From the NCBI GenBank assembly GCA_043732185.1, contig JAYTHY010000112.1:76376-140375 (forward strand): a DNA stretch of 64,000 nucleotides. The letters are read 5' to 3'. Below, one piece after another: positions 1-64,000 of the stretch. The position numbers and the translations under genes were made by a program. Each line of letters opens with the position of its first letter. Position 1 is the stretch's first letter. A model generated the notes under the pieces. It saw nothing but the letters and a program-made list of their open reading frames with translations. It had not been told where the DNA came from and did no database searches. Source of the stretch: Fibrobacteria bacterium (lineage in GTDB: Bacteria; Fibrobacterota; Fibrobacteria; UBA11236).

Positions 1-424
1 CTATGTGATCGCCATTGGTATCGATTAATTTGGTAATAGCCCATTTGTGCGCTACGTAGACTTCGCCTTTCACTACTTTAATTCCCAATGGTTCTAAAAT
101 GACCCCATTGTAATATTTTCGAAAAGTCACTTTCGATTTGTCCAAACCTTTCATACCTTCCAATACCCAAATGCTGCCATCAGACCAATCCCAGTGGGCG
201 AAAACAATGCGATTGCTGTCCAGCCAGTCCCAGGCCGCAATGCGTAGATTAAAATTTGCCGGCATCAGATCCACGAGATCAATACTCGGGTGCACTTTGG
301 TTAAGGTGCCAATGTTATCCGAGGGCACCCATTGGGCGTTTACCATTGAGGTTGTAAAGGTGAAAAGCATGGCTACCGCAAGCATCCGTGCAAGGCAGTA
401 TGGAATTTTATTGGGAACGCGCAT
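1..424 (-). CDS. Secreted beta-propeller protein (sorbosone/sugar-dehydrogenase-like), N-terminal part; runs off the left edge
   Basis: Not in the ORF track. Manual translation from ATG 424 is open to the edge: MRVPNKIPYCLARMLAVAMLFTFTTSMVNA-QWVPSDN...HPSIDLVDLMPANFNLRIAAWDWLDSNRIVFAHWD...EPLGIKVVKGEVYVAHKWAITKLIDTNGDHI. It has a signal peptide and AAAGGT upstream, and resembles the 38232-40016 protein. Confidence 0.8.
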   Translation of the reverse strand, partial: MRVPNKIPYCLARMLAVAMLFTFTTSMVNAQWVPSDNIGTLTKVHPSIDLVDLMPANFNLRIAAWDWLDSNRIVFAHWDWSDGSIWVLEGMKGLDKSKVTFRKYYNGVILEPLGIKVVKGEVYVAHKWAITKLIDTNGDHI

Positions 425-582
425 GATTTTACCTTTTTCAAAATATACCCAAAAAAGATTTTAATAGTTTGTGATAACCAAATCCTGACGCAATTCCTAT
501 TAAAATCGGTGCTATTCGCCAAGAAAACCAAACCAGAATGCCTAGATTGAAGGTTACTTCACTCCTATCCAGCCGGTATAAA

Positions 583-3429
583 ATGAGTTCAATATTAACT
601 GGGTTCGCATTTCCAAAGCGATTTACAACATCGAAACAATTTTTAATTGCCGTTGCTTTTTTTGCGCAAGGCGTGACAGGACTTCATGCCCAGCCACTAT
701 GGGGTACCTCTCCGATTACCCAGCCCTATCCGTATGTAACCACTGGTGGAATGACCGGTCCTGCGGTTCCAGAATCCCCTGATCCTCTAGTTGCTTATCG
801 CTGGGCAAACCCAAAAGCGACGGATGGATTTGAAATTTATTTGCTTAAACCTACAGCCGTATTCACCGCCACTCCAAGTTCTTTTACAAATGCAAATTCC
901 CTGACTGGGTCAGCCCCAAATGTCACCGTTAATGGTACGGGTTCTCTTCGATTGGATTTTGGAAGGGAAAATGCGGCTTGGCTCGAATTTGATAGCCCGG
1001 ATTTAATCGGTAATGTGGAAATGAGCATTGGAGAAGCCAACCAACCAGGAGTAGGCAAAACCGCTGGTCCGACCAAGATTGGCAATACCTATCGACTGCA
1101 ATGGAACAGTGAGCTATATGACGGCGTACGCTTTGGATGGATCACGGTGAAGTCCTTTTCAAGTGCTTGGCATATCACCGGTATACGTTTAGTGTGTCAA
1201 ACGAAACCGACCAATTACCAAGGAAGTTTTTCCTCCAGCGATACCATGTTGACCAAGATCTGGTATGTGTGTGCCTATGGAGTGAAATTAAATCTTCTAA
1301 AAACCTATTTCGGTGCCATTCTGATGGATCGTGGCGATCGTATGTCTTGGACGGGGGATTCACACCCTGCACAAGCGGCATCCTTGGTGGCCTTCGGAAA
1401 CTATGATTTTATAAAACTGAATATCGCCAATACTTCAGGACAGAATAATGGCATTGCCAGCTACTCGCTATACTGGGTATTGAGCTTGGTGGACTATTAC
1501 AACTATTCTGGCGATAGTGCCACAATGAGTACCTATATCGCCAACGCCGTCGGCAAACTCGATAATGCCTATGGTGCTGGGGCAGGTTTCGATGGTTGGG
1601 ACGAACGCTTGGATGCGGGATTTGAAATGTGGTTTACGGGTGCCAATCAAGAGGTAAAGGATTCCTATAAAATGCTCGTGATCCGAACCTGGATGGAATT
1701 TGCGGACGCCATGGGAAAATTCGGACGCGCCGATTTACAGGCGAAGTATAGTAAGCTTGCTTCGGATAAAATGACGGCCCTAAGGGTCACGTCCACTTGG
1801 TCCTCTGCTTTTGGACTCCATGCGGCTGCCAGTGCTATCAATACGGGCTTGCTCACGCGTGCGGAGCAAGACAAGCTCGCCGATAAAGAATTTATGGATC
1901 GGGTCAACCGAATTTCGATTTCCCAGTTTAACCAATACTTTATCATCCAGGCCATGGCGCGCTCCAATCGATTTGATGAAGCCATCTCCTCCGCCAAGGA
2001 TTTGTGGGGTGAGATGATTAAGTATGGCGGCACCACTCCGTTTGAAGTGTACCGTCCCACTTGGAACAAAGGAATCGGCGTCAATGGAGCGGTACCGAAC
2101 ACGCAAAGCGGTCTCACCAGTCTGTGCCATCCTTGGGGATCCGGTCCGGTAAAGTGGCTGAATGAAGAACTGCTTGGCATCAAGCCCACAACACCAGGGT
2201 TTAAAACGTATGCCATTATTCCTCACTTGGGCCGTTCCTTAACCAGTGTAAAAGGAAAAACGCCCACTTCTTTTGGGGACATCAGTGCCAGTTTTAATAT
2301 TACTACCGGTGCTTGCCAGATTATTGCACCTTCGGGAACAGTCGGCAGATTCGGTATACCCAAAGCAGAAAAATTCATTTCGAGTATTGCCATTAATGGG
2401 ATTACCACATGGGACAACGCTTTTCATGCTACAACGGGAATTGGTGGCGCAACCCAGGATTCAGAATACGTATACTTTTCCGCCGTCCAGCCAGGCACTT
2501 ATAACATAGCCGTTACCTATACCGGATCAACGCCCGTTTATAGCGAACCCGCGGAAATTTATCCTGCCCAATTCCTCAAACAAGATTCCACCACTGGCGG
2601 AAATTGGGGTGGCGTTTACGGTACAGAGGGCTATGTGCTCTGTAATTATAATGACGGTGGAGTGGATAAAAAGTCGCTGCCGTCCTATGTTACGTCTGTT
2701 AAATATTTCCGAGCCTTTGGCGGGTCCAATCAGCTTCCAGACAACACATCCTGGGCGGCAAATACCACCGATACCCGAGCCTTGGCCCCCGACTCGACGA
2801 ACAAGGGTTCCAGAAATTCTCGCGCTCTGTCCAATGCAGGCAATACCTTTACGTTTACCATAGAAGTCAATGGCGTCCATGATTATCAAGTAGCCCTTTA
2901 TTTTGTCGATTGGGACAATAAAACCAGAAGTCATGCTGTAGAAATGTTTGATGCCACTACGTTGAAAATGGTAGCTCCAGTCCAAGTCGTGGAAAATTAT
3001 CGGGGCGGAAAATACCTCGTGTACACGTACAACAAATCAGCAAAATTCAGGCTGGATAAAATACGTGGAGATATCGTACCGCTAAGCGGGATGTTCTTTG
3101 GCCCCAAGCCCATTGTCGGCATTGCCTCGACATTTGATCCGTTGCAAATTACGTCGGCCAAGAACAGCCCCAATCCCTTTCGCGGTAGCACTCAGATAAA
3201 ATTCATCATAGCCGGAAATAATACCCCGGTGGATGTTAGCCTACGGGTATATGACATGCACGGCTTACTGGTAAAGCAATTGCTGAATCAGCCTAAGAAA
3301 TCCGGCGTGTATTCGGTTCGCTGGAACGGCGCCAATGAGCAGGGCATTCCGGTATCTCCCGGCACATATATTTATCGGTTGCAGGTTGGTTCGCGACATG
3401 AATTAGTGGAAAAGATGATGAAGTTTTAG
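583..3429 (+). CDS. GH78 alpha-L-rhamnosidase-like secreted glycosidase with C-terminal FlgD-Ig/T9SS-like sorting domain
   Basis: Motifs LDFGRENAAW, DRGDRMSWTGD, GGTTPFE, SLCHPWGSGP and GIKPTTPGF. C-terminus NSPNPFRGST...VYDMHG...WNGANEQGIPVSPGTYIYRL. Start placed at Met16 of the ORF (538 is also possible). Confidence 0.85.
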   Translation: MSSILTGFAFPKRFTTSKQFLIAVAFFAQGVTGLHAQPLWGTSPITQPYPYVTTGGMTGPAVPESPDPLVAYRWANPKATDGFEIYLLKPTAVFTATPSSFTNANSLTGSAPNVTVNGTGSLRLDFGRENAAWLEFDSPDLIGNVEMSIGEANQPGVGKTAGPTKIGNTYRLQWNSELYDGVRFGWITVKSFSSAWHITGIRLVCQTKPTNYQGSFSSSDTMLTKIWYVCAYGVKLNLLKTYFGAILMDRGDRMSWTGDSHPAQAASLVAFGNYDFIKLNIANTSGQNNGIASYSLYWVLSLVDYYNYSGDSATMSTYIANAVGKLDNAYGAGAGFDGWDERLDAGFEMWFTGANQEVKDSYKMLVIRTWMEFADAMGKFGRADLQAKYSKLASDKMTALRVTSTWSSAFGLHAAASAINTGLLTRAEQDKLADKEFMDRVNRISISQFNQYFIIQAMARSNRFDEAISSAKDLWGEMIKYGGTTPFEVYRPTWNKGIGVNGAVPNTQSGLTSLCHPWGSGPVKWLNEELLGIKPTTPGFKTYAIIPHLGRSLTSVKGKTPTSFGDISASFNITTGACQIIAPSGTVGRFGIPKAEKFISSIAINGITTWDNAFHATTGIGGATQDSEYVYFSAVQPGTYNIAVTYTGSTPVYSEPAEIYPAQFLKQDSTTGGNWGGVYGTEGYVLCNYNDGGVDKKSLPSYVTSVKYFRAFGGSNQLPDNTSWAANTTDTRALAPDSTNKGSRNSRALSNAGNTFTFTIEVNGVHDYQVALYFVDWDNKTRSHAVEMFDATTLKMVAPVQVVENYRGGKYLVYTYNKSAKFRLDKIRGDIVPLSGMFFGPKPIVGIASTFDPLQITSAKNSPNPFRGSTQIKFIIAGNNTPVDVSLRVYDMHGLLVKQLLNQPKKSGVYSVRWNGANEQGIPVSPGTYIYRLQVGSRHELVEKMMKF

Positions 3430-3469
3430 CATCTTGAATCGTATTCGATTGTATTAAAAGGGGATAGTT

Positions 3470-4567
3470 ATGGCATCGTTTGGTAGAAACCGAATGCAAG
3501 GGCTGGGGATTATTTTTTTTCTTTTGATTGGACTAAAAAGTGCACCTGCACAATCCATTGAATTATTATGGCCAACTGGCGCACCCGGAGCGTTGGGCAC
3601 CAACGATGTGGATAAGCCAGCCGTCTATTTGTATCCAGCAACGGGTGCAAAGGCCAATGGGGCGGCGGTTGTCATTTGTCCAGGGGGTGGATACTCCTTC
3701 TGGGCTGCACCCAATGAGGGATGGCCGATTGCTGCGTGGATGAACACTTTAGGCGTCTCCGCTTTTGTACTTAAATACCGTTTGGGGCCGACCTATAAAC
3801 ATCCCGTTGAAATGCATGATGCGCAGCGAGCCATGCGTTGGGTGCGCGCAAATGCCAAGCGCTTCAATATCGATCCCAAGCGTGTGGGCATCATAGGCTT
3901 TTCGGCTGGTGGGCATTTGGCCGCAACAGTAGCGACGCATTACGATTCCGGCGCACCAGGTGCTGCAGACACCATTGACCGTTTTTCCTGTCGCCCTGAC
4001 TTTCATATCTTAGGCTATCCTGTTATTACCATGGATTTATCCTTTACCCATATGGGCTCGCGTACCGCTTTGCTTGGAAACACGCCATCCCAATTTTTGG
4101 TGGATCTGCTGTCCAATGAAAAGCAGGTGAATGCGAAAACACCACCCGGGTTCTTGACTCATGCAAAAGATGACGGCCTTGTGCCGATAAAAAACAGTCA
4201 AGCCTACTTCGATTCCTTGGTCAAATTCCATGTGCCTGCCCAATTCAAAATATTCAACACAGGTGGGCATGGGTTTGGACTGGCCACAGGTTTAGGCGGT
4301 GCTCCAATCGACACGGTACTGGCTGGCTGGGCTCCATTGGCGGCTAAATGGTTGGACAGTTTAGGTTTTTTCAAAGCCACTTCAACTTCGGTTTACGGGC
4401 AGCAAATTTCCAAATCCAAATCTTCAGGATTTGGTAAGATCAAGGAAAAGACAAACCCAGCAAACTTGAGCATATGGGAACCCGGCTTTCAATTTGGAAA
4501 AGCAGATCGTTCAGCTGGGACATTTAGCGCCACAGGCCGAGTAAAGGCTCGTTTGATAAAGCGGTAA
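3470..4567 (+). CDS. Secreted alpha/beta-hydrolase carbohydrate esterase (acetyl-xylan/feruloyl esterase-like)
   Basis: VICPGGGY oxyanion motif, GFSAGG nucleophile, DDGLVP and GGHGFG triad motifs; signal peptide. Confidence 0.85.
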   Translation: MASFGRNRMQGLGIIFFLLIGLKSAPAQSIELLWPTGAPGALGTNDVDKPAVYLYPATGAKANGAAVVICPGGGYSFWAAPNEGWPIAAWMNTLGVSAFVLKYRLGPTYKHPVEMHDAQRAMRWVRANAKRFNIDPKRVGIIGFSAGGHLAATVATHYDSGAPGAADTIDRFSCRPDFHILGYPVITMDLSFTHMGSRTALLGNTPSQFLVDLLSNEKQVNAKTPPGFLTHAKDDGLVPIKNSQAYFDSLVKFHVPAQFKIFNTGGHGFGLATGLGGAPIDTVLAGWAPLAAKWLDSLGFFKATSTSVYGQQISKSKSSGFGKIKEKTNPANLSIWEPGFQFGKADRSAGTFSATGRVKARLIKR

Positions 4568-4735
4568 AACCCTAAAACGAAAAATCGGTCTTGTGTTCTG
4601 AAATATGGATTAATAGTATTTGATTCAAGGCGGACCGTGTCGCTATTCCTATTAATCGGACCTGAAATTGCCTAGAATTATTTTGCAATTGTCCTAACTT
4701 AGGATTGGCGTCTACACATTTTAAGGTGGTATATT

Positions 4736-7700
4736 ATGGGCATCGGGTACCATGGACTCCTAAAAAAGTTTTCTTTTTTCCTGGCAATTTCGGTTTTATT
4801 TTCCCTATCGCAAGCCCAGTATCCGACGTGGCTGCATTCCGATTCAGTGTTCATAAATACTACTCCTGATGGGGGAAATATCCCCAGCACAGCCACTGAA
4901 ACCAATTTTCCACTACTGATACGATTGCACAAAGATTTTTTCAATTTTGCTGAAGCCCAGGCCAATGGGGAAGATATCCGTTTCGCCACAAAAGCTGGTG
5001 CACCGCTTTCCTATCAGATAGAAAACTGGGATGGCGCTGCAGGTTCCGCAAGTATTTGGGTCAAAATTCCAACTGTAACAGGAAATAGCCGGCAAGGCAT
5101 AATGGTTTTCTGGGGAAACTCGACTGCAGCTTCGGAATCCAATGGAGGAGCAGTTTTCAACAGTTCCAATGGGTATTTGAGTGTTTTCCACATGAACGAT
5201 CCGACTAAAGATGAAGTCGGTACGTTGTCGGCAACCAATGTGGGCACAACCGCTGCCGCTGGATTAATCGGCAACGGGCGTCGGTTTGCAGCCGGACAGG
5301 GTATAAGAGGTGGTACCAATATCACAACTTATCCAACAGGTTCCAGCCCGCACTCGACCGAAGCATGGTTCAAGGCCGTTTCTGCCAACAGTGTGATTCA
5401 AGCATGGGGCATCGATGGACCCGCCAGTAAAGTGGTTATGAAATTGGTCAGCCCTCCACATGTGAGTTTGGATTCCTGGTTTGCAAATGGAAATGTCAAC
5501 GGAACAAGCGATATACCCTTGGCACAATGGGTTCATGTTGTTTATGTGTACGAAAGCGGCAACGCAAGGTTTTATGTCAATGGCGTGCAGGACGGTGTCA
5601 ATACTGCAACAGGTGGCGCACTGACAATACCTAGCCCATGCCGAATGTATATCGGCGGTTGGTATGACAATTACAGCTTTGTCGGGGATATGGATGAGGT
5701 ACGGATTTCCAAGGTGGCCAGGTCTGCGGCATGGGCAAAAATGGAATATGAAAATCAAAAGCCACTGCAGTCCATGGCCGGAATGCTGGTCCCTGCAGGC
5801 ACTGCCTTTTCAGTGCCACAGCCCGCCGTATCTGTTCTTGAAGGTCAGACCGCTGTCCTTACGGGCACTGCCGGTGGTGCTCAGAAAATCTATTGGATTC
5901 TAAAAGAGGGCACCAAAGAAACGGTACTTGCCGTCGACCGCCTTAATCTTTCCTATCTGGCAGAAAGAGTGACAGCGGATAAAGCCGTTATCATCCAGTT
6001 CAAAGCCATTTATCCTACTGAAGTCAAAACCCAGGATATTACCCTGACTATCAAAGAAGATATGCCGGATCCACTGTTTACCTTAACCGGCCCTGCGACC
6101 TGGAATGGCCGCGATGCTATTTCCTTAACTCCAGTGATCACCAATCAAACGGATATGACAGCCAAGGGTGTTGGAGCATTGACCTATACTTGGAGCATCG
6201 CTAATATCGCCGCTATCAAGGAAATAACCCCCGGTAAGCTCACTTTAAAAGGTGCCCAAAAAAGTGGCAAGATGACGATCACGCTATCTATTGGAAATGG
6301 TGGGGCGGCAACGACGCATACCGTAGATATTTTAGTTACGGAACCAACAACTGATCCATGGCTGGTACGTACTCCAGCCGCCGATGAAAAAGCCGTCAAC
6401 TCGCAGTTCTATGCACGGGATCCTAATAATGTCTGCACCGTAATTTACAATGGCACTTCAACAACTGCCGCGGATTCCGTGTACGTCAAAATGTATGCCG
6501 GCACGACACTCCAAAATAGACTGGCACAGGCACTTCCCACTGCCCGGACCTACCAATTTTCTCCCACCATCACTTCTGGGTTAGTCGAATACAAATTGGA
6601 ATTCGGAACCAAGACAGGCGGCACCGAAACGTTGGTGAGCACGGTGAACAATCTTCAATGCGGCGATGCCTATATCATCGAAGGGCAATCCAATGCCGTT
6701 GGCACTACCTTCGGAACCGATCTCGATCCAACCACCAGCGAATGGGTCCGCACCTTTGGGAACAGTGGTGGCAATCCTCCTGGCACCAGCTGGGGTCAGG
6801 CCGTACACAGTGGCCCGGGAGGGGCTTTCACCGTCGGATATTGGGGCCTTGAGCTGCCGAGAAAACTGGTAGCAACATATAATGTCCCAATTTGCATCCT
6901 CAATGGCGCAGTCGGCGGGACCCGCGTGGACACGCATCTGCGCAATGAAGCCGATCCAACGGATACAACTACTTACTATGGTGCTCTGTTGACTCGGGTG
7001 CAGCGTGCGAAATTGACGCATGGCATTCGTGGAATTTTTTGGCATCAAGGAGAAGCCGATCAGGGTTCGGATGGACCCACAGGTCGATGGGGTTGGGAAG
7101 ACTATCAGCATTTCTTCATCGATATGTCCGCGTCCTGGAAGCAGGATTATCCCAATATCCGCCACTATTATATTTTCCAAATTTGGCCGAACGGCTGCGC
7201 TCAGGCAGGTGCCGGGGGTCAGGACAATATGCTACGTGAAATGCAGAGAACCTTGCCTTACAACTATTCCAACATGGGTATCATGACTACCATAGGCGTT
7301 CGGCCAGGAGTGACCTGCCATGTCGACGCACCTGGCTATCTTGAATTTGCCCGCCTAATGTCCCCGCTAGTTGAAAGAGACAATTACGGTAAAGTGTACA
7401 CGACATCCATCACTCCACCCGATGTTAAAAAGGCGTACTTCACCAGCTCGGCGAAAACCGCGATTACTGTGGAATTCGATCAGCCGGTAACGTGGGTCAG
7501 TACCCTATCTACCCAATTTTACCTCGATGGCGTAAGCGGAAAAGTATCCACTGGAGCAACCTCTGGAAATGATTTGACACTGACCCTGAATGCGCCCTCG
7601 ACTGCGAGCAAAATAATGTATCTCGATAGTCGTTCCTGGAGTGAGAGCAACATATTGTATGGTGCCAACAATATTGCGGCTTTAACCTTTGCAAATGTGC

Positions 7701-8005
7701 CTATTTATCCGGATAAAAATACGATTCCAGTCATTTCCGCTAAATCAAAATTGAATTCTACTTCGGATTTATTCAGTACCTATAAGCATGGCATGCTTCA
7801 AATTGGTTTCGGACGGCTGGCCGGTCAAAGTTTGGATATTCGCCTCGTCAATTTGCAGGGTCAAACCGTTGTTCGTCAGCGAATTGAATCGGCTCCAACG
7901 GGTCGACTCGATATCGCTGTGCCGAAACTGAATCATGGCATATATGTATTGAAAGTGCTCGGCCATGGTCGGACAGAATACATGAAAAAGCTTACGGCTT
8001 TTTAG
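4736..8005 (+). CDS. DUF2341 + LamG + Ig-like + sialate O-acetylesterase-type (SGNH) domain + T9SS-like CTD
   Basis: NFPLLIRL...GEDIRFA...YQIENWD...WVKIP (DUF2341) and GDMDEVRIS (LamG). GQSNA, WHQGEAD and a CH motif mark the SGNH esterase. C-terminus LVNLQGQTV...GIYVLKV. Confidence 0.8.
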   Translation: MGIGYHGLLKKFSFFLAISVLFSLSQAQYPTWLHSDSVFINTTPDGGNIPSTATETNFPLLIRLHKDFFNFAEAQANGEDIRFATKAGAPLSYQIENWDGAAGSASIWVKIPTVTGNSRQGIMVFWGNSTAASESNGGAVFNSSNGYLSVFHMNDPTKDEVGTLSATNVGTTAAAGLIGNGRRFAAGQGIRGGTNITTYPTGSSPHSTEAWFKAVSANSVIQAWGIDGPASKVVMKLVSPPHVSLDSWFANGNVNGTSDIPLAQWVHVVYVYESGNARFYVNGVQDGVNTATGGALTIPSPCRMYIGGWYDNYSFVGDMDEVRISKVARSAAWAKMEYENQKPLQSMAGMLVPAGTAFSVPQPAVSVLEGQTAVLTGTAGGAQKIYWILKEGTKETVLAVDRLNLSYLAERVTADKAVIIQFKAIYPTEVKTQDITLTIKEDMPDPLFTLTGPATWNGRDAISLTPVITNQTDMTAKGVGALTYTWSIANIAAIKEITPGKLTLKGAQKSGKMTITLSIGNGGAATTHTVDILVTEPTTDPWLVRTPAADEKAVNSQFYARDPNNVCTVIYNGTSTTAADSVYVKMYAGTTLQNRLAQALPTARTYQFSPTITSGLVEYKLEFGTKTGGTETLVSTVNNLQCGDAYIIEGQSNAVGTTFGTDLDPTTSEWVRTFGNSGGNPPGTSWGQAVHSGPGGAFTVGYWGLELPRKLVATYNVPICILNGAVGGTRVDTHLRNEADPTDTTTYYGALLTRVQRAKLTHGIRGIFWHQGEADQGSDGPTGRWGWEDYQHFFIDMSASWKQDYPNIRHYYIFQIWPNGCAQAGAGGQDNMLREMQRTLPYNYSNMGIMTTIGVRPGVTCHVDAPGYLEFARLMSPLVERDNYGKVYTTSITPPDVKKAYFTSSAKTAITVEFDQPVTWVSTLSTQFYLDGVSGKVSTGATSGNDLTLTLNAPSTASKIMYLDSRSWSESNILYGANNIAALTFANVPIYPDKNTIPVISAKSKLNSTSDLFSTYKHGMLQIGFGRLAGQSLDIRLVNLQGQTVVRQRIESAPTGRLDIAVPKLNHGIYVLKVLGHGRTEYMKKLTAF

Positions 8006-8066
8006 GTCCTGCTACTGAAAATTTATTTTAGGAAAACCGGTTATTTTTTTTTTGGAGAACTATAAA

Positions 8067-10217
8067 ATGTTAAGAATCGTATTAATTCTCACTGGCTTAT
8101 CACTTGCCATCAATGACCTATCCGCGTGGACCATGAAAAAGGCTCCGCTCGTGACCCGATGGTCTGCCACTTTCGATACCGCCAAGGTGTGGCCCATCTA
8201 TCCTCGTCCCCAGATGAAAAGACCCGAAAACACTTGGAAAAGCCTTAACGGCATCTGGCAGTTTCAAAAATCCACGGGAGCTACGGAAACACCGCCGACG
8301 GGAAACCTTACCGGGGATATTTGCGTTCCTTTTCCCATCGAATCCGCGATATCCGGTATCATGGAGAATAAGGTGTTCTATTCCTGGTACCGTAAACCAA
8401 TATCGATTCCAGTGGCTTGGAGGGATACCAGCAAATACCATGTGCTTATCCATTTTGAAGGCGTGGATTGGCAAACCGAGTTCTATGTGAATGGAACCAA
8501 GTTGGCTACGCATAAAGGCGGCTACGATCGCTTTTCCTATGATATCACCAAGAACCTGATCCTGACAGGCAATGCCGATCAAACTCTGCTTCTCCATATT
8601 TATGACCCTAGTGAAACTTCCAGTGATGTTTTTCCCGGTGGCAAGCAACGCACCGACGCGCTCTTCCGGATTTTTTACACCTGCACCACCGGTATCTGGA
8701 GAAGTGTGTGGCTTGAAGCCGTGCCGGCCAAGGCGTCCATCAACAGGCTAAAAATAACCCCGGACATCGACAATAAACAAGTGCTGGTCACGGCATCGAT
8801 CACTGGCTCGACCATGGGGCTTAAGCTAATTGGCGTTGCCAAAAACGGCACGCGTCAAATGTTCGGCATCGATACCGCCAATGCCACCGACACCCTAAAA
8901 ATTCCGCTGTCCGCTCTCAACCTTTGGTGGCCGGATCGCCCTTACCTTTACAAGCTCGCAGTCTATATTCTGAACGGCACAACCATTGTGGATTCAGTGG
9001 ATAGCTATTTCGGAATGCGTAAAGTGGAAGCCACGGCTTTCAATGGAAACAAACGGCTTACCATCAACGGCCAACCGATCTTTCTTTTTGGTACATTGGA
9101 TCAAGGTTTCTGGCCGGACGGCATCTATCTTCCACCTTCCGAGGAAGGTCTAAAATACGACTTGGTCATGCATAAGAATTATGGCATGAACGGAATACGC
9201 AAGCATGTTAAAGTAGAGCCGGAACTCTGGTACTATTACTGTGATAGCCTGGGCTTGATGGTAGAACAGGACATGCCGATGATGCCGGGAGGCAGCCCAA
9301 ACGTGGCAGCCAAGGCCAATTTCGATCGCGACTTCGACTCCTTGCTGGTGCAGCATTATAATCATCCCAGTATCGTCATGTGGATTTGTTACAATGAAGG
9401 TTCGGGTCAAGGGGATTCGACTATGACCACGGCTGTTACCAAGCACGTCAAGGCCATGGACCCAAGTCGCCTGGTGGTCAGCGCCAGTGGATGGAATTTT
9501 TTTCCAGTCGGAGATGTAAATGATTTCCACCATTATGCTCTGGATCCCACCGTCAACAGCATCTACCGTAGGGCTTATATCAACCAGCTTGGTGAATATG
9601 GCGGCATGCGGTTGAATAACGCCCAACTGGATGTTCATGAATGGAAAGACACGGCCTCTTGGGGTTATAATGAAAAAACCAACATACTTGCTTATGAAAC
9701 CGGATGGAACACCTACTGCCAAGCCATCGCAAAAGCCAAAACCGACAGCGGTCTTGCGGGCGCAATTTACACTCAGCTTTCTGATGTGGAAACCGAATGC
9801 AATGGACTGATGACCTATGATCGGGAAGTATCTAAAGGCCGGGCAACAGAAATAGCCAAAGGCTCGGCCCTGCTTGTCGATCATCCAGTCGCAGCTGCTC
9901 TGGTGGACGCGACGCTGCCTGTCCCTGATTGGAACTCAGTTGGAGTTAAGCCCATATTACTGAAGAGCGGAACTTCGCTTTCCATCAGTCGAATTTCGGC
10001 ATCCGGAAACGGAATTACCATTCAGTTCAAGGGACTGGATGAAAAGGGAAACGCTACTCTCAAAGTTGTAAATGCCAAAGGAAGTACCGTATTCTCAACC
10101 GTTGTGGGTGTTAGGAAATCACTTGAGGTGCCTGGCAGTGCTATGGCCAAAGGTGTTTACCTCTTTGAACTGGAATACGGCAAGTTCCACCAGTCGCTGC
10201 GCTTTGTTGTCAAATAG
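8067..10217 (+). CDS. GH2 glycoside hydrolase (beta-galactosidase type) with T9SS-like CTD
   Basis: Motifs SLNGIWQF, HFEGVDW, LDQGFWPDG, RKHVKVEP, NHPSIVMW..YNEG and GEYGG. GGAG lies 9 nt before ATG 8067. C-terminus VVNAKG...KGVYLF. Confidence 0.88.
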   Translation: MLRIVLILTGLSLAINDLSAWTMKKAPLVTRWSATFDTAKVWPIYPRPQMKRPENTWKSLNGIWQFQKSTGATETPPTGNLTGDICVPFPIESAISGIMENKVFYSWYRKPISIPVAWRDTSKYHVLIHFEGVDWQTEFYVNGTKLATHKGGYDRFSYDITKNLILTGNADQTLLLHIYDPSETSSDVFPGGKQRTDALFRIFYTCTTGIWRSVWLEAVPAKASINRLKITPDIDNKQVLVTASITGSTMGLKLIGVAKNGTRQMFGIDTANATDTLKIPLSALNLWWPDRPYLYKLAVYILNGTTIVDSVDSYFGMRKVEATAFNGNKRLTINGQPIFLFGTLDQGFWPDGIYLPPSEEGLKYDLVMHKNYGMNGIRKHVKVEPELWYYYCDSLGLMVEQDMPMMPGGSPNVAAKANFDRDFDSLLVQHYNHPSIVMWICYNEGSGQGDSTMTTAVTKHVKAMDPSRLVVSASGWNFFPVGDVNDFHHYALDPTVNSIYRRAYINQLGEYGGMRLNNAQLDVHEWKDTASWGYNEKTNILAYETGWNTYCQAIAKAKTDSGLAGAIYTQLSDVETECNGLMTYDREVSKGRATEIAKGSALLVDHPVAAALVDATLPVPDWNSVGVKPILLKSGTSLSISRISASGNGITIQFKGLDEKGNATLKVVNAKGSTVFSTVVGVRKSLEVPGSAMAKGVYLFELEYGKFHQSLRFVVK

Positions 10218-10505
10218 GCAAATCCACATTGGACCCTACCGAATAGCGGAATGAGGATAACACACCCTTTTGGGCCGGAATTCACATAAAAACAGACCCA
10301 TTTCACCTAGAATTGCCTTGTCGAGATGGGTACATTCTATATAGCGCGCATTAGGATTTATTACTTGAGTTACATGCCTAGGTTTAAGAGCGGGTACGAT
10401 GCTATGAATGCATTTCAGTTCTTGGCCCAGGTTTGTTTCAATGCTAAAATCCTGTGAACAAAGTTTTGGAAGTCTTTTTTAACACAATATAAGGGGAAAG
10501 TCGAT

Positions 10506-12308
10506 ATGGTTTTTAAAAATTGGAGAAAATTGGCAGTTCTAACCCTGGCTAGCTCTGCTGTTATTGGCACGGGCACCGCTTTGGCGGCTGAGGATTATTC
10601 GACTTGGACCTATAATTCGGATATTACCTTGAACACTTCTTCAACCGGCGCAGCAGTCACCGGAACGGTACTGAACTTTCCAGTACTGGTAAAACTTTCT
10701 TATCGAAATTTCCTTTTCAATGAAGCCAAGGGCAATGGTTCGGATATTCGTTTCGCGAAAACTTCTGGGTTGCCCATTACCTACCATATTGAGAGTTGGG
10801 ATTCCGTTCGGAATGAAGCCAGTGTTTGGGTTAAAATGGATACTGTGTATGGAAATACCGCTGGGCAGGTTATTAAGATGTACTGGGGTAAAGCTGGTGC
10901 AATGGATAGTTCAAAAGCTTCGGCTGTGTTTGATACAGCCAATGGGTTTGCAAGTGTTTACCATATGACTGAAGATCCTTCCACGGGCAAAGTGATGGAC
11001 CAGACCCAAAATGCAATCAATGGCACGCCCAGCAATCTGAGCGCAGCTAGCCTTGTCCAAGGAAATATCGGAAAAGGACTTGAATTTGATGGGTCTACGT
11101 CAACGGTTAATCTTGGAAACAGCCCAAAGCTTAATTTTTCAACCGCGTTCTCATTTTCCGGTTGGATCAATATGTCAAGTTATAACAGTGGTGATGAAAG
11201 TGGCTTGATGCAAAAGGCGGGTTCCTTACGGTATTTTGTCCGTGGGGAAAATGATGGAGCGCACATGCATAAGCAAGGGATTTACTTTGGCGCAACTATG
11301 GGAACCGCCAAGTTTTCCGAAACCGTAATGCCCTTGTCCCAATGGCAATACTTTACTTTTACCACGGATGGAACGAATTACAGTTTTTATACCAATGGCG
11401 TTCTCGATGGCACTGGTGCTTTGGGTGAAGCAATTCTCAACAGTACAGAAAACGTGGTAATCAGTCAGGCATGGGACAGGAAACAGGGTGGTGTGTATGA
11501 TGAATTTCGAATTGACAATGTCATGCGTTCGCCCGACTGGGTCAAGTTGTCCTATGCCAACCAGAAAAACTATCAGTCTTTGGTTACACTTGTGATGACC
11601 AGCAGATGCATAGCCAGCTATTCCGCTCCTGGTGATACTACTGTAAATGAAGGCTCTTCTCTTGTACTGACTACCATTGCCAACTGCGCGAGCAATGTAG
11701 TTTGGTCCGTTGCATCAGGTCCGATTACTGCGCTTCCGGATTCATTGGATAGGGTTTTAAAACTCAAATTGCCACGGGTCACTGGAGATACCAATCTAGT
11801 CTTGCACTTGGCAGTAAACATGCCTAATGGCCTGCAGCAGAAGGATATTACGGTCCACATCAAGGAGACCACTCCCGATCCTATTTTCACATTTGTCACC
11901 GGACTTAAGTGGAATGGCACCGACACCATGAGTATTATTCCCACTATCAGCAACCTTGCTGCCATCAAAGCCAGTCCTTCGCCCGATTTGAATTGGGTAT
12001 GGAGTATTCCGCTTTCCTATGCCGATACAATTTCCTTTGACGGCGGCATGTTGCTAAGAAACGGGTACGATGGGGTGCTGGAACTCAATCTCTGTCTGGA
12101 CAATGGTTCGGTGCCAAACTGCAAATCTGTGTCTATCGACGTCGCCATCCCGGTTTCCATTGCTTTAAGGCCGCATCGGTCTTCAAGCCGAAACTTCCAG
12201 CCCAGATTCGATATTATGGGTCGCCGCACAACGGAACTGGAAAAAGTTTCGCGATTAGGCAGACCTTTATTTTTGAAGCCAGAGAATTCTTCTACTCCAA
12301 ATAAATAA
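10506..12308 (+). CDS. Secreted DUF2341 + LamG + Ig-like protein without a recognisable catalytic domain
   Basis: Signal peptide (ALA-AE); NFPVLVKL...GSDIRFA...WVKMD; YDEFRID...RSPDWVKLSY; AAGGGG RBS. Confidence 0.82.
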   Translation: MVFKNWRKLAVLTLASSAVIGTGTALAAEDYSTWTYNSDITLNTSSTGAAVTGTVLNFPVLVKLSYRNFLFNEAKGNGSDIRFAKTSGLPITYHIESWDSVRNEASVWVKMDTVYGNTAGQVIKMYWGKAGAMDSSKASAVFDTANGFASVYHMTEDPSTGKVMDQTQNAINGTPSNLSAASLVQGNIGKGLEFDGSTSTVNLGNSPKLNFSTAFSFSGWINMSSYNSGDESGLMQKAGSLRYFVRGENDGAHMHKQGIYFGATMGTAKFSETVMPLSQWQYFTFTTDGTNYSFYTNGVLDGTGALGEAILNSTENVVISQAWDRKQGGVYDEFRIDNVMRSPDWVKLSYANQKNYQSLVTLVMTSRCIASYSAPGDTTVNEGSSLVLTTIANCASNVVWSVASGPITALPDSLDRVLKLKLPRVTGDTNLVLHLAVNMPNGLQQKDITVHIKETTPDPIFTFVTGLKWNGTDTMSIIPTISNLAAIKASPSPDLNWVWSIPLSYADTISFDGGMLLRNGYDGVLELNLCLDNGSVPNCKSVSIDVAIPVSIALRPHRSSSRNFQPRFDIMGRRTTELEKVSRLGRPLFLKPENSSTPNK

Positions 12309-12352
12309 ACCTAAAGCTGGCCGAAAATGTCAGCTTTTCAGAACGCCAATAG

Positions 12353-12386
12353 AAATGCCTCTGCTTAAATGTGGAGGCATTTTTTT
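12353..12386. terminator. Intrinsic terminator between convergent genes, probably bidirectional
   Basis: AAATGCCTC-tgcttaaatgtg-GAGGCATTT followed by a T run. Confidence 0.8.
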
Positions 12387-12414
12387 ATCTGGGATTACTT
12401 TTTTTGATCTCTGA

Positions 12415-14451
12415 TTACCTGATGTCGTACTTAGTCAATGTCAGCTGGCTATTGACGGTGTACAAAACAAGTTCCGGGGTGGCGCCACCTGTAAACCAGG
12501 CTGCCATGCCATTCAATGCAAACAAATCATCCCCGCGGCTAAGGCGTGCCCCGCCCATATTTTTGGCCGGTACCAGTACATTTCCGTATTCATCCACGGC
12601 TACGGCCCAGGTTTCCAAGTAGGTTTGAGTATTCCATTTTTCCCACATGACAATAAATACGTTGTTTGCGATGCGAATTAGTTTGGGGCGTTCTGCATGC
12701 TCCGTGCTAGGATTGCGGTAATTGCTGAGCTGGGCAATTCCCGGATTGACGCCAGTATAGTTGTCTCCCCAGTAGTCTTTAATGGCCACACCAGCGTCGA
12801 TGGTGTTTGGGTTGCCAACTTTAGTGTCAACGGCTTCTATCTTGTATTTTATGGGCTGAGCAACAGTGCTAAAGTTTTTGTTTACATGTAGCAGGCCAAT
12901 ATTTCTACTCATATTGATGCGGGCAGAGTCAAATTTGGCTCCCATTTCTGAAGCTAGGGTTACCACATACCCATTTGGGCCTTGTTGAAATCCACCCAAC
13001 CGGGTAAACGTGTTGTTGTAACCACCCCCAGTAGTAGAATCGCCGCCTTTAACATCGAAGACGGGGCGGACTTGTAAATTGGTTGCGTCGACCGCTGTAA
13101 CCGTTACGGCGCGAATATTGGAATCCCCAAGTTCATATCCAACAAACCGGGCGCCGTCCCATAAAAGCCTTTCATCAAAAGAATGGCTTTGGCCAAAATA
13201 ATCGCGGAGAATCACGCCGGTATTATCCAAAGCGGTAATGTAATGCGTTAATTGATGTCCGTTAGCGGGCAGGGTTTCATGTGCCAACAAAATGCAGATT
13301 TTTCCACCGCCCACTACCACTCTTCCGTTTCCGGCTTGAAAGGGTCGATAGAGTACTGTCCCTTTAACTGTTTGCAGGCCCGTCATCACATCCTGCATGA
13401 AAATGGGTTTGCCGGTTGTGCCGTTATACTTGTGCAAGTGCAACATGCCCGCTCGATAACCCTCTCCCATTGCCTGTAGCGTAGAATCCCAGCGGCCAGA
13501 AACAAAGTATAGTGATTGATCCGGTGTGACAAAAAAGCCACCCAACATGGGTAACGTGGAAGGTACAAGGTGCTCAGCGGCAACGTAAGTGCCTTCTTGG
13601 TAGAGGACTCGAGTGATGATGATTTTATCGCCCTTAGAATCCTGCCAAGCTGCATAAATGCTGCCATCCCCTCTGGGGATGCCCACAATATCAGGATTCC
13701 TTCCATATAGGGACATATGGCTGTCTGGACCGTTCTTATCGTCTGCGGCATTATACGGCGTGCCCATCGAAGCGATGTTCCCAGGGATCCACGCACTTTT
13801 TTCCAGGCTGAAGTTGAGAACGCCGGTGGCGGTTTGCACTGCCGATGCCATCTCCGCGTACCTGACAGCCCAGGCTTTGGCCGTGTCGATTGCAGCAGCA
13901 GCTATTTTTGGCATTTGAGCCGAAACATTTTTTGCAATTAAAACAGAAGTCAAATTTACTGGGCCCGTCGCCGTATTAGAAAGAACCGGCATCTTAATCA
14001 CACTGGTATATCTGCCTTGTTGTATATTTAGAAAGTACAGACCCTTTGGTAGGCTATTGGAAAGATTATGCAAAGTGTACTGCCCCGGCTTTAAAATACC
14101 GTGGTATAGAAGTTTGATCCGTTCCCCATTTAAATTTTCCAGTTGAACGGAAATCGGGCCAACTGAATTCGCCGTTATTCTCAACTCGCCATTTAGAAAT
14201 TGAAATAGGAAGCCCGTACCTGAAAAATTCCCATGGGTCTTTCGAATACCCAGCACCTGAATGCTGTAATGCCCATCCGCTCCAGTAATCGCTTCACCTG
14301 GAGAAATGGAAAGTTTCACTCGTGCGCCGCTGATGGGCGCTTTGGTTATTGCATCTGAAACTATTCCAGAGAGGATTATGGATTGCCCAACTGTCAAGGA
14401 TGGTGAAAAAAACGGCAGGCTCCAGAGTAGAATCGTACACCACTGTTTCAT
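12415..14451 (-). CDS. Secreted protein: carboxypeptidase-regulatory-like domain with a nested CTD-like domain, plus a large uncharacterised beta-rich C-terminal domain
   Basis: Signal peptide; SGIVSDAITKAPISGARV...TGADGHYSI; internal ENLNGERI...LPKGLYFL; C-terminal HSFDERL...LGD...TFTRLGG region. Confidence 0.7.
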   Translation of the reverse strand: MKQWCTILLWSLPFFSPSLTVGQSIILSGIVSDAITKAPISGARVKLSISPGEAITGADGHYSIQVLGIRKTHGNFSGTGFLFQFLNGELRITANSVGPISVQLENLNGERIKLLYHGILKPGQYTLHNLSNSLPKGLYFLNIQQGRYTSVIKMPVLSNTATGPVNLTSVLIAKNVSAQMPKIAAAAIDTAKAWAVRYAEMASAVQTATGVLNFSLEKSAWIPGNIASMGTPYNAADDKNGPDSHMSLYGRNPDIVGIPRGDGSIYAAWQDSKGDKIIITRVLYQEGTYVAAEHLVPSTLPMLGGFFVTPDQSLYFVSGRWDSTLQAMGEGYRAGMLHLHKYNGTTGKPIFMQDVMTGLQTVKGTVLYRPFQAGNGRVVVGGGKICILLAHETLPANGHQLTHYITALDNTGVILRDYFGQSHSFDERLLWDGARFVGYELGDSNIRAVTVTAVDATNLQVRPVFDVKGGDSTTGGGYNNTFTRLGGFQQGPNGYVVTLASEMGAKFDSARINMSRNIGLLHVNKNFSTVAQPIKYKIEAVDTKVGNPNTIDAGVAIKDYWGDNYTGVNPGIAQLSNYRNPSTEHAERPKLIRIANNVFIVMWEKWNTQTYLETWAVAVDEYGNVLVPAKNMGGARLSRGDDLFALNGMAAWFTGGATPELVLYTVNSQLTLTKYDIR

Positions 14452-14503
14452 TCGATCCCCCTGAGAAAGTTACATACGTTTAAAGTCTAGCATTTCCCAG
14501 CAT

Positions 14504-16807
14504 TTAAAGGGATAAATCCACCCAAAGTCCGAAGGAGCGGGGTTGTCCAAAATGGGTGCTTCCAAAACTGGATTCAAACTTGTACAAGTACGGTGTATCC
14601 AAAACATTGAGGATGGCTGCATGCATTTCCAGTGCGGGTCCCGGAGTCGATTTTACTTGATAGGTAAGACCCAGATCAAACACGGCATGGGGGGCAACGG
14701 ATTTGTCCGGAGAGCCTGGTTTTTCCGGATCTAGAGAAAGCAAATCGATCACATCGTCACCATAGCCACGTCGCTTCAGTTCGGCTCGGGACTGGACCGC
14801 ATCCAAACCAGAACCATCATTGGCGACAAGATCAAAAGGGAGTCCGGAGTCGAATCGACCCCCCCAATTGAACGCAAAACCCATTGGCAGTTGGTAGCGC
14901 ATGTTTAGCACCCCCGTGGCAATTTGATTGTGTTCGGTGGGAAAGAAATCCTCGCCGGCAAAAGGATGTCCGTAATTATGGCCTTCCTCGCCGACTAATA
15001 ATCCAGCAGCAATGGGCGAAGAACCGTCATCGGGTTTAAGGCCTAAAGAGGCACAGCCACCCAAGGACAGGGTGCCGGAAAGTCTTTGCCATTCCCGTAA
15101 ACGCAAACGAAGCTGACCTCCCGCTACCAGACCTCGTTTGAGGTTGATGGGAAAGATCAGACCTGAATTTCCGAGTTCGGCTTTAACCAGAAAATCACGA
15201 ATGTATTTCCCGTAGACTCCTCCATCGAGAATCCAATACGGCCCCATCGATACATCCGAACCGAGATCAAAAACTATGGCACGCTCCGCGCCCACAGTAG
15301 CATGCGTGTTACCTTGTTCGCTTCCGGACAGCGGCAGTAAAGCGCGCGAGCTGGAAAGGAGAATGTATTCAAGCGGAGCCCGCGAGGTCACCCAATCCAA
15401 GGAAGCCCAAAAATTGAGAGTGGGCGAAACTGTATAACTAGTAGCCAAGCGCGGGGAAACGGCTTGTTCGATTTTGAAAATAGAAAAGGCATCATATCGG
15501 AGTCCCAATGCCAGATTCCATGCACCTAACGCAAAAGCATCTTCTGCATACGTGGCGGCGGTCCAGCCTGTTCCGACTTCTTGAGTTTCCAAGGAATGGC
15601 CGCCATGGGTTAAATCAAATGTCAGAAGGCGGGGATCCCCATTGGGTCCAGCCAGCGCGGAATCCGTGATGGCAAAGGCGAGTGATTCGGAAAGGGGATT
15701 GTATTCTCCCGAGACACCTGCATGGATGCGATGTATACGTCCGCCAATGCGCGGGTGGAGAGTAAGTTCCGCAAGGCCGCCATGGTATCCCTCTTGACGG
15801 AAGGCCCCGAGAAAATAGCGTTCATTTTCGGCTATGGCCTGTAGGGAATCCTGGGTACCGGCCAATCTGGAAAGGCCGCCACTGGTGAGGTTTGCTTTGG
15901 TTCCCCGTGCATACAGAGAGAATGCCAAGGATGTTCCAGCTCCCAAATCGAGATCGGCCCGCGCACCCATCAAGTAGGATCGTAAGGCCTGGCCCTGGTC
16001 CTGTCCGGGATTGCGCAACTTAAGATTAGGGATTTCAAAATCACTGGCGTCGTAGGCGCCCATGAATCGCAGTTCCAGATGTGTGGTAGCTAGGGCGGTG
16101 AGCTTTCCGAACACGTGATTGCTGTGTCCAGCATCATGTATAGCAGTGAATCCGGAAATGGGATCGAGATAGCGGTTGGTTTGACTGTGCGATGCGTTCA
16201 AGACCAAACCGGTTCGTTCGCCCAAGCGACCACTAGCCATGCCTTCCACATCGCGGGTTCCGAAAGAGCCAGCACCCGCACCGGCACGCAAGGCAAACGG
16301 CCTAGTTAGACCATCTTGCATGGTGACGTCCACTACGGCAGATCCTCCCACATATTGGGCGGGCAGGCCTCCCATATGGATGTCCACCGATTTGGCCATA
16401 TCGGTCGAATATAAGCTGGAATAAATCCGGGTGGGATTGCCGGGCCAAGGAATGCCATCCACGATATATTGGATTTGAGCATCCTCGCCGCGTGCGTGCA
16501 TGCGGCCGTCCTCATCAGGAATAATGTCCGCGGATTGAAGCAGCATGGCTTCGCCGACTTTTTCTCGGGAGGGACAGAGTAGGTTTGCTATGTCCTTGGC
16601 CAAGTATACTCGGTGACCGGAAGAGTCCGGCGTGCCTTCACTTACACGGACCCGAATGAATCGGCTAGGCAACTCCAAGCTGTCGTCCGGGGCATGGAAA
16701 AGTGAATCTTGACTGTGAACGCTGCCAGACAAAATCAAGACTAGAACTGTCCACAAGAATGGCATCGGTTCAAAATAACCTGATGACACTAATTTGTCAG
16801 TCCTCAT
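14504..16807 (-). CDS. TonB-dependent outer-membrane receptor
   Basis: Plug motif HARGEDAQIQYIVDG and GGLPAQY; barrel motifs LGLRYD, SPRL and NVLDTPY...PRSF. ATGA overlap with the upstream permease. Confidence 0.85.
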   Translation of the reverse strand: MRTDKLVSSGYFEPMPFLWTVLVLILSGSVHSQDSLFHAPDDSLELPSRFIRVRVSEGTPDSSGHRVYLAKDIANLLCPSREKVGEAMLLQSADIIPDEDGRMHARGEDAQIQYIVDGIPWPGNPTRIYSSLYSTDMAKSVDIHMGGLPAQYVGGSAVVDVTMQDGLTRPFALRAGAGAGSFGTRDVEGMASGRLGERTGLVLNASHSQTNRYLDPISGFTAIHDAGHSNHVFGKLTALATTHLELRFMGAYDASDFEIPNLKLRNPGQDQGQALRSYLMGARADLDLGAGTSLAFSLYARGTKANLTSGGLSRLAGTQDSLQAIAENERYFLGAFRQEGYHGGLAELTLHPRIGGRIHRIHAGVSGEYNPLSESLAFAITDSALAGPNGDPRLLTFDLTHGGHSLETQEVGTGWTAATYAEDAFALGAWNLALGLRYDAFSIFKIEQAVSPRLATSYTVSPTLNFWASLDWVTSRAPLEYILLSSSRALLPLSGSEQGNTHATVGAERAIVFDLGSDVSMGPYWILDGGVYGKYIRDFLVKAELGNSGLIFPINLKRGLVAGGQLRLRLREWQRLSGTLSLGGCASLGLKPDDGSSPIAAGLLVGEEGHNYGHPFAGEDFFPTEHNQIATGVLNMRYQLPMGFAFNWGGRFDSGLPFDLVANDGSGLDAVQSRAELKRRGYGDDVIDLLSLDPEKPGSPDKSVAPHAVFDLGLTYQVKSTPGPALEMHAAILNVLDTPYLYKFESSFGSTHFGQPRSFGLWVDLSL

Positions 16808-17907
16808 CCTTTATCGGCCAAAACCTGGTCCAGTGCCACGGATCCGGTCAATATCACACCTAGGATCACTTTTTGCATAGTGGAGGGTATGCCAACTTGT
16901 TCCATTCCATTCAATATACTGGCCATAAGCAATGCGCCCAGCAAGGACATCCACACATTTCCAGAACCGCCACGCAAACTGGTGCCCCCGATGACGCAGG
17001 CCGCAATAGCATTCAGTTCCTGGTAGTCCCCGATATCGGCAGCCGATGCCATTAACTGCGAGGTGGCAACTAGGCCCGCCAACCAAGTGAGCATGGCCAT
17101 GAGCATAAATACACCGATGGTATGCCAGTGAATGGAGATACCGGAATATTCCGCTGCTTGACGATTGGAGCCTATTGCAAAAACATGACGTCCAAAGCGC
17201 GTGCGCACTGCCAAGGTATGGCATACTGCTGCCGTAAGCAACATGGCCACAACGCAAACAGGAACTCCGCGGTCGGCATTGGCAATGGCAACAAAGACGA
17301 ATGCGACGACTATCCAAATTGCCGATTCCAAACCGGAGCGCCAACCTGAAATCTCAGGCAAGCTGTGTTTCTTCCGCTCTATCGCACTTTGCCATGCGAG
17401 GCCGATTCGCATTGCCGCGAAAAGGCTTGCTGCGGCATAGCTTTGACCAGTTGAGAGATAACCTTGTCCCAAATATAAAAGTCCGGGATTTTGAATGGGA
17501 ATAACTGGGTTGGCTAGATATTGCTTAAGCCCTGTATAGGCCATGAGCCCACTCAAGGTGGCAATGAAAGCCGGAACTTTTAAATAGGCAACCACCGATC
17601 CATGAATGAGGCCCATCAACAGAGCCAGGCAAAGGCTAATGCCTAGTGCCGTCCATATTGAAAACGGGTAGTGGTACAGGCAATAGGCGTTCACTGCACC
17701 GAGCAGTCCCAGTCCGGCTCCCACAGACAAATCAATATTCCCAGCGGCCATTACAAAAGTCATACCCGTAGCCAAAATTCCAACTACAGTTAGGTATTTG
17801 AAAAGGTTCACCATGTTTCCGGCTGTAAGAACTGCGCCTCCGGACCAAAAGTGGAATGCCACCCAAAGGATGGGAATGATCAGAATAAGAGCAAGAGTGC
17901 GTTTCAT
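16804..17907 (-). CDS. xylH: Monosaccharide ABC permease (XylH-like)
   Basis: IDLSVG, PAFIATL, TRFGRHVFAIGSN and ELNAIAACVIGGTSLRGG. Start at 17907 gives an ATGA overlap with the ATPase stop. Confidence 0.85.
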   Translation of the reverse strand: MKRTLALILIIPILWVAFHFWSGGAVLTAGNMVNLFKYLTVVGILATGMTFVMAAGNIDLSVGAGLGLLGAVNAYCLYHYPFSIWTALGISLCLALLMGLIHGSVVAYLKVPAFIATLSGLMAYTGLKQYLANPVIPIQNPGLLYLGQGYLSTGQSYAAASLFAAMRIGLAWQSAIERKKHSLPEISGWRSGLESAIWIVVAFVFVAIANADRGVPVCVVAMLLTAAVCHTLAVRTRFGRHVFAIGSNRQAAEYSGISIHWHTIGVFMLMAMLTWLAGLVATSQLMASAADIGDYQELNAIAACVIGGTSLRGGSGNVWMSLLGALLMASILNGMEQVGIPSTMQKVILGVILTGSVALDQVLADKG

Positions 17908-19487
17908 AGAGCTGCGCCTCCCGCGCAAAGTTCCAAAATGGTTTGCGAGTCTGCTTCCGCTGCCGCGTATGTACCGACCATGTGGCCTTGGCGTAGAACC
18001 AAAATGCGATGGGATAGGCGTAAGACTTCTTCATTCTCGGAAGAGATGAGAAGGATGCCGATGCCGACCTTCGATAAACTTTGAATGATGCGATATATCT
18101 CGGCCTTTGCTCCAATATCTACGCCGCGCGTCGGATCGTCCAATAACAGTAGGCGCGGTTTGGTCAACAACCATTTGGCCAGGACGACCTTTTGCTGATT
18201 GCCTCCGGATAGCAAACCCGCTGGGAATTCCCCATGCAAGGTTTTTATGCCGAGGTCATGAATAGACAATTCCGTTTGCCGCATTTCCTTATTTGTATTT
18301 ATGAATTGAAAAAACTGACAGAATTGTTTCAAACAGGCACTGGTAATATTATGCCGAATGCTTTGCTGCAACATTAAACCGTTTTGCCTTCGGTTTTCCG
18401 GGACCAGCGCTATGCCAGCGGACACAGCTTGTTTTGGATGGGTGGGCACATAGGGTCGCCCCGCAATTTCTATACGCCCTGTTCCGGGCACCGGACCCAT
18501 TCCGAATAACGATTCAACCAACTCCGTTCGGCCTGCCCCCATTAATCCCACTAAGCCCAAAATTTCGCCATGGGCCAAATCAAAGGATATGTTATCCAGA
18601 ATCGATACTTCTTTATTGCGGGCTGACAAAACACTCCAGTTACGGACGCTCAATAGGGGAGGGTCTACTGCGGGAGGTGGGGGCGTGCGAGCTGGAAAGG
18701 CATCGTCGAGTGTGCGGCCCAGCATCAGTTGGACCACCTTTGCGGGCGTGGAGTCTGCCTTTGATACTGTTTCCACGCTGCTGCCATTGCGTAGAACGGT
18801 TATCCGGTCGGCAATGGCAAAGACCTCGTCGAGTTTATGGGAAACGTAGACGATACTCTGCCCGTCTGCCCTTAAGGTGCGGAGCAAATCAAGGAGGATA
18901 TCGGATTCGCGCGCCGTTAAAGCGGAGGTGAGCTCATCTAAAATCAGGATGCGACCTGTTCCAGGGCCCGAATCGGTTTTGGGCTCTGCCAATTTCAGAT
19001 CCGGGTGCACCATCAAGGCTCTGGCTATCTCGACCAGTTGCATATTTCCAATCGTCAGTTCTGCAACTGTTTGGTGTGGCTTTATGTCCTTACGTCCCAA
19101 GGTTGCCAGTAACCGCGCGGTTTCCGCTTCCATGCGTAGCCTATCGATCCATCCATTCCGAGTCAGTTCCTGACCCAGAAATATGTTTTCTGCTACGGTT
19201 AAATCCAGCGCCAGGGACAACTCCTGGTGTATGACGACAATTCCATTTGACTTGGCCTCGCCTGGGCCGGTGAATTGGCATGCCTCCCCCTGTTTTAGCA
19301 CGGTACCAGTATAGGCACCCCAGGGAAGGATCCCAGCCAGAATTTTGATTAGGGTGGACTTGCCTGCGCCGTTTTCGCCGCACAGTGCATGGATTTCTCC
19401 AGGATATAAATCCATATCCACCTGAGTGAGGGCGGGTACGCCCGCATAGGCCTTGGCTAGGCCGCGTATCGAAAGAATTTGGACCAC
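17904..19487 (-). CDS. xylG: Monosaccharide ABC ATP-binding protein with two NBDs (XylG-like)
   Basis: GENGAGKST, GLMGAGRTEL and LSGGNQQKV. Confidence 0.88.
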   Translation of the reverse strand: MVQILSIRGLAKAYAGVPALTQVDMDLYPGEIHALCGENGAGKSTLIKILAGILPWGAYTGTVLKQGEACQFTGPGEAKSNGIVVIHQELSLALDLTVAENIFLGQELTRNGWIDRLRMEAETARLLATLGRKDIKPHQTVAELTIGNMQLVEIARALMVHPDLKLAEPKTDSGPGTGRILILDELTSALTARESDILLDLLRTLRADGQSIVYVSHKLDEVFAIADRITVLRNGSSVETVSKADSTPAKVVQLMLGRTLDDAFPARTPPPPAVDPPLLSVRNWSVLSARNKEVSILDNISFDLAHGEILGLVGLMGAGRTELVESLFGMGPVPGTGRIEIAGRPYVPTHPKQAVSAGIALVPENRRQNGLMLQQSIRHNITSACLKQFCQFFQFINTNKEMRQTELSIHDLGIKTLHGEFPAGLLSGGNQQKVVLAKWLLTKPRLLLLDDPTRGVDIGAKAEIYRIIQSLSKVGIGILLISSENEEVLRLSHRILVLRQGHMVGTYAAAEADSQTILELCAGGAAL

Positions 19488-19503
19488 GTTCCTTGGTCTT
19501 TAA

Positions 19504-20664
19504 TTACTGGCCTGCTGTGACGCTGCCGATGATTTCTTCTTTGGTATGGTAACCGTCGGCAACCACAGTCTCCATTAGGTTTTCCTTGGTGACTGGAATT
19601 GGCGTGAGAAAAACTGCGGGAACCTGAAATGTACCATTGGCGATTTTAACTTCGGAAACTGTGGAATCGTTGTTTGGCTGCGTAGTTTCTATTGCCTGAC
19701 CAGAGTTTTCAGTGTTTTGTCCCAGCGCAGCCTTCTCGGCCTTCACTGCCGCGACAGCCGCATATTCTGCAAGTGCGCGAATAGGTTTGTATACGGTTAC
19801 CGTTTGAATGCCTTTCCAAATGTATTGACAGGCAATAAGGTCGGCATCCTGCCCGGATACTGGCACCTTTCCGGCAAGCTTTTTGTCCTCCAAAGCCGAT
19901 ATTGCGCCGGAAGCGGTGCCGTCGTTGCTGGCGAGAATGGCGTCCACCTGATACTTTTGCAATGCATCTGCGGTGATGCGGCGCGCCTCCGATCGAAGCC
20001 ATTTGTCACAGGCTTGATTGGCCACGATTTTTATATCGCCTCGGTCCAAATAGGGCTGAAGCACTTTCATATGGCCTGCATGGACCATATCCGAATTTTT
20101 GTCGGCAGGATCCCCGCGTAAGATCAGGTAATTTCCCTTGGGTTTTTTACCCACCAAAGCCTGAGCTTGGATTTCCCCCACTTTTTCATTGTCAAAAGAC
20201 AAGTATAGGTCTACTTCCGAATCGGCAATGAGTCGATCATAAGAGATCACTTTAACATGTTTGGCATGGGCATTCAGAACAATAGGTCGGGCGGCGTCTG
20301 CATTTTTTGGAACCACCACCAATACCTGAACGCCTTTTGCCAAGAGCCCATCGCATTGCCGGGCCTGCGAATTGGGATCTCCGCCAGCATCTTGGACAAT
20401 AACTCGGGCCCCTAGACTTTCAGCTTTGGCGACAAAATAATCTCGATCGCGTTGCCATCTTTCCTCTTTAAGATCGGCCAGAGAAAGCCCAATTAATACC
20501 TGTGCAGACTTTAGGTTGTGGGAAGAGTTGTCTGTTTTGGCTGTATCTTTTTGTGATTGGCAACCCAGCATGCAAACGCCAAGGATGACCATGGCCCATT
20601 TCAAGAGGCCCAAGCCCTGGGTCAATGCCGGCTTGGCTGCAATGGCAGATTTTATAGGTGACAT
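19504..20664 (-). CDS. xylF: D-xylose-type ABC substrate-binding lipoprotein (XylF-like)
   Basis: EERWQRDRD, ISYDRLI, SFDNEKVG, SGQDAD and QTVTVYKPI; lipobox MLGC. AAGGA lies 8 nt before ATG 20664 (the ORF track starts at 20718). Confidence 0.85.
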   Translation of the reverse strand: MSPIKSAIAAKPALTQGLGLLKWAMVILGVCMLGCQSQKDTAKTDNSSHNLKSAQVLIGLSLADLKEERWQRDRDYFVAKAESLGARVIVQDAGGDPNSQARQCDGLLAKGVQVLVVVPKNADAARPIVLNAHAKHVKVISYDRLIADSEVDLYLSFDNEKVGEIQAQALVGKKPKGNYLILRGDPADKNSDMVHAGHMKVLQPYLDRGDIKIVANQACDKWLRSEARRITADALQKYQVDAILASNDGTASGAISALEDKKLAGKVPVSGQDADLIACQYIWKGIQTVTVYKPIRALAEYAAVAAVKAEKAALGQNTENSGQAIETTQPNNDSTVSEVKIANGTFQVPAVFLTPIPVTKENLMETVVADGYHTKEEIIGSVTAGQ

Positions 20665-20775
20665 TAAACAGATCCTTTCAAATAACTGGATGGAAATGGC
20701 TAAGGTAGAATTATTCACAATCCCTTTCTAAAAAAACCCTAATGTGAAATCCAATAGCAACGGACCCAATTTTCT

Positions 20776-20791
20776 TGTGATAAAGCTCACA
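20776..20791. promoter_or_regulatory. CRP/FNR-family binding site (perfect CRP consensus)
   Basis: TGTGA-TAAAGC-TCACA in the divergent intergenic region between xylF and the giant protein gene. Confidence 0.7.
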
Positions 20792-20953
20792 GCCTAGTTT
20801 AGGTTTTACATCAGACTTAGCGTTAACTCCACCGAATTTGGGGTACTGGAGCTTCTGTTTTAGAATGTCGCATTGACCCTGATCCTTACCATACGATAAG
20901 ATTCCCAGGAGCCCGATCGTTTTCAGTCGAGGTTTTGAACGGAAAAACCATAA

Positions 20954-23900
20954 GTGGATTCGCACTGTTTTAGAGCACATAGGAGTTGGAGCGGGGGCCG
21001 TGCCAGTGCATGGGCTTGGGTGGGAATGTGTTTCCTGATAGGCTCGGCTTTCGGGACAACGCGCACATGGAATGGTGGTGGCGGCAACGACCTGTGGAGT
21101 ACTTCGGCAAACTGGGGCGCCACAGGAGTTCCTGTAGCCGGAGATGACTTGCAATTTGGCGGATCGACTCGGCTAACCCCCAGCAACGATATTGCGGCGG
21201 CCACGAGTTTTAATTCCATAACCTTTAATTCAGGAGCGGGTGCATTTACACTGTCCAACAACAGTATCACATTGGCCGGAAGCATCACTAATAGTTCGTC
21301 CAACACTCAAACCATAAGTTTTGCGATTGCAACAACTGCGGTACGTACCGTTGACTGTGCCAGCGGCAATATTTCCTTGACAGGTGTGATCAGTGGCACG
21401 GGAGGTGGGATAGCTAAGGCCGGTTCGAACTCCCTTTTATTGAGCGGGACGAATACTTTTACGGGTGGCGTGAATTTGAATGCCGGTAGGATAAACGGAG
21501 AAAATACGGCGGCATATGGGACAGGTACAGTAACATGCGCAAACGGGACCAGCCTGGGCGGCACAAATGGCTCTGATTATACCTATGCCAATGCCTTTGC
21601 GCTTACAAGCGGAACAGTAACTTTTATTGCCCAATTTTCTGGGGGCATTGACATGGGGGTCAGTGGCATTATCAGTGGCAGTGGTGCCATGCAGGTAACC
21701 TCTGATCCAAGTGGAAGAAGATTTACCCTATCGGGAAACAATACCTTTTCTGGAGGGGTGACTCTTGGTTCGACTAACTCAAGTGCGCGATTAATTGTAG
21801 GGCATAACAATGCCTTAGGATCGGGAACTTTGACAGTTGATCAAACTGGAGCCGGAGGTTTAGAGGTCAATGGCGCCTATACCATACCTAATAATATTGT
21901 CGTCAATTCTGGAAAAACCTTGCGCTTGGGGCAAAATGACGCCTCTGCAGTCACTCTTTCTGGTATCATATCCAGTTCAGGAGGAGTACAAAAATACAAT
22001 ACCGGTACCTGGACACTTTCCGGAACCAACACCTACACTGGCGCAACAACAATTAGCCAAGGAACGCTGCAAGCGGGAAGTACCCAGGCTTTTGGTGTGA
22101 ACTCTGCGGTTACTATGGCAAACGTGGCGTCTACGGTGCTCAACATTACCGGTTTTTCGAATTCAATCGGCTCCCTAACGGGAGGCGGTGGAACCGGCGG
22201 TACAGTTGTTTTGGGCGCAGCTACCTTGACCATTGGTGGTGATGGGACTAGCCCTTCAGCCTATGCTGGTGTGATTTCTGGAACGGGTGCCCTTACTAAA
22301 ACCGGAAGTGGAACGATTACCTTTAGTGGCGCCAATACCTATACGGGTGCAACCACGGTTTCCGCCGGTAATTTGACGATTACGGCTACAAGTTACGGTA
22401 CCGTTTCCTATGCGATTTCTTCCGGCGCTGTATTGGAATTTAACCTGTCGTCCAATGCCGATTACAGCGCGACGACTTTTACTGGAGCCGGCACTTTACG
22501 AAAATCTGGATCGTCCAGTATTGTATGGAATGCTGCAGCAGCAATCTTTGGTTTGAGTTCCGGTGGTCTGATTGACGTGGTTGCTGGAACCTTTACCGGA
22601 AGCGCCAGCGCCAATGAAACTTGGGGCAGTAACTTATCCGATTTGACTGTTGCCAGTGGGGCTACTTTTACTGGAGTTGAAGGCAATATTATAGTTGATG
22701 CACTATCTGGGGCAGGTACGATAAAGAGTGGTTACCCTTGTTGCAGCTATGCAAATTTTACTTTTGGGGCAGACAATGGGAGCGGCACTTTTTCGGGTGT
22801 GATTGCGGATGACCAAACCACAGCCAATTTTGTAAAGACGGGAACGGGAACACAGACTCTTTCCGGTGCCAACACCTACACCGGTACAACGACAATCGCT
22901 AATGGCACCTTAAGTGTCAACACTATTTTGTCTGTTTCAGGCGGCGCAAGCGCTTTGGGAGCACCTACCTCGGCTGCTAATGGGACCATCGCGTTAGGCA
23001 GCACCACAACAACGGGCGTTTTGGTTTATACTGGAGGGACTCAGTCTACTGATAGAGTGCTCAACCTGGCGGGTACCACCGGGGGTGGTACAGTGGATCA
23101 ATCCGGAAGCGGCGTATTGACATTTAGCAGCGCGTTGACGGCAACGGGAGTGGGATCCAAAACTTTGACCTTGCAAGGTTCCACGGCAAGTGGTGGCGTA
23201 ATTTCCGCGGCTATCGTGAATGGGTCAGGTACCACGGCAGTTACCAAGGCTGGAACGGGTACATGGACTTTGAGTGGCGCAAACACATTTACAGGTGCAT
23301 TTGCTTTTAATGCCGGAACCATTATTCCGCATAATAACGCGGCTTTTGGAGCCAGCAATACGGTGACTTGTGCAGCTGGCGGGGTTACCATAACTGGAAC
23401 GGATGGAGGGGATTACACCTATGCCAACGCCTTCGTATTGAACGGTACCGTCACGGTTACAATTCCATTCACAAGTGGATTTGATTGTGGAATCTCCGGT
23501 GTCGTTTCCGGCACGGGCAATTTTCTGGTAAACTCGATTGGCAGCTCAGGAGGGAGACGGTTTCACTTACATGCAACCAATACCTTTTCAGGTGGTATCA
23601 CGCTAGGCACAGGCGGTTCGGAATATGCGCGTCTTGAGGTGTATCTCGCTGCCTCAATGGGAACAGGGACACTGACCATTAATCAAAATCCTGGGGCATT
23701 TTTAAAAGGATTGGAAAATAAAGCAGCCCTAACCGCCACCAACAACATCGTGATCAATTCCGGGATGCGTTTTTATGTCGGCAATTCACCCACCGGAGAC
23801 ATGGTTCTTTCTGGAATCATATCGGGAGCAGGAAATATAGAGAAAGTGGGCGCAAATGTGGTTACGCTCAGCGGTGTCAATACCTATACGGGTACGACTA

Positions 23901-26900
23901 CGGTTACCGCGGGAAAGTTGGCTGCGGGAGTGGCCACCCAGGCTTTTGGGGTTAACTCCGCAGTGACCATGGCTAATGTAGCCACCGCAATTCTGGACAT
24001 CACCGGATTTTCCAACACCATCGGATCCTTGACTGGGGGTGGGGGCACGGGCGGAACTGTCACGCTTGGGGCCGCTTCTTTGACTATTGGGGGAGACAAC
24101 ACCAGTCCGGCGGCTTATGCCGGAGTTATTTCCGGAACGGGAGGTGTAACCAAATCCGGAACTGGAACACTTATCCTTTCCGCCTTGAATACCTACACAG
24201 GTGCAACTGCCGTTCAGAACGGGACATTGAGCATCAACACCATTCTATCCGTGTCTGGGGGAGCCAGCGCGGTGGGAGCGCCCACCACAGCCGGCAATGG
24301 CACCATCGCTTTGGGCAGCACTTCCACAACCGGAATCTTGGTGTACACGGGCCCGGTCCAATCCACGGATCGGGTTCTCAATCTGTCAGGCACTACCGGT
24401 GGTGGCACAGTCGATCAATCGGGCTCGGGAACGTTAACCTTCTCCAGTAATTTGACGGCAACGGGAGTGGGCGCTAAGACTCTGACCCTACAAGGCTCTA
24501 CGGGAAGCGGCGGTGTTATTTCCGGCCTTATTGTCGATGGCTCCGGTACCACCGGTGTTACCAAGGCCGGAACCGGAACCTGGACTTTGAGTGGTGCGAA
24601 TACCTACACCTTGGCAACGGCAATTCAGGACGGCACCCTCAGCATCAACACCCTCAAAAGTGTTTCCGGCGGGGCCAGCGCCATAGGCGCACCTGTTACA
24701 GCAGGCAACGGCACCATTGCCCTAGGCAGTACCACCACGACCGGCACGCTGGTATATACGGGTGCGGTACAATCCACAGATCGGGTCCTCAATCTAGCCG
24801 GTACCACTGGCGGGGGAACCGTTGACCAATCAGGCTCTGGCACGCTGACTTTTTCCAGCAACTTGACGGCAACGGGAGCGGGTGCAAAAACCTTAACCCT
24901 GCAAGGTTCCACGGGTAGCGGAGGCGTAGTTTCTGGCCTCATCGTTGATGGCTCCGGTACCACGGCTGTTACCAAGACCGGTACCGGAACCTGGACCTTG
25001 AGCGGTGCGAATACCTATACCTTGGCAACGTCAATCCAGAATGGCACGCTGAGCATCAATACCATCAAGAGCGTTTCTGGTGGCGCCAGTGCTGTGGGCG
25101 CACCGGTCACGGCAGGCAATGGCACCATTGCCTTAGGCAGCACGACCACGACGGGAACTTTGGTCTATACCGGCGCTGTTCAATCTACGGATCGGGTGCT
25201 CAATCTGGCAGGTACCACTGGGGGTGGCACGGTCGATCAATCAGGCTCGGGTACACTGACTTTTTCCAGCAACTTGACAGCAACGGGAGCAGGTGCCAAG
25301 ACACTGACCCTCCAGGGCTCCACGGGTAGCGGGGGTGTGATTTCAGGTCTTATTGTCGATGGCTCCGGTACCACGGCCGTTACTAAAGTTGGAACCGGCA
25401 CCTGGACTTTGAGTGGAGCGAATACCTACACCTTGGCAACGGTAATTCAGGACGGGACACTGAGCATCAATACCATCAAGAGTGTTTCTGGTGGCGCCAG
25501 CGCCGTGGGTGCCCCTGTCACAGCAGGCAATGGAACGATCGCCTTAGGCAGTACCACCACAACCGGTACCTTGGTGTACACGGGCGCCGTTCAATCGACG
25601 GATCGAGTGCTCAACCTGGCAGGAACGACCGGGGGCGGCACTGTAGATCAATCGGGATCTGGTTCGCTGACTTTTTCCAGCAATTTGACGGCCACTGGGG
25701 CGGGCGCAAAAACCTTAACCCTTCAGGGCTCCACGGGAAGCGGCGGTGTACTCTCCGGTCTAATTGTTGATGGCTCCGGTACCACTGCGGTTACCAAGGT
25801 CGGAACTGGAACCTGGACTTTGAGCGGGGCGAATACATATACATTGGCGACCACAATCCAGGACGGTTCCTTAAGCATAAACACGATAAAGAGTGTATCA
25901 GGCGGTGCCAGCGCTTTGGGAGCACCCGTTACGGCCGGTAATGGAACCATCGCTCTTGGCAGCACATCCACAACCGGCACTTTGGTGTACACCGGCGCAG
26001 TTCAATCCACGGACCGGGTACTCAATCTGGCAGGAACTACCGGAGGTGGCACGGTGGATCAATCTGGCTCTGGAACGCTGACTTTTTCCAGTAATTTGAC
26101 GGCAACGGGAGTGGGCGCCAAGACATTGACTCTACAGGGGTCAACAGGCAGTGGCGGCGCACTTTCAGCCGCTATCGTAAACGGTTCCGGCACAACTTCA
26201 GTAACAAAAGCGGGTACCGGCACCTGGACGCTTTCCGGTACCAACACATACACCGGGGCAACCACCGTTAATGCGGGAACTTTGGCAGCCGGTTCCACCC
26301 AGGCCTTCGGTGTCAACTCCGCCGTAACCATGGCCAATGTCGCTTCAACCATATTGAATATCACCGGGTATGCCAACTCCATTGGTTCCATAACCGGCGG
26401 TGGTGGGACGGGTGGCAATGTGACGCTGGGTGCGGCTATATTGACGATAGGCGGAGACAATACCACCCCCGCAGCCTACGGCGGCGTTATAAGTGGCACC
26501 GGTGGAATCACCAAAGCTGGAACCGGCACCTGTACTTTATCCGGAACGAATACTTACACTGGTGCGACCACCGTAAACGCGGGATCTTTGGCGGCCGGTT
26601 CCACCCAAGCCTTTGGAGTGAGCTCGGCTGTGACAATGGCCAATGTGGCTTCGGCGATTTTGAATATCACGGGGTATTCCAATTCTATCGGATCTTTAAC
26701 AGGTGGTGGCACCACTGGCGGCAATGTGACGCTGGGTGCGGCGACATTGACAATCGGCGGGAACAACACCAGCCCGGCAGCCTATGGGGGTGTCATTAGC
26801 GGGGCGAGCGGCAGCTTGGTTAAGGCCGGTTCCGGCACCTTGACGCTTTTAGGTTATCAAAACACCTTCACCGGAACCGTAACTGTAAACGCCGGGACAA

Positions 26901-29900
26901 TTTCGACTACCGCTCCGAATTTGGGGAGCTCAGGAGCCCTTGGGTCTGCCACTTCGATAACCATTAACAGTGGTGGAACCATTTCCGCCGATGGCGACAA
27001 CTCTTTCGTCGGTGATGGCACATCAGGGGCAAAGACCATAACCATCAATACCGGCGGCCTTCTCACCAGTACCAGCAACTACACCAACCATTTGCATGCC
27101 CTGGTCCTAAACGGAGGCACCTTATCCGCCACAACGAACAATACCACTTGGGGCAATTGGAATTTTGATTACACGGTCTCGACGCCAGGGAGCAGCAGCA
27201 CCACGTCCACCATTTCCGGTGGGATTGGAGCATTTAGCCAGTCTGGTGGCACGATATTCAATATTGGTGCAGGCGATGCACTCAATGTATCCATGGTGCT
27301 GTCACACACCACTTCCGCTCCAGATAATGGACTTACCAAATCCGGCACTGGCACGATGACGCTTTCAGGCGTCAACACCTACACGAGCGCCACTACGGTT
27401 TCCGCCGGGACCTTATCGATAACCGGTTCGACGGCTTCGGGAACGGCGGTAACCGTGGGCACGGGCGCGACACTCATGGGGACGGGTACGGTATCAGGTA
27501 CCGTCACGATTCAGGATGGAGGCACAGAATCCCCCGGTGTGGCCAGCGCGTCCACGCTCACAACCGGCACGCACGTGTTCGCGAATACCTCCGTGCTTAC
27601 CTACACTTTGGGAACCACCAGCGATAAAATCGTCTCCGCCGGAAACCTCTTTTTGGACGGTACCATAAATGTTACTGCCGGAGCCGGTTTCGGAACTGGA
27701 ACCTATCCCATCATGACCTATTCCGGATTTTTGACGGACAGGACGCTTGATGTCGGCACCATGCCTACTGGATATGCCGGTTATATATCGGCCAGCGGCG
27801 GCACCGTAAACCTCAATGTGACGGATTTTACCGGATGGACGTATCTCTCCCGCATCCAATTCAATACCACCTCCACCGGCGGTAATGTCAGCGGCAATGT
27901 CACCAACTTTCCCATGTTGGTCCGCCTGGATTCCAACAATTTTATTTTCGAACAAGCCCAGCCGGATGGCAGGGATATCCGCTTTGCCGATCCGGATGGT
28001 ACCGCTTTGTCTTATGATATAGAACGCTGGGACGCCACTTTAAAAAAAGCGGAAATCTGGGTCAAGGTGCCGCAAGTCGACGGCAATAGCGATCGCGATT
28101 ATATCAATTGCTACTGGGGTAATTCCGGGGCCATCAGCCAAGCCAGCTCCAGCAGTGTTTTTGCCTCGGGTGGCGGGTTTGCGGGTGTATGGCATTTGAA
28201 CAGTGCGTTCACGGACGCGTCCTCCAATGGGAACAACGGCACCAATACCAGTTCTACAGACTCTGTGGGAATTATTGGCCGGGCGCGGTCCTTCTTGTCA
28301 GGTTCTTCCCAATATGTGGAAATGCCTTATGCAGCCAGTTTGGACTTAGGAACCTTTTCCTTTTCAGCTTGGACCAAAATTGCCTCACTAGGTGCATCCA
28401 GGGGAATTATTTCATCGAGATTTGGTAGTGACAACACATTTGATGCCCAATGGAATACTTCAACACTGCATGCAGATATCGGTAACGGCACCGCATGGTT
28501 GTCGACCACCGCAGACTATTTAGCCAGTCCCACTATCAATACATGGTATTACGTAACATACACCGTAACAACCAACACCTACAGCATTTATCTAAACGGT
28601 ACCTTGGTAGCAGGTCCGACGGCATTTGCAGGCACTCCAGAATTCATGAAATCCGGTGAAACCTTGCGCATTGGACAAACTTCAGGCACTTATTTTGCCG
28701 GCCTGATCGATGAGCCCCGCGTGGAGAATGTGGTGCGCAATGCGGACTGGATTAAGCTGTCCTATGAAACCCAGCGCAGCAATTCCACTACTGTCATTTT
28801 TCCCAATACCGCACTGTCTACCTGGTCCTATTCCAATAAACTCTATGTCAATACCACTTCATCCGGTGCCAACACCACCGCCGACGTGACGAACTATCCA
28901 CTTTTAGTTCGGCTAAACGGTGGCAATTTTAATTTTGCGCAAGCCAAAACGGATGGTTCCGATTTGCGCTTTGTGGACAGCACCGGTGCGCTGCTTTCGT
29001 ATGAATTGGAACGCTATGACGCCACTAACAAAGTTGCCGATATTTGGGTACTCATCCCCACGGTCAAGGCCAACGACAATTCTCAATGGTTCAAAATGTA
29101 TTGGGGCAAGTCGTCGGCATCCTCCTTGTCCTCCGCAGCATCCGTATTCCAATCATCCAATGGATTCGCTGCAGTATGGCACCTCAATGAAGATGGCAGC
29201 ACAACTTCTGGGGGATATAAAGACGCTACCAGCAATGCCAATAACGGGACGGGTATTGCTTTAACCAACTCTTCAGATGTGGCAGCCGTCATCGGTACAG
29301 GGTCCAATTTCACCGGGGCCTCGAATCAAGGCGTTACTTTCAACACAGCTACGAACTTACATTCCAATACGAACCTAACTTTGGAAGGATGGGTGAATAC
29401 CACATCACAGGCAACCTATACGCGTCTTGTGAACAAGCCTTTCACTTCTGCGGTATCACCGTATAATGAATGGGGAATTGAATCTTCTGGAGCCGGCAAT
29501 ACATGGAATATGACTGCTACAATTGGTGGAACGGTCCGACAAGTTACTTCAACCACAGTCACGGCTAATGGCACATGGTATTACGTTACTGGAACATATG
29601 ATGGTACTACGCTTAAAGTGTATACAAATGGCAATCTTGAAGCGAGTGGTACCTATGCTGGCACTATCAATGATTATGCATCAAACGGATACTTAGGTCG
29701 CTGGATCAACACTGCGCAAAATTTGGATGGAAAACTGGATGAGGTGCGCGTATCCACCGCAACCCGCAGTGCGGACTTTATTAAGCTCAATTACGAAACA
29801 CAGAAAATGGGTTCCGCTGTGGTTAGGGTCGGGTCCCGTCCATCCGATTACACAAATTCCGTACGCTTCAATTTCAATTCTACCAGTACCGGAGCCAATA

Positions 29901-32900
29901 TTACCGGTACAGATGTCACCAATATCCCGATTCTGATTCGCCTCACCTCCTCAAATTTTGATTTCAGCAAAACCACCGCTACAGGAACGGATATCCAGTT
30001 TGTCGACAAGGATGGAACCTTTCTCTATCATGAAGTGATAGATTGGGACAAAGCCAACAGTGTTGGGTCCGCTTGGGTCAAGGTGCCACAGGTGGATAAG
30101 AATTCCACATCCGACTATATCACCCTTTATTATGGTTGTTCCACCTGCACGGGCAGCGCCTATGCGATAAAGGATTCGGTATGGAGTGGTTACAAAAGTG
30201 TGTTCCACATGAATGCGCCAGAAAAGCAGGCAACGGATGCCACCATATTAGCAAATCACGGAACCTATACCACCACGGCCTCTGGTACCTATTCCACTAG
30301 CCAAGCGTCTATTCCCGGTATAACCTCACCCAATGCGGTCAATTTTGACGGCAGCGGAAATTACATCACTATTCCGAATGAAAGCAATTACGACATCACC
30401 ACCAACTTGGCGGTTTCAGCCTGGATCAAATGGTCGGCATGGAATATTCCCTATCAATCCATTGCCACCAAGGGAGATACTTCTTGGCGTCTAGCCAGAA
30501 ATGCCAGCACCAACACACTCCAATTTGCGTGTTCGGGAACCACCACTTCTAATGTGGCTTCCGCCGCCTCCGTCAACGATGCAGCTTGGCATTTGGTTAC
30601 AGGAACCTATGATGGGGCCAATATCAAAATTTATATCGATGGAGCGCAGTCTGGCACTGCCGCCTCTACAGGTTCGATTTCCAATACGAGTGATATTGCT
30701 ATGATAGGGGAAAACTCCCAAGCGACCGGTCGCTACTGGAACGGCGCTATCAGCGAAGTGCGCATCGGCAACACGGCCGGGGTGCTTTCGGCGGACTTTA
30801 TCAAGTTGTCCTATGAAAACCAGAAAGCGTCTAGCACCCTTTTTTCCAATACTACCATAGCCACTTCGTCTTTCCAGCGATCCAAGATTTTCAAATTCAA
30901 TACCACGGCCTCGGGTGCCAATATCACTACCGACTTATACAACTACCCCATGCTCATTCGGCTAAATACATCGAATGGAGGCCTGGTGGATTCGGTGCGT
31001 AACGACTCAGCCGGCGATATTCGTTTCTTAGATGGCGACGGAGTTACTTGGCTGGATTATCAAGTAGAACGGTGGAGCCAAAGCGCGGACAGCGCCGAAA
31101 TCTGGGTCAAGGTTCCTAAGGTGGACGGTAACAGCTCCGGAGATTTCATCACCATGTATTACAAGGAAGTGACCGCCAATTCCATTCCTGTGGGCGAATG
31201 CGCCAGCTGCGTCTTTGATACCGCCAATGGTTTTACCGGAGTTTGGCATATGAAGGATGTGGCCAGCTTGACGGATGCGACAATACGCGGCAATACCCTT
31301 ACCAACAACGGAACAGTTACGGGCTTGGGCGTGTCCAGTCAGGGCGCAAAATGGGACAACAATACCGATTACATGACCGTTCCAGTTGGAGCAGCAACGG
31401 GTACGACAAATGAGATCACCTATTCCGTTTGGACACTGGGTGATGCAACGCTTCCGGTCAATAACAGCTCAACAATAATTGGAACCGATGCATCCGGATA
31501 TCGGGTTATAAACGTTCACCTTCCTTTAAATACTGGAACAGTATATTGGGATGCTGGAAATTCCGGATCGAATAGCTACGATCGTATTAGCAAAGCCGCG
31601 GATAGCACAGGCATGTACAAGACCAATAGGAGCTACTGGACGTTTACGAAAAGTGCCATTACAGGCGATATGAAAATTTATTACAACGGAGCCGTTTGGC
31701 AGACGGGAACCGGGTATACCAGGACACTTAGTACTATCACCGCGCTCACTTTCGGGCAATCTTCCAGCAGTTATTTAGGCATCCTGGACGAAGTACGCCT
31801 TTCCAGAGTGTTGCGCTCAGCGGATTGGAATAAGCTTGATTATATGACTCAGCGTCCGGACGCTTCCCCTTTCTGGAATCCAAGTCCGAGTGATTTCCAG
31901 AAATCACAACGCTTTACATTTAACACCACTAAAACCGGTGCCAATGTTATGGATAGTGTGACGAACTATCCTCTACTGGTCCGCTTCACGGACGTGGATG
32001 GTGGCAAGCTCAGCCTAGTCCAATCGGGGGCGCCGGATATTCGCTTTCTGGATGGAGACGGCAAAACCTGGCTCAATTATCAAATTGAACGATGGAGTAC
32101 GGCTACCACACCGGACTCGGCGGAAATCTGGGTGTCTGTTCCCAAAGTGGACGGCAACAGCGACCACGATTACATCACCATGTACTATCAGCAAAAAGCC
32201 GCGGTTACAATTCCTGATAGGCAATGCGGAAGTTGTGTGTTCAGCTCGACGTATGGTTCTGTCGGAACCTGGCATCTCGCAACAAATGTCACCGATGCCG
32301 GGGGAACCTACAACGGTACGGACAATGCCTCAAGCGACCAAGCCGGCATCATTGGACGAGGCCGAAGCTTTAATGGCAGCTCCAGTTATATCACTTTTGG
32401 AACGGTGGCGGGATCGGCTTCTAATCTTACTGCCTCTATGTGGGTGAAAGCAGGTGCTATTGGGGCCATGAGGGCTTTCAGTAAAATGCCTAACAATTCT
32501 TCTGGAATTGGATGGGGATTCTTATTTCGGAATACTGGAGAGGATACAGCTGTCCATTTTCGCATTGGTGATGAGATTACTTATGGTGCATGGCCAGACG
32601 GGGTTATGAAGAACAAAATGTATCATACTAATCAATGGGACTATATCGTGGGTAGTTTTGATTTGCTAACCAACACCGGAAAACTTTATAAGAATGGCGT
32701 TTTACAGGATTCGGACGTAGTTACGGGTGGACGAGTGGTCTCCGATGTAGGTCAATCACTTACTTTCGGTAGGGCGTCTTATGGTGCCGCTGAATTTTTT
32801 AACGGGGATGCAGACGAACTCCGCGTTGCCAATGTAGCCCGCTCTGCGGACTATATCAAACTTGATTACGAAACCCAGCGGTATACCGGTAATGTGTTCT

Positions 32901-35900
32901 GGAACTCCCGTACCAGTCCCAACAATCTTGTCGCATTAACCGCTTCAGCCAGCTCCAGCTCCATCGCCCTATCCTGGAACACTCCTGTGTCGGACACTTC
33001 CTCCGCCGATTCCGTGGGCCTGTGGGTAGGCTACACCACCTATCCCGATTCTGTTCGTACTACAGCAGCTTCCACTTTCACCCGTGTGGTTACATTGCCC
33101 AAAACAGACTCAACCTATACGTATCCGGCCAGTTACCCAGGCACCTATTATTTTGCCCTGGCCGTCCGGAATTCTTCCGGCCTATGGAGCCCTTTCACCA
33201 AAGCTTCTTCGGACACGGCCACTATCTATGGTGACGCAACAAAAACCGACACCGTTTATGTCGATTCCGCTCTCGGCAACGATGCCAATTCCTGCACCAC
33301 GGCTCGCAGTCCCTTCACCCCTAAACTTACCATCACCAGCGCCGTAGCCTGCGGCAGCACTGCTACCGATACCCTAGTCGTACGTGTGATGCCAGGCACG
33401 TATACCAACGACAACTCCTTTACCGTAAACGGAGCCAAACCCACGCAAATTGTCTCCTTTGATAACAATTCGCGCGCCGTTTTAAGCGGAACGGGATCCG
33501 TGGGGGAAAATTCTACTACCTACAACTATACGTTAGCCGTGAACTCGACCATTACGCTGCGTAACCTCGATATCAAATCTGGTAACAATTCCAACCCAGG
33601 TATTTACATTCGCTACAACGCCACCAATGTGACCTTAGACGGCAACCGTATTTACAACGGAGCGACCAACTCCAACTCCTCCTGTATCCGAATGGTCTCT
33701 TCCAGCACCCAAAATATTTTAATCGCCAACAATCTCTGCTATCAACCCACCACCTCGGGCCTATTGATTTATAACGGAAGTCTGCAGAACATCGTAAACA
33801 ACGTATTTGTTGGCAGCGGTGGCAGCAGTGAAGGCATCAGCTATAGCGGCAACACCGCCTTGACCACGTCCACGGTGGCCAATAACATCTTCTACAATTG
33901 GAGTTATGGCATCCGCAATACCTACTCATCCGACTTCGGCCTTGTCTCCAACAACTTGTTTTACATGGTCACCACTGGCCAGGAAGTTTCCGGAGAAACC
34001 GACGCAGCCAAGATTCTCAAGGACCCACTTTTCTTCTCCACCAACCCATTAAATCCCAAAGGGTACACGTTATTGCCCGGTTCCCCAGGCATTGATGCCG
34101 GAACCGCCTCGTTGGTAGGCTCTGGCTATACGTTAACCACCGCCCGCGATATGTTAGGCACCGCGCGGCCGCAAGGCACGGCTCGCGACATCGGTTGGTA
34201 TGAAGGCAACGGCTACAACCCAAATTCAACCGGAGACTTTGACACCTTAATCACTTCCGTTTCCGGCGCTATCCTAACTGTTCAGAATTCTAAGTGGAAA
34301 ATCAAGTTCGACGGGGCTGCTGGCGGCGGCATCAACTTCTTCTCGGATATGACAGTAGTGGCAGATACGGCATTAAATCTCTTGACTGCAAGCACCGTAC
34401 TCTTTGATGCCAAGGTCGGATCCTTCACTGCTTCCTCCGTTACCAATGGATTCGCCCCAGCCTTTTATGAGAGAACCAAAACCCGTGCTATCGTGCGTCA
34501 ACGTCTGGCCGTGAGCGCATCCTTAAATCTTAACATATACTATTCCGTCTATGCCTCTGGACATATTTACGTTGAAAGTGAAACCGAAAATATAGCCGCA
34601 GGTGCTACGGCATTGTCTACTATTGACTACACCATGAAATTAGGTGTCTCCGGAACTGTACCATTAACCGGAAATTATGTCTCGGCTCGTTCCACCGAGT
34701 ATGTTAAGAAAGGTTTCGGCTACTTAACCACCGGCAGTCGTGACGCCATGCTGGCGTTTATTGGCGACAGTTTGGATGCAGCGGGTTCTGGGGAAAACTG
34801 GAATTTGACCACCGCCGCCGGACCTCCCGGCACAGTTCTGTTCGCCACCGCCGGAGCTGCAAGCTCTGCCCGGTTCATGAAGCGACGGCATCACTTTTTA
34901 TTGTACATCGGCGATCGAAGCCTCGATTTCACCCGGGCCGCCACGGTCAATGCCGATGTGGTTACACCCAGCATCCTCACCACTTCCTCCGGATCGCTGC
35001 TACTGGAACGCACCTGGGGCGATGGACTTAATGGCCATTGGAGCTTCGACGATGGAGGTGGAACGGTGGTGCGGGATAAGTCCGTATACATCCAGAACAA
35101 TGCCACGCTTTCTGGAACGGGTCAACAATGGGTATCCGGAAAAGTGGGCGGCGGCCTTTATATGACAACGAGCGGCATGGCGGTAGTGACCAGTAATGCC
35201 AATGCCCAGGCGTTTCTGGGTGGCACATATATGTTCTGGATCAAGCCGGATTTTTCCGGGATGGGTGATGTGGGTTACATCATCAGCAAGGGACTGACGA
35301 CGGGAAGCGGCTGGTATTTCCGGAAGGTTACGGGTGTGAATCAAATCACCTTCAACATGGGTGCTGCTTCGGCGACAACCCCAACCTTAGCCAATGGTGT
35401 GTGGACGCATATTGCAGCGGTGGTTAAGCCTCCGGGAACGAGTTCGACGCAAATTGAAATGTACGTGAACGGGGTGATGGTATCCGCTTCTAGCGGAGCG
35501 GCGGCGGCCACGGCTACGGACAATGCAACTGATTTACACTTTGGTGAAAGCTCTGCTACGGACAAGTTTCAGGGAACGCTCGATGATATTCGAATCTTCA
35601 AAGGCGAAATCCAGGCTTCGGAAATCCGGGCTGTGTATGCGCAGGGTTTCTCCAGCAAGTTTGGACTTTATGTTTTAAGGGCTGACAACAACAACCGACT
35701 CGTCGCGCTTATAAACGGCAACTTGGCCCAAACCCGCGTACAACCTGCGTTTCAAATCTTGAACTGGTACGGGGTTAAAAATCCCAAGTACGTGTATTTG
35801 AATGGCACGCGCCTCAAGGCTAACACAGATTTTGTGGCGGACTTTGCCTACGAGACAACCTTTGGAAATTACCTCGTCCTGCAACTCAACAAAACGTTGA

Positions 35901-38047
35901 CGGCTGCGGATCAAACACTGTTCGTCGACGACGATGATTCAACCGGCTTCATGGGCGAAGCGGGGAAGATGAAACAACTGACCGTGTCCGTAACTACTGG
36001 TGATAAGATTGTCATCAAGAACTTTACGGATACGGTTTTCGGGTCTCCAACGAGCGGCCAGTGGTATTCAGAACTGGATTTGAATGGCTGGAACACGTCC
36101 ACGGCTTCGAGGGTTGTGGATAGCGGGTTTGGAGAGTTCAATGTCTGGAAGGCCGCGGCCATCAATCCCAATCAGGCGATTTCGATTTCCACCAATCAAG
36201 TAGGACAGGACGATGATCAGGGCCGAACCTTGGCGGGTTTAAGACTGGATGGATCCGGAAATTCCATGAATAGTAGTGGCTCCGGGTATCTCGGACCCAC
36301 GCCTGCCATGACTTATACCATTATCGATTCTTCCGCAACCCGCATTTCCTTGTTGATGCAAACGGCATCCCTTTCTTCGTCCGATGGAACGGCCAGTTTG
36401 GCTAAGCGCTGGACCGTATATCCTAATGGAAGGATATTCGGAAGCTTTCAGCTGTCGTCACCCAGTTTCAATATGGATGCGCCCGCACTGGACATAACGG
36501 GGCGGTATAACAGTGCCGTAGACACGACCTGGACGGATACCTATGCAGCAGCGCAGGGTCGGCGAGGACTAAAAGGTGGCAACTTGGGTTTCCATTCCGT
36601 AGTGGGCGGTGTGTTGAGTGTCAAGAATGCTACTTCCACTTATAAAACTGCCGGTGCGACCATTTCAGGCTCTTCACCGTCCAGTGGCAATGCGTCAAAC
36701 CAAGACTTCCACAAGATTCGCCTTTCGATGCTCACTTCGCTATTCACCTCCGCCAACGCGCCAATTACCACTAATTTTGCCGTGGACATTTCCAAAGATT
36801 TTACCGATTCAGCGACTGCCGATAGCTTAATGATTGACCTTCAAACTCCGGCAACGATTACGGGTACAGGTGCCAATCCGTCCGATGCCATGGACTTCGG
36901 TAGTTTAGCGCCACTTAGCACTCCGGACGGCTTTGCCGAAGGCGATGGAGCGTATGTCTATACGGCTGCATCCGGCCTAGCGAAATTCAAGTTTGTGAAT
37001 ACCGTAACCAGTTTCAGCCCCGCATTCCGAATCAAGAGTTGGACTTACGGGACCTTACCGGAGTATGTGATTGTTGACGATCAGACCTTGACGCTCGGGT
37101 ACCATTACAATGCCTATATCAATTCAGCGACCGATGAGCTCATCATGCAGTTCAACCGAAACTATGCACCCGGTACGCATACGTTCTACATCAGCCATAA
37201 ATCCGGTTTGGCCGTGACTTTGCGCACCTTTGAAGCCAAGAATGGCGAGGGCGTGGACACGCTGAAATGGTCTACGGAGAGCGAGTTCGAGAACTTAGGC
37301 TTCAGCGTGTACAGGCGTCTGGCGTCTGCAGAGGAGCAAATTGATACCAGTCTGGCCGGTGGAACCAAGGTGGCCGGAGCAGGCATCGCCAATGCACTCA
37401 TGGATGCTGCCCGTTCGTTGGCCACTGCCAAGACTGCGGCCCGTCTGGCTAAGGCAAAGGCTAAAGCCCAGGCTAAAGCCATGGCTAGTAACAGTGCAGA
37501 TACGGTCGGTTTGAATGCCGCAGAAGACACGCTGCCTAGTTTGGATCTCTCGGCGGAAGAGTTGGCATTGCTTGGTTACGAAAAGCTCAATGCCAAACTC
37601 ATACCCGGTGCTAAGGGGGGAACCTCCTCAACCACGCAGACCTATCAATTTGTAGACCGAGCTGCGGCCTTTGGCGTTGCGTATGAATATGTACTCGAGG
37701 CCGTGGACTTTAGCGGCACCCGGCAGCAATATGGACCTCGCATAGCTAGGCCGTTCAATATTTTGACTACCGAACTGTATGCGAACTATCCCAATCCGTT
37801 CAACCCGATTACCACTTTGCACTTCTCATTAAAGGACAAGGCTAAAATTAGCTTGGTTATTTTCGATGGCAAGGGTAGGGTAGTGCGCACGTTACTCCGT
37901 CCGGATAAAGCCATGTTGCCAGGTAAGTATCGGCTCATTTGGGATGCCAAAAACGAAGGTGGTATGGAAGTGCCGTCGGGGCAATATTTTTATCGCTTCC
38001 TGGCACCCAATTACACCAAAACCCGGAAAATGATCCTCGTCAAATAG
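20954..38047 (+). CDS. Giant (5697 aa) surface/adhesin protein: autotransporter-associated beta-strand repeats, 5x DUF2341-LamG, right-handed beta-helix/choice-of-anchor-Q-like, LamG, FlgD-Ig/T9SS-like CTD
   Basis: Repeated TKxGxGTxTLSGxNTYTG; five NxPxLxRL..DIRF..WVKVP..DExRxS modules; VYVDS..GND and [45 protein letters not shown]...[16 protein letters not shown]. Confidence 0.9.
24188..26242 (+). repeat. Five tandem 411-bp (137-aa) intragenic repeats, with a sixth isolated copy at 22871-23281
   Basis: The NTY codons recur at 24188, 24599, 25010, 25421, 25832 and 26243, an exact 411-bp period. Confidence 0.95.
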
Positions 38048-38231
38048 GCTGAATTTCACCAATCAGTGGGCACCGAATATTTTAAGGTGCAATTACCGAC
38101 CACCAAAATCCTCTATTGACTCTATATTTCCCAAAGTCAGGATGCCAGTTGGACCCAGCTTTCGGTGTTCAAAATGGAATAGAGACGTTGTGAAACAGAC
38201 GTCCATACAAATCCAAAGGGGAAGGATTCAA

Positions 38232-40016
38232 ATGCACAAGCAAAAAGCCATTGTCCACGCGCCTGTGTTGGCGGTTATTTTGGCGGTTGGTTTTATCGGT
38301 TCCAGTTTGGCAGGAATCATTGATGCTCCACATCCCGATTTCACACAACGGGTAGTTCCCTTCGCAACCAAATACAAGACGATGGGATTGAACTTTCTCA
38401 AAGATGGCCGAATGGTGCTGGCGGTTACGGATTACATTGGGGGTGGAGAAGTGCCCACTACCGCTACTTCCAATACCAAGGTGCTACTAGTTACCGGCTA
38501 TGGCGGTACAGATTCAGCAGGCATTAAAATCGAGGAAATTGCAAACAAATGGTTTCAATTGATCGGCGCTACCGTGGCCAATGATAAGCTGTATGTGTCC
38601 GATCGAGATGGCTTTTATGAAATACCACAGTTGAGTGCTCCAGCGGATTTGACACAGAATCGTAGACTGATTGTTAAGTGGCCCATACCGGGTGCGAGTT
38701 TCGCGTGGAACAACGGTTTTGAATGGCATCAATTCGGCTTTACACCCATCTACTCTAAAGGTTTTTTTTATGCACCCTATTCCGGTAGCATCCGGCCTGG
38801 TGGTATGTCTGACGTGGATGCAACCTCCGCTATGTCAGGTGCTTTTCTCAAGTGGGATTTGACAGGAAAGCTGGAAACCTTTGCCGGGGGGCTGCGTTCT
38901 CCTAATGGTGCCAACGTGGATGAAGCTACCGGAGATATGTTTGTGTGCGATAACCAGGGAAGTTGGTTTCCTTCCTCCACTTTTCAATTGATGAAGCCAG
39001 GTAAATTCTACGGCCATCGCCAGAGCCCACCGCACCCGGCCAATTGGGCCGAGTCTTTGCCAGTTGAATTGCCCACTGCCTGGCTGCCCCACCTGGATGT
39101 ACGCGCGTCTCCATCTCAGCCTGTCGTGATTCCCAAGGGTAAATACGCGGGAGACTGGCTGTTGGGGGATGTCAACAGCCCAGGTTTAATTCGTGTCTCG
39201 CTAGACAAAGTGGGCGATGTGTATAACGGATCCGTGTTCTTTTTTTCCAAGGGAACAGGCCTGGCCGCCATCAACCGACTTGCGTTCGGTCCCGATGGTG
39301 CCCTTTATATCGGCACCCTCTCTACTATCGCTGGCAACTGGCCTGGTGGATCGAATACCGCCATGTATCGCCTAGAGCCAAAGCCGGTTGCGACAACCTT
39401 TGAAATGAAAACGGTGCGCTCGTTGGCCGATGGTCTCGAAATAGAATTTACCCAGCCTTTCGATAAAGCCACCATACTTGCCAGCGCCTTTGCCACTAAA
39501 CAATGGCAGTATATCCGACAGGCAGCTTACGGGTCTGGCAGGCAACCGGATCAAGCGTTGACGGTAACCGGGGTAGAAACCTCGAACGACAATCTTCGCG
39601 TTCACCTTAAAATTGGAGGATTGGTACCGGATCGAGTTATTTACATAAAGCATACCGGCATCAAATCAGCGCAATCCCAGAGTCCATGGAATGATGAATC
39701 CTATTTCACGCTGAACTCCATATCCAGCCGAGCCTGGAATTCCACGGTCGCCACTCGCGATATTGTTTCCAAGGTAAGCCGACCTGCAGGCAGTGTCTCT
39801 TGTAACATGGATGTACGCGGCTCCCTCTCGATTACAGTAGCCGCCCCCGGGGAATGGAATGCCGTTTTAGTTACGGCACAAGGTCAAATCCTGGCCACTC
39901 AAAACGGAAATGGGTATTCGAAATTTCAACTGACTACCGGAAACCGTGTGGGTTTACACCTCCTTAGAGTGCAATTAAAGGAAGGTGCAGTTATCCGCCG
40001 CGTGATGTTATTTTGA
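38232..40016 (+). CDS. Secreted beta-propeller protein (sorbosone-dehydrogenase-like) with Ig-like domain and CTD-like tail
   Basis: GGLRSPNG, DNQGSWFPSS, GKFYGH and INRLAFGPDGALYIG. Signal peptide follows Met31 of the ORF, with AAGGA upstream. Confidence 0.78.
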   Translation: MHKQKAIVHAPVLAVILAVGFIGSSLAGIIDAPHPDFTQRVVPFATKYKTMGLNFLKDGRMVLAVTDYIGGGEVPTTATSNTKVLLVTGYGGTDSAGIKIEEIANKWFQLIGATVANDKLYVSDRDGFYEIPQLSAPADLTQNRRLIVKWPIPGASFAWNNGFEWHQFGFTPIYSKGFFYAPYSGSIRPGGMSDVDATSAMSGAFLKWDLTGKLETFAGGLRSPNGANVDEATGDMFVCDNQGSWFPSSTFQLMKPGKFYGHRQSPPHPANWAESLPVELPTAWLPHLDVRASPSQPVVIPKGKYAGDWLLGDVNSPGLIRVSLDKVGDVYNGSVFFFSKGTGLAAINRLAFGPDGALYIGTLSTIAGNWPGGSNTAMYRLEPKPVATTFEMKTVRSLADGLEIEFTQPFDKATILASAFATKQWQYIRQAAYGSGRQPDQALTVTGVETSNDNLRVHLKIGGLVPDRVIYIKHTGIKSAQSQSPWNDESYFTLNSISSRAWNSTVATRDIVSKVSRPAGSVSCNMDVRGSLSITVAAPGEWNAVLVTAQGQILATQNGNGYSKFQLTTGNRVGLHLLRVQLKEGAVIRRVMLF

Positions 40017-40026
40017 AGAGTAGTAG

Positions 40027-41292
40027 TTAGGGTTTAGCCTCAGCTGGGATTGGGCCAAAGGAATTGCCTTTGGCATCATATACATTCCCTGCCATTGGAA
40101 ATAGAAAAACCGAACCCATCGATTTTCTAAGTGGCCAAGAGCTTGCAGGAGGATTCGTCATCCATCTTGGGCGGCCGCCAAATATGGCTGAATTGGATCC
40201 AAAACTTACCATAGTCTCTCCTACCTTTTGATTCTCGTAATTGGCCTTGATCCAATCGGCACTGCGGCTGACATTGGAAAGCCTCACTTCGTCCAGTGAG
40301 CCACTGTAATAACGCGATATGGCATTGCCAATGAATTCCGCGCCGATGCGCCAGGCTGCGGGTGAGTTTTGGGCACTATTCGTATCCGGACCTGTCGTGG
40401 CCACCTTCACGCCATTGCGATACAAGTCCCAGTTCAATCCAGTCCAAGTGCCGGTTAATTGAATCCAGACCAGGCTGTCGCTTACCGGAATCACCATTTT
40501 AGCATGATGCTCGGTCCCGTTCCAAATACCCGTTCGATAGTCTCGCGTTTCACCAATCCTGAGTACGGTTTCCGAAGGATAACCCACGCTACCGCCATGA
40601 CAGAGGATGATGCGATGGTTGTCACGCCGATTCCAACGCACCCAGGCTTCAAAAGTGATCTTGCCCGTGAATTTGAGATTGGCTTTAGCGCCGAGGTAGA
40701 TGTAGCTTCCGGTTGTAGCATAGGATTCCGGATTATTGAAAAGCCTGGCTTGACCAATGCGTCCATCGGGAACCAAAACAGTGCCGGAATCTATTCCGTG
40801 ATTGAGATTCGCTGTTGCATCCAAAACGGTTGCGCCGAGATGCCAAACGCCTTTAAAACCATCGGTAATTCTAAAAACGGCAGTACCATCTGAGCTGTCC
40901 GGAGCATTGGATTTACCCCAATACATGCGGATATTCTGTGCGGCCATTTTCCCATACAGTGTGTCCACTCTCACCCATACCGTGGCTTTTTGACCCACGG
41001 CATCCCAGTCATCCACTTGATAGGGGAGATGGGTACCATCCTCTTTGGCGAAGCGTAAATCTGCACCCATCGCCGCCGCGCCCAAAAAGACATCCGCCTG
41101 TGCGGAGGTGAGGGAGACCAGGACTGGGAAGCCTATTTGATCCGTTGTGATGTTGGCGCCGGATGACGAAGTGTTTAGCGTGATGGCGCGGCTAAAAGTC
41201 CACTGCGAATAATTCTCCTGGGCAATAACAGTACAGGCAGGAAGCAGGGCCAACGATAAGGCGGTCAGCACATGTTCAATGCGAAGGTTCAT
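40027..41292 (-). CDS. Secreted DUF2341 + LamG protein
   Basis: [50 protein letters not shown] overlap at 41289-41292. Confidence 0.82.
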   Translation of the reverse strand: MNLRIEHVLTALSLALLPACTVIAQENYSQWTFSRAITLNTSSSGANITTDQIGFPVLVSLTSAQADVFLGAAAMGADLRFAKEDGTHLPYQVDDWDAVGQKATVWVRVDTLYGKMAAQNIRMYWGKSNAPDSSDGTAVFRITDGFKGVWHLGATVLDATANLNHGIDSGTVLVPDGRIGQARLFNNPESYATTGSYIYLGAKANLKFTGKITFEAWVRWNRRDNHRIILCHGGSVGYPSETVLRIGETRDYRTGIWNGTEHHAKMVIPVSDSLVWIQLTGTWTGLNWDLYRNGVKVATTGPDTNSAQNSPAAWRIGAEFIGNAISRYYSGSLDEVRLSNVSRSADWIKANYENQKVGETMVSFGSNSAIFGGRPRWMTNPPASSWPLRKSMGSVFLFPMAGNVYDAKGNSFGPIPAEAKP

Positions 41293-41642
41293 AGACACGT
41301 CACTAATTGGGTAAGATTGCCGTAAAGGGTTTTAACCTGAAGGCCATAAACACCTTTTTCAAAATGCAGTGGATTGCTGAGGCTTGCTAGTCGGTAGTTC
41401 ATACTCCCTATTCCTTTTCTATAAATGCAAAGTTGACCGGCCATATCGTACAGATTCAATTTGTGGCGACCCGGCTCCTGAATTGAACGTGTTTTTTCAT
41501 TCCAAGCGGCAAAGAACGTGTTATCCACTCTTTGGGTTTTGGCAAACGTAACATTAACCGAGTCTAATGTGGAAAAATATTCCGGGTTGCTTTGAAATCT
41601 CATCTGAAACCCACTCCCTGTTGGTATAAACGCCGTATCATC
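41289..41642 (-). pseudogene. Internally deleted remnant of a paralogue of the upstream sugar-dehydrogenase gene
   Basis: YFSTLDSVNVTFAKTQRVDNTFFAAW matches YFSTLDTVNVSVLKTERVDQTLFSAW of 41683-43422, then jumps straight to a homologous CTD. No signal peptide; the 5' boundary is uncertain. Confidence 0.7.
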
Positions 41643-41682
41643 TTGATGAATAACCGTTTCCTTTCGGTAAACAGTTCGGCGC

Positions 41683-43422
41683 TCAGAGGCGGGAAATTCT
41701 TTGGATAAATCGACCATTCAACGTCCGTACTTCTAGCATATAAACGCCCGGATCCAAATGTTTTTGGCCTACGAGTTCGCTTAGGGAATATTCCCTGGCT
41801 GCTTGACCTTCCATGTAGGCCAGGCGTGTGCCGGATAAACTGAATAGACTCACGGCATGCTTTCCAGGCCCGTGAACGGATAGTAGGTCCCCGCTCAAAC
41901 TGAAATTCGGTTTTCGATTGTGAGGCCCTGGTGGTCGAGCTTTCGTAATAGGGACATGGCAATCACCGACGTAGTCCATCCTAAAAACGCCAGGATTGAT
42001 GGTGCTATAGAAGCCGTCGTAGTTGAGCACGTAAAGTGAACCATCCGGCCCATACTTGGCTTGCAAGGGGCCGCGAAGTTTCCAAGCCGAAAATAAAGTT
42101 TGGTCAACGCGCTCGGTTTTCAGAACTGAAACATTGACCGTGTCCAAGGTCGAAAAATACTGCATGCCGCTCGTGAAACCCATTTGAAACCAAGTTTGAT
42201 GCAGATGGGGTGGAAATTTGGTTTTGGAATCCAGGGTTGGATCAAATACATAAATAGGTCCGGTTATGGATACATTGACAAGGTTATTGAGTGTGCCAGG
42301 CATGGCGGGCGGAAGGTCCACGACCCCGCTGTGCAAGGGGTTATTGTTTTTGGGTGTGGCGGCCGATTTTGGCATATCAACGCACGTCGGCACGTTGTTC
42401 GCGTGGAAATAGGGGTAGCCGGAAAAAACTGGATGGGTCACCAAATTGAACTCATCAAAAGTGATAGCAAAATTAACCACGGACCAGGTTAGCCAACGTT
42501 TGGTAGGGTGCACGGAAATGGAAAAGTTACTTCGATCTCCTTTGGAGTACACTTCCGGTAATACTTTTAATGTGTCACGGTATTCAGCGGCTAGAGCCGT
42601 TTTGCCCTGCGTTTCCCATTGCTTAGCCCAATAGTCGCCAAAATTACCCTCCGGAACACTGTATCCTTTATTCGATGAGTCCGGATGGATTCGGAATATT
42701 CCGCCTCGCAGGCTGGCAGTATTGGATGGCCCCCATTCCGCGCTTTGTGTGCTGTCTGTGGTGGACAATACATTGCAACTGGCTGGGTCCAGTTCCCAGC
42801 TATTGCTGCCTACAGTAACCCACAGGTCACCGTAGGCGTCGAAGGTCATGGGGCCTCCGGAATGGTAGGCATCTGATTTAGAACCGAGGATTTCAATGAT
42901 GGTTTTCTCTGAAGCCATGTTCAGGTGGTTGTCGCCGTCCACGGTAAACCGCGACAGTCGCAAAATACGGTTTTGACCAATTAGTTTATTCGGACAATAC
43001 CAGAGAAACATCCAATGATTGGTATCAAAATCCGGATGCAACGCCAAACCCATCAGGCCGTTATCAATTTTACCAAGGACGTTTAAACTTGCAGCTACGG
43101 AGATTTGCCGAGTCGCGCCATCAAAATGTTTTACCTTACCAAATCTTTCTACAAAAAATATATCGATATGATCAATCGCTCCAGCCTTACGGACGGCGTG
43201 AAAATCCATTTGTATGGGTTCTTGTAAATTCGCATCGAAGGCGTTGACTCCATTAGCGGCGGTTTTATTGAAAAGCTCCGTCATCTGAAAATCTTTGGCC
43301 TGTAAATCGGAACAACCCGGATAGCTGGGAAGGGCATTGGCTGGACCTTGGGATAGCGCAGCCATTATGGTCATACCCGAAATAATTTTGGGCCATTTAT
43401 GACGCATTGCGCATTTATGCAT
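41683..43422 (-). CDS. PQQ-dependent sugar (glucose/sorbosone) dehydrogenase family beta-propeller with CTD
   Basis: GLMGLALHPDF, RLSRF, HSGGPMTFD..GDLWVTVG, LRGGIFRIHP and YGPDGSLYVLNY; C-terminal FSLSG...PGVYMLEV. Confidence 0.82.
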   Translation of the reverse strand: MHKCAMRHKWPKIISGMTIMAALSQGPANALPSYPGCSDLQAKDFQMTELFNKTAANGVNAFDANLQEPIQMDFHAVRKAGAIDHIDIFFVERFGKVKHFDGATRQISVAASLNVLGKIDNGLMGLALHPDFDTNHWMFLWYCPNKLIGQNRILRLSRFTVDGDNHLNMASEKTIIEILGSKSDAYHSGGPMTFDAYGDLWVTVGSNSWELDPASCNVLSTTDSTQSAEWGPSNTASLRGGIFRIHPDSSNKGYSVPEGNFGDYWAKQWETQGKTALAAEYRDTLKVLPEVYSKGDRSNFSISVHPTKRWLTWSVVNFAITFDEFNLVTHPVFSGYPYFHANNVPTCVDMPKSAATPKNNNPLHSGVVDLPPAMPGTLNNLVNVSITGPIYVFDPTLDSKTKFPPHLHQTWFQMGFTSGMQYFSTLDTVNVSVLKTERVDQTLFSAWKLRGPLQAKYGPDGSLYVLNYDGFYSTINPGVFRMDYVGDCHVPITKARPPGPHNRKPNFSLSGDLLSVHGPGKHAVSLFSLSGTRLAYMEGQAAREYSLSELVGQKHLDPGVYMLEVRTLNGRFIQRISRL

Positions 43423-43557
43423 TTTAATTCTTCGTTTCCATCGCTAACTCATGTACCAATGCAGCAAATAGCCGTTTTCCTGCTAATAAAATAGGCTAAA
43501 AGGTATTTATCTACCACGAATTCCTTCTGTTTTGCCTACCTTAAAGAAAAGGTGCGA

Positions 43558-44670
43558 ATGCAATCAAAACATAATGCCATTTTTGCTTTAGCTTATGGGC
43601 TTTTTGTGGGCCTTGGTATCGGCCAAGCCACCACTAAACCAATGATTTTTTGGCTCGATAATATGGGCTCGGTCTACGCTTCAAATTCGGATGGTTCGAA
43701 CAGGAAAATCCTGGCGAGCGGAAACGCCCAAGGTTTGATTGGGTGCGATGGCATTGCAGTGGATACCGCAGCGGGAAAAGTCTATTGGAGCAATATGGGA
43801 GTGGGGGCCACAGGGAGTATTCAGCGTGCCAATCTTGACGGTTCCCAACTCGAGTATGTGGTCAAACCCGGAGAGACGCATACACCAAAACAGATCAAAT
43901 TGGATCGGGTCAACCGTAAAATCTATTGGTGTGACCGCGATGGTTTCAAGATTCAGAGAAGTAACTTGGATGGTACAGCCAATGAAATCCTGGTTGCTGG
44001 TTTGCAAAATCCCGTTGGCATGGAACTGGATATCGCCAAAGGTTTTTTCTATTGGAGCGATAAAAATGCCGGCACCATCATGCGTGCGCATTTCGTCATG
44101 CCGCCGGGCCAATCGGCCTCTAACCGGCGTGACTTGGATACATTGATAAAAGGGTTGCCCATGCCCATCGATTTGGCTTTGGACATACCCAGCGGGCAGA
44201 TTTATTGGACGGATCGGCAAGCCGGCACGGTGCAGCGTGCTTACATAGAGATTCCGGCCGGTCAATCGTCTGGAAATCGCACGGATATTAAAATCTTGAT
44301 TAGTCATCTCGCAACCCCAATTGGAATTTCCTTGGATCGCGATGGAGGAAAAATTTATTATACCGAACTAGACGGCGGTGTTGGACGGTCCAACTTGGAT
44401 GGTACCAATTTACAACCGCTATGCCCAAGACTGGGAACATCCCTATTCTGTGGAATCGACTTTGTCCAGGTAACTGTAATTGGAACAGGTATTCGGGTCT
44501 CTTCGCAGGAATGGATGGATCCAAGGGCTATCAGGAACGCAGGGATGGGCCCAGTGGCGGAGTGGGAATCCAATCTTAAACTGAATCCAGTAGATGCTGT
44601 GGGTAGAAAAAATCTGCGCACCTTCCACGGGAGTTCTACTTTACAATTCATGAATCCTGTTTCCAAATAA
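43558..44670 (+). CDS. Secreted YWTD (LDL-receptor class B) beta-propeller protein
   Basis: Repeats VYWSN, IYWCD, FYWSD, IYWTD and IYYTE, with RANLDG/RSNLDG motifs. Confidence 0.82.
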   Translation: MQSKHNAIFALAYGLFVGLGIGQATTKPMIFWLDNMGSVYASNSDGSNRKILASGNAQGLIGCDGIAVDTAAGKVYWSNMGVGATGSIQRANLDGSQLEYVVKPGETHTPKQIKLDRVNRKIYWCDRDGFKIQRSNLDGTANEILVAGLQNPVGMELDIAKGFFYWSDKNAGTIMRAHFVMPPGQSASNRRDLDTLIKGLPMPIDLALDIPSGQIYWTDRQAGTVQRAYIEIPAGQSSGNRTDIKILISHLATPIGISLDRDGGKIYYTELDGGVGRSNLDGTNLQPLCPRLGTSLFCGIDFVQVTVIGTGIRVSSQEWMDPRAIRNAGMGPVAEWESNLKLNPVDAVGRKNLRTFHGSSTLQFMNPVSK

Positions 44671-44685
44671 TGGAGTTAATGATAC

Positions 44686-45621
44686 ATGTCCAAATACATG
44701 ATATGTGCGTCACTATTGCTTTCGGGGCTTTGTATGGCTCAAACCAATAAATTCCTTATCCGGACGTTTACCGGATCCAGCGGCTTGGTTTTGCCTTATC
44801 GGCTATTTGTTCCCGCGAGTACTGCTCCCGTTCAGCCGCGGCCTTTGGTTTTAGCCTTGCATGGCTATGGTGAGAGAGGGACGGATAATACCTTGCAGCT
44901 GACAGCCAATCAATTGGCCATGGTGTGGGCTATTGACAGCAACCAGGCAAAGTACCCGAGTTTTGTCGTTGCGCCGCAATGCCCGGCTGGAAGCGGTTCG
45001 TGGGTGTACACCAATTTTCAGGCACCGGGTTATGATTTGAGCAAAACTCCCGAGTCCAAAGAATTGAAAACAGTGATGGAATTGCTGGATTCCTTGGGTC
45101 GAGAATTCAAACTGGATCCGGATCGGATGTACCTAACTGGTCTATCCATGGGTGGCTTCGGAACGTGGGATCTGCTGATGCGCCATCCCAATCGATTCGC
45201 CGCAGCAGTCCCCATTTGCGGAGCAGCCGATACGTCCAAGGCTGGATTGCTTAAATCCTTGCCCATTTGGGATTTTCATGGGGGCGCAGATCCGGTGGTT
45301 CCCGTGGCTGGCTCGCGGCTAATGATCGCGGCCCTTAAAAAAGCGGGAGGCAATCCCAAGTATACTGAGTATCCAGGCGTAGGGCATGATTCTTGGGTGC
45401 CGGCCTTAAAGGAACCAGAATTGTTACCCTGGCTGTTTGCCCAGAAAAGGTCAAGCGCAACCGGTTTGCAACGCAATGAATTCGGGATGCAGAAAAACGA
45501 ATCGCCTACGACGAATAATTTCGGATTGGTAATTCCAGGAATGGATCCTTCGGCCGAATATCGACTGGATGGCAGGCAAATCGTCACTCCTGATAAAATT
45601 GTGGATCACGAGCCTAAATAG
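44686..45621 (+). CDS. Secreted alpha/beta-hydrolase (predicted esterase/peptidase)
   Basis: LPYRLF, LHGYGERG, APQCP, GLSMGGFG, FHGGADPVV and GHDSW. Confidence 0.85.
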   Translation: MSKYMICASLLLSGLCMAQTNKFLIRTFTGSSGLVLPYRLFVPASTAPVQPRPLVLALHGYGERGTDNTLQLTANQLAMVWAIDSNQAKYPSFVVAPQCPAGSGSWVYTNFQAPGYDLSKTPESKELKTVMELLDSLGREFKLDPDRMYLTGLSMGGFGTWDLLMRHPNRFAAAVPICGAADTSKAGLLKSLPIWDFHGGADPVVPVAGSRLMIAALKKAGGNPKYTEYPGVGHDSWVPALKEPELLPWLFAQKRSSATGLQRNEFGMQKNESPTTNNFGLVIPGMDPSAEYRLDGRQIVTPDKIVDHEPK

Positions 45622-45653
45622 TGATTTTATTTCTCGCTTAAATCGATTACTTT

Positions 45654-45676
45654 TCCCGAAAAACATTTTTTCGGGA
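45654..45676. promoter_or_regulatory. Perfect 10-bp inverted repeat overlapping the lipase RBS
   Basis: TCCCGAAAAA-CAT-TTTTTCGGGA; GGGAG at 45673-45677 precedes ATG 45685. Confidence 0.5.
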
Positions 45677-45684
45677 GTTTCACG

Positions 45685-46536
45685 ATGCGAATACTTTACT
45701 TCTCCTTCTCGGTTGCCTTTCTACTTGTGGCGTGTGCGCCTACAAAAAAGAATTTTTGCTCCCCAGACTACACTATCGATTTCAGCAAAGCCTTGCAATT
45801 TGCGGAACTGGCTGATATGGCGTATGCATCGGACTCTGCTATCGATCAATCTTGTGGCGCGGACAGCTGTTTCCATTTCAAAGGTCAAGCCACCGGCGCG
45901 CGGGCCTTCCTTCGCATCAATGACTCCACAAAAATCCAATGGTTGGCCTTTCGGGGTACGGCCAATTTATCGGATGTTAAGCTTGATGCGGAATATACGC
46001 AGAATCCAGACTCGGTTCTGCATATGCATTTACATAAAGGTTTTTCCGCTGCCACACGCGATTTGTACCCAGAATTACGCTCCCACTTGCGTCAAGGTTA
46101 TAAGACTAGAATCGCCGGACATAGCTTGGGTGGGGCAATAGCAGCTATCACAGGATTGTATTTACGCCAGGAAGGCTTTGCTGTGGAAGTGTACACATTT
46201 GGCCAGCCGAAGGTTACCAATATCGCCGGTGCCGCAAGGGCCGATTCTTTAAACCTGATTCGTTTTCTCAATGGCCAAGACATGGTGACACTCGTTCCGC
46301 CGCTAAGCTACAAGTCTGGAAACTTGGGCTCCTATGCGCATTTCGGCAAGGAAGTAGCCCTCATGGACGATAAAAATTATGAGTGCCTACAGGAGCATTT
46401 TCAAAAACGATATGACCCGGATTCTTGGTGGAATCAGGTCCAGGAGCAGGCTTTAAAGGATCATGGAATCGCCAATTATCTTGAAAAACTAAGAGCCTTG
46501 GTGCCCACTGCTCAAGCAATGTCCGAGCTTCCCTAA
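45685..46536 (+). CDS. Class 3 lipase lipoprotein
   Basis: Lipobox LVAC; AFRGT, LHKGF, GHSLGGA, YTFGQP and DMVTLVPP. Confidence 0.88.
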   Translation: MRILYFSFSVAFLLVACAPTKKNFCSPDYTIDFSKALQFAELADMAYASDSAIDQSCGADSCFHFKGQATGARAFLRINDSTKIQWLAFRGTANLSDVKLDAEYTQNPDSVLHMHLHKGFSAATRDLYPELRSHLRQGYKTRIAGHSLGGAIAAITGLYLRQEGFAVEVYTFGQPKVTNIAGAARADSLNLIRFLNGQDMVTLVPPLSYKSGNLGSYAHFGKEVALMDDKNYECLQEHFQKRYDPDSWWNQVQEQALKDHGIANYLEKLRALVPTAQAMSELP

Positions 46537-47633
46537 AATAGGGTTTTGCCGGTTACGGTATCGAAGAACTTGGCGGCGGGGCCATTGACTTTCAAGGCGA
46601 CCTCTTGGCCCGTCTGCCATTTCTCCCCGGCCACAACTCTGGCCGCCCAATCTATTTTTCCGGTTTGAAAGTATAAACAAATATTTCCTCCCAACCTTTC
46701 CACCACCCCTATCGTGCCTTTAATAGAAGGCGCAAAAGGGTGGCCATTGGCCTGATCGGAACCGATATCTTCGGGTCTTATTCCCATTAACACATCCTGC
46801 CCGGTAAGGGGTTGCAGGACTTTTGCTTGCTTTTCGCTCAGCGTGAGGCTAAACAATTCATGGAGGAACGTCGGCAAGCCTGCCACATGCCCCATTTTCC
46901 CTGAGAACAGGTTCATTCCCGGTGTGCCTATAAAGGACGCTACAAATGCATTGTTGGGGCTTTGGTAAAGCGTTTCTGGTTCGGCCACTTGCTGAATGCG
47001 GCCATCCTTAAGGACCACTACTCGGTTGCCCATGGTCATGGCTTCCACCTGATCATGGGTTACAAATATCATGGTTGCCTTAAGCTGTTGATGCAATCTG
47101 GAAATCTCGACGCGCATTTGAGCCCGCATTTTTGCATCCAGATTGGATAAGGGTTCGTCAAAAAGGAAAACTTTGGGTTGGCGCAAAATCGCCCGCCCTA
47201 ATGCAGCCCTTTGCCTCTGTCCTCCGCTCATTTCTCCAGGGTAACGTTGCAGTAACTCGAAAATGCCCAAAGTAGTGGCTACTGCTTCCACCCGCGCGCG
47301 GATTTCGGCCCGGGGTGTTTTGCGCAACTTAAGTCCAAAACCCATATTGTCGGCAATATTGAGATGCGGAAACAAAGCGTAATTCTGAAACATGACCGCC
47401 ATGTCCCTTTGCTTAGGTGGTAAGCCCACCAGTTCTTTTCCGTCCAAGGTGATGGAGCCGGCGCTTTCCTCTTCCAGGCCTGCGATGAGTCTTAGCAATG
47501 TTGATTTTCCGCAACCGGAAGGTCCTACAATGGTGACAAATTCGCCTTCGGCAATATCTAGATTAAAGTCGTCGAGCGCTTTTACTCCGCCGGGAAAGAT
47601 TTTGCCTAAGCCTGTTAGTTTCAATCGCGCCAT
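46533..47633 (-). CDS. CUT1 carbohydrate ABC ATPase (MalK/UgpC/MsmX-like)
   Basis: GPSGCGKST, MSGGQRQR and FDEPLSNLDA; C-terminal TOBE-like region. Confidence 0.92.
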   Translation of the reverse strand: MARLKLTGLGKIFPGGVKALDDFNLDIAEGEFVTIVGPSGCGKSTLLRLIAGLEEESAGSITLDGKELVGLPPKQRDMAVMFQNYALFPHLNIADNMGFGLKLRKTPRAEIRARVEAVATTLGIFELLQRYPGEMSGGQRQRAALGRAILRQPKVFLFDEPLSNLDAKMRAQMRVEISRLHQQLKATMIFVTHDQVEAMTMGNRVVVLKDGRIQQVAEPETLYQSPNNAFVASFIGTPGMNLFSGKMGHVAGLPTFLHELFSLTLSEKQAKVLQPLTGQDVLMGIRPEDIGSDQANGHPFAPSIKGTIGVVERLGGNICLYFQTGKIDWAARVVAGEKWQTGQEVALKVNGPAAKFFDTVTGKTLF

Positions 47634-47682
47634 AGCTACCTTATCTCAATTTTCCAGTTTGTAACTTTCAAGCTCAGCTGCT

Positions 47683-48525
47683 CTATTGCAAAGTAAGTTC
47701 TGAAAGCGAGGATTTGAAATGCTTTTGCACCAGCAAATACAGCATCGCCGTGGGCAACACGGTCAATGCCGAGCCCGCCATTAAAAGGCCATAGGGAATG
47801 TTCCGGCTGCTGCCATATAAACTGCTCAACGCCACGCCCGCGGTCATATGCAAATTGGAACTCAACATCACCAGTGGGATGAGATGTTCATGCCAAGCCA
47901 GAATAAAATGAATTAATCCGTATGCAACCAAGGCTGGTTTTACCAAAGGTAGGCAGACGAAAAATACACCATATTCCGTGGCTCCCTCGCTTCGCGCCAG
48001 ATCCAGTAATTCGTCCGGGAGCCGTTTGTACACCTGTGTGAAGTAAAGTATTCCAATTCCCGATACAGCTCCCGGTAATATCACCGACCATGGACCATCC
48101 AAAAGCCCTAAAACATTCATCCACGTGAAAATCGGCAGCACCATTACCTGCCTGGGTATAAGGACAACCAAAACAGCCAAAGCAAACAAGGCCCGCTTAC
48201 CGGCGAAGTTGTACTTGGCAAAGACAAATCCCGCTGATGCAGAAAATACCAAGGCCATGGCAGTTTGCCCGGAGGCGATGACCAAGGAGTTGAAAAACTG
48301 GCGAGGGTAGGGGATCCACTCTCCGGAAAACAATGTCTGGTAATGCCTAAAATGGATTTCTTCCGGCCACAGGGGAAAGGGTTTGAAAATTTCCGGGTTG
48401 GCTTTGAAGGTTGCGCACACCATCCAGAGAAATGGAAAGGCAAAAAGAGCACAGAGCAACAGCAAAAACCCTGTGGCAAGCAGGGCAGAGGTTCGGTGGC
48501 GCCGTGATGTGGAAGGATTAATCAT
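47683..48525 (-). CDS. Carbohydrate ABC permease (MalG-like)
   Basis: FPFLWMV, LPDELLDLARSEGA (EAA-like loop) and multiple TM segments. Confidence 0.9.
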   Translation of the reverse strand: MINPSTSRRHRTSALLATGFLLLLCALFAFPFLWMVCATFKANPEIFKPFPLWPEEIHFRHYQTLFSGEWIPYPRQFFNSLVIASGQTAMALVFSASAGFVFAKYNFAGKRALFALAVLVVLIPRQVMVLPIFTWMNVLGLLDGPWSVILPGAVSGIGILYFTQVYKRLPDELLDLARSEGATEYGVFFVCLPLVKPALVAYGLIHFILAWHEHLIPLVMLSSNLHMTAGVALSSLYGSSRNIPYGLLMAGSALTVLPTAMLYLLVQKHFKSSLSELTLQ

Positions 48526-49445
48526 ATCGAACCATTTGTACTTGAGAGATGAGATTCTTCATGGTTAATAATATTGTTCATGTTGGATCTGATGCGTTTG
48601 CGGCTAAGCAGCATAAACCAAACCACCAACATTAGCACCGGGACCATGGTAAAGCCCATGGCAGCGGCACTGCCGAAATTACCCAATGTGAAAGCTGTCA
48701 AATAGGTATAGGCGACCAGCAACAAACCAGCATCCATGGTTCCACCGGAACCGCCTAGAAGGATGTACCCGCCTTCAAACAAAACGAAAGCATCCAAAAA
48801 CAAAAAGATTGCCGCAAAAGCCAATACATGCGACAGCAAGGGCACGGTAACAAATCTGAAAATCTGCCAAGGACCAGCGCCTTCCGCGCGTGCCAAGTCG
48901 TAATAGGATTTGGGAATGCCCTCCATACCCGAGAGTAGAATCAAAGTGATAAACCCGGTCCAACGCCATAGTGTCAAAAGCATGAGTGAGAATTTAATGA
49001 CATGTGGGTCGCGGATCCAATCGACCATTGGAAGCCCCAATGGCGCTGCTATGAGACCGTTCAGCATCCCATGGGGCCCGTTAAAAATCAGAATATACAG
49101 AAAGGCCAGGACAGCTGGTGGAGTAAGTCCTGGCAGCATCAGGCAGAATAGAATGGCACTGCGAGAGCGGGTAAATGACTTTCGGAGAAGATGTGCCAGC
49201 GCAAGTGAAAATGACGTAACCACAAGAATGGACATGAGGGCGTATAGGCAGGTGTTCCCCAGTGCATGAAAAAAACGGTTGTCTTTGAGTAAATCAATAT
49301 AGTGTACGAACCCGACATAATACGGGTCGCCGAACAACGTATCGCTCTGGAGGCTGAGGTGAAATCCCATGGCAATCGGTATCAACCAAAAGGCTACAAG
49401 GGCAAGGAAAAATGGGATCAGTAGAAAAATCGGCAGCGGCCGCAA
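48522..49445 (-). CDS. Carbohydrate ABC permease (MalF-like)
   Basis: LWRWTG, GIPKSYYDLARAEGA and TM segments. Start uncertain (TTG 49445 or CTG 49517). Confidence 0.88.
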   Translation of the reverse strand: MRPLPIFLLIPFFLALVAFWLIPIAMGFHLSLQSDTLFGDPYYVGFVHYIDLLKDNRFFHALGNTCLYALMSILVVTSFSLALAHLLRKSFTRSRSAILFCLMLPGLTPPAVLAFLYILIFNGPHGMLNGLIAAPLGLPMVDWIRDPHVIKFSLMLLTLWRWTGFITLILLSGMEGIPKSYYDLARAEGAGPWQIFRFVTVPLLSHVLAFAAIFLFLDAFVLFEGGYILLGGSGGTMDAGLLLVAYTYLTAFTLGNFGSAAAMGFTMVPVLMLVVWFMLLSRKRIRSNMNNIINHEESHLSSTNGSI

Positions 49446-49513
49446 CCGCCGGCTTTTCCCTGCTGGGCGGCTTGGACGTTCTAAACTACGGCCACCTGCA
49501 GGGCTGGAAACAG

Positions 49514-50776
49514 TCAGGGCTTGGTCCCACTGGAAAGTAATTCCGCTTTGAGATCATGGAATAGTTTTTCTGGCGCAATGCCGGTCATCATCAAACTATT
49601 CCAATATTTTTCTCTAAATAAATTCACAAAAGGCGCTCGGTAGGGAGACTGCACAACATAGGGAACGCGTGGTGCCAGTTCCATCAAGAGGCTCGCCAGG
49701 CTTTGCCCACCAAAGTAGGGCTCGGGCTTGTTGAACCTGGGATCGGTCCAGGCACCGCGATAGGGCGTAAAGCAATTGCCTTCCACATAACGTTCCACAT
49801 TGGCGTCGATATCGGACATGACCCATTCGATGAATTTCCAAGCTCTATCCACTTGGGTGCTTTTCTTGAAAATGACCAGTCCCTGTCCGGAAAAGCTGGA
49901 AGTGGGATTCTGTCCGTGAGAAAGCGAATCTGTCCAAACGGGCATGGCCATAGCTCGCCATTTGCCCTTATGCAGAGGGTCTAAACCTTGTATCATGTCC
50001 AGTCCATACCAATCCGCTCCTAGCACCGCCAGGACGCCGTTGTTGGCAACATATGAATTGAAAAACTCAGGTTCGAAAATAGATCCACGGTCCGGAGTCA
50101 TGCCGACGCTGTCTTTAGTCCAGCCCAGCAGTTTTCTCAACGTCTCGACGGCTATGGCAGAATCAGGGAGTGGATTACCGGCGCTATCGAAAAGTTCATA
50201 GCCGCGTTGCCGCATCATAATTTCAAAATAGGACCAATCCATGGCCATCATTTTTCGGGTGGGAGTGTGAACCTTTTTGGAAACCGCTTCCAGTTTCGGC
50301 CAGGTGTCAATGCTCTTGGGAGTTATTCCCAGGTCCTTGAAAATATCGGCGCGATAATACAAAACCACATTACTCACGCTTTGGGGCAGACCGTATATTT
50401 TATCCTTCCAGGTGAACAATCCCATGCGTTGCGGCAAAATGGCTTCATCTAATTTGGCCTTTTTTACCCGACCAGTCAAGTCAACAAACGGGATTTGCCC
50501 ACGCAGATATAAGCTGAAATAGATCTCATCCAATTGCACGATGTCTGGCGGATTGATTCCCGTTTTAATGGCTATGGCGAGCTTATCCGGCATTTCTGTA
50601 AAGCCATAGGAATGAACATTGGCTTCAAAGGTTTTATCAACCTTGGATTGATAGGTTTTGATCATGTTCAGGTAATACTTCTCGTCGCTCTGCGAGTTCA
50701 CCCAGAATTCGATAGGCTTTGCCCATACGGAGCAGGCCAGTAAACTGCCGAGCGTGAGTGGCTTAATAAAACGCAT
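49514..50776 (-). CDS. Carbohydrate ABC substrate-binding protein
   Basis: Signal peptide; PPDIVQLD, IYGLP..LYYRADIF and AWKFIEW. AGGAG lies 9 nt before ATG 50776. Confidence 0.88.
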   Translation of the reverse strand: MRFIKPLTLGSLLACSVWAKPIEFWVNSQSDEKYYLNMIKTYQSKVDKTFEANVHSYGFTEMPDKLAIAIKTGINPPDIVQLDEIYFSLYLRGQIPFVDLTGRVKKAKLDEAILPQRMGLFTWKDKIYGLPQSVSNVVLYYRADIFKDLGITPKSIDTWPKLEAVSKKVHTPTRKMMAMDWSYFEIMMRQRGYELFDSAGNPLPDSAIAVETLRKLLGWTKDSVGMTPDRGSIFEPEFFNSYVANNGVLAVLGADWYGLDMIQGLDPLHKGKWRAMAMPVWTDSLSHGQNPTSSFSGQGLVIFKKSTQVDRAWKFIEWVMSDIDANVERYVEGNCFTPYRGAWTDPRFNKPEPYFGGQSLASLLMELAPRVPYVVQSPYRAPFVNLFREKYWNSLMMTGIAPEKLFHDLKAELLSSGTKP

Positions 50777-50860
50777 ATCCAAAGTCTCCTTTAGTTTCCT
50801 TCGTACTTACTTAAAATTACCAATATGCGGCCATCTGCGGGGATGATTACTTTTTGCCAA

Positions 50861-52015
50861 TTAGAGGCGACAGGATACTTCCCCTGTGGGTAGAACGCCT
50901 AACCAAACTCCCATCCCCATTTTGGCGTGTTCGGATCCCAAGACTGGGACTACGCCTGTTTCCGGTTGCAGGATAATTTTTATTTGATACTCGAGAGGAT
51001 CTCGTAAGTAGGCATCAATCAGCTCGCGTACTTGGGCTAGCAAGGGTATCTCATTCTCCGCAGATTGGGTACCGCTAAGTTGAGCGGGATCCGAATCGCC
51101 GTTGGCTGAAGAATTAGGAGTAGCCGGCAAAAAACGATTGAAAAGGGAACGGGACAGTGGGCCAATTTCAACCGTGAACCGAGACTGACAATCCTGCATC
51201 ATGTCACCCAGGCGGGTGGATTTGCCCAATGCAACCTGGGCCTGCCCCAGGCAGGTTTTAACTGGAATTTCAACCCAGGAGGATTCAAACTCACGAATTT
51301 TAACTAGTGGGAATCCAAAATATCCGCGTAGCAATTGCTGTAAGCCTTTGGCCGATCGCACTCTATTTCCCAGGAATCTGGCATACGGAATGCGCTTGAG
51401 ATGGAAATCTGAGACGGGTGATGAACCTTGATTTTTGCCTTGGCGACGGGGCCATTGCCCAGTCAACGCCAAGAGCCGAAGTGTGTAATCATCCGGGCGA
51501 TCGGGAATAAACTGGGAATAATGGCGGTATTTCTTCCAGGAACGATAAAACAAGGAGTAAAGCCGATGGGTAAAAATATCCAGGAACTTCTTCAGTTCAA
51601 AATATTCAATTTTTTTTAATGTGATTGGGTCGACAAAATAGGACGGTAACGGAGAAGATACCCCGTATAGGCCCATAAATGTCAATATCATACGCAGGGG
51701 GCCTTCCCCCAATTTGGGGAGTTCCAGCAATGGAGGGATATCTTTAGCGGTGATCACTGGTCCATCATTGTCCTTGCCCGCTTCCAATTTCTCGGCTTGA
51801 CGTTTAAAGGACTGCGGGGGCAGTACAGCGGAAATTTCCGAAGCCGGAAAGCCCAGGGTATTCAGCGTTTCAAAACGAATGGGTTCTGAAAGCATATCAT
51901 CACCGGTTCCAACCCTTCCGGCACCGGAAAATAACCGCTCCAGCAAATATGCGGCTTGAAAAAAATTGAGTTCGTTCCCCTCTTCCAGGAAAACTTTGTT
52001 TAAATCAAGTGGCAT
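50861..52015 (-). CDS. tssG: T6SS baseplate subunit TssG
   Basis: FFQAAYLLE, LGFPASEI, FMGLYGVSSPLP, FLDIFTHRL..LFYRSWKKY and RSAKGL; overlaps tssF. Confidence 0.93.
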   Translation of the reverse strand: MPLDLNKVFLEEGNELNFFQAAYLLERLFSGAGRVGTGDDMLSEPIRFETLNTLGFPASEISAVLPPQSFKRQAEKLEAGKDNDGPVITAKDIPPLLELPKLGEGPLRMILTFMGLYGVSSPLPSYFVDPITLKKIEYFELKKFLDIFTHRLYSLFYRSWKKYRHYSQFIPDRPDDYTLRLLALTGQWPRRQGKNQGSSPVSDFHLKRIPYARFLGNRVRSAKGLQQLLRGYFGFPLVKIREFESSWVEIPVKTCLGQAQVALGKSTRLGDMMQDCQSRFTVEIGPLSRSLFNRFLPATPNSSANGDSDPAQLSGTQSAENEIPLLAQVRELIDAYLRDPLEYQIKIILQPETGVVPVLGSEHAKMGMGVWLGVLPTGEVSCRL

Positions 52016-53751
52016 CGGCCTTCCCGTGGGGGCAATGTGAAGCCCTTTCCAGAAGGTTGCAGCAGCACCTTCAAAGATATGAGATGATTTATAGAGCTAT
52101 AGAGCGTAAAAAACTCAAGTAATACGCGGGCAAAGATATGCAGCTCCCCAGTTTCGGCAAAGGCCCCGTCCCTGATTTCCACGGTAATTTCCGCTCCCGA
52201 TACCAATTGCGAATCGAGCAGAAAATTCTTTTTCCCTGTCGAAGCTCCAAGCACACCGTCTATGAATTTCCGGTTCACGGCGCTATGCGTCCAATCATAA
52301 AGCGAAAGAATTTCTTTCAGGTTTCCTTTTTGGCACAAAGAACGGTAATTCATATTCATGTGCGACAGCACATACCATAAATAATGGTCAGACTTGGGAG
52401 GATACACTGGGACGGTGGGTCGGGTAAAATTGTAGAATTCACAAAATCCAGGGAAATCTGCGCCGGGATTCACAATTCCTTTTTCTAAAATAGCCTCACG
52501 CGGAATGGACCCATTAGTAGCAAGTATAGTTACGGAAAGGAATTCCTCTGCTAATTCCGCCACAGGTTTTTGCGTTCCTACGGATATATAGGTTTGAAAT
52601 TGATTCTTACCTTGACTCTCTTGACGCGTCTGCCAGTAGGAATCCATTGCCTCGCTGCCTTTAGCCAGGATTTGATGGCGAAATTCATTGAACTTTTGAA
52701 AGGGACGCTGTTGACCGGTATTTTTGTCCACGCCAATCACCGATTGAACCTCATAGATTTCCATCTGGTGTTTGTTATCCGCATAGCATCGATATTCAAA
52801 ATGTTTTTGATTGACGTTAATGGGTTCGCTTTGGGTTTGGTAGATGTTTACTATGGGTGTGGCATGGATTTTAAAATTCTCGATTTTAAACCGCTTGCCA
52901 TCAGGAATGGGCTCAAGGAAGTAAAACGTTAAGGTGAACTGGCGCGTTTTTGCCATGAGGCTGATTTTGTCGAGGTTTTTAACTTTGATAAAGCGGAACT
53001 TTTCTTCAAAGGCAAAGAACTCCTGCAGAAAGCGGCTGCCTTCAAAGGAATTGTCCAATTGTGGCAATAGGCTTTCGTTTTCCCCAAAGCCGCCTGGCTC
53101 TATCAATTCCTGGCCACCCAAGATTTCCGTATATCCATCGCCTTCCAATATGATTTTGGAAATCCGTTCCGTGAAAAAGTAATGCAGAAAATAGCCGAGT
53201 GTGCGTTCGCCATGTAGGAAAATCGGGAGTTCCGGAATCTTGAGCTGGGCCAGGTCCGCGCCTTTGTCCAATTGGAAACCCAAACTGATACCTTCTCCAT
53301 AGATGGGATGATGCTGCATCTCGGCTGTCTTCAAAACCAAGGGATAGATGGTAACATCCTGGGTACTCTGGAAGCGGCAAATTGTGAGGTCCGACCCCAC
53401 TGGATTGGATAGGAAAATGGTCCCGCGTTGGATGACATGGGGTTTGGACAACATGTTTTCGCGGAATACCATTTGCAGCATGGCCAGCGAGGGGATGCAG
53501 CGCAAAAAGGCCGGGTCCACCATTTCCATCAGATTCTGAGAAAATTCTGGGAAGTCATCTTCCAATTTCTGACGGATGCGACCGGTTAGGAATGCAAATC
53601 CCTCGAAAAGTCGCTCAACATAGGGATCCCGGTCTTCCAGCGTGGTGATATTGAGGTAACGCGCACGTTCCGGGAAAGCTTCGGCGAATTCTTTCCCGCC
53701 TTCGGCTAGAAAGCGCAGTTCTTCATCGTAAAATTTTTCGTAATCAGACAT
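52000..53751 (-). CDS. tssF: T6SS baseplate subunit TssF
   Basis: YDEELRFL..EFAEAFP..DPYVERLFEGFAFL..KLEDDFPE, LQEFFAF and TPIVN. AGGAG lies 8 nt before ATG 53751. Confidence 0.95.
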   Translation of the reverse strand: MSDYEKFYDEELRFLAEGGKEFAEAFPERARYLNITTLEDRDPYVERLFEGFAFLTGRIRQKLEDDFPEFSQNLMEMVDPAFLRCIPSLAMLQMVFRENMLSKPHVIQRGTIFLSNPVGSDLTICRFQSTQDVTIYPLVLKTAEMQHHPIYGEGISLGFQLDKGADLAQLKIPELPIFLHGERTLGYFLHYFFTERISKIILEGDGYTEILGGQELIEPGGFGENESLLPQLDNSFEGSRFLQEFFAFEEKFRFIKVKNLDKISLMAKTRQFTLTFYFLEPIPDGKRFKIENFKIHATPIVNIYQTQSEPINVNQKHFEYRCYADNKHQMEIYEVQSVIGVDKNTGQQRPFQKFNEFRHQILAKGSEAMDSYWQTRQESQGKNQFQTYISVGTQKPVAELAEEFLSVTILATNGSIPREAILEKGIVNPGADFPGFCEFYNFTRPTVPVYPPKSDHYLWYVLSHMNMNYRSLCQKGNLKEILSLYDWTHSAVNRKFIDGVLGASTGKKNFLLDSQLVSGAEITVEIRDGAFAETGELHIFARVLLEFFTLYSSINHLISLKVLLQPSGKGFTLPPREGRCHLI

Positions 53752-53773
53752 GGACCCTGCTCCTAGCCGGCCG

Positions 53774-54217
53774 TCAAGCCGAACGTCCCCGTAAAGGCTG
53801 CACCTTTGACTCGCCGGTGCTGGTGAAACTGGTTTGAAAGGAAATACGCTCGCCACCTTTTACAGAAGCGCTTAGCTCAAAACTTATTCGAAATTCCAAT
53901 GGGGTGGTGGGGATTGGTCGTATGCGAACTCGGTCCAGCCTGGGCTCGTATTTGGTAATGAGCGCGAGAATGGTTTGCTCCAACTCCTTTAGACTCAAGG
54001 GAAGCTTGCGGTAGATTTCCGTGATATCCGGCAACCCGTAATCCGGAAGGTGGGGAACGGAACCTTGACGCGTGTTGAACATGCGCCATAGATGATCGGA
54101 GATGCTTTTGGCACGCCGGAATTCTCTTGGTACAGCTTCAATGGCCGTTCCATCGGCATATTGATCAGCCAGTTTTTCGAAAAGTCCTTCAGACCAGGAA
54201 GCTTTAGGATTCGCCAT
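53774..54217 (-). CDS. tssE: T6SS baseplate subunit TssE (gp25-like)
   Basis: SISDHL..MFNTRQG....PDYGLPD...I.KYEPRL. Start placed at MANPKAS because the longer ORF runs through terminator hairpins. Confidence 0.9.
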   Translation of the reverse strand: MANPKASWSEGLFEKLADQYADGTAIEAVPREFRRAKSISDHLWRMFNTRQGSVPHLPDYGLPDITEIYRKLPLSLKELEQTILALITKYEPRLDRVRIRPIPTTPLEFRISFELSASVKGGERISFQTSFTSTGESKVQPLRGRSA

Positions 54218-54268
54218 GTTTGAGAAAAAATAGCAATTCTGAGCAGTCTTAAATTTCGCTTGGCCTTG

Positions 54269-54304
54269 AAAAAGCCGAAGCCGGAAGGATGTCCTACCGG
54301 CTTC
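54269..54304 (-). terminator. Probable intrinsic terminator downstream of the hcp pair
   Basis: Minus strand GAAGCCGG-tAGGAcaTCCTt-CCGGCTTC-ggcTTTTT. A second 8-bp hairpin, GTCCGGTG/CACCGGAC, lies at 54333-54360. Confidence 0.6.
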
Positions 54305-54395
54305 AAAGAGGTCACAACCCAGTCCCGCTAGAGTCCGGTGACGTGGCGACCCCACCGGACAAATCGAGGCATTGAATTTTTAATGGAAAACAGTT

Positions 54396-54884
54396 TTAGA
54401 CGACAGGGGCTTCCCAGTCATCATCAGCCATGATGCCGCCGTCGATCCAATTCCATTCGATTTTCTGATACGTGAAGGCCACTTCCTCAAATTCAGCGAA
54501 TTTCATCTGGTCGGGATGCTTGTTATTGGCCATGCGGAAAGCGATGGAGGCAATATTGGCATTCGTCAGCTTGACGGTATAATGCTGCTTCTCTGCGCCG
54601 GTTGACGAAGGAGTCCAGAATTGCAACTCCCATTCCGTAATGTTTTCGTTGTTCACAAGCGTGTTGTAAAGCAAAGGGGAAGACTTGTCCAACTCTTTGG
54701 TAATGACAAAGGGCTTGTGCATACGTTTACCGGTTGGCAAACCGGAAGCATGATCTCTGGGTGAAATGATTTCATGTGAAACCGCGATGACGGCGATTTT
54801 ACCTTCACGACCCTTTTGAGTGACCGAACCCTTAAGTTCGCCCTGCTTTTGACCCTTTAATTTCAAGTAGGCATTCAATGCCAT
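54396..54884 (-). CDS. hcp: T6SS tube protein Hcp/TssD (copy 2)
   Basis: AYLKLKGQKQG, SGLPTGKRMHKPF.ITKELDKSSPLL and EEVAFTYQKIEW; AGGAG RBS. Confidence 0.96.
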   Translation of the reverse strand: MALNAYLKLKGQKQGELKGSVTQKGREGKIAVIAVSHEIISPRDHASGLPTGKRMHKPFVITKELDKSSPLLYNTLVNNENITEWELQFWTPSSTGAEKQHYTVKLTNANIASIAFRMANNKHPDQMKFAEFEEVAFTYQKIEWNWIDGGIMADDDWEAPVV

Positions 54885-55000
54885 AGTACTGCTCCTGTGT
54901 AAAAAATTTGGTTAATCGATTGTTAAAAGAACTCTGATTTTGATTTCCTGGGCAATGTACTGCGTCATACCCAGGTTTTATTTCCTGATTCCCTACAGGA

Positions 55001-55492
55001 TTAGCCGGATACTGGTGCTTCCCAATCGTCCATTGCAGTGATGCCGCCATCATTCCAATGCCATTCGATTTTCTGGTAAGTGAAAGCCACCTCTTCATAT
55101 TCGGCGAACTTCATCAGGTCGGGATGCTTATTATTAGCCATTCGGAAGGCTATGGAGGCAATATTGGCATTCGTCAACTTGATGGTGTAGTGCTGCTTCT
55201 CTGCGCCAGTCGAGGAAGGGGTCCAGAACTGAAGCTCCCATTCGGGAATGTTTTCATTGTTCACGAGTACATTGTAAAGGAGGGGAGTGGACTTGTCCAA
55301 CTCCTTGGTGATGGTAAAAGGCTTATGCATGCGCTTACCGGTAGGCAGGCCGGATGCAGCATCACGAGGTGAAACGATTTCATGTGAAACCGCGATGACG
55401 GCGATTTTGCCCTCGCGCCCTTTTTGGGTTACGGAACCCTTGAGCTCGCCTTGTTTTTGTCCCTTCAACTTAAGGTATGCGTTCAATGCCAT
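55001..55492 (-). CDS. hcp: T6SS tube protein Hcp/TssD (copy 1)
   Basis: Same motifs as copy 2; AAGGAG RBS. Confidence 0.96.
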   Translation of the reverse strand: MALNAYLKLKGQKQGELKGSVTQKGREGKIAVIAVSHEIVSPRDAASGLPTGKRMHKPFTITKELDKSTPLLYNVLVNNENIPEWELQFWTPSSTGAEKQHYTIKLTNANIASIAFRMANNKHPDLMKFAEYEEVAFTYQKIEWHWNDGGITAMDDWEAPVSG

Positions 55493-55566
55493 GTTAGTAC
55501 TCCTTTGTGTAACTGAGAGGGTTGTGTGTGTGATGAAATATAGTTCATCTTTTTCTCTCTTTCCTT

Positions 55567-55609
55567 AAGTTAATACTTTGGCGAACGAGAGTCTGTGACC
55601 GCGGTCACA
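55567..55609 (-). promoter_or_regulatory. Class II CRP/FNR-family-dependent promoter for the hcp pair
   Basis: Perfect palindrome TGTGA-CCGCGG-TCACA (55594-55609). A minus-strand -10-like TAACTT at 55572-55567 puts the box centre at -41.5. Confidence 0.7.
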
Positions 55610-55653
55610 CAGATGCTCTTGGTGTGATGAATGATCCCCACCAGCGGTAAAAT

Positions 55654-55685
55654 AAAAAAAGGCGGAGGGAAAACCCTCCGCCTTT
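55654..55685 (-). terminator. Strong intrinsic terminator after tssC
   Basis: Minus strand AAAGGCGGAGGG-TTTT-CCCTCCGCCTTTTTTT. Confidence 0.92.
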
Positions 55686-55735
55686 GAATTTTGATAATCT
55701 GAAATAACCGGCCTAAATGCCGGATTCACTACGGA

Positions 55736-57229
55736 TTATTTTCCTTTGGGCATCTGCGAAACGAGCTGCAGATTGACATCGATGCCTTCAACTTGGAAAT
55801 GCGGGCTCACAGCCATAGTCACACGGAAAAATCCGGGATTGTCGGCGATTTCTGTAACCTTGACTTCTGCTGCGCTTAACGGACGAAGCGCTGCAACGGC
55901 CGGGCTTGGATTCTTCATTTCCGTGACCAGGTTCTTGATCCAGTTGTTCAATTCGTCCTGCAATACCGCTGCATTTTTAGTCGCACCGATATTTTCGCGT
56001 TGGATCACTTTAAGGTAGTGCGCCAAACGAGATGTGAGGAATATATAAGGTAGGCGTGAATTGATGCGACTGTTGGCGGTTACTCCAGGGTCATCATATA
56101 GCTGGGCCTTCTGAGCGGAATTAGCCGAGAAGAAGCAGGCATAATTACGGTTCTTATAAAAGCTCAAGGGAATGAAACCTTGGTTCGCAAATTCAAATTC
56201 ACGGGTTTCCGGAATCAAAATTTCGGTGGGGATCTTCATCTGGTTGCCGCGGCCTACATCATAGAGATGAATAGGTAAGTCCTCGACTTTGCCGCCGGCT
56301 TCCGGTCCACGGATGCCCACGCACCAACCATTTTCCGCAAAGGAGCGGCTGAGGTTGGCTGCCAAGGAGAAGGTGGCATTGCCCCAGAGATACTTGTCGT
56401 GCTGGTCACCGGTGACCTTTTCCTTATAGACAAATTCCTTTACCGGAACGGTGTCTGGGCCATACGGGAGGCGAAGCAAAAAGCGTGGCAACACCAAGCC
56501 AACATAGCGGGAGTCTTCCGATTCCCGGAAAGCCTTCCACTTCAAATATTCGGCTCTTTCCATATAATTGGCCAAATCTTCAATGGCGGGGAGCTCGCTG
56601 GCGTTCTTGCGATTGAAGAACTGGGCACCTACCGACCCGATGAAAGGGCAATGGGCTGAAGCGGAAATCTTTGAAATGTTCTGCAACAGGCTGATATCCT
56701 GCGGCTTCGAGGTGAACTCGTAATTGGAGATAATGGCTCCAACGGGTTCGCCACCGGGCGTATCGTATTCTTGTGTGTAGATATGCTTGTACATGCCTGT
56801 CTGAATGGTTTCGGGAGCATCCTCGAAATCTTCCAACAAGTTTGCCTTGGCAATATCCAGCATTTCGATTTTAATATTTTTTCGGAAATCGGTCCGGTCA
56901 ACTAGGAACTTGACTCCCTTCCAAGACGATTCCAATTTCTGGAATTCGGGATGGTGCAGGATCGCGTCCAACTGCGAGGACAGCTTTTCGTCCAGTGCAG
57001 CAATTTGCTGATCCAAAACCGTTTTGTCGATTTTCTCAACGGTGCTGCTGCTTTCGGCGATTGCCCCGATAAAGACGCGCAATGCTGCAGTGACACGTTT
57101 ATTCGCTTCCACATCACCGAAATCTTGTTCTTCACGGAACAACATAAGGTCGACGGGTTTATCCGGCGCGGCCTTGATGTCCATGTATTCCAGGATCTCG
57201 TTGACTAGGGATTTCTTTTCCTCTGCCAT
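55736..57229 (-). CDS. tssC: T6SS contractile sheath large subunit TssC
   Basis: QLDAILHHPEFQKLESSW, EYDTPGGEP, AHCPFI, LPRFLLRLPYG, IRGPEAGGKVEDLP and RLAHYLKVIQRENIG. Confidence 0.97.
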   Translation of the reverse strand: MAEEKKSLVNEILEYMDIKAAPDKPVDLMLFREEQDFGDVEANKRVTAALRVFIGAIAESSSTVEKIDKTVLDQQIAALDEKLSSQLDAILHHPEFQKLESSWKGVKFLVDRTDFRKNIKIEMLDIAKANLLEDFEDAPETIQTGMYKHIYTQEYDTPGGEPVGAIISNYEFTSKPQDISLLQNISKISASAHCPFIGSVGAQFFNRKNASELPAIEDLANYMERAEYLKWKAFRESEDSRYVGLVLPRFLLRLPYGPDTVPVKEFVYKEKVTGDQHDKYLWGNATFSLAANLSRSFAENGWCVGIRGPEAGGKVEDLPIHLYDVGRGNQMKIPTEILIPETREFEFANQGFIPLSFYKNRNYACFFSANSAQKAQLYDDPGVTANSRINSRLPYIFLTSRLAHYLKVIQRENIGATKNAAVLQDELNNWIKNLVTEMKNPSPAVAALRPLSAAEVKVTEIADNPGFFRVTMAVSPHFQVEGIDVNLQLVSQMPKGK

Positions 57230-57264
57230 TTTTTCTCCTTGTTCTCGTTTTGCCTGGATGTTAA

Positions 57265-57789
57265 TTAAGCAGGTTTGGCAGCATCATCGCCGCCTTCGCC
57301 CATGGGTACAATCTTGTCCAATTCGGCTACCAAGCTATCCATGGCGCCGCGATCCTGCATGATGGCTTCGAGTTTCTTACGGAACTCTTTGTTGTCCATC
57401 AAGTTGGATTTTAAATCCTTGATCAAATTGCGCGCCGCCAGAAGCTTGGAAAGCTGCGGAACCTGCTTGACGATTTCCAGAGGATCAAAAGACTTCATGT
57501 TTTTGAACTTCAGGTCGACTTTGATGTCACCGCCACCGGGATTGACCTTGTTCTCAACACTCATGTTCAGGCCCAGATCCATGGATTCCATTACCTGGTT
57601 GAAATTGTCTTTATTGATATTGATCTTTTCCTTGTCCACCAAGCGCGTGGAGTCACCCTTTTGGGAGAAGTCACCTAATACCAGCATCTTAAAGGGGAGC
57701 TCGGTTTTTTTCTGGGCTCCACCCTTATCGATATCGAGTTTGATGTTTACGCGTGCCGGAGGGATCTCGTTTTGGAAACTGCCTGCCAT
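57265..57789 (-). CDS. tssB: T6SS contractile sheath small subunit TssB
   Basis: SFQNEIPPARVNIKLD...ELPFKMLVLGDFS and QVPQLSKLLAARNLIKDLK. Confidence 0.96.
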   Translation of the reverse strand: MAGSFQNEIPPARVNIKLDIDKGGAQKKTELPFKMLVLGDFSQKGDSTRLVDKEKININKDNFNQVMESMDLGLNMSVENKVNPGGGDIKVDLKFKNMKSFDPLEIVKQVPQLSKLLAARNLIKDLKSNLMDNKEFRKKLEAIMQDRGAMDSLVAELDKIVPMGEGGDDAAKPA

Positions 57790-57844
57790 TTGCTTTCTCC
57801 TGATTAGTTGGGCTATAAAAAGTAAAGTCGGTAAGGTAGCAACA

Positions 57845-59362
57845 TTATTTGATGTCGGTTACCAAGGCTAGTACGGGGTCCAATTTAGATATTTGGGCAT
57901 GTACCGCAAGGGCTTTTTCCCTGAAAATGTGTTTGAGTCCCTCTTCTGCGGATTCGGAAAGGGCGAGGTAGACCTTTTGAGAAAGGGCATAAACCGATAC
58001 GCACAATTCAGTATCCCAGCGAATCAAGGCATATTGCTCGATGGCGACTAATAAATCGTCAATCAATGCCTTGGAAATATTCATTTTATTGCTTTTGTAG
58101 CATAATTCAGCCATTATCAATTTGCGGTCAAAGTTGTTCTTTTCATTGGAGTCATTGGCGACGCCGGTACGTAACACATTCAAGGCTTGGTCGAGCTTGC
58201 CTTCGCCGAGTAGGGTGGAGGCCTGTTTCTGTTCTTCCCCAACATCCCCTTTTTTCTTAATGGGTGCCGGTCCACCGCCGCCACTTCCACCCAGAACAGG
58301 AAAGACCTCGGTTTGAATCCATTCTTTTGTCATCGCGTCGGCGAAAGGTGTGCCGTCATCAAAGGCTAGGTCCATCAAAGTAGGTAAGCGGCTCAGCAAT
58401 AGGGCTAATTCAATCCGAATGGCTTTGGTAGCCGGGGCAAATTCTGGCCCAACTCCAATGAGTGCCGTACAAATAAAGCGCTGTAAATCAAACCAGAACA
58501 GCATGCCATCAGCTGAAAAAGCATCTTCTCCATTTTTGGCTAAATCCGGCCACAGTTGCTCTTGAAACAAATTTCTGAAGGCTTCCACCGTGGCGGAGTA
58601 GGGCGCGGGCACCATGGTTTTCCCGCCCGTGCTGGGCGGAGGGGATTCAATGGGCTCCCATTTGAGCATACGCATGATACGGTAGGGAAAGGGATTCGCT
58701 TGGTTTTCCGTACTTAAAAAACTCGCCGCATTTTGCATGGCCATGAAGCAATCATCAACGGAACCCAAAACGCCCGGTCCGGTGCTGACGGGTGCTGCTT
58801 CGGATGAGGTCTGCGTCTGCTGCTCTTCGATGGGCTTGGGTTTGTTTTTTTCTGCCAGCTCCCGAACAAATTTCGTGAAGCCCATAAAGGATGGCGCACC
58901 TTCAGGAAATTTCTGATCACAAAAGGCAACGAGTTTAGTCAATTCATCGGAGGCGGTTACTAGGATTTCGTAGGTCCCATGGGTCGAGATACCACCAAGG
59001 ATGGTCAGCAACCTTTCGCCGTTTAGCCACTTTAAAGTATTCGTACGGGCGGTGGGACGCTTGGGATGGATGTCGTCCCAATGTTCCATCACAAGTTTAC
59101 AATACGCAATCACGCTTTCAGCTAGGGCATCGGCGCCGGAATTGACGGCTGTAGACCAGGTCAGATACCCCATTACCCGCATATCCTTGGACTTTTTCAG
59201 TAGGAAGCGCTTGGACGCTTCCTCCATCACCGTAAAATTATTCTCGGAGCTTTTGTCCGCCTCGCCGCGGGCTGCTTCGAAATCGGCATCATAACTGCCG
59301 TCCTCTCCGCAGAAGGAGGTGTCGCTGATGGGTTTTAGGAGATCTTCGAGCAAAGAAGCCAT
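57845..59362 (-). CDS. tssA: T6SS TssA (ImpA_N + VasJ-type C-terminal region)
   Basis: LLKPIS..CGED..YD.DF, SKDMRV, WDDIHP.R..AR, FWFDLQR and FDDGTPFAD..T.EWI. Confidence 0.92.
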   Translation of the reverse strand: MASLLEDLLKPISDTSFCGEDGSYDADFEAARGEADKSSENNFTVMEEASKRFLLKKSKDMRVMGYLTWSTAVNSGADALAESVIAYCKLVMEHWDDIHPKRPTARTNTLKWLNGERLLTILGGISTHGTYEILVTASDELTKLVAFCDQKFPEGAPSFMGFTKFVRELAEKNKPKPIEEQQTQTSSEAAPVSTGPGVLGSVDDCFMAMQNAASFLSTENQANPFPYRIMRMLKWEPIESPPPSTGGKTMVPAPYSATVEAFRNLFQEQLWPDLAKNGEDAFSADGMLFWFDLQRFICTALIGVGPEFAPATKAIRIELALLLSRLPTLMDLAFDDGTPFADAMTKEWIQTEVFPVLGGSGGGGPAPIKKKGDVGEEQKQASTLLGEGKLDQALNVLRTGVANDSNEKNNFDRKLIMAELCYKSNKMNISKALIDDLLVAIEQYALIRWDTELCVSVYALSQKVYLALSESAEEGLKHIFREKALAVHAQISKLDPVLALVTDIK

Positions 59363-59392
59363 GCGGGGTTCCTCCTTCCGGATTTCAATGGA

Positions 59393-62300
59393 TCAGGGAG
59401 TGTTGGTGCTGGTTCGCGAATCCCCGTCTCCGCTTATGAGCGTAGCAGGCAAGTCGAAATGATAATATTCAGGGGAGGTAAAGGGGTTATCGCGATCGGG
59501 AATATTTCCTTCGATGGCGACATCCACATCGTACTTCTGGGCAACGTTGAAACGCCATTTGGCCGTGAGTCCGCCGGTTCTGAGATTCAAAGCGCGCGCG
59601 CCATCCAAAAGTTTCTGGAAGCCCCAAGGGCCATCCACTCGGCGGCCTTGTGAGCCTCCGTTGATGTTGTCAACCATAATCTCCGCGCCCTTATAACTGT
59701 TTTCAGTGGGCCAACGGAAAGTCTGTCGGACTTGGACTTCTCCCGGCTTAACGGAGATTTTGTCGTCACCGATTCTAAAAGTGACGCGAGCGGAATTGCG
59801 CGTCTCCAACAAGCTGATGTTAATATTGTAAACCCGCAAGCCCGCATCGGAATACATACGCTTGCTCACAGCCAAGGCTTTGGATATTCCCGTGAGCGTG
59901 GCTGGGTTGAAGGCAATGCGAATACCATTCCAATGTTTGGCGGAAACCACATCATCCTCAACTTTGACGAAGGGGAGTAGTTTGCCATTAAAGAAAAGTG
60001 GGAAGGCACCTTTGTCCGGACCAAAGAAAGCTTTTAAGTCTTCCAGATTGGCTTCTTGCGAACCGGTTTTAAGCAGAGGATAACGTCCCTTGAGATTTTG
60101 CGTATAGAAGGCAAGCACCTTGCTCTTGTAGGCTGCATCAAGTTGTGAGCCGGCTGCTGCGCCTAAATAGCTGGCTACGTTGCGCACGGGTGTTTCTAAT
60201 AAAGGAGGTAGCCAGGTTTGACCTTCATATCGGGTTCTTATTTTGTTGGCTTCATTCCAGCATGTATTGAGTGGGCTTTCGGATTTTCCAGCGAACAGGG
60301 CCTGAGCGGCATCCATAACATCGGTGCCGTTCTCGCCACCTTGGGCGAGTTTGGACAGCACTTCTGAAAGGCCGCGCACGGATCCAAAATAGTCCTGCAA
60401 CAATCCGGCTCCAGCTGGGCCACCATTCAACTCTTCCACAAATTTAAAGCGGTCCTTCAACAGTTTTTTATCGGCATCGCGGGCTTCCATCGCCATGGAA
60501 GCAAGTTTGCCAAGTTTTCCCATTTTCTTTTCGGCAGCCCCGACGGCTGCGGATGGCGGTGCCAGTAAGTTGACTTCAATCAGCAACCGAGACAACACTG
60601 CAGGCAGTCCTTGAGTGGTTGAAGCAAATCCACTGAGTTTGCCGGAAGCCTGTCCCGGATCCTGGGGTAAACGAACCGAAAGGCTTTGTAAGAAACGCAG
60701 CCATTCCTCGGCATATTCCTGATAATACTTGTCAACCAATGCGCGGTACAGCTGCTTTTGATCTTGCATTTCAGGAGGTAATGTCGTGACAGCACCTTCC
60801 CCCAATACCCAGTCGCGTTGATGTGGTTCTTCGGCACCTTGCGCAAGTTTATCCATAGCATCGTCATCAAAAGCTGCCTTGGTGTAGAACCCCCGGACTT
60901 TACCGCCACTTTTAAGCGCAGCATCTGCGGGAATTCCCATTTCGGTAATGGTCAAATCGCGGGCGGCATCTTCAGCCCCAACTATGGAGGCGTATAAGCC
61001 TTCAATACTGGGTGTGCCCACCAGACTTTGCCTAGTGGCCTTAACCAAATTGGCATCTCCGCGATCCAGTGCGGGAATCTTTCCGTCGAGAAAACGTTCG
61101 GCATAGTAATTGGCATGATCTTCAAGCCCTGTTTCCAAATTGGCGGCTAGATTTTCCGCTCCGTATTTGTGCATCGATTCCTGGGCCCAGGCTGGAGCCA
61201 ATAAAGAAGACAGTTCCTTGGCTTTGATTTCCTTGAAATGGGTGCGGCCTTCGGTGGTCAGCAGCAAATACAGTTTCAGATTTTCACGCAGCTTGGCGTG
61301 CTCCGCCGGGCTGTAGAACTTGGAAGCCACTTCCATATTAGCTGCCAAGGTCCGTAGGCCATCACGGCCGGCCATAAGATTTAATTCATAGGCATGTACT
61401 TGACTGGCAAGTTCCAGGGCTTCAGAAGAATGGCCAAACCCAGGTGGGAGATGACCACCTTGTCCGGACTCAAGACCGCGGATGGCTGCAAGCAGTTTAT
61501 CCATGACGGCATAGTTGGACCGGAAGTCCCGTGGTTCCCGCCAGTTCAAACGTCCGGCATCGGCGACTATTTTGGAAACGTCACCCAAGTAGGCACGGCT
61601 TTTGAGGAAGCCGGTCAGGCCGTAGATTAAAATGAATAGCCCAACGATGGACATTATGGCCGAAGTGATCAAAGCCTGGCGAGACAAGCTGCCAAGTCGA
61701 TAGCCGGGAATTTGGGCCAAGGACTTGTCGTTTTTGAGCACGCCACCAAAAAGGAGATAGGTAAAAAGTGCGCGGGGTCGAGACGTTTTTTCCGCTTTGG
61801 GCGCGGCACTGGGACCACGTAATTTTGATTTATGATCCAAGAAATGGGCGGCCTCACCACCTTGGTCCTGGAAGGGATCGCTGCCGCGAAGCTGACCCGC
61901 TTGACCCATTAAGTCACTGGGATCGGAAGGCATGACACTGGTTAAGAAAAAGCCGCGGAACATGGCGCGTTCCCGAGTCATGGTATCCTTGAAAAGGTGT
62001 TCCACAAAGGTGGCCATGCGCTCTTGTGCCGCTCCGAATTCATTTGGGAAGAGGAAAATCTGCTTGCGTTTCCCTGGCTCGCCCACCTGCGAAAGCCGTC
62101 CGGCAATTCGGTTCTGAAGCGAGTCCCAAATCTTTTTGTACTCCCGTTCAAATCGTACTTTGGCTGGAGCCAAATTTCCGCGTAACGCAAAAGTGGCACC
62201 CAAAACTTGATGGCTTTCCGGTTCCTGTAAATTTTCGAAAAATTCTCGGAAGCCCGGCAGCATATCAGAATGCGTGAACACCAAATAAATCGGCAATTCA

Positions 62301-63022
62301 AGGCGCAAAATCGACATGGCCATGGCCATTTTTTCTCGAAAGCGTGCGGCGATATCCGCAATAGGCTGTCCACCATCCAGTAACTCTTTTAGGCTAACTA
62401 CCACCAACACGCCATCAAGGGCGGAGCGTTTGCCTTCCTTGGCCAGCTGCGTCAACCAAAACTGAAATTCATCGTCGCCTTCTTCACCCGTGGCATATCG
62501 CGTAGGGGTTTCCAAAAATATTCCTTGATTGGAAAACCACCATTGTGTGAAGTGCTGGGTTTGCTTGGCCAAATCCGCTGCAGAAGGAAAGCGGCGGGGG
62601 AAATGAATACCGGAATGTTCAAGAATCGTAGTCTTGCCGGATTCCGTATTGCCAAACACCATGTAAAACTTGAAAATATCCAGCGGGTCTTGACCCATTT
62701 TCACCTTGCTCTTGCCGGACTGCTTGAGCACATCAAGGGCGCTCTTGGTTTCAATCTTGAGCGGTTCCTGCCAGGGCTTTAAGGATATTTCAGTCTCAAA
62801 AGGATTGATTTGCGACTGGTCTTGACTCTTCAGCGCTTTCTTTAAACGGAAAATACTGAGAACCAAAGTTACAAGACCTGCGATTAGCAATGGCACCAAG
62901 GACCATAGGATCCTTGCAAGCGAGTCTTTTAAACCCATCAGTGGAAGCAGGAAAAAAAGCGCTAATCCCAATAAAACCGCGGATGTCAACAACCAAAAGG
63001 TGAGTGATTTAAAAATTTTCAT
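59393..63022 (-). CDS. tssM: T6SS membrane complex subunit TssM (IcmF)
   Basis: Two N-terminal TMs, Walker A GNTESGKTT, WWFSNQ, LPIYLVFTH.D.LPGF.EFF, FRGFFLTS, a third TM, GRYP and GPWGFQKL. Confidence 0.93.
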   Translation of the reverse strand: MKIFKSLTFWLLTSAVLLGLALFFLLPLMGLKDSLARILWSLVPLLIAGLVTLVLSIFRLKKALKSQDQSQINPFETEISLKPWQEPLKIETKSALDVLKQSGKSKVKMGQDPLDIFKFYMVFGNTESGKTTILEHSGIHFPRRFPSAADLAKQTQHFTQWWFSNQGIFLETPTRYATGEEGDDEFQFWLTQLAKEGKRSALDGVLVVVSLKELLDGGQPIADIAARFREKMAMAMSILRLELPIYLVFTHSDMLPGFREFFENLQEPESHQVLGATFALRGNLAPAKVRFEREYKKIWDSLQNRIAGRLSQVGEPGKRKQIFLFPNEFGAAQERMATFVEHLFKDTMTRERAMFRGFFLTSVMPSDPSDLMGQAGQLRGSDPFQDQGGEAAHFLDHKSKLRGPSAAPKAEKTSRPRALFTYLLFGGVLKNDKSLAQIPGYRLGSLSRQALITSAIMSIVGLFILIYGLTGFLKSRAYLGDVSKIVADAGRLNWREPRDFRSNYAVMDKLLAAIRGLESGQGGHLPPGFGHSSEALELASQVHAYELNLMAGRDGLRTLAANMEVASKFYSPAEHAKLRENLKLYLLLTTEGRTHFKEIKAKELSSLLAPAWAQESMHKYGAENLAANLETGLEDHANYYAERFLDGKIPALDRGDANLVKATRQSLVGTPSIEGLYASIVGAEDAARDLTITEMGIPADAALKSGGKVRGFYTKAAFDDDAMDKLAQGAEEPHQRDWVLGEGAVTTLPPEMQDQKQLYRALVDKYYQEYAEEWLRFLQSLSVRLPQDPGQASGKLSGFASTTQGLPAVLSRLLIEVNLLAPPSAAVGAAEKKMGKLGKLASMAMEARDADKKLLKDRFKFVEELNGGPAGAGLLQDYFGSVRGLSEVLSKLAQGGENGTDVMDAAQALFAGKSESPLNTCWNEANKIRTRYEGQTWLPPLLETPVRNVASYLGAAAGSQLDAAYKSKVLAFYTQNLKGRYPLLKTGSQEANLEDLKAFFGPDKGAFPLFFNGKLLPFVKVEDDVVSAKHWNGIRIAFNPATLTGISKALAVSKRMYSDAGLRVYNINISLLETRNSARVTFRIGDDKISVKPGEVQVRQTFRWPTENSYKGAEIMVDNINGGSQGRRVDGPWGFQKLLDGARALNLRTGGLTAKWRFNVAQKYDVDVAIEGNIPDRDNPFTSPEYYHFDLPATLISGDGDSRTSTNTP

Positions 63023-63885
63023 GGCGCTGCCGGAGTCCTATTCTGCAGGCTTTCCACGGCCGTGCGGGCCAGGTCCAGGGAGCCGTCGCTGGCCAACATC
63101 ATGATCAAAAATAACAGAGTCGATAAAGCCAGAAAGATGGCTGAGCCGATGATGAGTGGGCGGCCACTTTTTTCCTGTCCCTTCACGCCAGGCTGAACAT
63201 AGGCGGCAGGTGAAATGGATTTGGGCGGTGTTCCTTTAACGCCCTCAATGCGCTTAAGGAGATTGCGTACCACATTCGGCAAGACTTCGGGTCCGGATAG
63301 ACGGTAGCGTCCCAAGAATCCGAGGGCCAAAACCAAATAATAAACTTCGATGACTTCTAGATTGCGCTTGAGGTCCGGAAGCAAGCTTTCGAGTCGTTTG
63401 AAAAAATTTTCACCAGCCAGGTTGTCGTTAAAAAAGGCGGTTTGCAAGGGCTCTTCAATCCAGCTTTCGCGGCAATTACTTTCCGAATTGACAATGGTTT
63501 CATCGATAAAGGCCGCCAAGGCATACTTGGCATGGTCGACGGATTCCGCAGACTTGCCATGCGACAGGCACGTCCTTTCAAAATCTTTGAAATAGGCGAG
63601 GATGAGTCGTTTTAATTGATCGGGTTGGCCCAAGTTTGAAGTCTCGCGGATTTTTACGCCGATGAGTAAAATATCCGTTGCCAGAATGGTCAATGCGGGC
63701 ACTTCTTTTTGGGCGGTAGCCGCACCGGATCCGAACAACGTCTGGCCCGCGCTTGCACCATTGCTGCCGAAAAGGGTTTGTACGGCTCCATCGGCCCAGT
63801 CCATACCATTGCCTTGCCCAAAAGCCGTGCGCATGGCCGGCTGAATGGGTTGTTGTAACGTTTTTTTCTGTCCAGGTTGCATCAT
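63019..63885 (-). CDS. tssL: T6SS membrane complex subunit TssL (DotU), without OmpA domain
   Basis: AKYALAAFIDE, W...PLQ, AGENFF.RL and EVYYLVLALGFLGRY; single C-terminal TM; ATGA overlap with tssM. Confidence 0.93.
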   Translation of the reverse strand: MMQPGQKKTLQQPIQPAMRTAFGQGNGMDWADGAVQTLFGSNGASAGQTLFGSGAATAQKEVPALTILATDILLIGVKIRETSNLGQPDQLKRLILAYFKDFERTCLSHGKSAESVDHAKYALAAFIDETIVNSESNCRESWIEEPLQTAFFNDNLAGENFFKRLESLLPDLKRNLEVIEVYYLVLALGFLGRYRLSGPEVLPNVVRNLLKRIEGVKGTPPKSISPAAYVQPGVKGQEKSGRPLIIGSAIFLALSTLLFLIMMLASDGSLDLARTAVESLQNRTPAAP

Positions 63886-63941
63886 GGGAAGTTTTATAGT
63901 GCCAAGCGGAGCTTGGCGCCAAGGACTCCTAGGTAGTGGGG

Positions 63942-64000
63942 TTATTCCGTGGTGGCTATCAGCTCGAGTTTTGTCGAAGGCAGATCGGTGGGCATGTGAA
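63942..64000 (-). CDS. tssK: Probable C-terminus of T6SS TssK (gene enters from the right edge)
   Basis: Manual translation ...HMPTDLPSTKLELIATTE* resembles the TssK terminus (P..LP..KLEL.A) and lies directly upstream of tssL, the canonical order. Confidence 0.7.
   Translation of the reverse strand, partial: HMPTDLPSTKLELIATTE

What the first reader, a model, noticed from the sequence alone, without database searches (positions are those of the whole stretch)
55560..55609. Class II CRP-type promoter on hcp, matching the box at the sugar-uptake/adhesin locus: a candidate carbon-starvation 'attach-kill-scavenge' regulon
Seen: a 16-bp perfect palindrome TGTGACCGCGGTCACA centred at 55601.5, with TAACTT at 55572-55567, which gives exactly -41.5 spacing (predicted TSS ~55560). 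The same consensus occurs at 20776. Chance expectation for this 10-base pattern in 64 kb is about 0.06 at equal base frequencies, and both hits I found by eye are intergenic. Established: class II CRP sites centre at -41.5, and cAMP-CRP promotes hcp expression in Vibrio cholerae. Inference: one CRP/FNR-family regulator ties T6SS firing capacity to sugar import and a giant adhesin, consistent with T6SS use for nutrient foraging.
Basis: partly seen in the sequence, partly recalled or inferred. Interest (0 to 1): 0.8.

Follow-up and report, generated by a model that had tools for sequence, protein, structure and literature searches.

The report
One switch for killing and DNA-uptake
In an uncultured Fibrobacteria lineage, the same CRP-type DNA switch sits in front of the parts a cell fires to kill neighbours, the genes it uses to take up DNA, and giant surface proteins, suggesting a 'stick, kill and take the DNA' programme wired differently from the one known in cholera bacteria; the proposed link to sugar uptake did not hold.

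Summary
The hcp box is real: TGTGACCGCGGTCACA at 55594-55609, 21 nt from TAACTT, class II geometry. Box and a TAnnnT at that spacing recur in 17 of 17 close hcp orthologues. The host is an uncultured Fibrobacteria with two CRP-type regulators that keep cAMP-pocket and TGTGA-reading residues. The same promoter design precedes vgrG, effector-like operons and crp2. A matrix trained only on T6SS promoters also finds it at comEC (17/30), comEA (14/26) and radC (17/30), but not dprA (0/29), the tssK operon head (0/27) or xylF (0/18). T6SS-less relatives keep the competence boxes. The 20776 box is not class II. It travels with the giant PATR protein, not xylF; homologous giants carry it at class I spacing. 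Class I cyclase, EIIA-Glc and TfoX_C were not found, so carbon-starvation signalling is unsupported. Best reading: a direct CRP 'attach-kill-take up DNA' regulon, convergent with Vibrio's TfoX/QstR circuit. Binding, start sites and co-induction are untested.

The parts
55594..55609 (.). CRP box TGTGA-N6-TCACA, class II position (-41.5) for hcp promoter P1
   Evidence: at most 1 mismatch in 17 of 17 close hcp loci; half-site cores nearly or fully invariant in alignment A1
55567..55572 (-). -10 hexamer TAACTT of P1, 21 nt from the box; predicted +1 about 55560
   Evidence: T, A and final T invariant and no indel in the 21-nt gap across 15 aligned orthologues; TAnnnT at gap 21 in 17 of 17 close loci
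55537..55542 (-). second conserved -10 (TATATT), candidate promoter P2, predicted +1 about 55530
   Evidence: conserved in A1 with indels between it and the box; coordinates; function inferred
55622..55638 (-). conserved upstream element GGGATC-N5-TCACAC, 12 nt upstream of the box (centre about -70.5); CRP half-site or site of another factor
   Evidence: present at fixed spacing in 14 of 17 close hcp loci
55658..55685 (-). intrinsic terminator after tssC, insulating the hcp promoter
55500..55505 (-). ribosome-binding site AAGGAG of hcp1
55001..55492 (-). hcp1 (T6SS tube)
   Evidence: PF05638
54396..54884 (-). hcp2, 92% identical tandem copy, no box of its own
50861..54355 (-). tssE-tssF-tssG (baseplate), downstream of hcp2; co-transcription with hcp not established
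   Evidence: terminator scan found none at 54100-54420
55736..63885 (-). tssL-tssM-tssA-tssB-tssC; operon head tssK lies at the end of contig C92 and has no box
20776..20791 (.). second CRP box; belongs to the giant PATR gene; not class II; about -120 to -125 from that gene's likely promoter
20873..20902 (+). sigma-70-like promoter of the giant gene (TTGACC-18-TAAGAT; TACGAT at 20892-20897 resembles the paralogues' -10)
20954..38047 (+). giant secreted surface protein (likely start 21026): PATR repeats, DUF2341, LamG, C-terminal FlgD-Ig; adhesin role inferred
16804..20664 (-). xylF/xylG/permease-like sugar ABC operon, divergent from the giant gene; not a conserved regulon member
   Evidence: (below the xylF equivalog cut-off)

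Best explanation
The box is the binding site of a cAMP-type CRP homologue (CRP1, present across the class, and its paralogue CRP2) that activates sigma-70 transcription from position -41.5. In this Fibrobacteria family the same promoter design was placed directly on the parts of the T6SS that are fired and lost (hcp, vgrG-DUF2169-PAAR, effector-like/immunity operons), on the DNA-uptake genes comEA(-pilM-pilN), comEC and radC, on lamin-tail and Ig-like surface proteins and on crp2, which has tandem boxes and would amplify the response. The giant PATR proteins are joined through class I sites. The anchored, reusable machine (tssK-L-M-A-B-C, clpV) is not boxed. The cell would thus load and fire its T6SS, stick to surfaces or cells, and import released DNA for food or recombination under one signal, with no Sxy/TfoX/QstR tier. 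Shown: sequence conservation, fixed spacing, gene content. Inferred: binding, activation, cAMP dependence, co-induction, effector identity, use of the DNA.
For: Box plus TAnnnT at exactly 21 nt: 10 of 19 top site-gene pairs in this genome against a mean of 0.38 at other gaps, with a matrix trained on other genomes' hcp boxes; vgrG has TGTGACCGCCGTCACC-21-TATAAT. Exact pattern GTGA-N6-TCAC-N22-TA-N3-T: 206 matches against 20 for the reversed control over 41 genomes (summed). Independent test, matrix from T6SS promoters only, strict TAnnnT at gap 20 or 21: comEC 17/30, comEA 14/26, radC 17/30, crp2 12/15, C105 protein 11/19; dprA 0/29, tssK 0/27, xylF 0/18. With the joint matrix: comEC 18 of 18 family loci and 0 of 12 outside, hcp 21/28, vgrG 18/27. 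Gene identities from Pfam/NCBIfam. T6SS-less G020, G022 and G024 (no tssK or vgrG found, 99-100% complete) keep boxes at comEC, comEA, radC and the LTD lipoprotein. CRP1 and CRP2 keep G71, E72, R82, R123, R180, E181, R185 (E. coli numbering); best solved relatives are actinobacterial CRP/FNR-family regulators, then E. coli CRP. crp2 boxes lie 33 or 43 nt apart in 13 of 14 genus loci with upstream DNA. One FHA-GAF class III cyclase.
Against: No binding, start-site or expression data; the one RNA run was uninformative. dprA, comM, comF, ssb and pilB/pilC/pilT have no box, so the competence set is partial. The basic AR2 residues that E. coli CRP uses at class II promoters are not kept (N-terminal alignment uncertain). 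Competence boxes are absent outside family f1, and radC/comEA lack them in some family members (G018, G021; comEA also G016). Many boxed genes are uncharacterised lipoproteins or small mobile-type genes, so the regulon is broader than the label. Relatives are not independent. Natural competence has not been shown in this group in the papers searched.
Confidence: 0.66

Rival explanations
1. One reading: a carbon-starvation CRP regulon couples T6SS to sugar import (xylFGH) and the giant adhesin.
For: Perfect box 111 nt upstream of the xylF-like start and kept with 1 mismatch beside xylF in G008; a TACCTT lies 68 nt from it towards xylF. A MalK-like ATPase gene (C28:21399; label from the sequence, not from a call) has a strong box without a class II -10, and a sugar-ABC-like gene (C130:8725) scores 14.1; neither was followed up. 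PtsH and PtsI are present.
Against: 0 of 18 xylF loci have the class II design; only G000, G008 and G023 have any good box, and G023's faces a divergent PAAR-like gene. Homology between the G000 and G008 giant-gene promoters starts at the box while the upstream neighbour differs. No class I cyclase or EIIA-Glc found with E. coli queries. Conserved targets are T6SS, DNA-uptake and surface genes.
Confidence: 0.12
2. The box is a CRP site but the regulon is a general surface-contact or social programme (as with Vfr or Clp in other bacteria; recalled): surface proteins, T6SS and competence genes were recruited separately and are not functionally coupled as kill-then-take-DNA.
For: Large share of targets are Ig-like, LTD, PEGA and unknown lipoproteins; the cyclase carries FHA and GAF sensor domains; T6SS-less relatives keep the competence boxes, so those do not need the T6SS; hcp boxes extend to families f2/f3 where comEC has none.
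Against: Both modules were boxed together across family f1; the boxed T6SS genes are specifically the fired parts; the pairing matches the tested V. cholerae behaviour (PMC6237807, passages). This rival differs mainly in interpretation, not in mechanism.
Confidence: 0.17
3. The site overlapping the -35 region is a repressor site, or is read by a different factor; the downstream P2 is the true hcp promoter.
For: P2 (TATATT) is also conserved; AR2 residues are not kept; 14 of 17 loci carry an extra unexplained element.
Against: A repressor needs no fixed 21-nt phasing to a -10 at many unrelated genes; no consensus -35 was found in the hcp intergenic region; only two HTH_Crp_2 proteins pass the cut-off and both have the TGTGA-reading helix.
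Confidence: 0.05

Closest known systems
Class II CRP-dependent promoters of E. coli (site near -42)
   Same: TGTGA-N6-TCACA core, 21-nt gap to a TAnnnT -10, no consensus -35; regulator keeps cAMP-pocket and recognition-helix residues (PMC1635313 passages)
   Different: AR2 basic residues not kept; targets are T6SS, DNA-uptake and surface genes rather than catabolic operons; no class I cyclase or EIIA-Glc found
Vibrio cholerae TfoX-QstR co-induction of competence and T6SS
   Same: T6SS and comEA/comEC under one programme with CRP upstream (PMC6237807, PMC4581735 passages)
   Different: There the link is indirect (TfoX, QstR, HapR, CytR), QstR binds upstream of vipA at the head of the large cluster, and hcp has a predicted sigma-54 promoter and needs RpoN (PMC2726435). 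Here each promoter carries its own CRP box, the main operon head is unboxed, TfoX_C was not found, and no sigma-54 match lies in the hcp promoter
CRP-S/Sxy competence regulon of Haemophilus influenzae and other gamma-proteobacteria
   Same: CRP sites at DNA-uptake genes; radC and rec2 (comEC) in the regulon (PMC1635313)
   Different: CRP-S core is TGCGA, class I, Sxy-dependent, includes dprA, ssb, comM and pil genes and no T6SS; here the core is TGTGA (drifting to GTGC/GCAC at comEA), class II, with dprA, comM, ssb, pilB/C unboxed
Actinobacterial CRP/FNR-family regulators (PDB 3d0s, 3r6s; recalled as Mycobacterium CRP and Corynebacterium GlxR)
   Same: best solved relatives of CRP1, E 2.5e-33 and 2e-29, shared RRLR-x-[ST]N C-helix
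   Different: different phylum and targets; similarity only about that of distant homologues

Membership tests
Class II CRP-dependent promoter | TGTGA-N6-TCACA site centred at -41.5 (21 nt to the -10 hexamer) | tested here: met
   gap 21 in 17 of 17 close hcp loci; -10 is inferred from sequence
Class II CRP-dependent promoter | site replaces a consensus -35 | tested here: met
   no sigma-70 -35/-10 pair found in the hcp intergenic region
Class II CRP-dependent promoter | cognate CRP with R180/E181/R185 and cAMP pocket G71/E72/R82 | tested here: met
   CRP1 and CRP2; CRP2 has A at S83 (residue roles recalled)
Class II CRP-dependent promoter | AR2 (H19, H21, K101) contact surface as in E. coli | tested here: not met
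   L, E, D in both homologues; N-terminal alignment uncertain
Class II CRP-dependent promoter | mapped start site, CRP binding and cAMP-dependent activation | not testable with these tools
   RNA run X1 held only contigs of relatives, none over the promoter
FNR-type regulon | TTGAT-N4-ATCAA box and cysteine-ligated regulator (recalled) | tested here: not met
   box core is TGTGA in all orthologues; CRP1 has no Cys and CRP2 one
CRP-S/Sxy competence regulon | TGCGA core at class I positions | tested here: not met
   comEC, comEA, radC boxes keep GTG and sit at gap 20-21
CRP-S/Sxy competence regulon | Sxy/TfoX co-activator | tested here: not met
   PF04994 TfoX_C not found in the genome, 100% complete; TfoX_N not searched
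CRP-S/Sxy competence regulon | regulon holds com genes, radC, dprA, comM, ssb, pil genes | tested here: inconclusive
   comEC, comEA, radC yes; dprA 0/29, comM, ssb, pilB/C no
V. cholerae TfoX-QstR T6SS/competence circuit | sigma-54 hcp promoter and regulator at the head of the main cluster | tested here: not met
   no -24/-12 match in the hcp promoter; tssK head 0/27 for the CRP design; QstR not searched
Carbon-catabolite CRP regulon (E. coli type) | class I adenylate cyclase controlled by EIIA-Glc | tested here: not met
   cyaA and crr not found by tblastn or phmmer with E. coli queries; ptsH and ptsI found; one class III FHA-GAF cyclase
Carbon-catabolite CRP regulon (E. coli type) | sugar transport and catabolic operons as main targets | tested here: not met
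   xylF 0/18; top class II hits are T6SS, DNA-uptake and surface genes; two sugar-ABC-like candidates not followed up

The most novel reading that the evidence does not exclude
Fibrobacteria independently evolved the kill-and-take-up-DNA coupling known from V. cholerae, but as a one-tier circuit: a CRP homologue, fed by a phosphothreonine-sensing FHA-GAF cyclase and amplified by a self-boxed paralogue, directly activates only the expendable T6SS parts (strongest sites) and the DNA-uptake genes (weaker sites, hence later), plus adhesins; the boxed unknowns (555-aa C105 protein, lamin-tail proteins with a PorV/PorQ-like barrel) are new DNA-capture components of this superphylum.
Probability: 0.45. 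Interest if true: 0.8.

Novelty: new variant of a known kind. Interest (0 to 1): 0.64.

Why it matters
Co-regulation of T6SS killing with DNA uptake is established in Vibrio and bears on the open question whether competence serves feeding or gene acquisition. A separately wired version in a distant, almost wholly uncultured phylum would be a case of convergence and suggest the coupling is a general strategy. The regulon also gives the first promoter grammar found here for these Fibrobacteria (CRP box, 21 nt, TAnnnT), a split between regulated ammunition and unregulated machine, and a short list of unknown genes predicted by guilt of association to be effectors or DNA-uptake parts. That dprA and comM stay outside the regulon while a YfbR-like deoxynucleotidase is boxed leans towards DNA as food, which is testable.

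Tried and rejected
RNA evidence: one run with 0.05 of the words; contigs were short pieces of hcp and tssC relatives, none over the promoter; not used. xylF as target: rejected. My own interim view that the 20776 box was chance: dropped. recA and recQ hits lie inside the upstream coding genes: rejected. The perfect match at C42:38965 is inside a gene and C138:15873 inside a weakly called one: not counted. Sigma-54 promoter at hcp: none. FNR: rejected. TfoX: not found. Terminator after hcp2: scan found none, although a hairpin is visible by eye. C105 protein: no Pfam/NCBIfam family; Atlas gives unnamed Fibrobacterota clusters at recognition just under the threshold; the Riemerella transformation paper (PMC8459023, passages) did not identify it. 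Literature search for tandem-site synergy found nothing; that point is recalled. Rows dropped before counts: loci with under about 130 nt upstream or no tblastn hit in the script (comEA 4 of 30, tssK 3 of 30, xylF 3 of 21, vgrG 3 of 30, dprA 1 of 30, crp2 1 of 16, hcp L022 and L024, C105 1 of 20). Each genome search returned loci for at most 30 matches, so not all 41 genomes were scored. Of the 206 pattern matches, downstream ORFs were read for 118; 12 fetched sites gave no ORF. Gene calls in my scripts came from a simple home-made caller (3642 genes) that missed dprA and most of comF. No structure or complex prediction was run. No supplementary files were read; regulon tables in them could bear on the comparisons.

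Full report
Observation. The 16-mer TGTGACCGCGGTCACA lies at 55594-55609, TAACTT at 55572-55567 on the minus strand, 21 nt apart. They sit between an intrinsic terminator after tssC (55658-55685) and two tandem hcp genes in a T6SS cluster tssL-M-A-B-C, hcp, hcp, tssE-F-G. The second match, TGTGATAAAGCTCACA at 20776-20791, lies between a divergent xylF-like ABC operon and a 5.7-kaa protein with PATR, DUF2341, LamG and FlgD-Ig domains. Expected perfect matches: 0.024 in the window and 1.2 in the genome, where there are 5. The closest named hcp relatives are uncultured Fibrobacteria.

The hcp promoter is under selection. A box with at most one mismatch precedes hcp in 17 of 17 close loci and in 5 of 12 more distant ones, reaching two other families of the order. 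In 15 aligned orthologues the half-site cores and the T, A, T of the -10 are fixed, the spacer varies, and the 21-nt gap has no indel. Two further features are conserved: a second -10, TATATT at 55542-55537, whose distance to the box varies, read as a separate promoter P2; and GGGATC-N5-TCACAC 12 nt upstream of the box in 14 of 17 loci, unexplained. No sigma-54 motif lies in this promoter.

The design recurs genome-wide. With a matrix trained on other genomes' hcp boxes, 10 of the 19 best intergenic site-gene pairs have TAnnnT exactly 21 nt downstream; other gaps average 0.38, maximum 4. A joint matrix gave 12 sites at gap 21 scoring 20 or more against 0-4 at other gaps from 10 to 45. The exact pattern GTGA-N6-TCAC-N22-TA-N3-T has 206 matches in 41 related genomes against 20 for the reversed control (summed). 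In this genome the class II hits are hcp; the single vgrG, heading vgrG-DUF2169-PAAR; a 601-aa protein followed by an Imm72 immunity gene; operons with OmpA/peptidoglycan-binding or lipase proteins (effector roles inferred); comEC, comEA-pilM-pilN-like, radC; two lamin-tail proteins, one followed by a PorV/PorQ-like barrel; a ComEC-like metallo-beta-lactamase fragment; holB-recJ; Ig-like lipoproteins; a sigma-54 activator; and crp2. A YfbR-like deoxynucleotidase and an integrase have the design at gap 20.

Conservation separates members from non-members. Joint matrix, score 10 or more (background 1.3% of genes): hcp 21/28, vgrG 18/27, crp2 14/15, comEC 18/30 (18 of 18 family loci, 0 of 12 outside), comEA 16/26, radC 21/30, tssK 0/27, dprA 0/29, xylF 3/18 with no proper -10. 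Because some comEC and crp2 loci were in that training set, I retrained on hcp and vgrG only and demanded a strict TAnnnT at gap 20 or 21: comEC 17/30, comEA 14/26, radC 17/30, crp2 12/15, the 555-aa unknown C105 11/19, dprA 0/29, tssK 0/27, xylF 0/18. clpV and crp1 have no box here; nor do comM, comF, ssb, pilB, pilC, pilT. Four near-complete family members in which tssK and vgrG were not found (G017, G020, G022, G024; G022 keeps hcp fragments) retain boxes at DNA-uptake genes. Kin are not independent, so these counts show conservation, not statistical replication. Unpublished genome G011 is among the genomes counted (one row each); no conclusion depends on it.

The 20776 box. It has no -10 at 21 nt either way. 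G008 holds a copy of the giant gene with a different upstream neighbour, and its homology to the window begins at the box, TGTGATGTGGCTCACA at the same distance. Six of 9 giant-gene loci carry a box scoring 11.9 or more (background about 1.5%); in four (G000 C51, G007, G009, G010) it lies 61-62 nt before TACAAT or TACGCT, a class I position near -82 (class I positions near -62, -72, -83, -93: PMC1635313, passages); three loci have none. In the window the box is farther, about -120 to -125 from TTGACC-18-TAAGAT, so its effect there is uncertain, and an effect on the divergent xylF in this one lineage cannot be excluded. The adhesin link is therefore partly right and the sugar link is not conserved.

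Regulator and signal. Two HTH_Crp_2 proteins pass the cut-off. Both keep G71, E72, R82, R123 and R180, E181, R185 of E. coli CRP, but not the basic AR2 residues (residue roles recalled). CRP1 occurs across the class; CRP2 is in all 14 other genus members and has tandem boxes 33 nt (9), 43 nt (4) or 52 nt (1) apart in 14 genus loci, i.e. about -74.5 or -84.5 plus -41.5, a phased arrangement recalled as synergistic in E. coli (search found no paper). The only cyclase found is a class III enzyme with FHA and GAF domains; its catalytic motifs look adenylyl-specific (recalled rule, sequence). E. coli cyaA and crr found no match, ptsH and ptsI did. TfoX_C was not found. The glucose-PTS route to cAMP is thus unsupported; the true signal is unknown.

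Mechanism. Shown: a conserved class II CRP-type design at fired T6SS parts, DNA-uptake genes, crp2 and surface proteins, and its absence at the anchored machine. Inferred: cAMP-CRP1 activates these promoters, CRP2 amplifies, near-perfect sites (hcp, vgrG) respond before the weaker comEA, radC and comEC sites, and the cell sticks, kills and imports DNA. Confidence 0.85 that the hcp box is a functional CRP site, 0.66 for the coupled regulon as stated.

Comparison. V. cholerae co-induces competence and T6SS through TfoX and QstR with CRP upstream (PMC6237807 and PMC4581735, passages; Borgeaud 2015 seen only as a reference title); its Hcp needs CRP and RpoN and the promoters have sigma-54 consensus (PMC2726435, passages). 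H. influenzae uses TGCGA class I sites with Sxy (PMC1635313), modulated by purine supply (PMC3739930, abstract and outline). This system works like those but is a member of neither. Searches found no paper with Fibrobacterota, CRP and regulon; listings for Fibrobacter with T6SS, Fibrobacteres with competence and CRP with T6SS and competence showed no such circuit by title or abstract start; supplied comparison papers. The library lacks most subscription journals. Earlier notes of this scan held nothing on it.

Verdict. Observation confirmed; interpretation partly supported and redirected from sugar to DNA. New variant of a known kind; interest 0.64.

Noticed in passing
L001, L152-L165 (crp1) and L136-L151 (crp2): crp1 lies directly behind purA in this genome and in 10 of 14 crp1-type loci; crp2 abuts purF in 11 of 16 loci. 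Both regulators neighbour purine-synthesis genes, echoing purine control of competence in Haemophilus.
   Followed up: partly
L420-L433 (comEA promoters): In the genus the comEA box drifts to GTG[CT]-N6-GCAC while keeping the 21-nt gap, a gene-specific variant that could mean lower affinity or preference for one CRP paralogue.
   Followed up: partly
L318, L519, L520, L524, L525, L526 (G022, G024): In T6SS-less relatives many class II promoters precede small mobile-type genes (DUF559, DUF6883, ORF6N, 23S rRNA intervening-sequence protein), in G024 with similar promoter sequences, as if a promoter cassette had spread.
   Followed up: no
L248:75-989 (G000 C11), L349, L398: Tyrosine integrases (Phage_integrase, some with SAM_4) carry the design in three genomes.
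   Followed up: no
L239:115-1779 (G000 C105): 555-aa protein of no Pfam or NCBIfam family with a class II box in 14 of 14 genus loci and 0 of 5 outside; candidate DNA-uptake or surface component.
   Followed up: partly
L241 (C88:47013) and C98:18494: Two paralogous 287-aa lipoproteins of no known family have strong boxes but a TAnnnT at 16-17 nt, not 21; one sits directly upstream of vgrG.
   Followed up: no
L181 and L304 (G023): radC and vgrG are divergent neighbours in this complete genome, both with boxes in the shared region.
   Followed up: no
L249 (C85:20199-26765): clpV stands apart from the T6SS cluster, between a Ser/Thr-kinase-like gene and an FHA-like gene (labels from sequence), fitting a phosphothreonine signal shared with the FHA-GAF cyclase.
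   Followed up: no
L036 (G008): Beside xylF only the box, about 20 nt and a scrap of the giant gene's 5' end remain; the promoter is deleted and the box has gained a mismatch.
   Followed up: yes
window 54396-55492; loci L064-L135: This Hcp is 63-89% identical to Hcp of Polyangiaceae, Bacteroidota and others, yet only 34-46% to Hcp of several Fibrobacteria with the same tssC-hcp layout, suggesting the coding sequence was replaced behind an older promoter.
   Followed up: no
G000 C42:32750-45203: A separate run of large baseplate-like genes (by sequence look) suggests an extracellular contractile injection system or prophage tail region.
   Followed up: no
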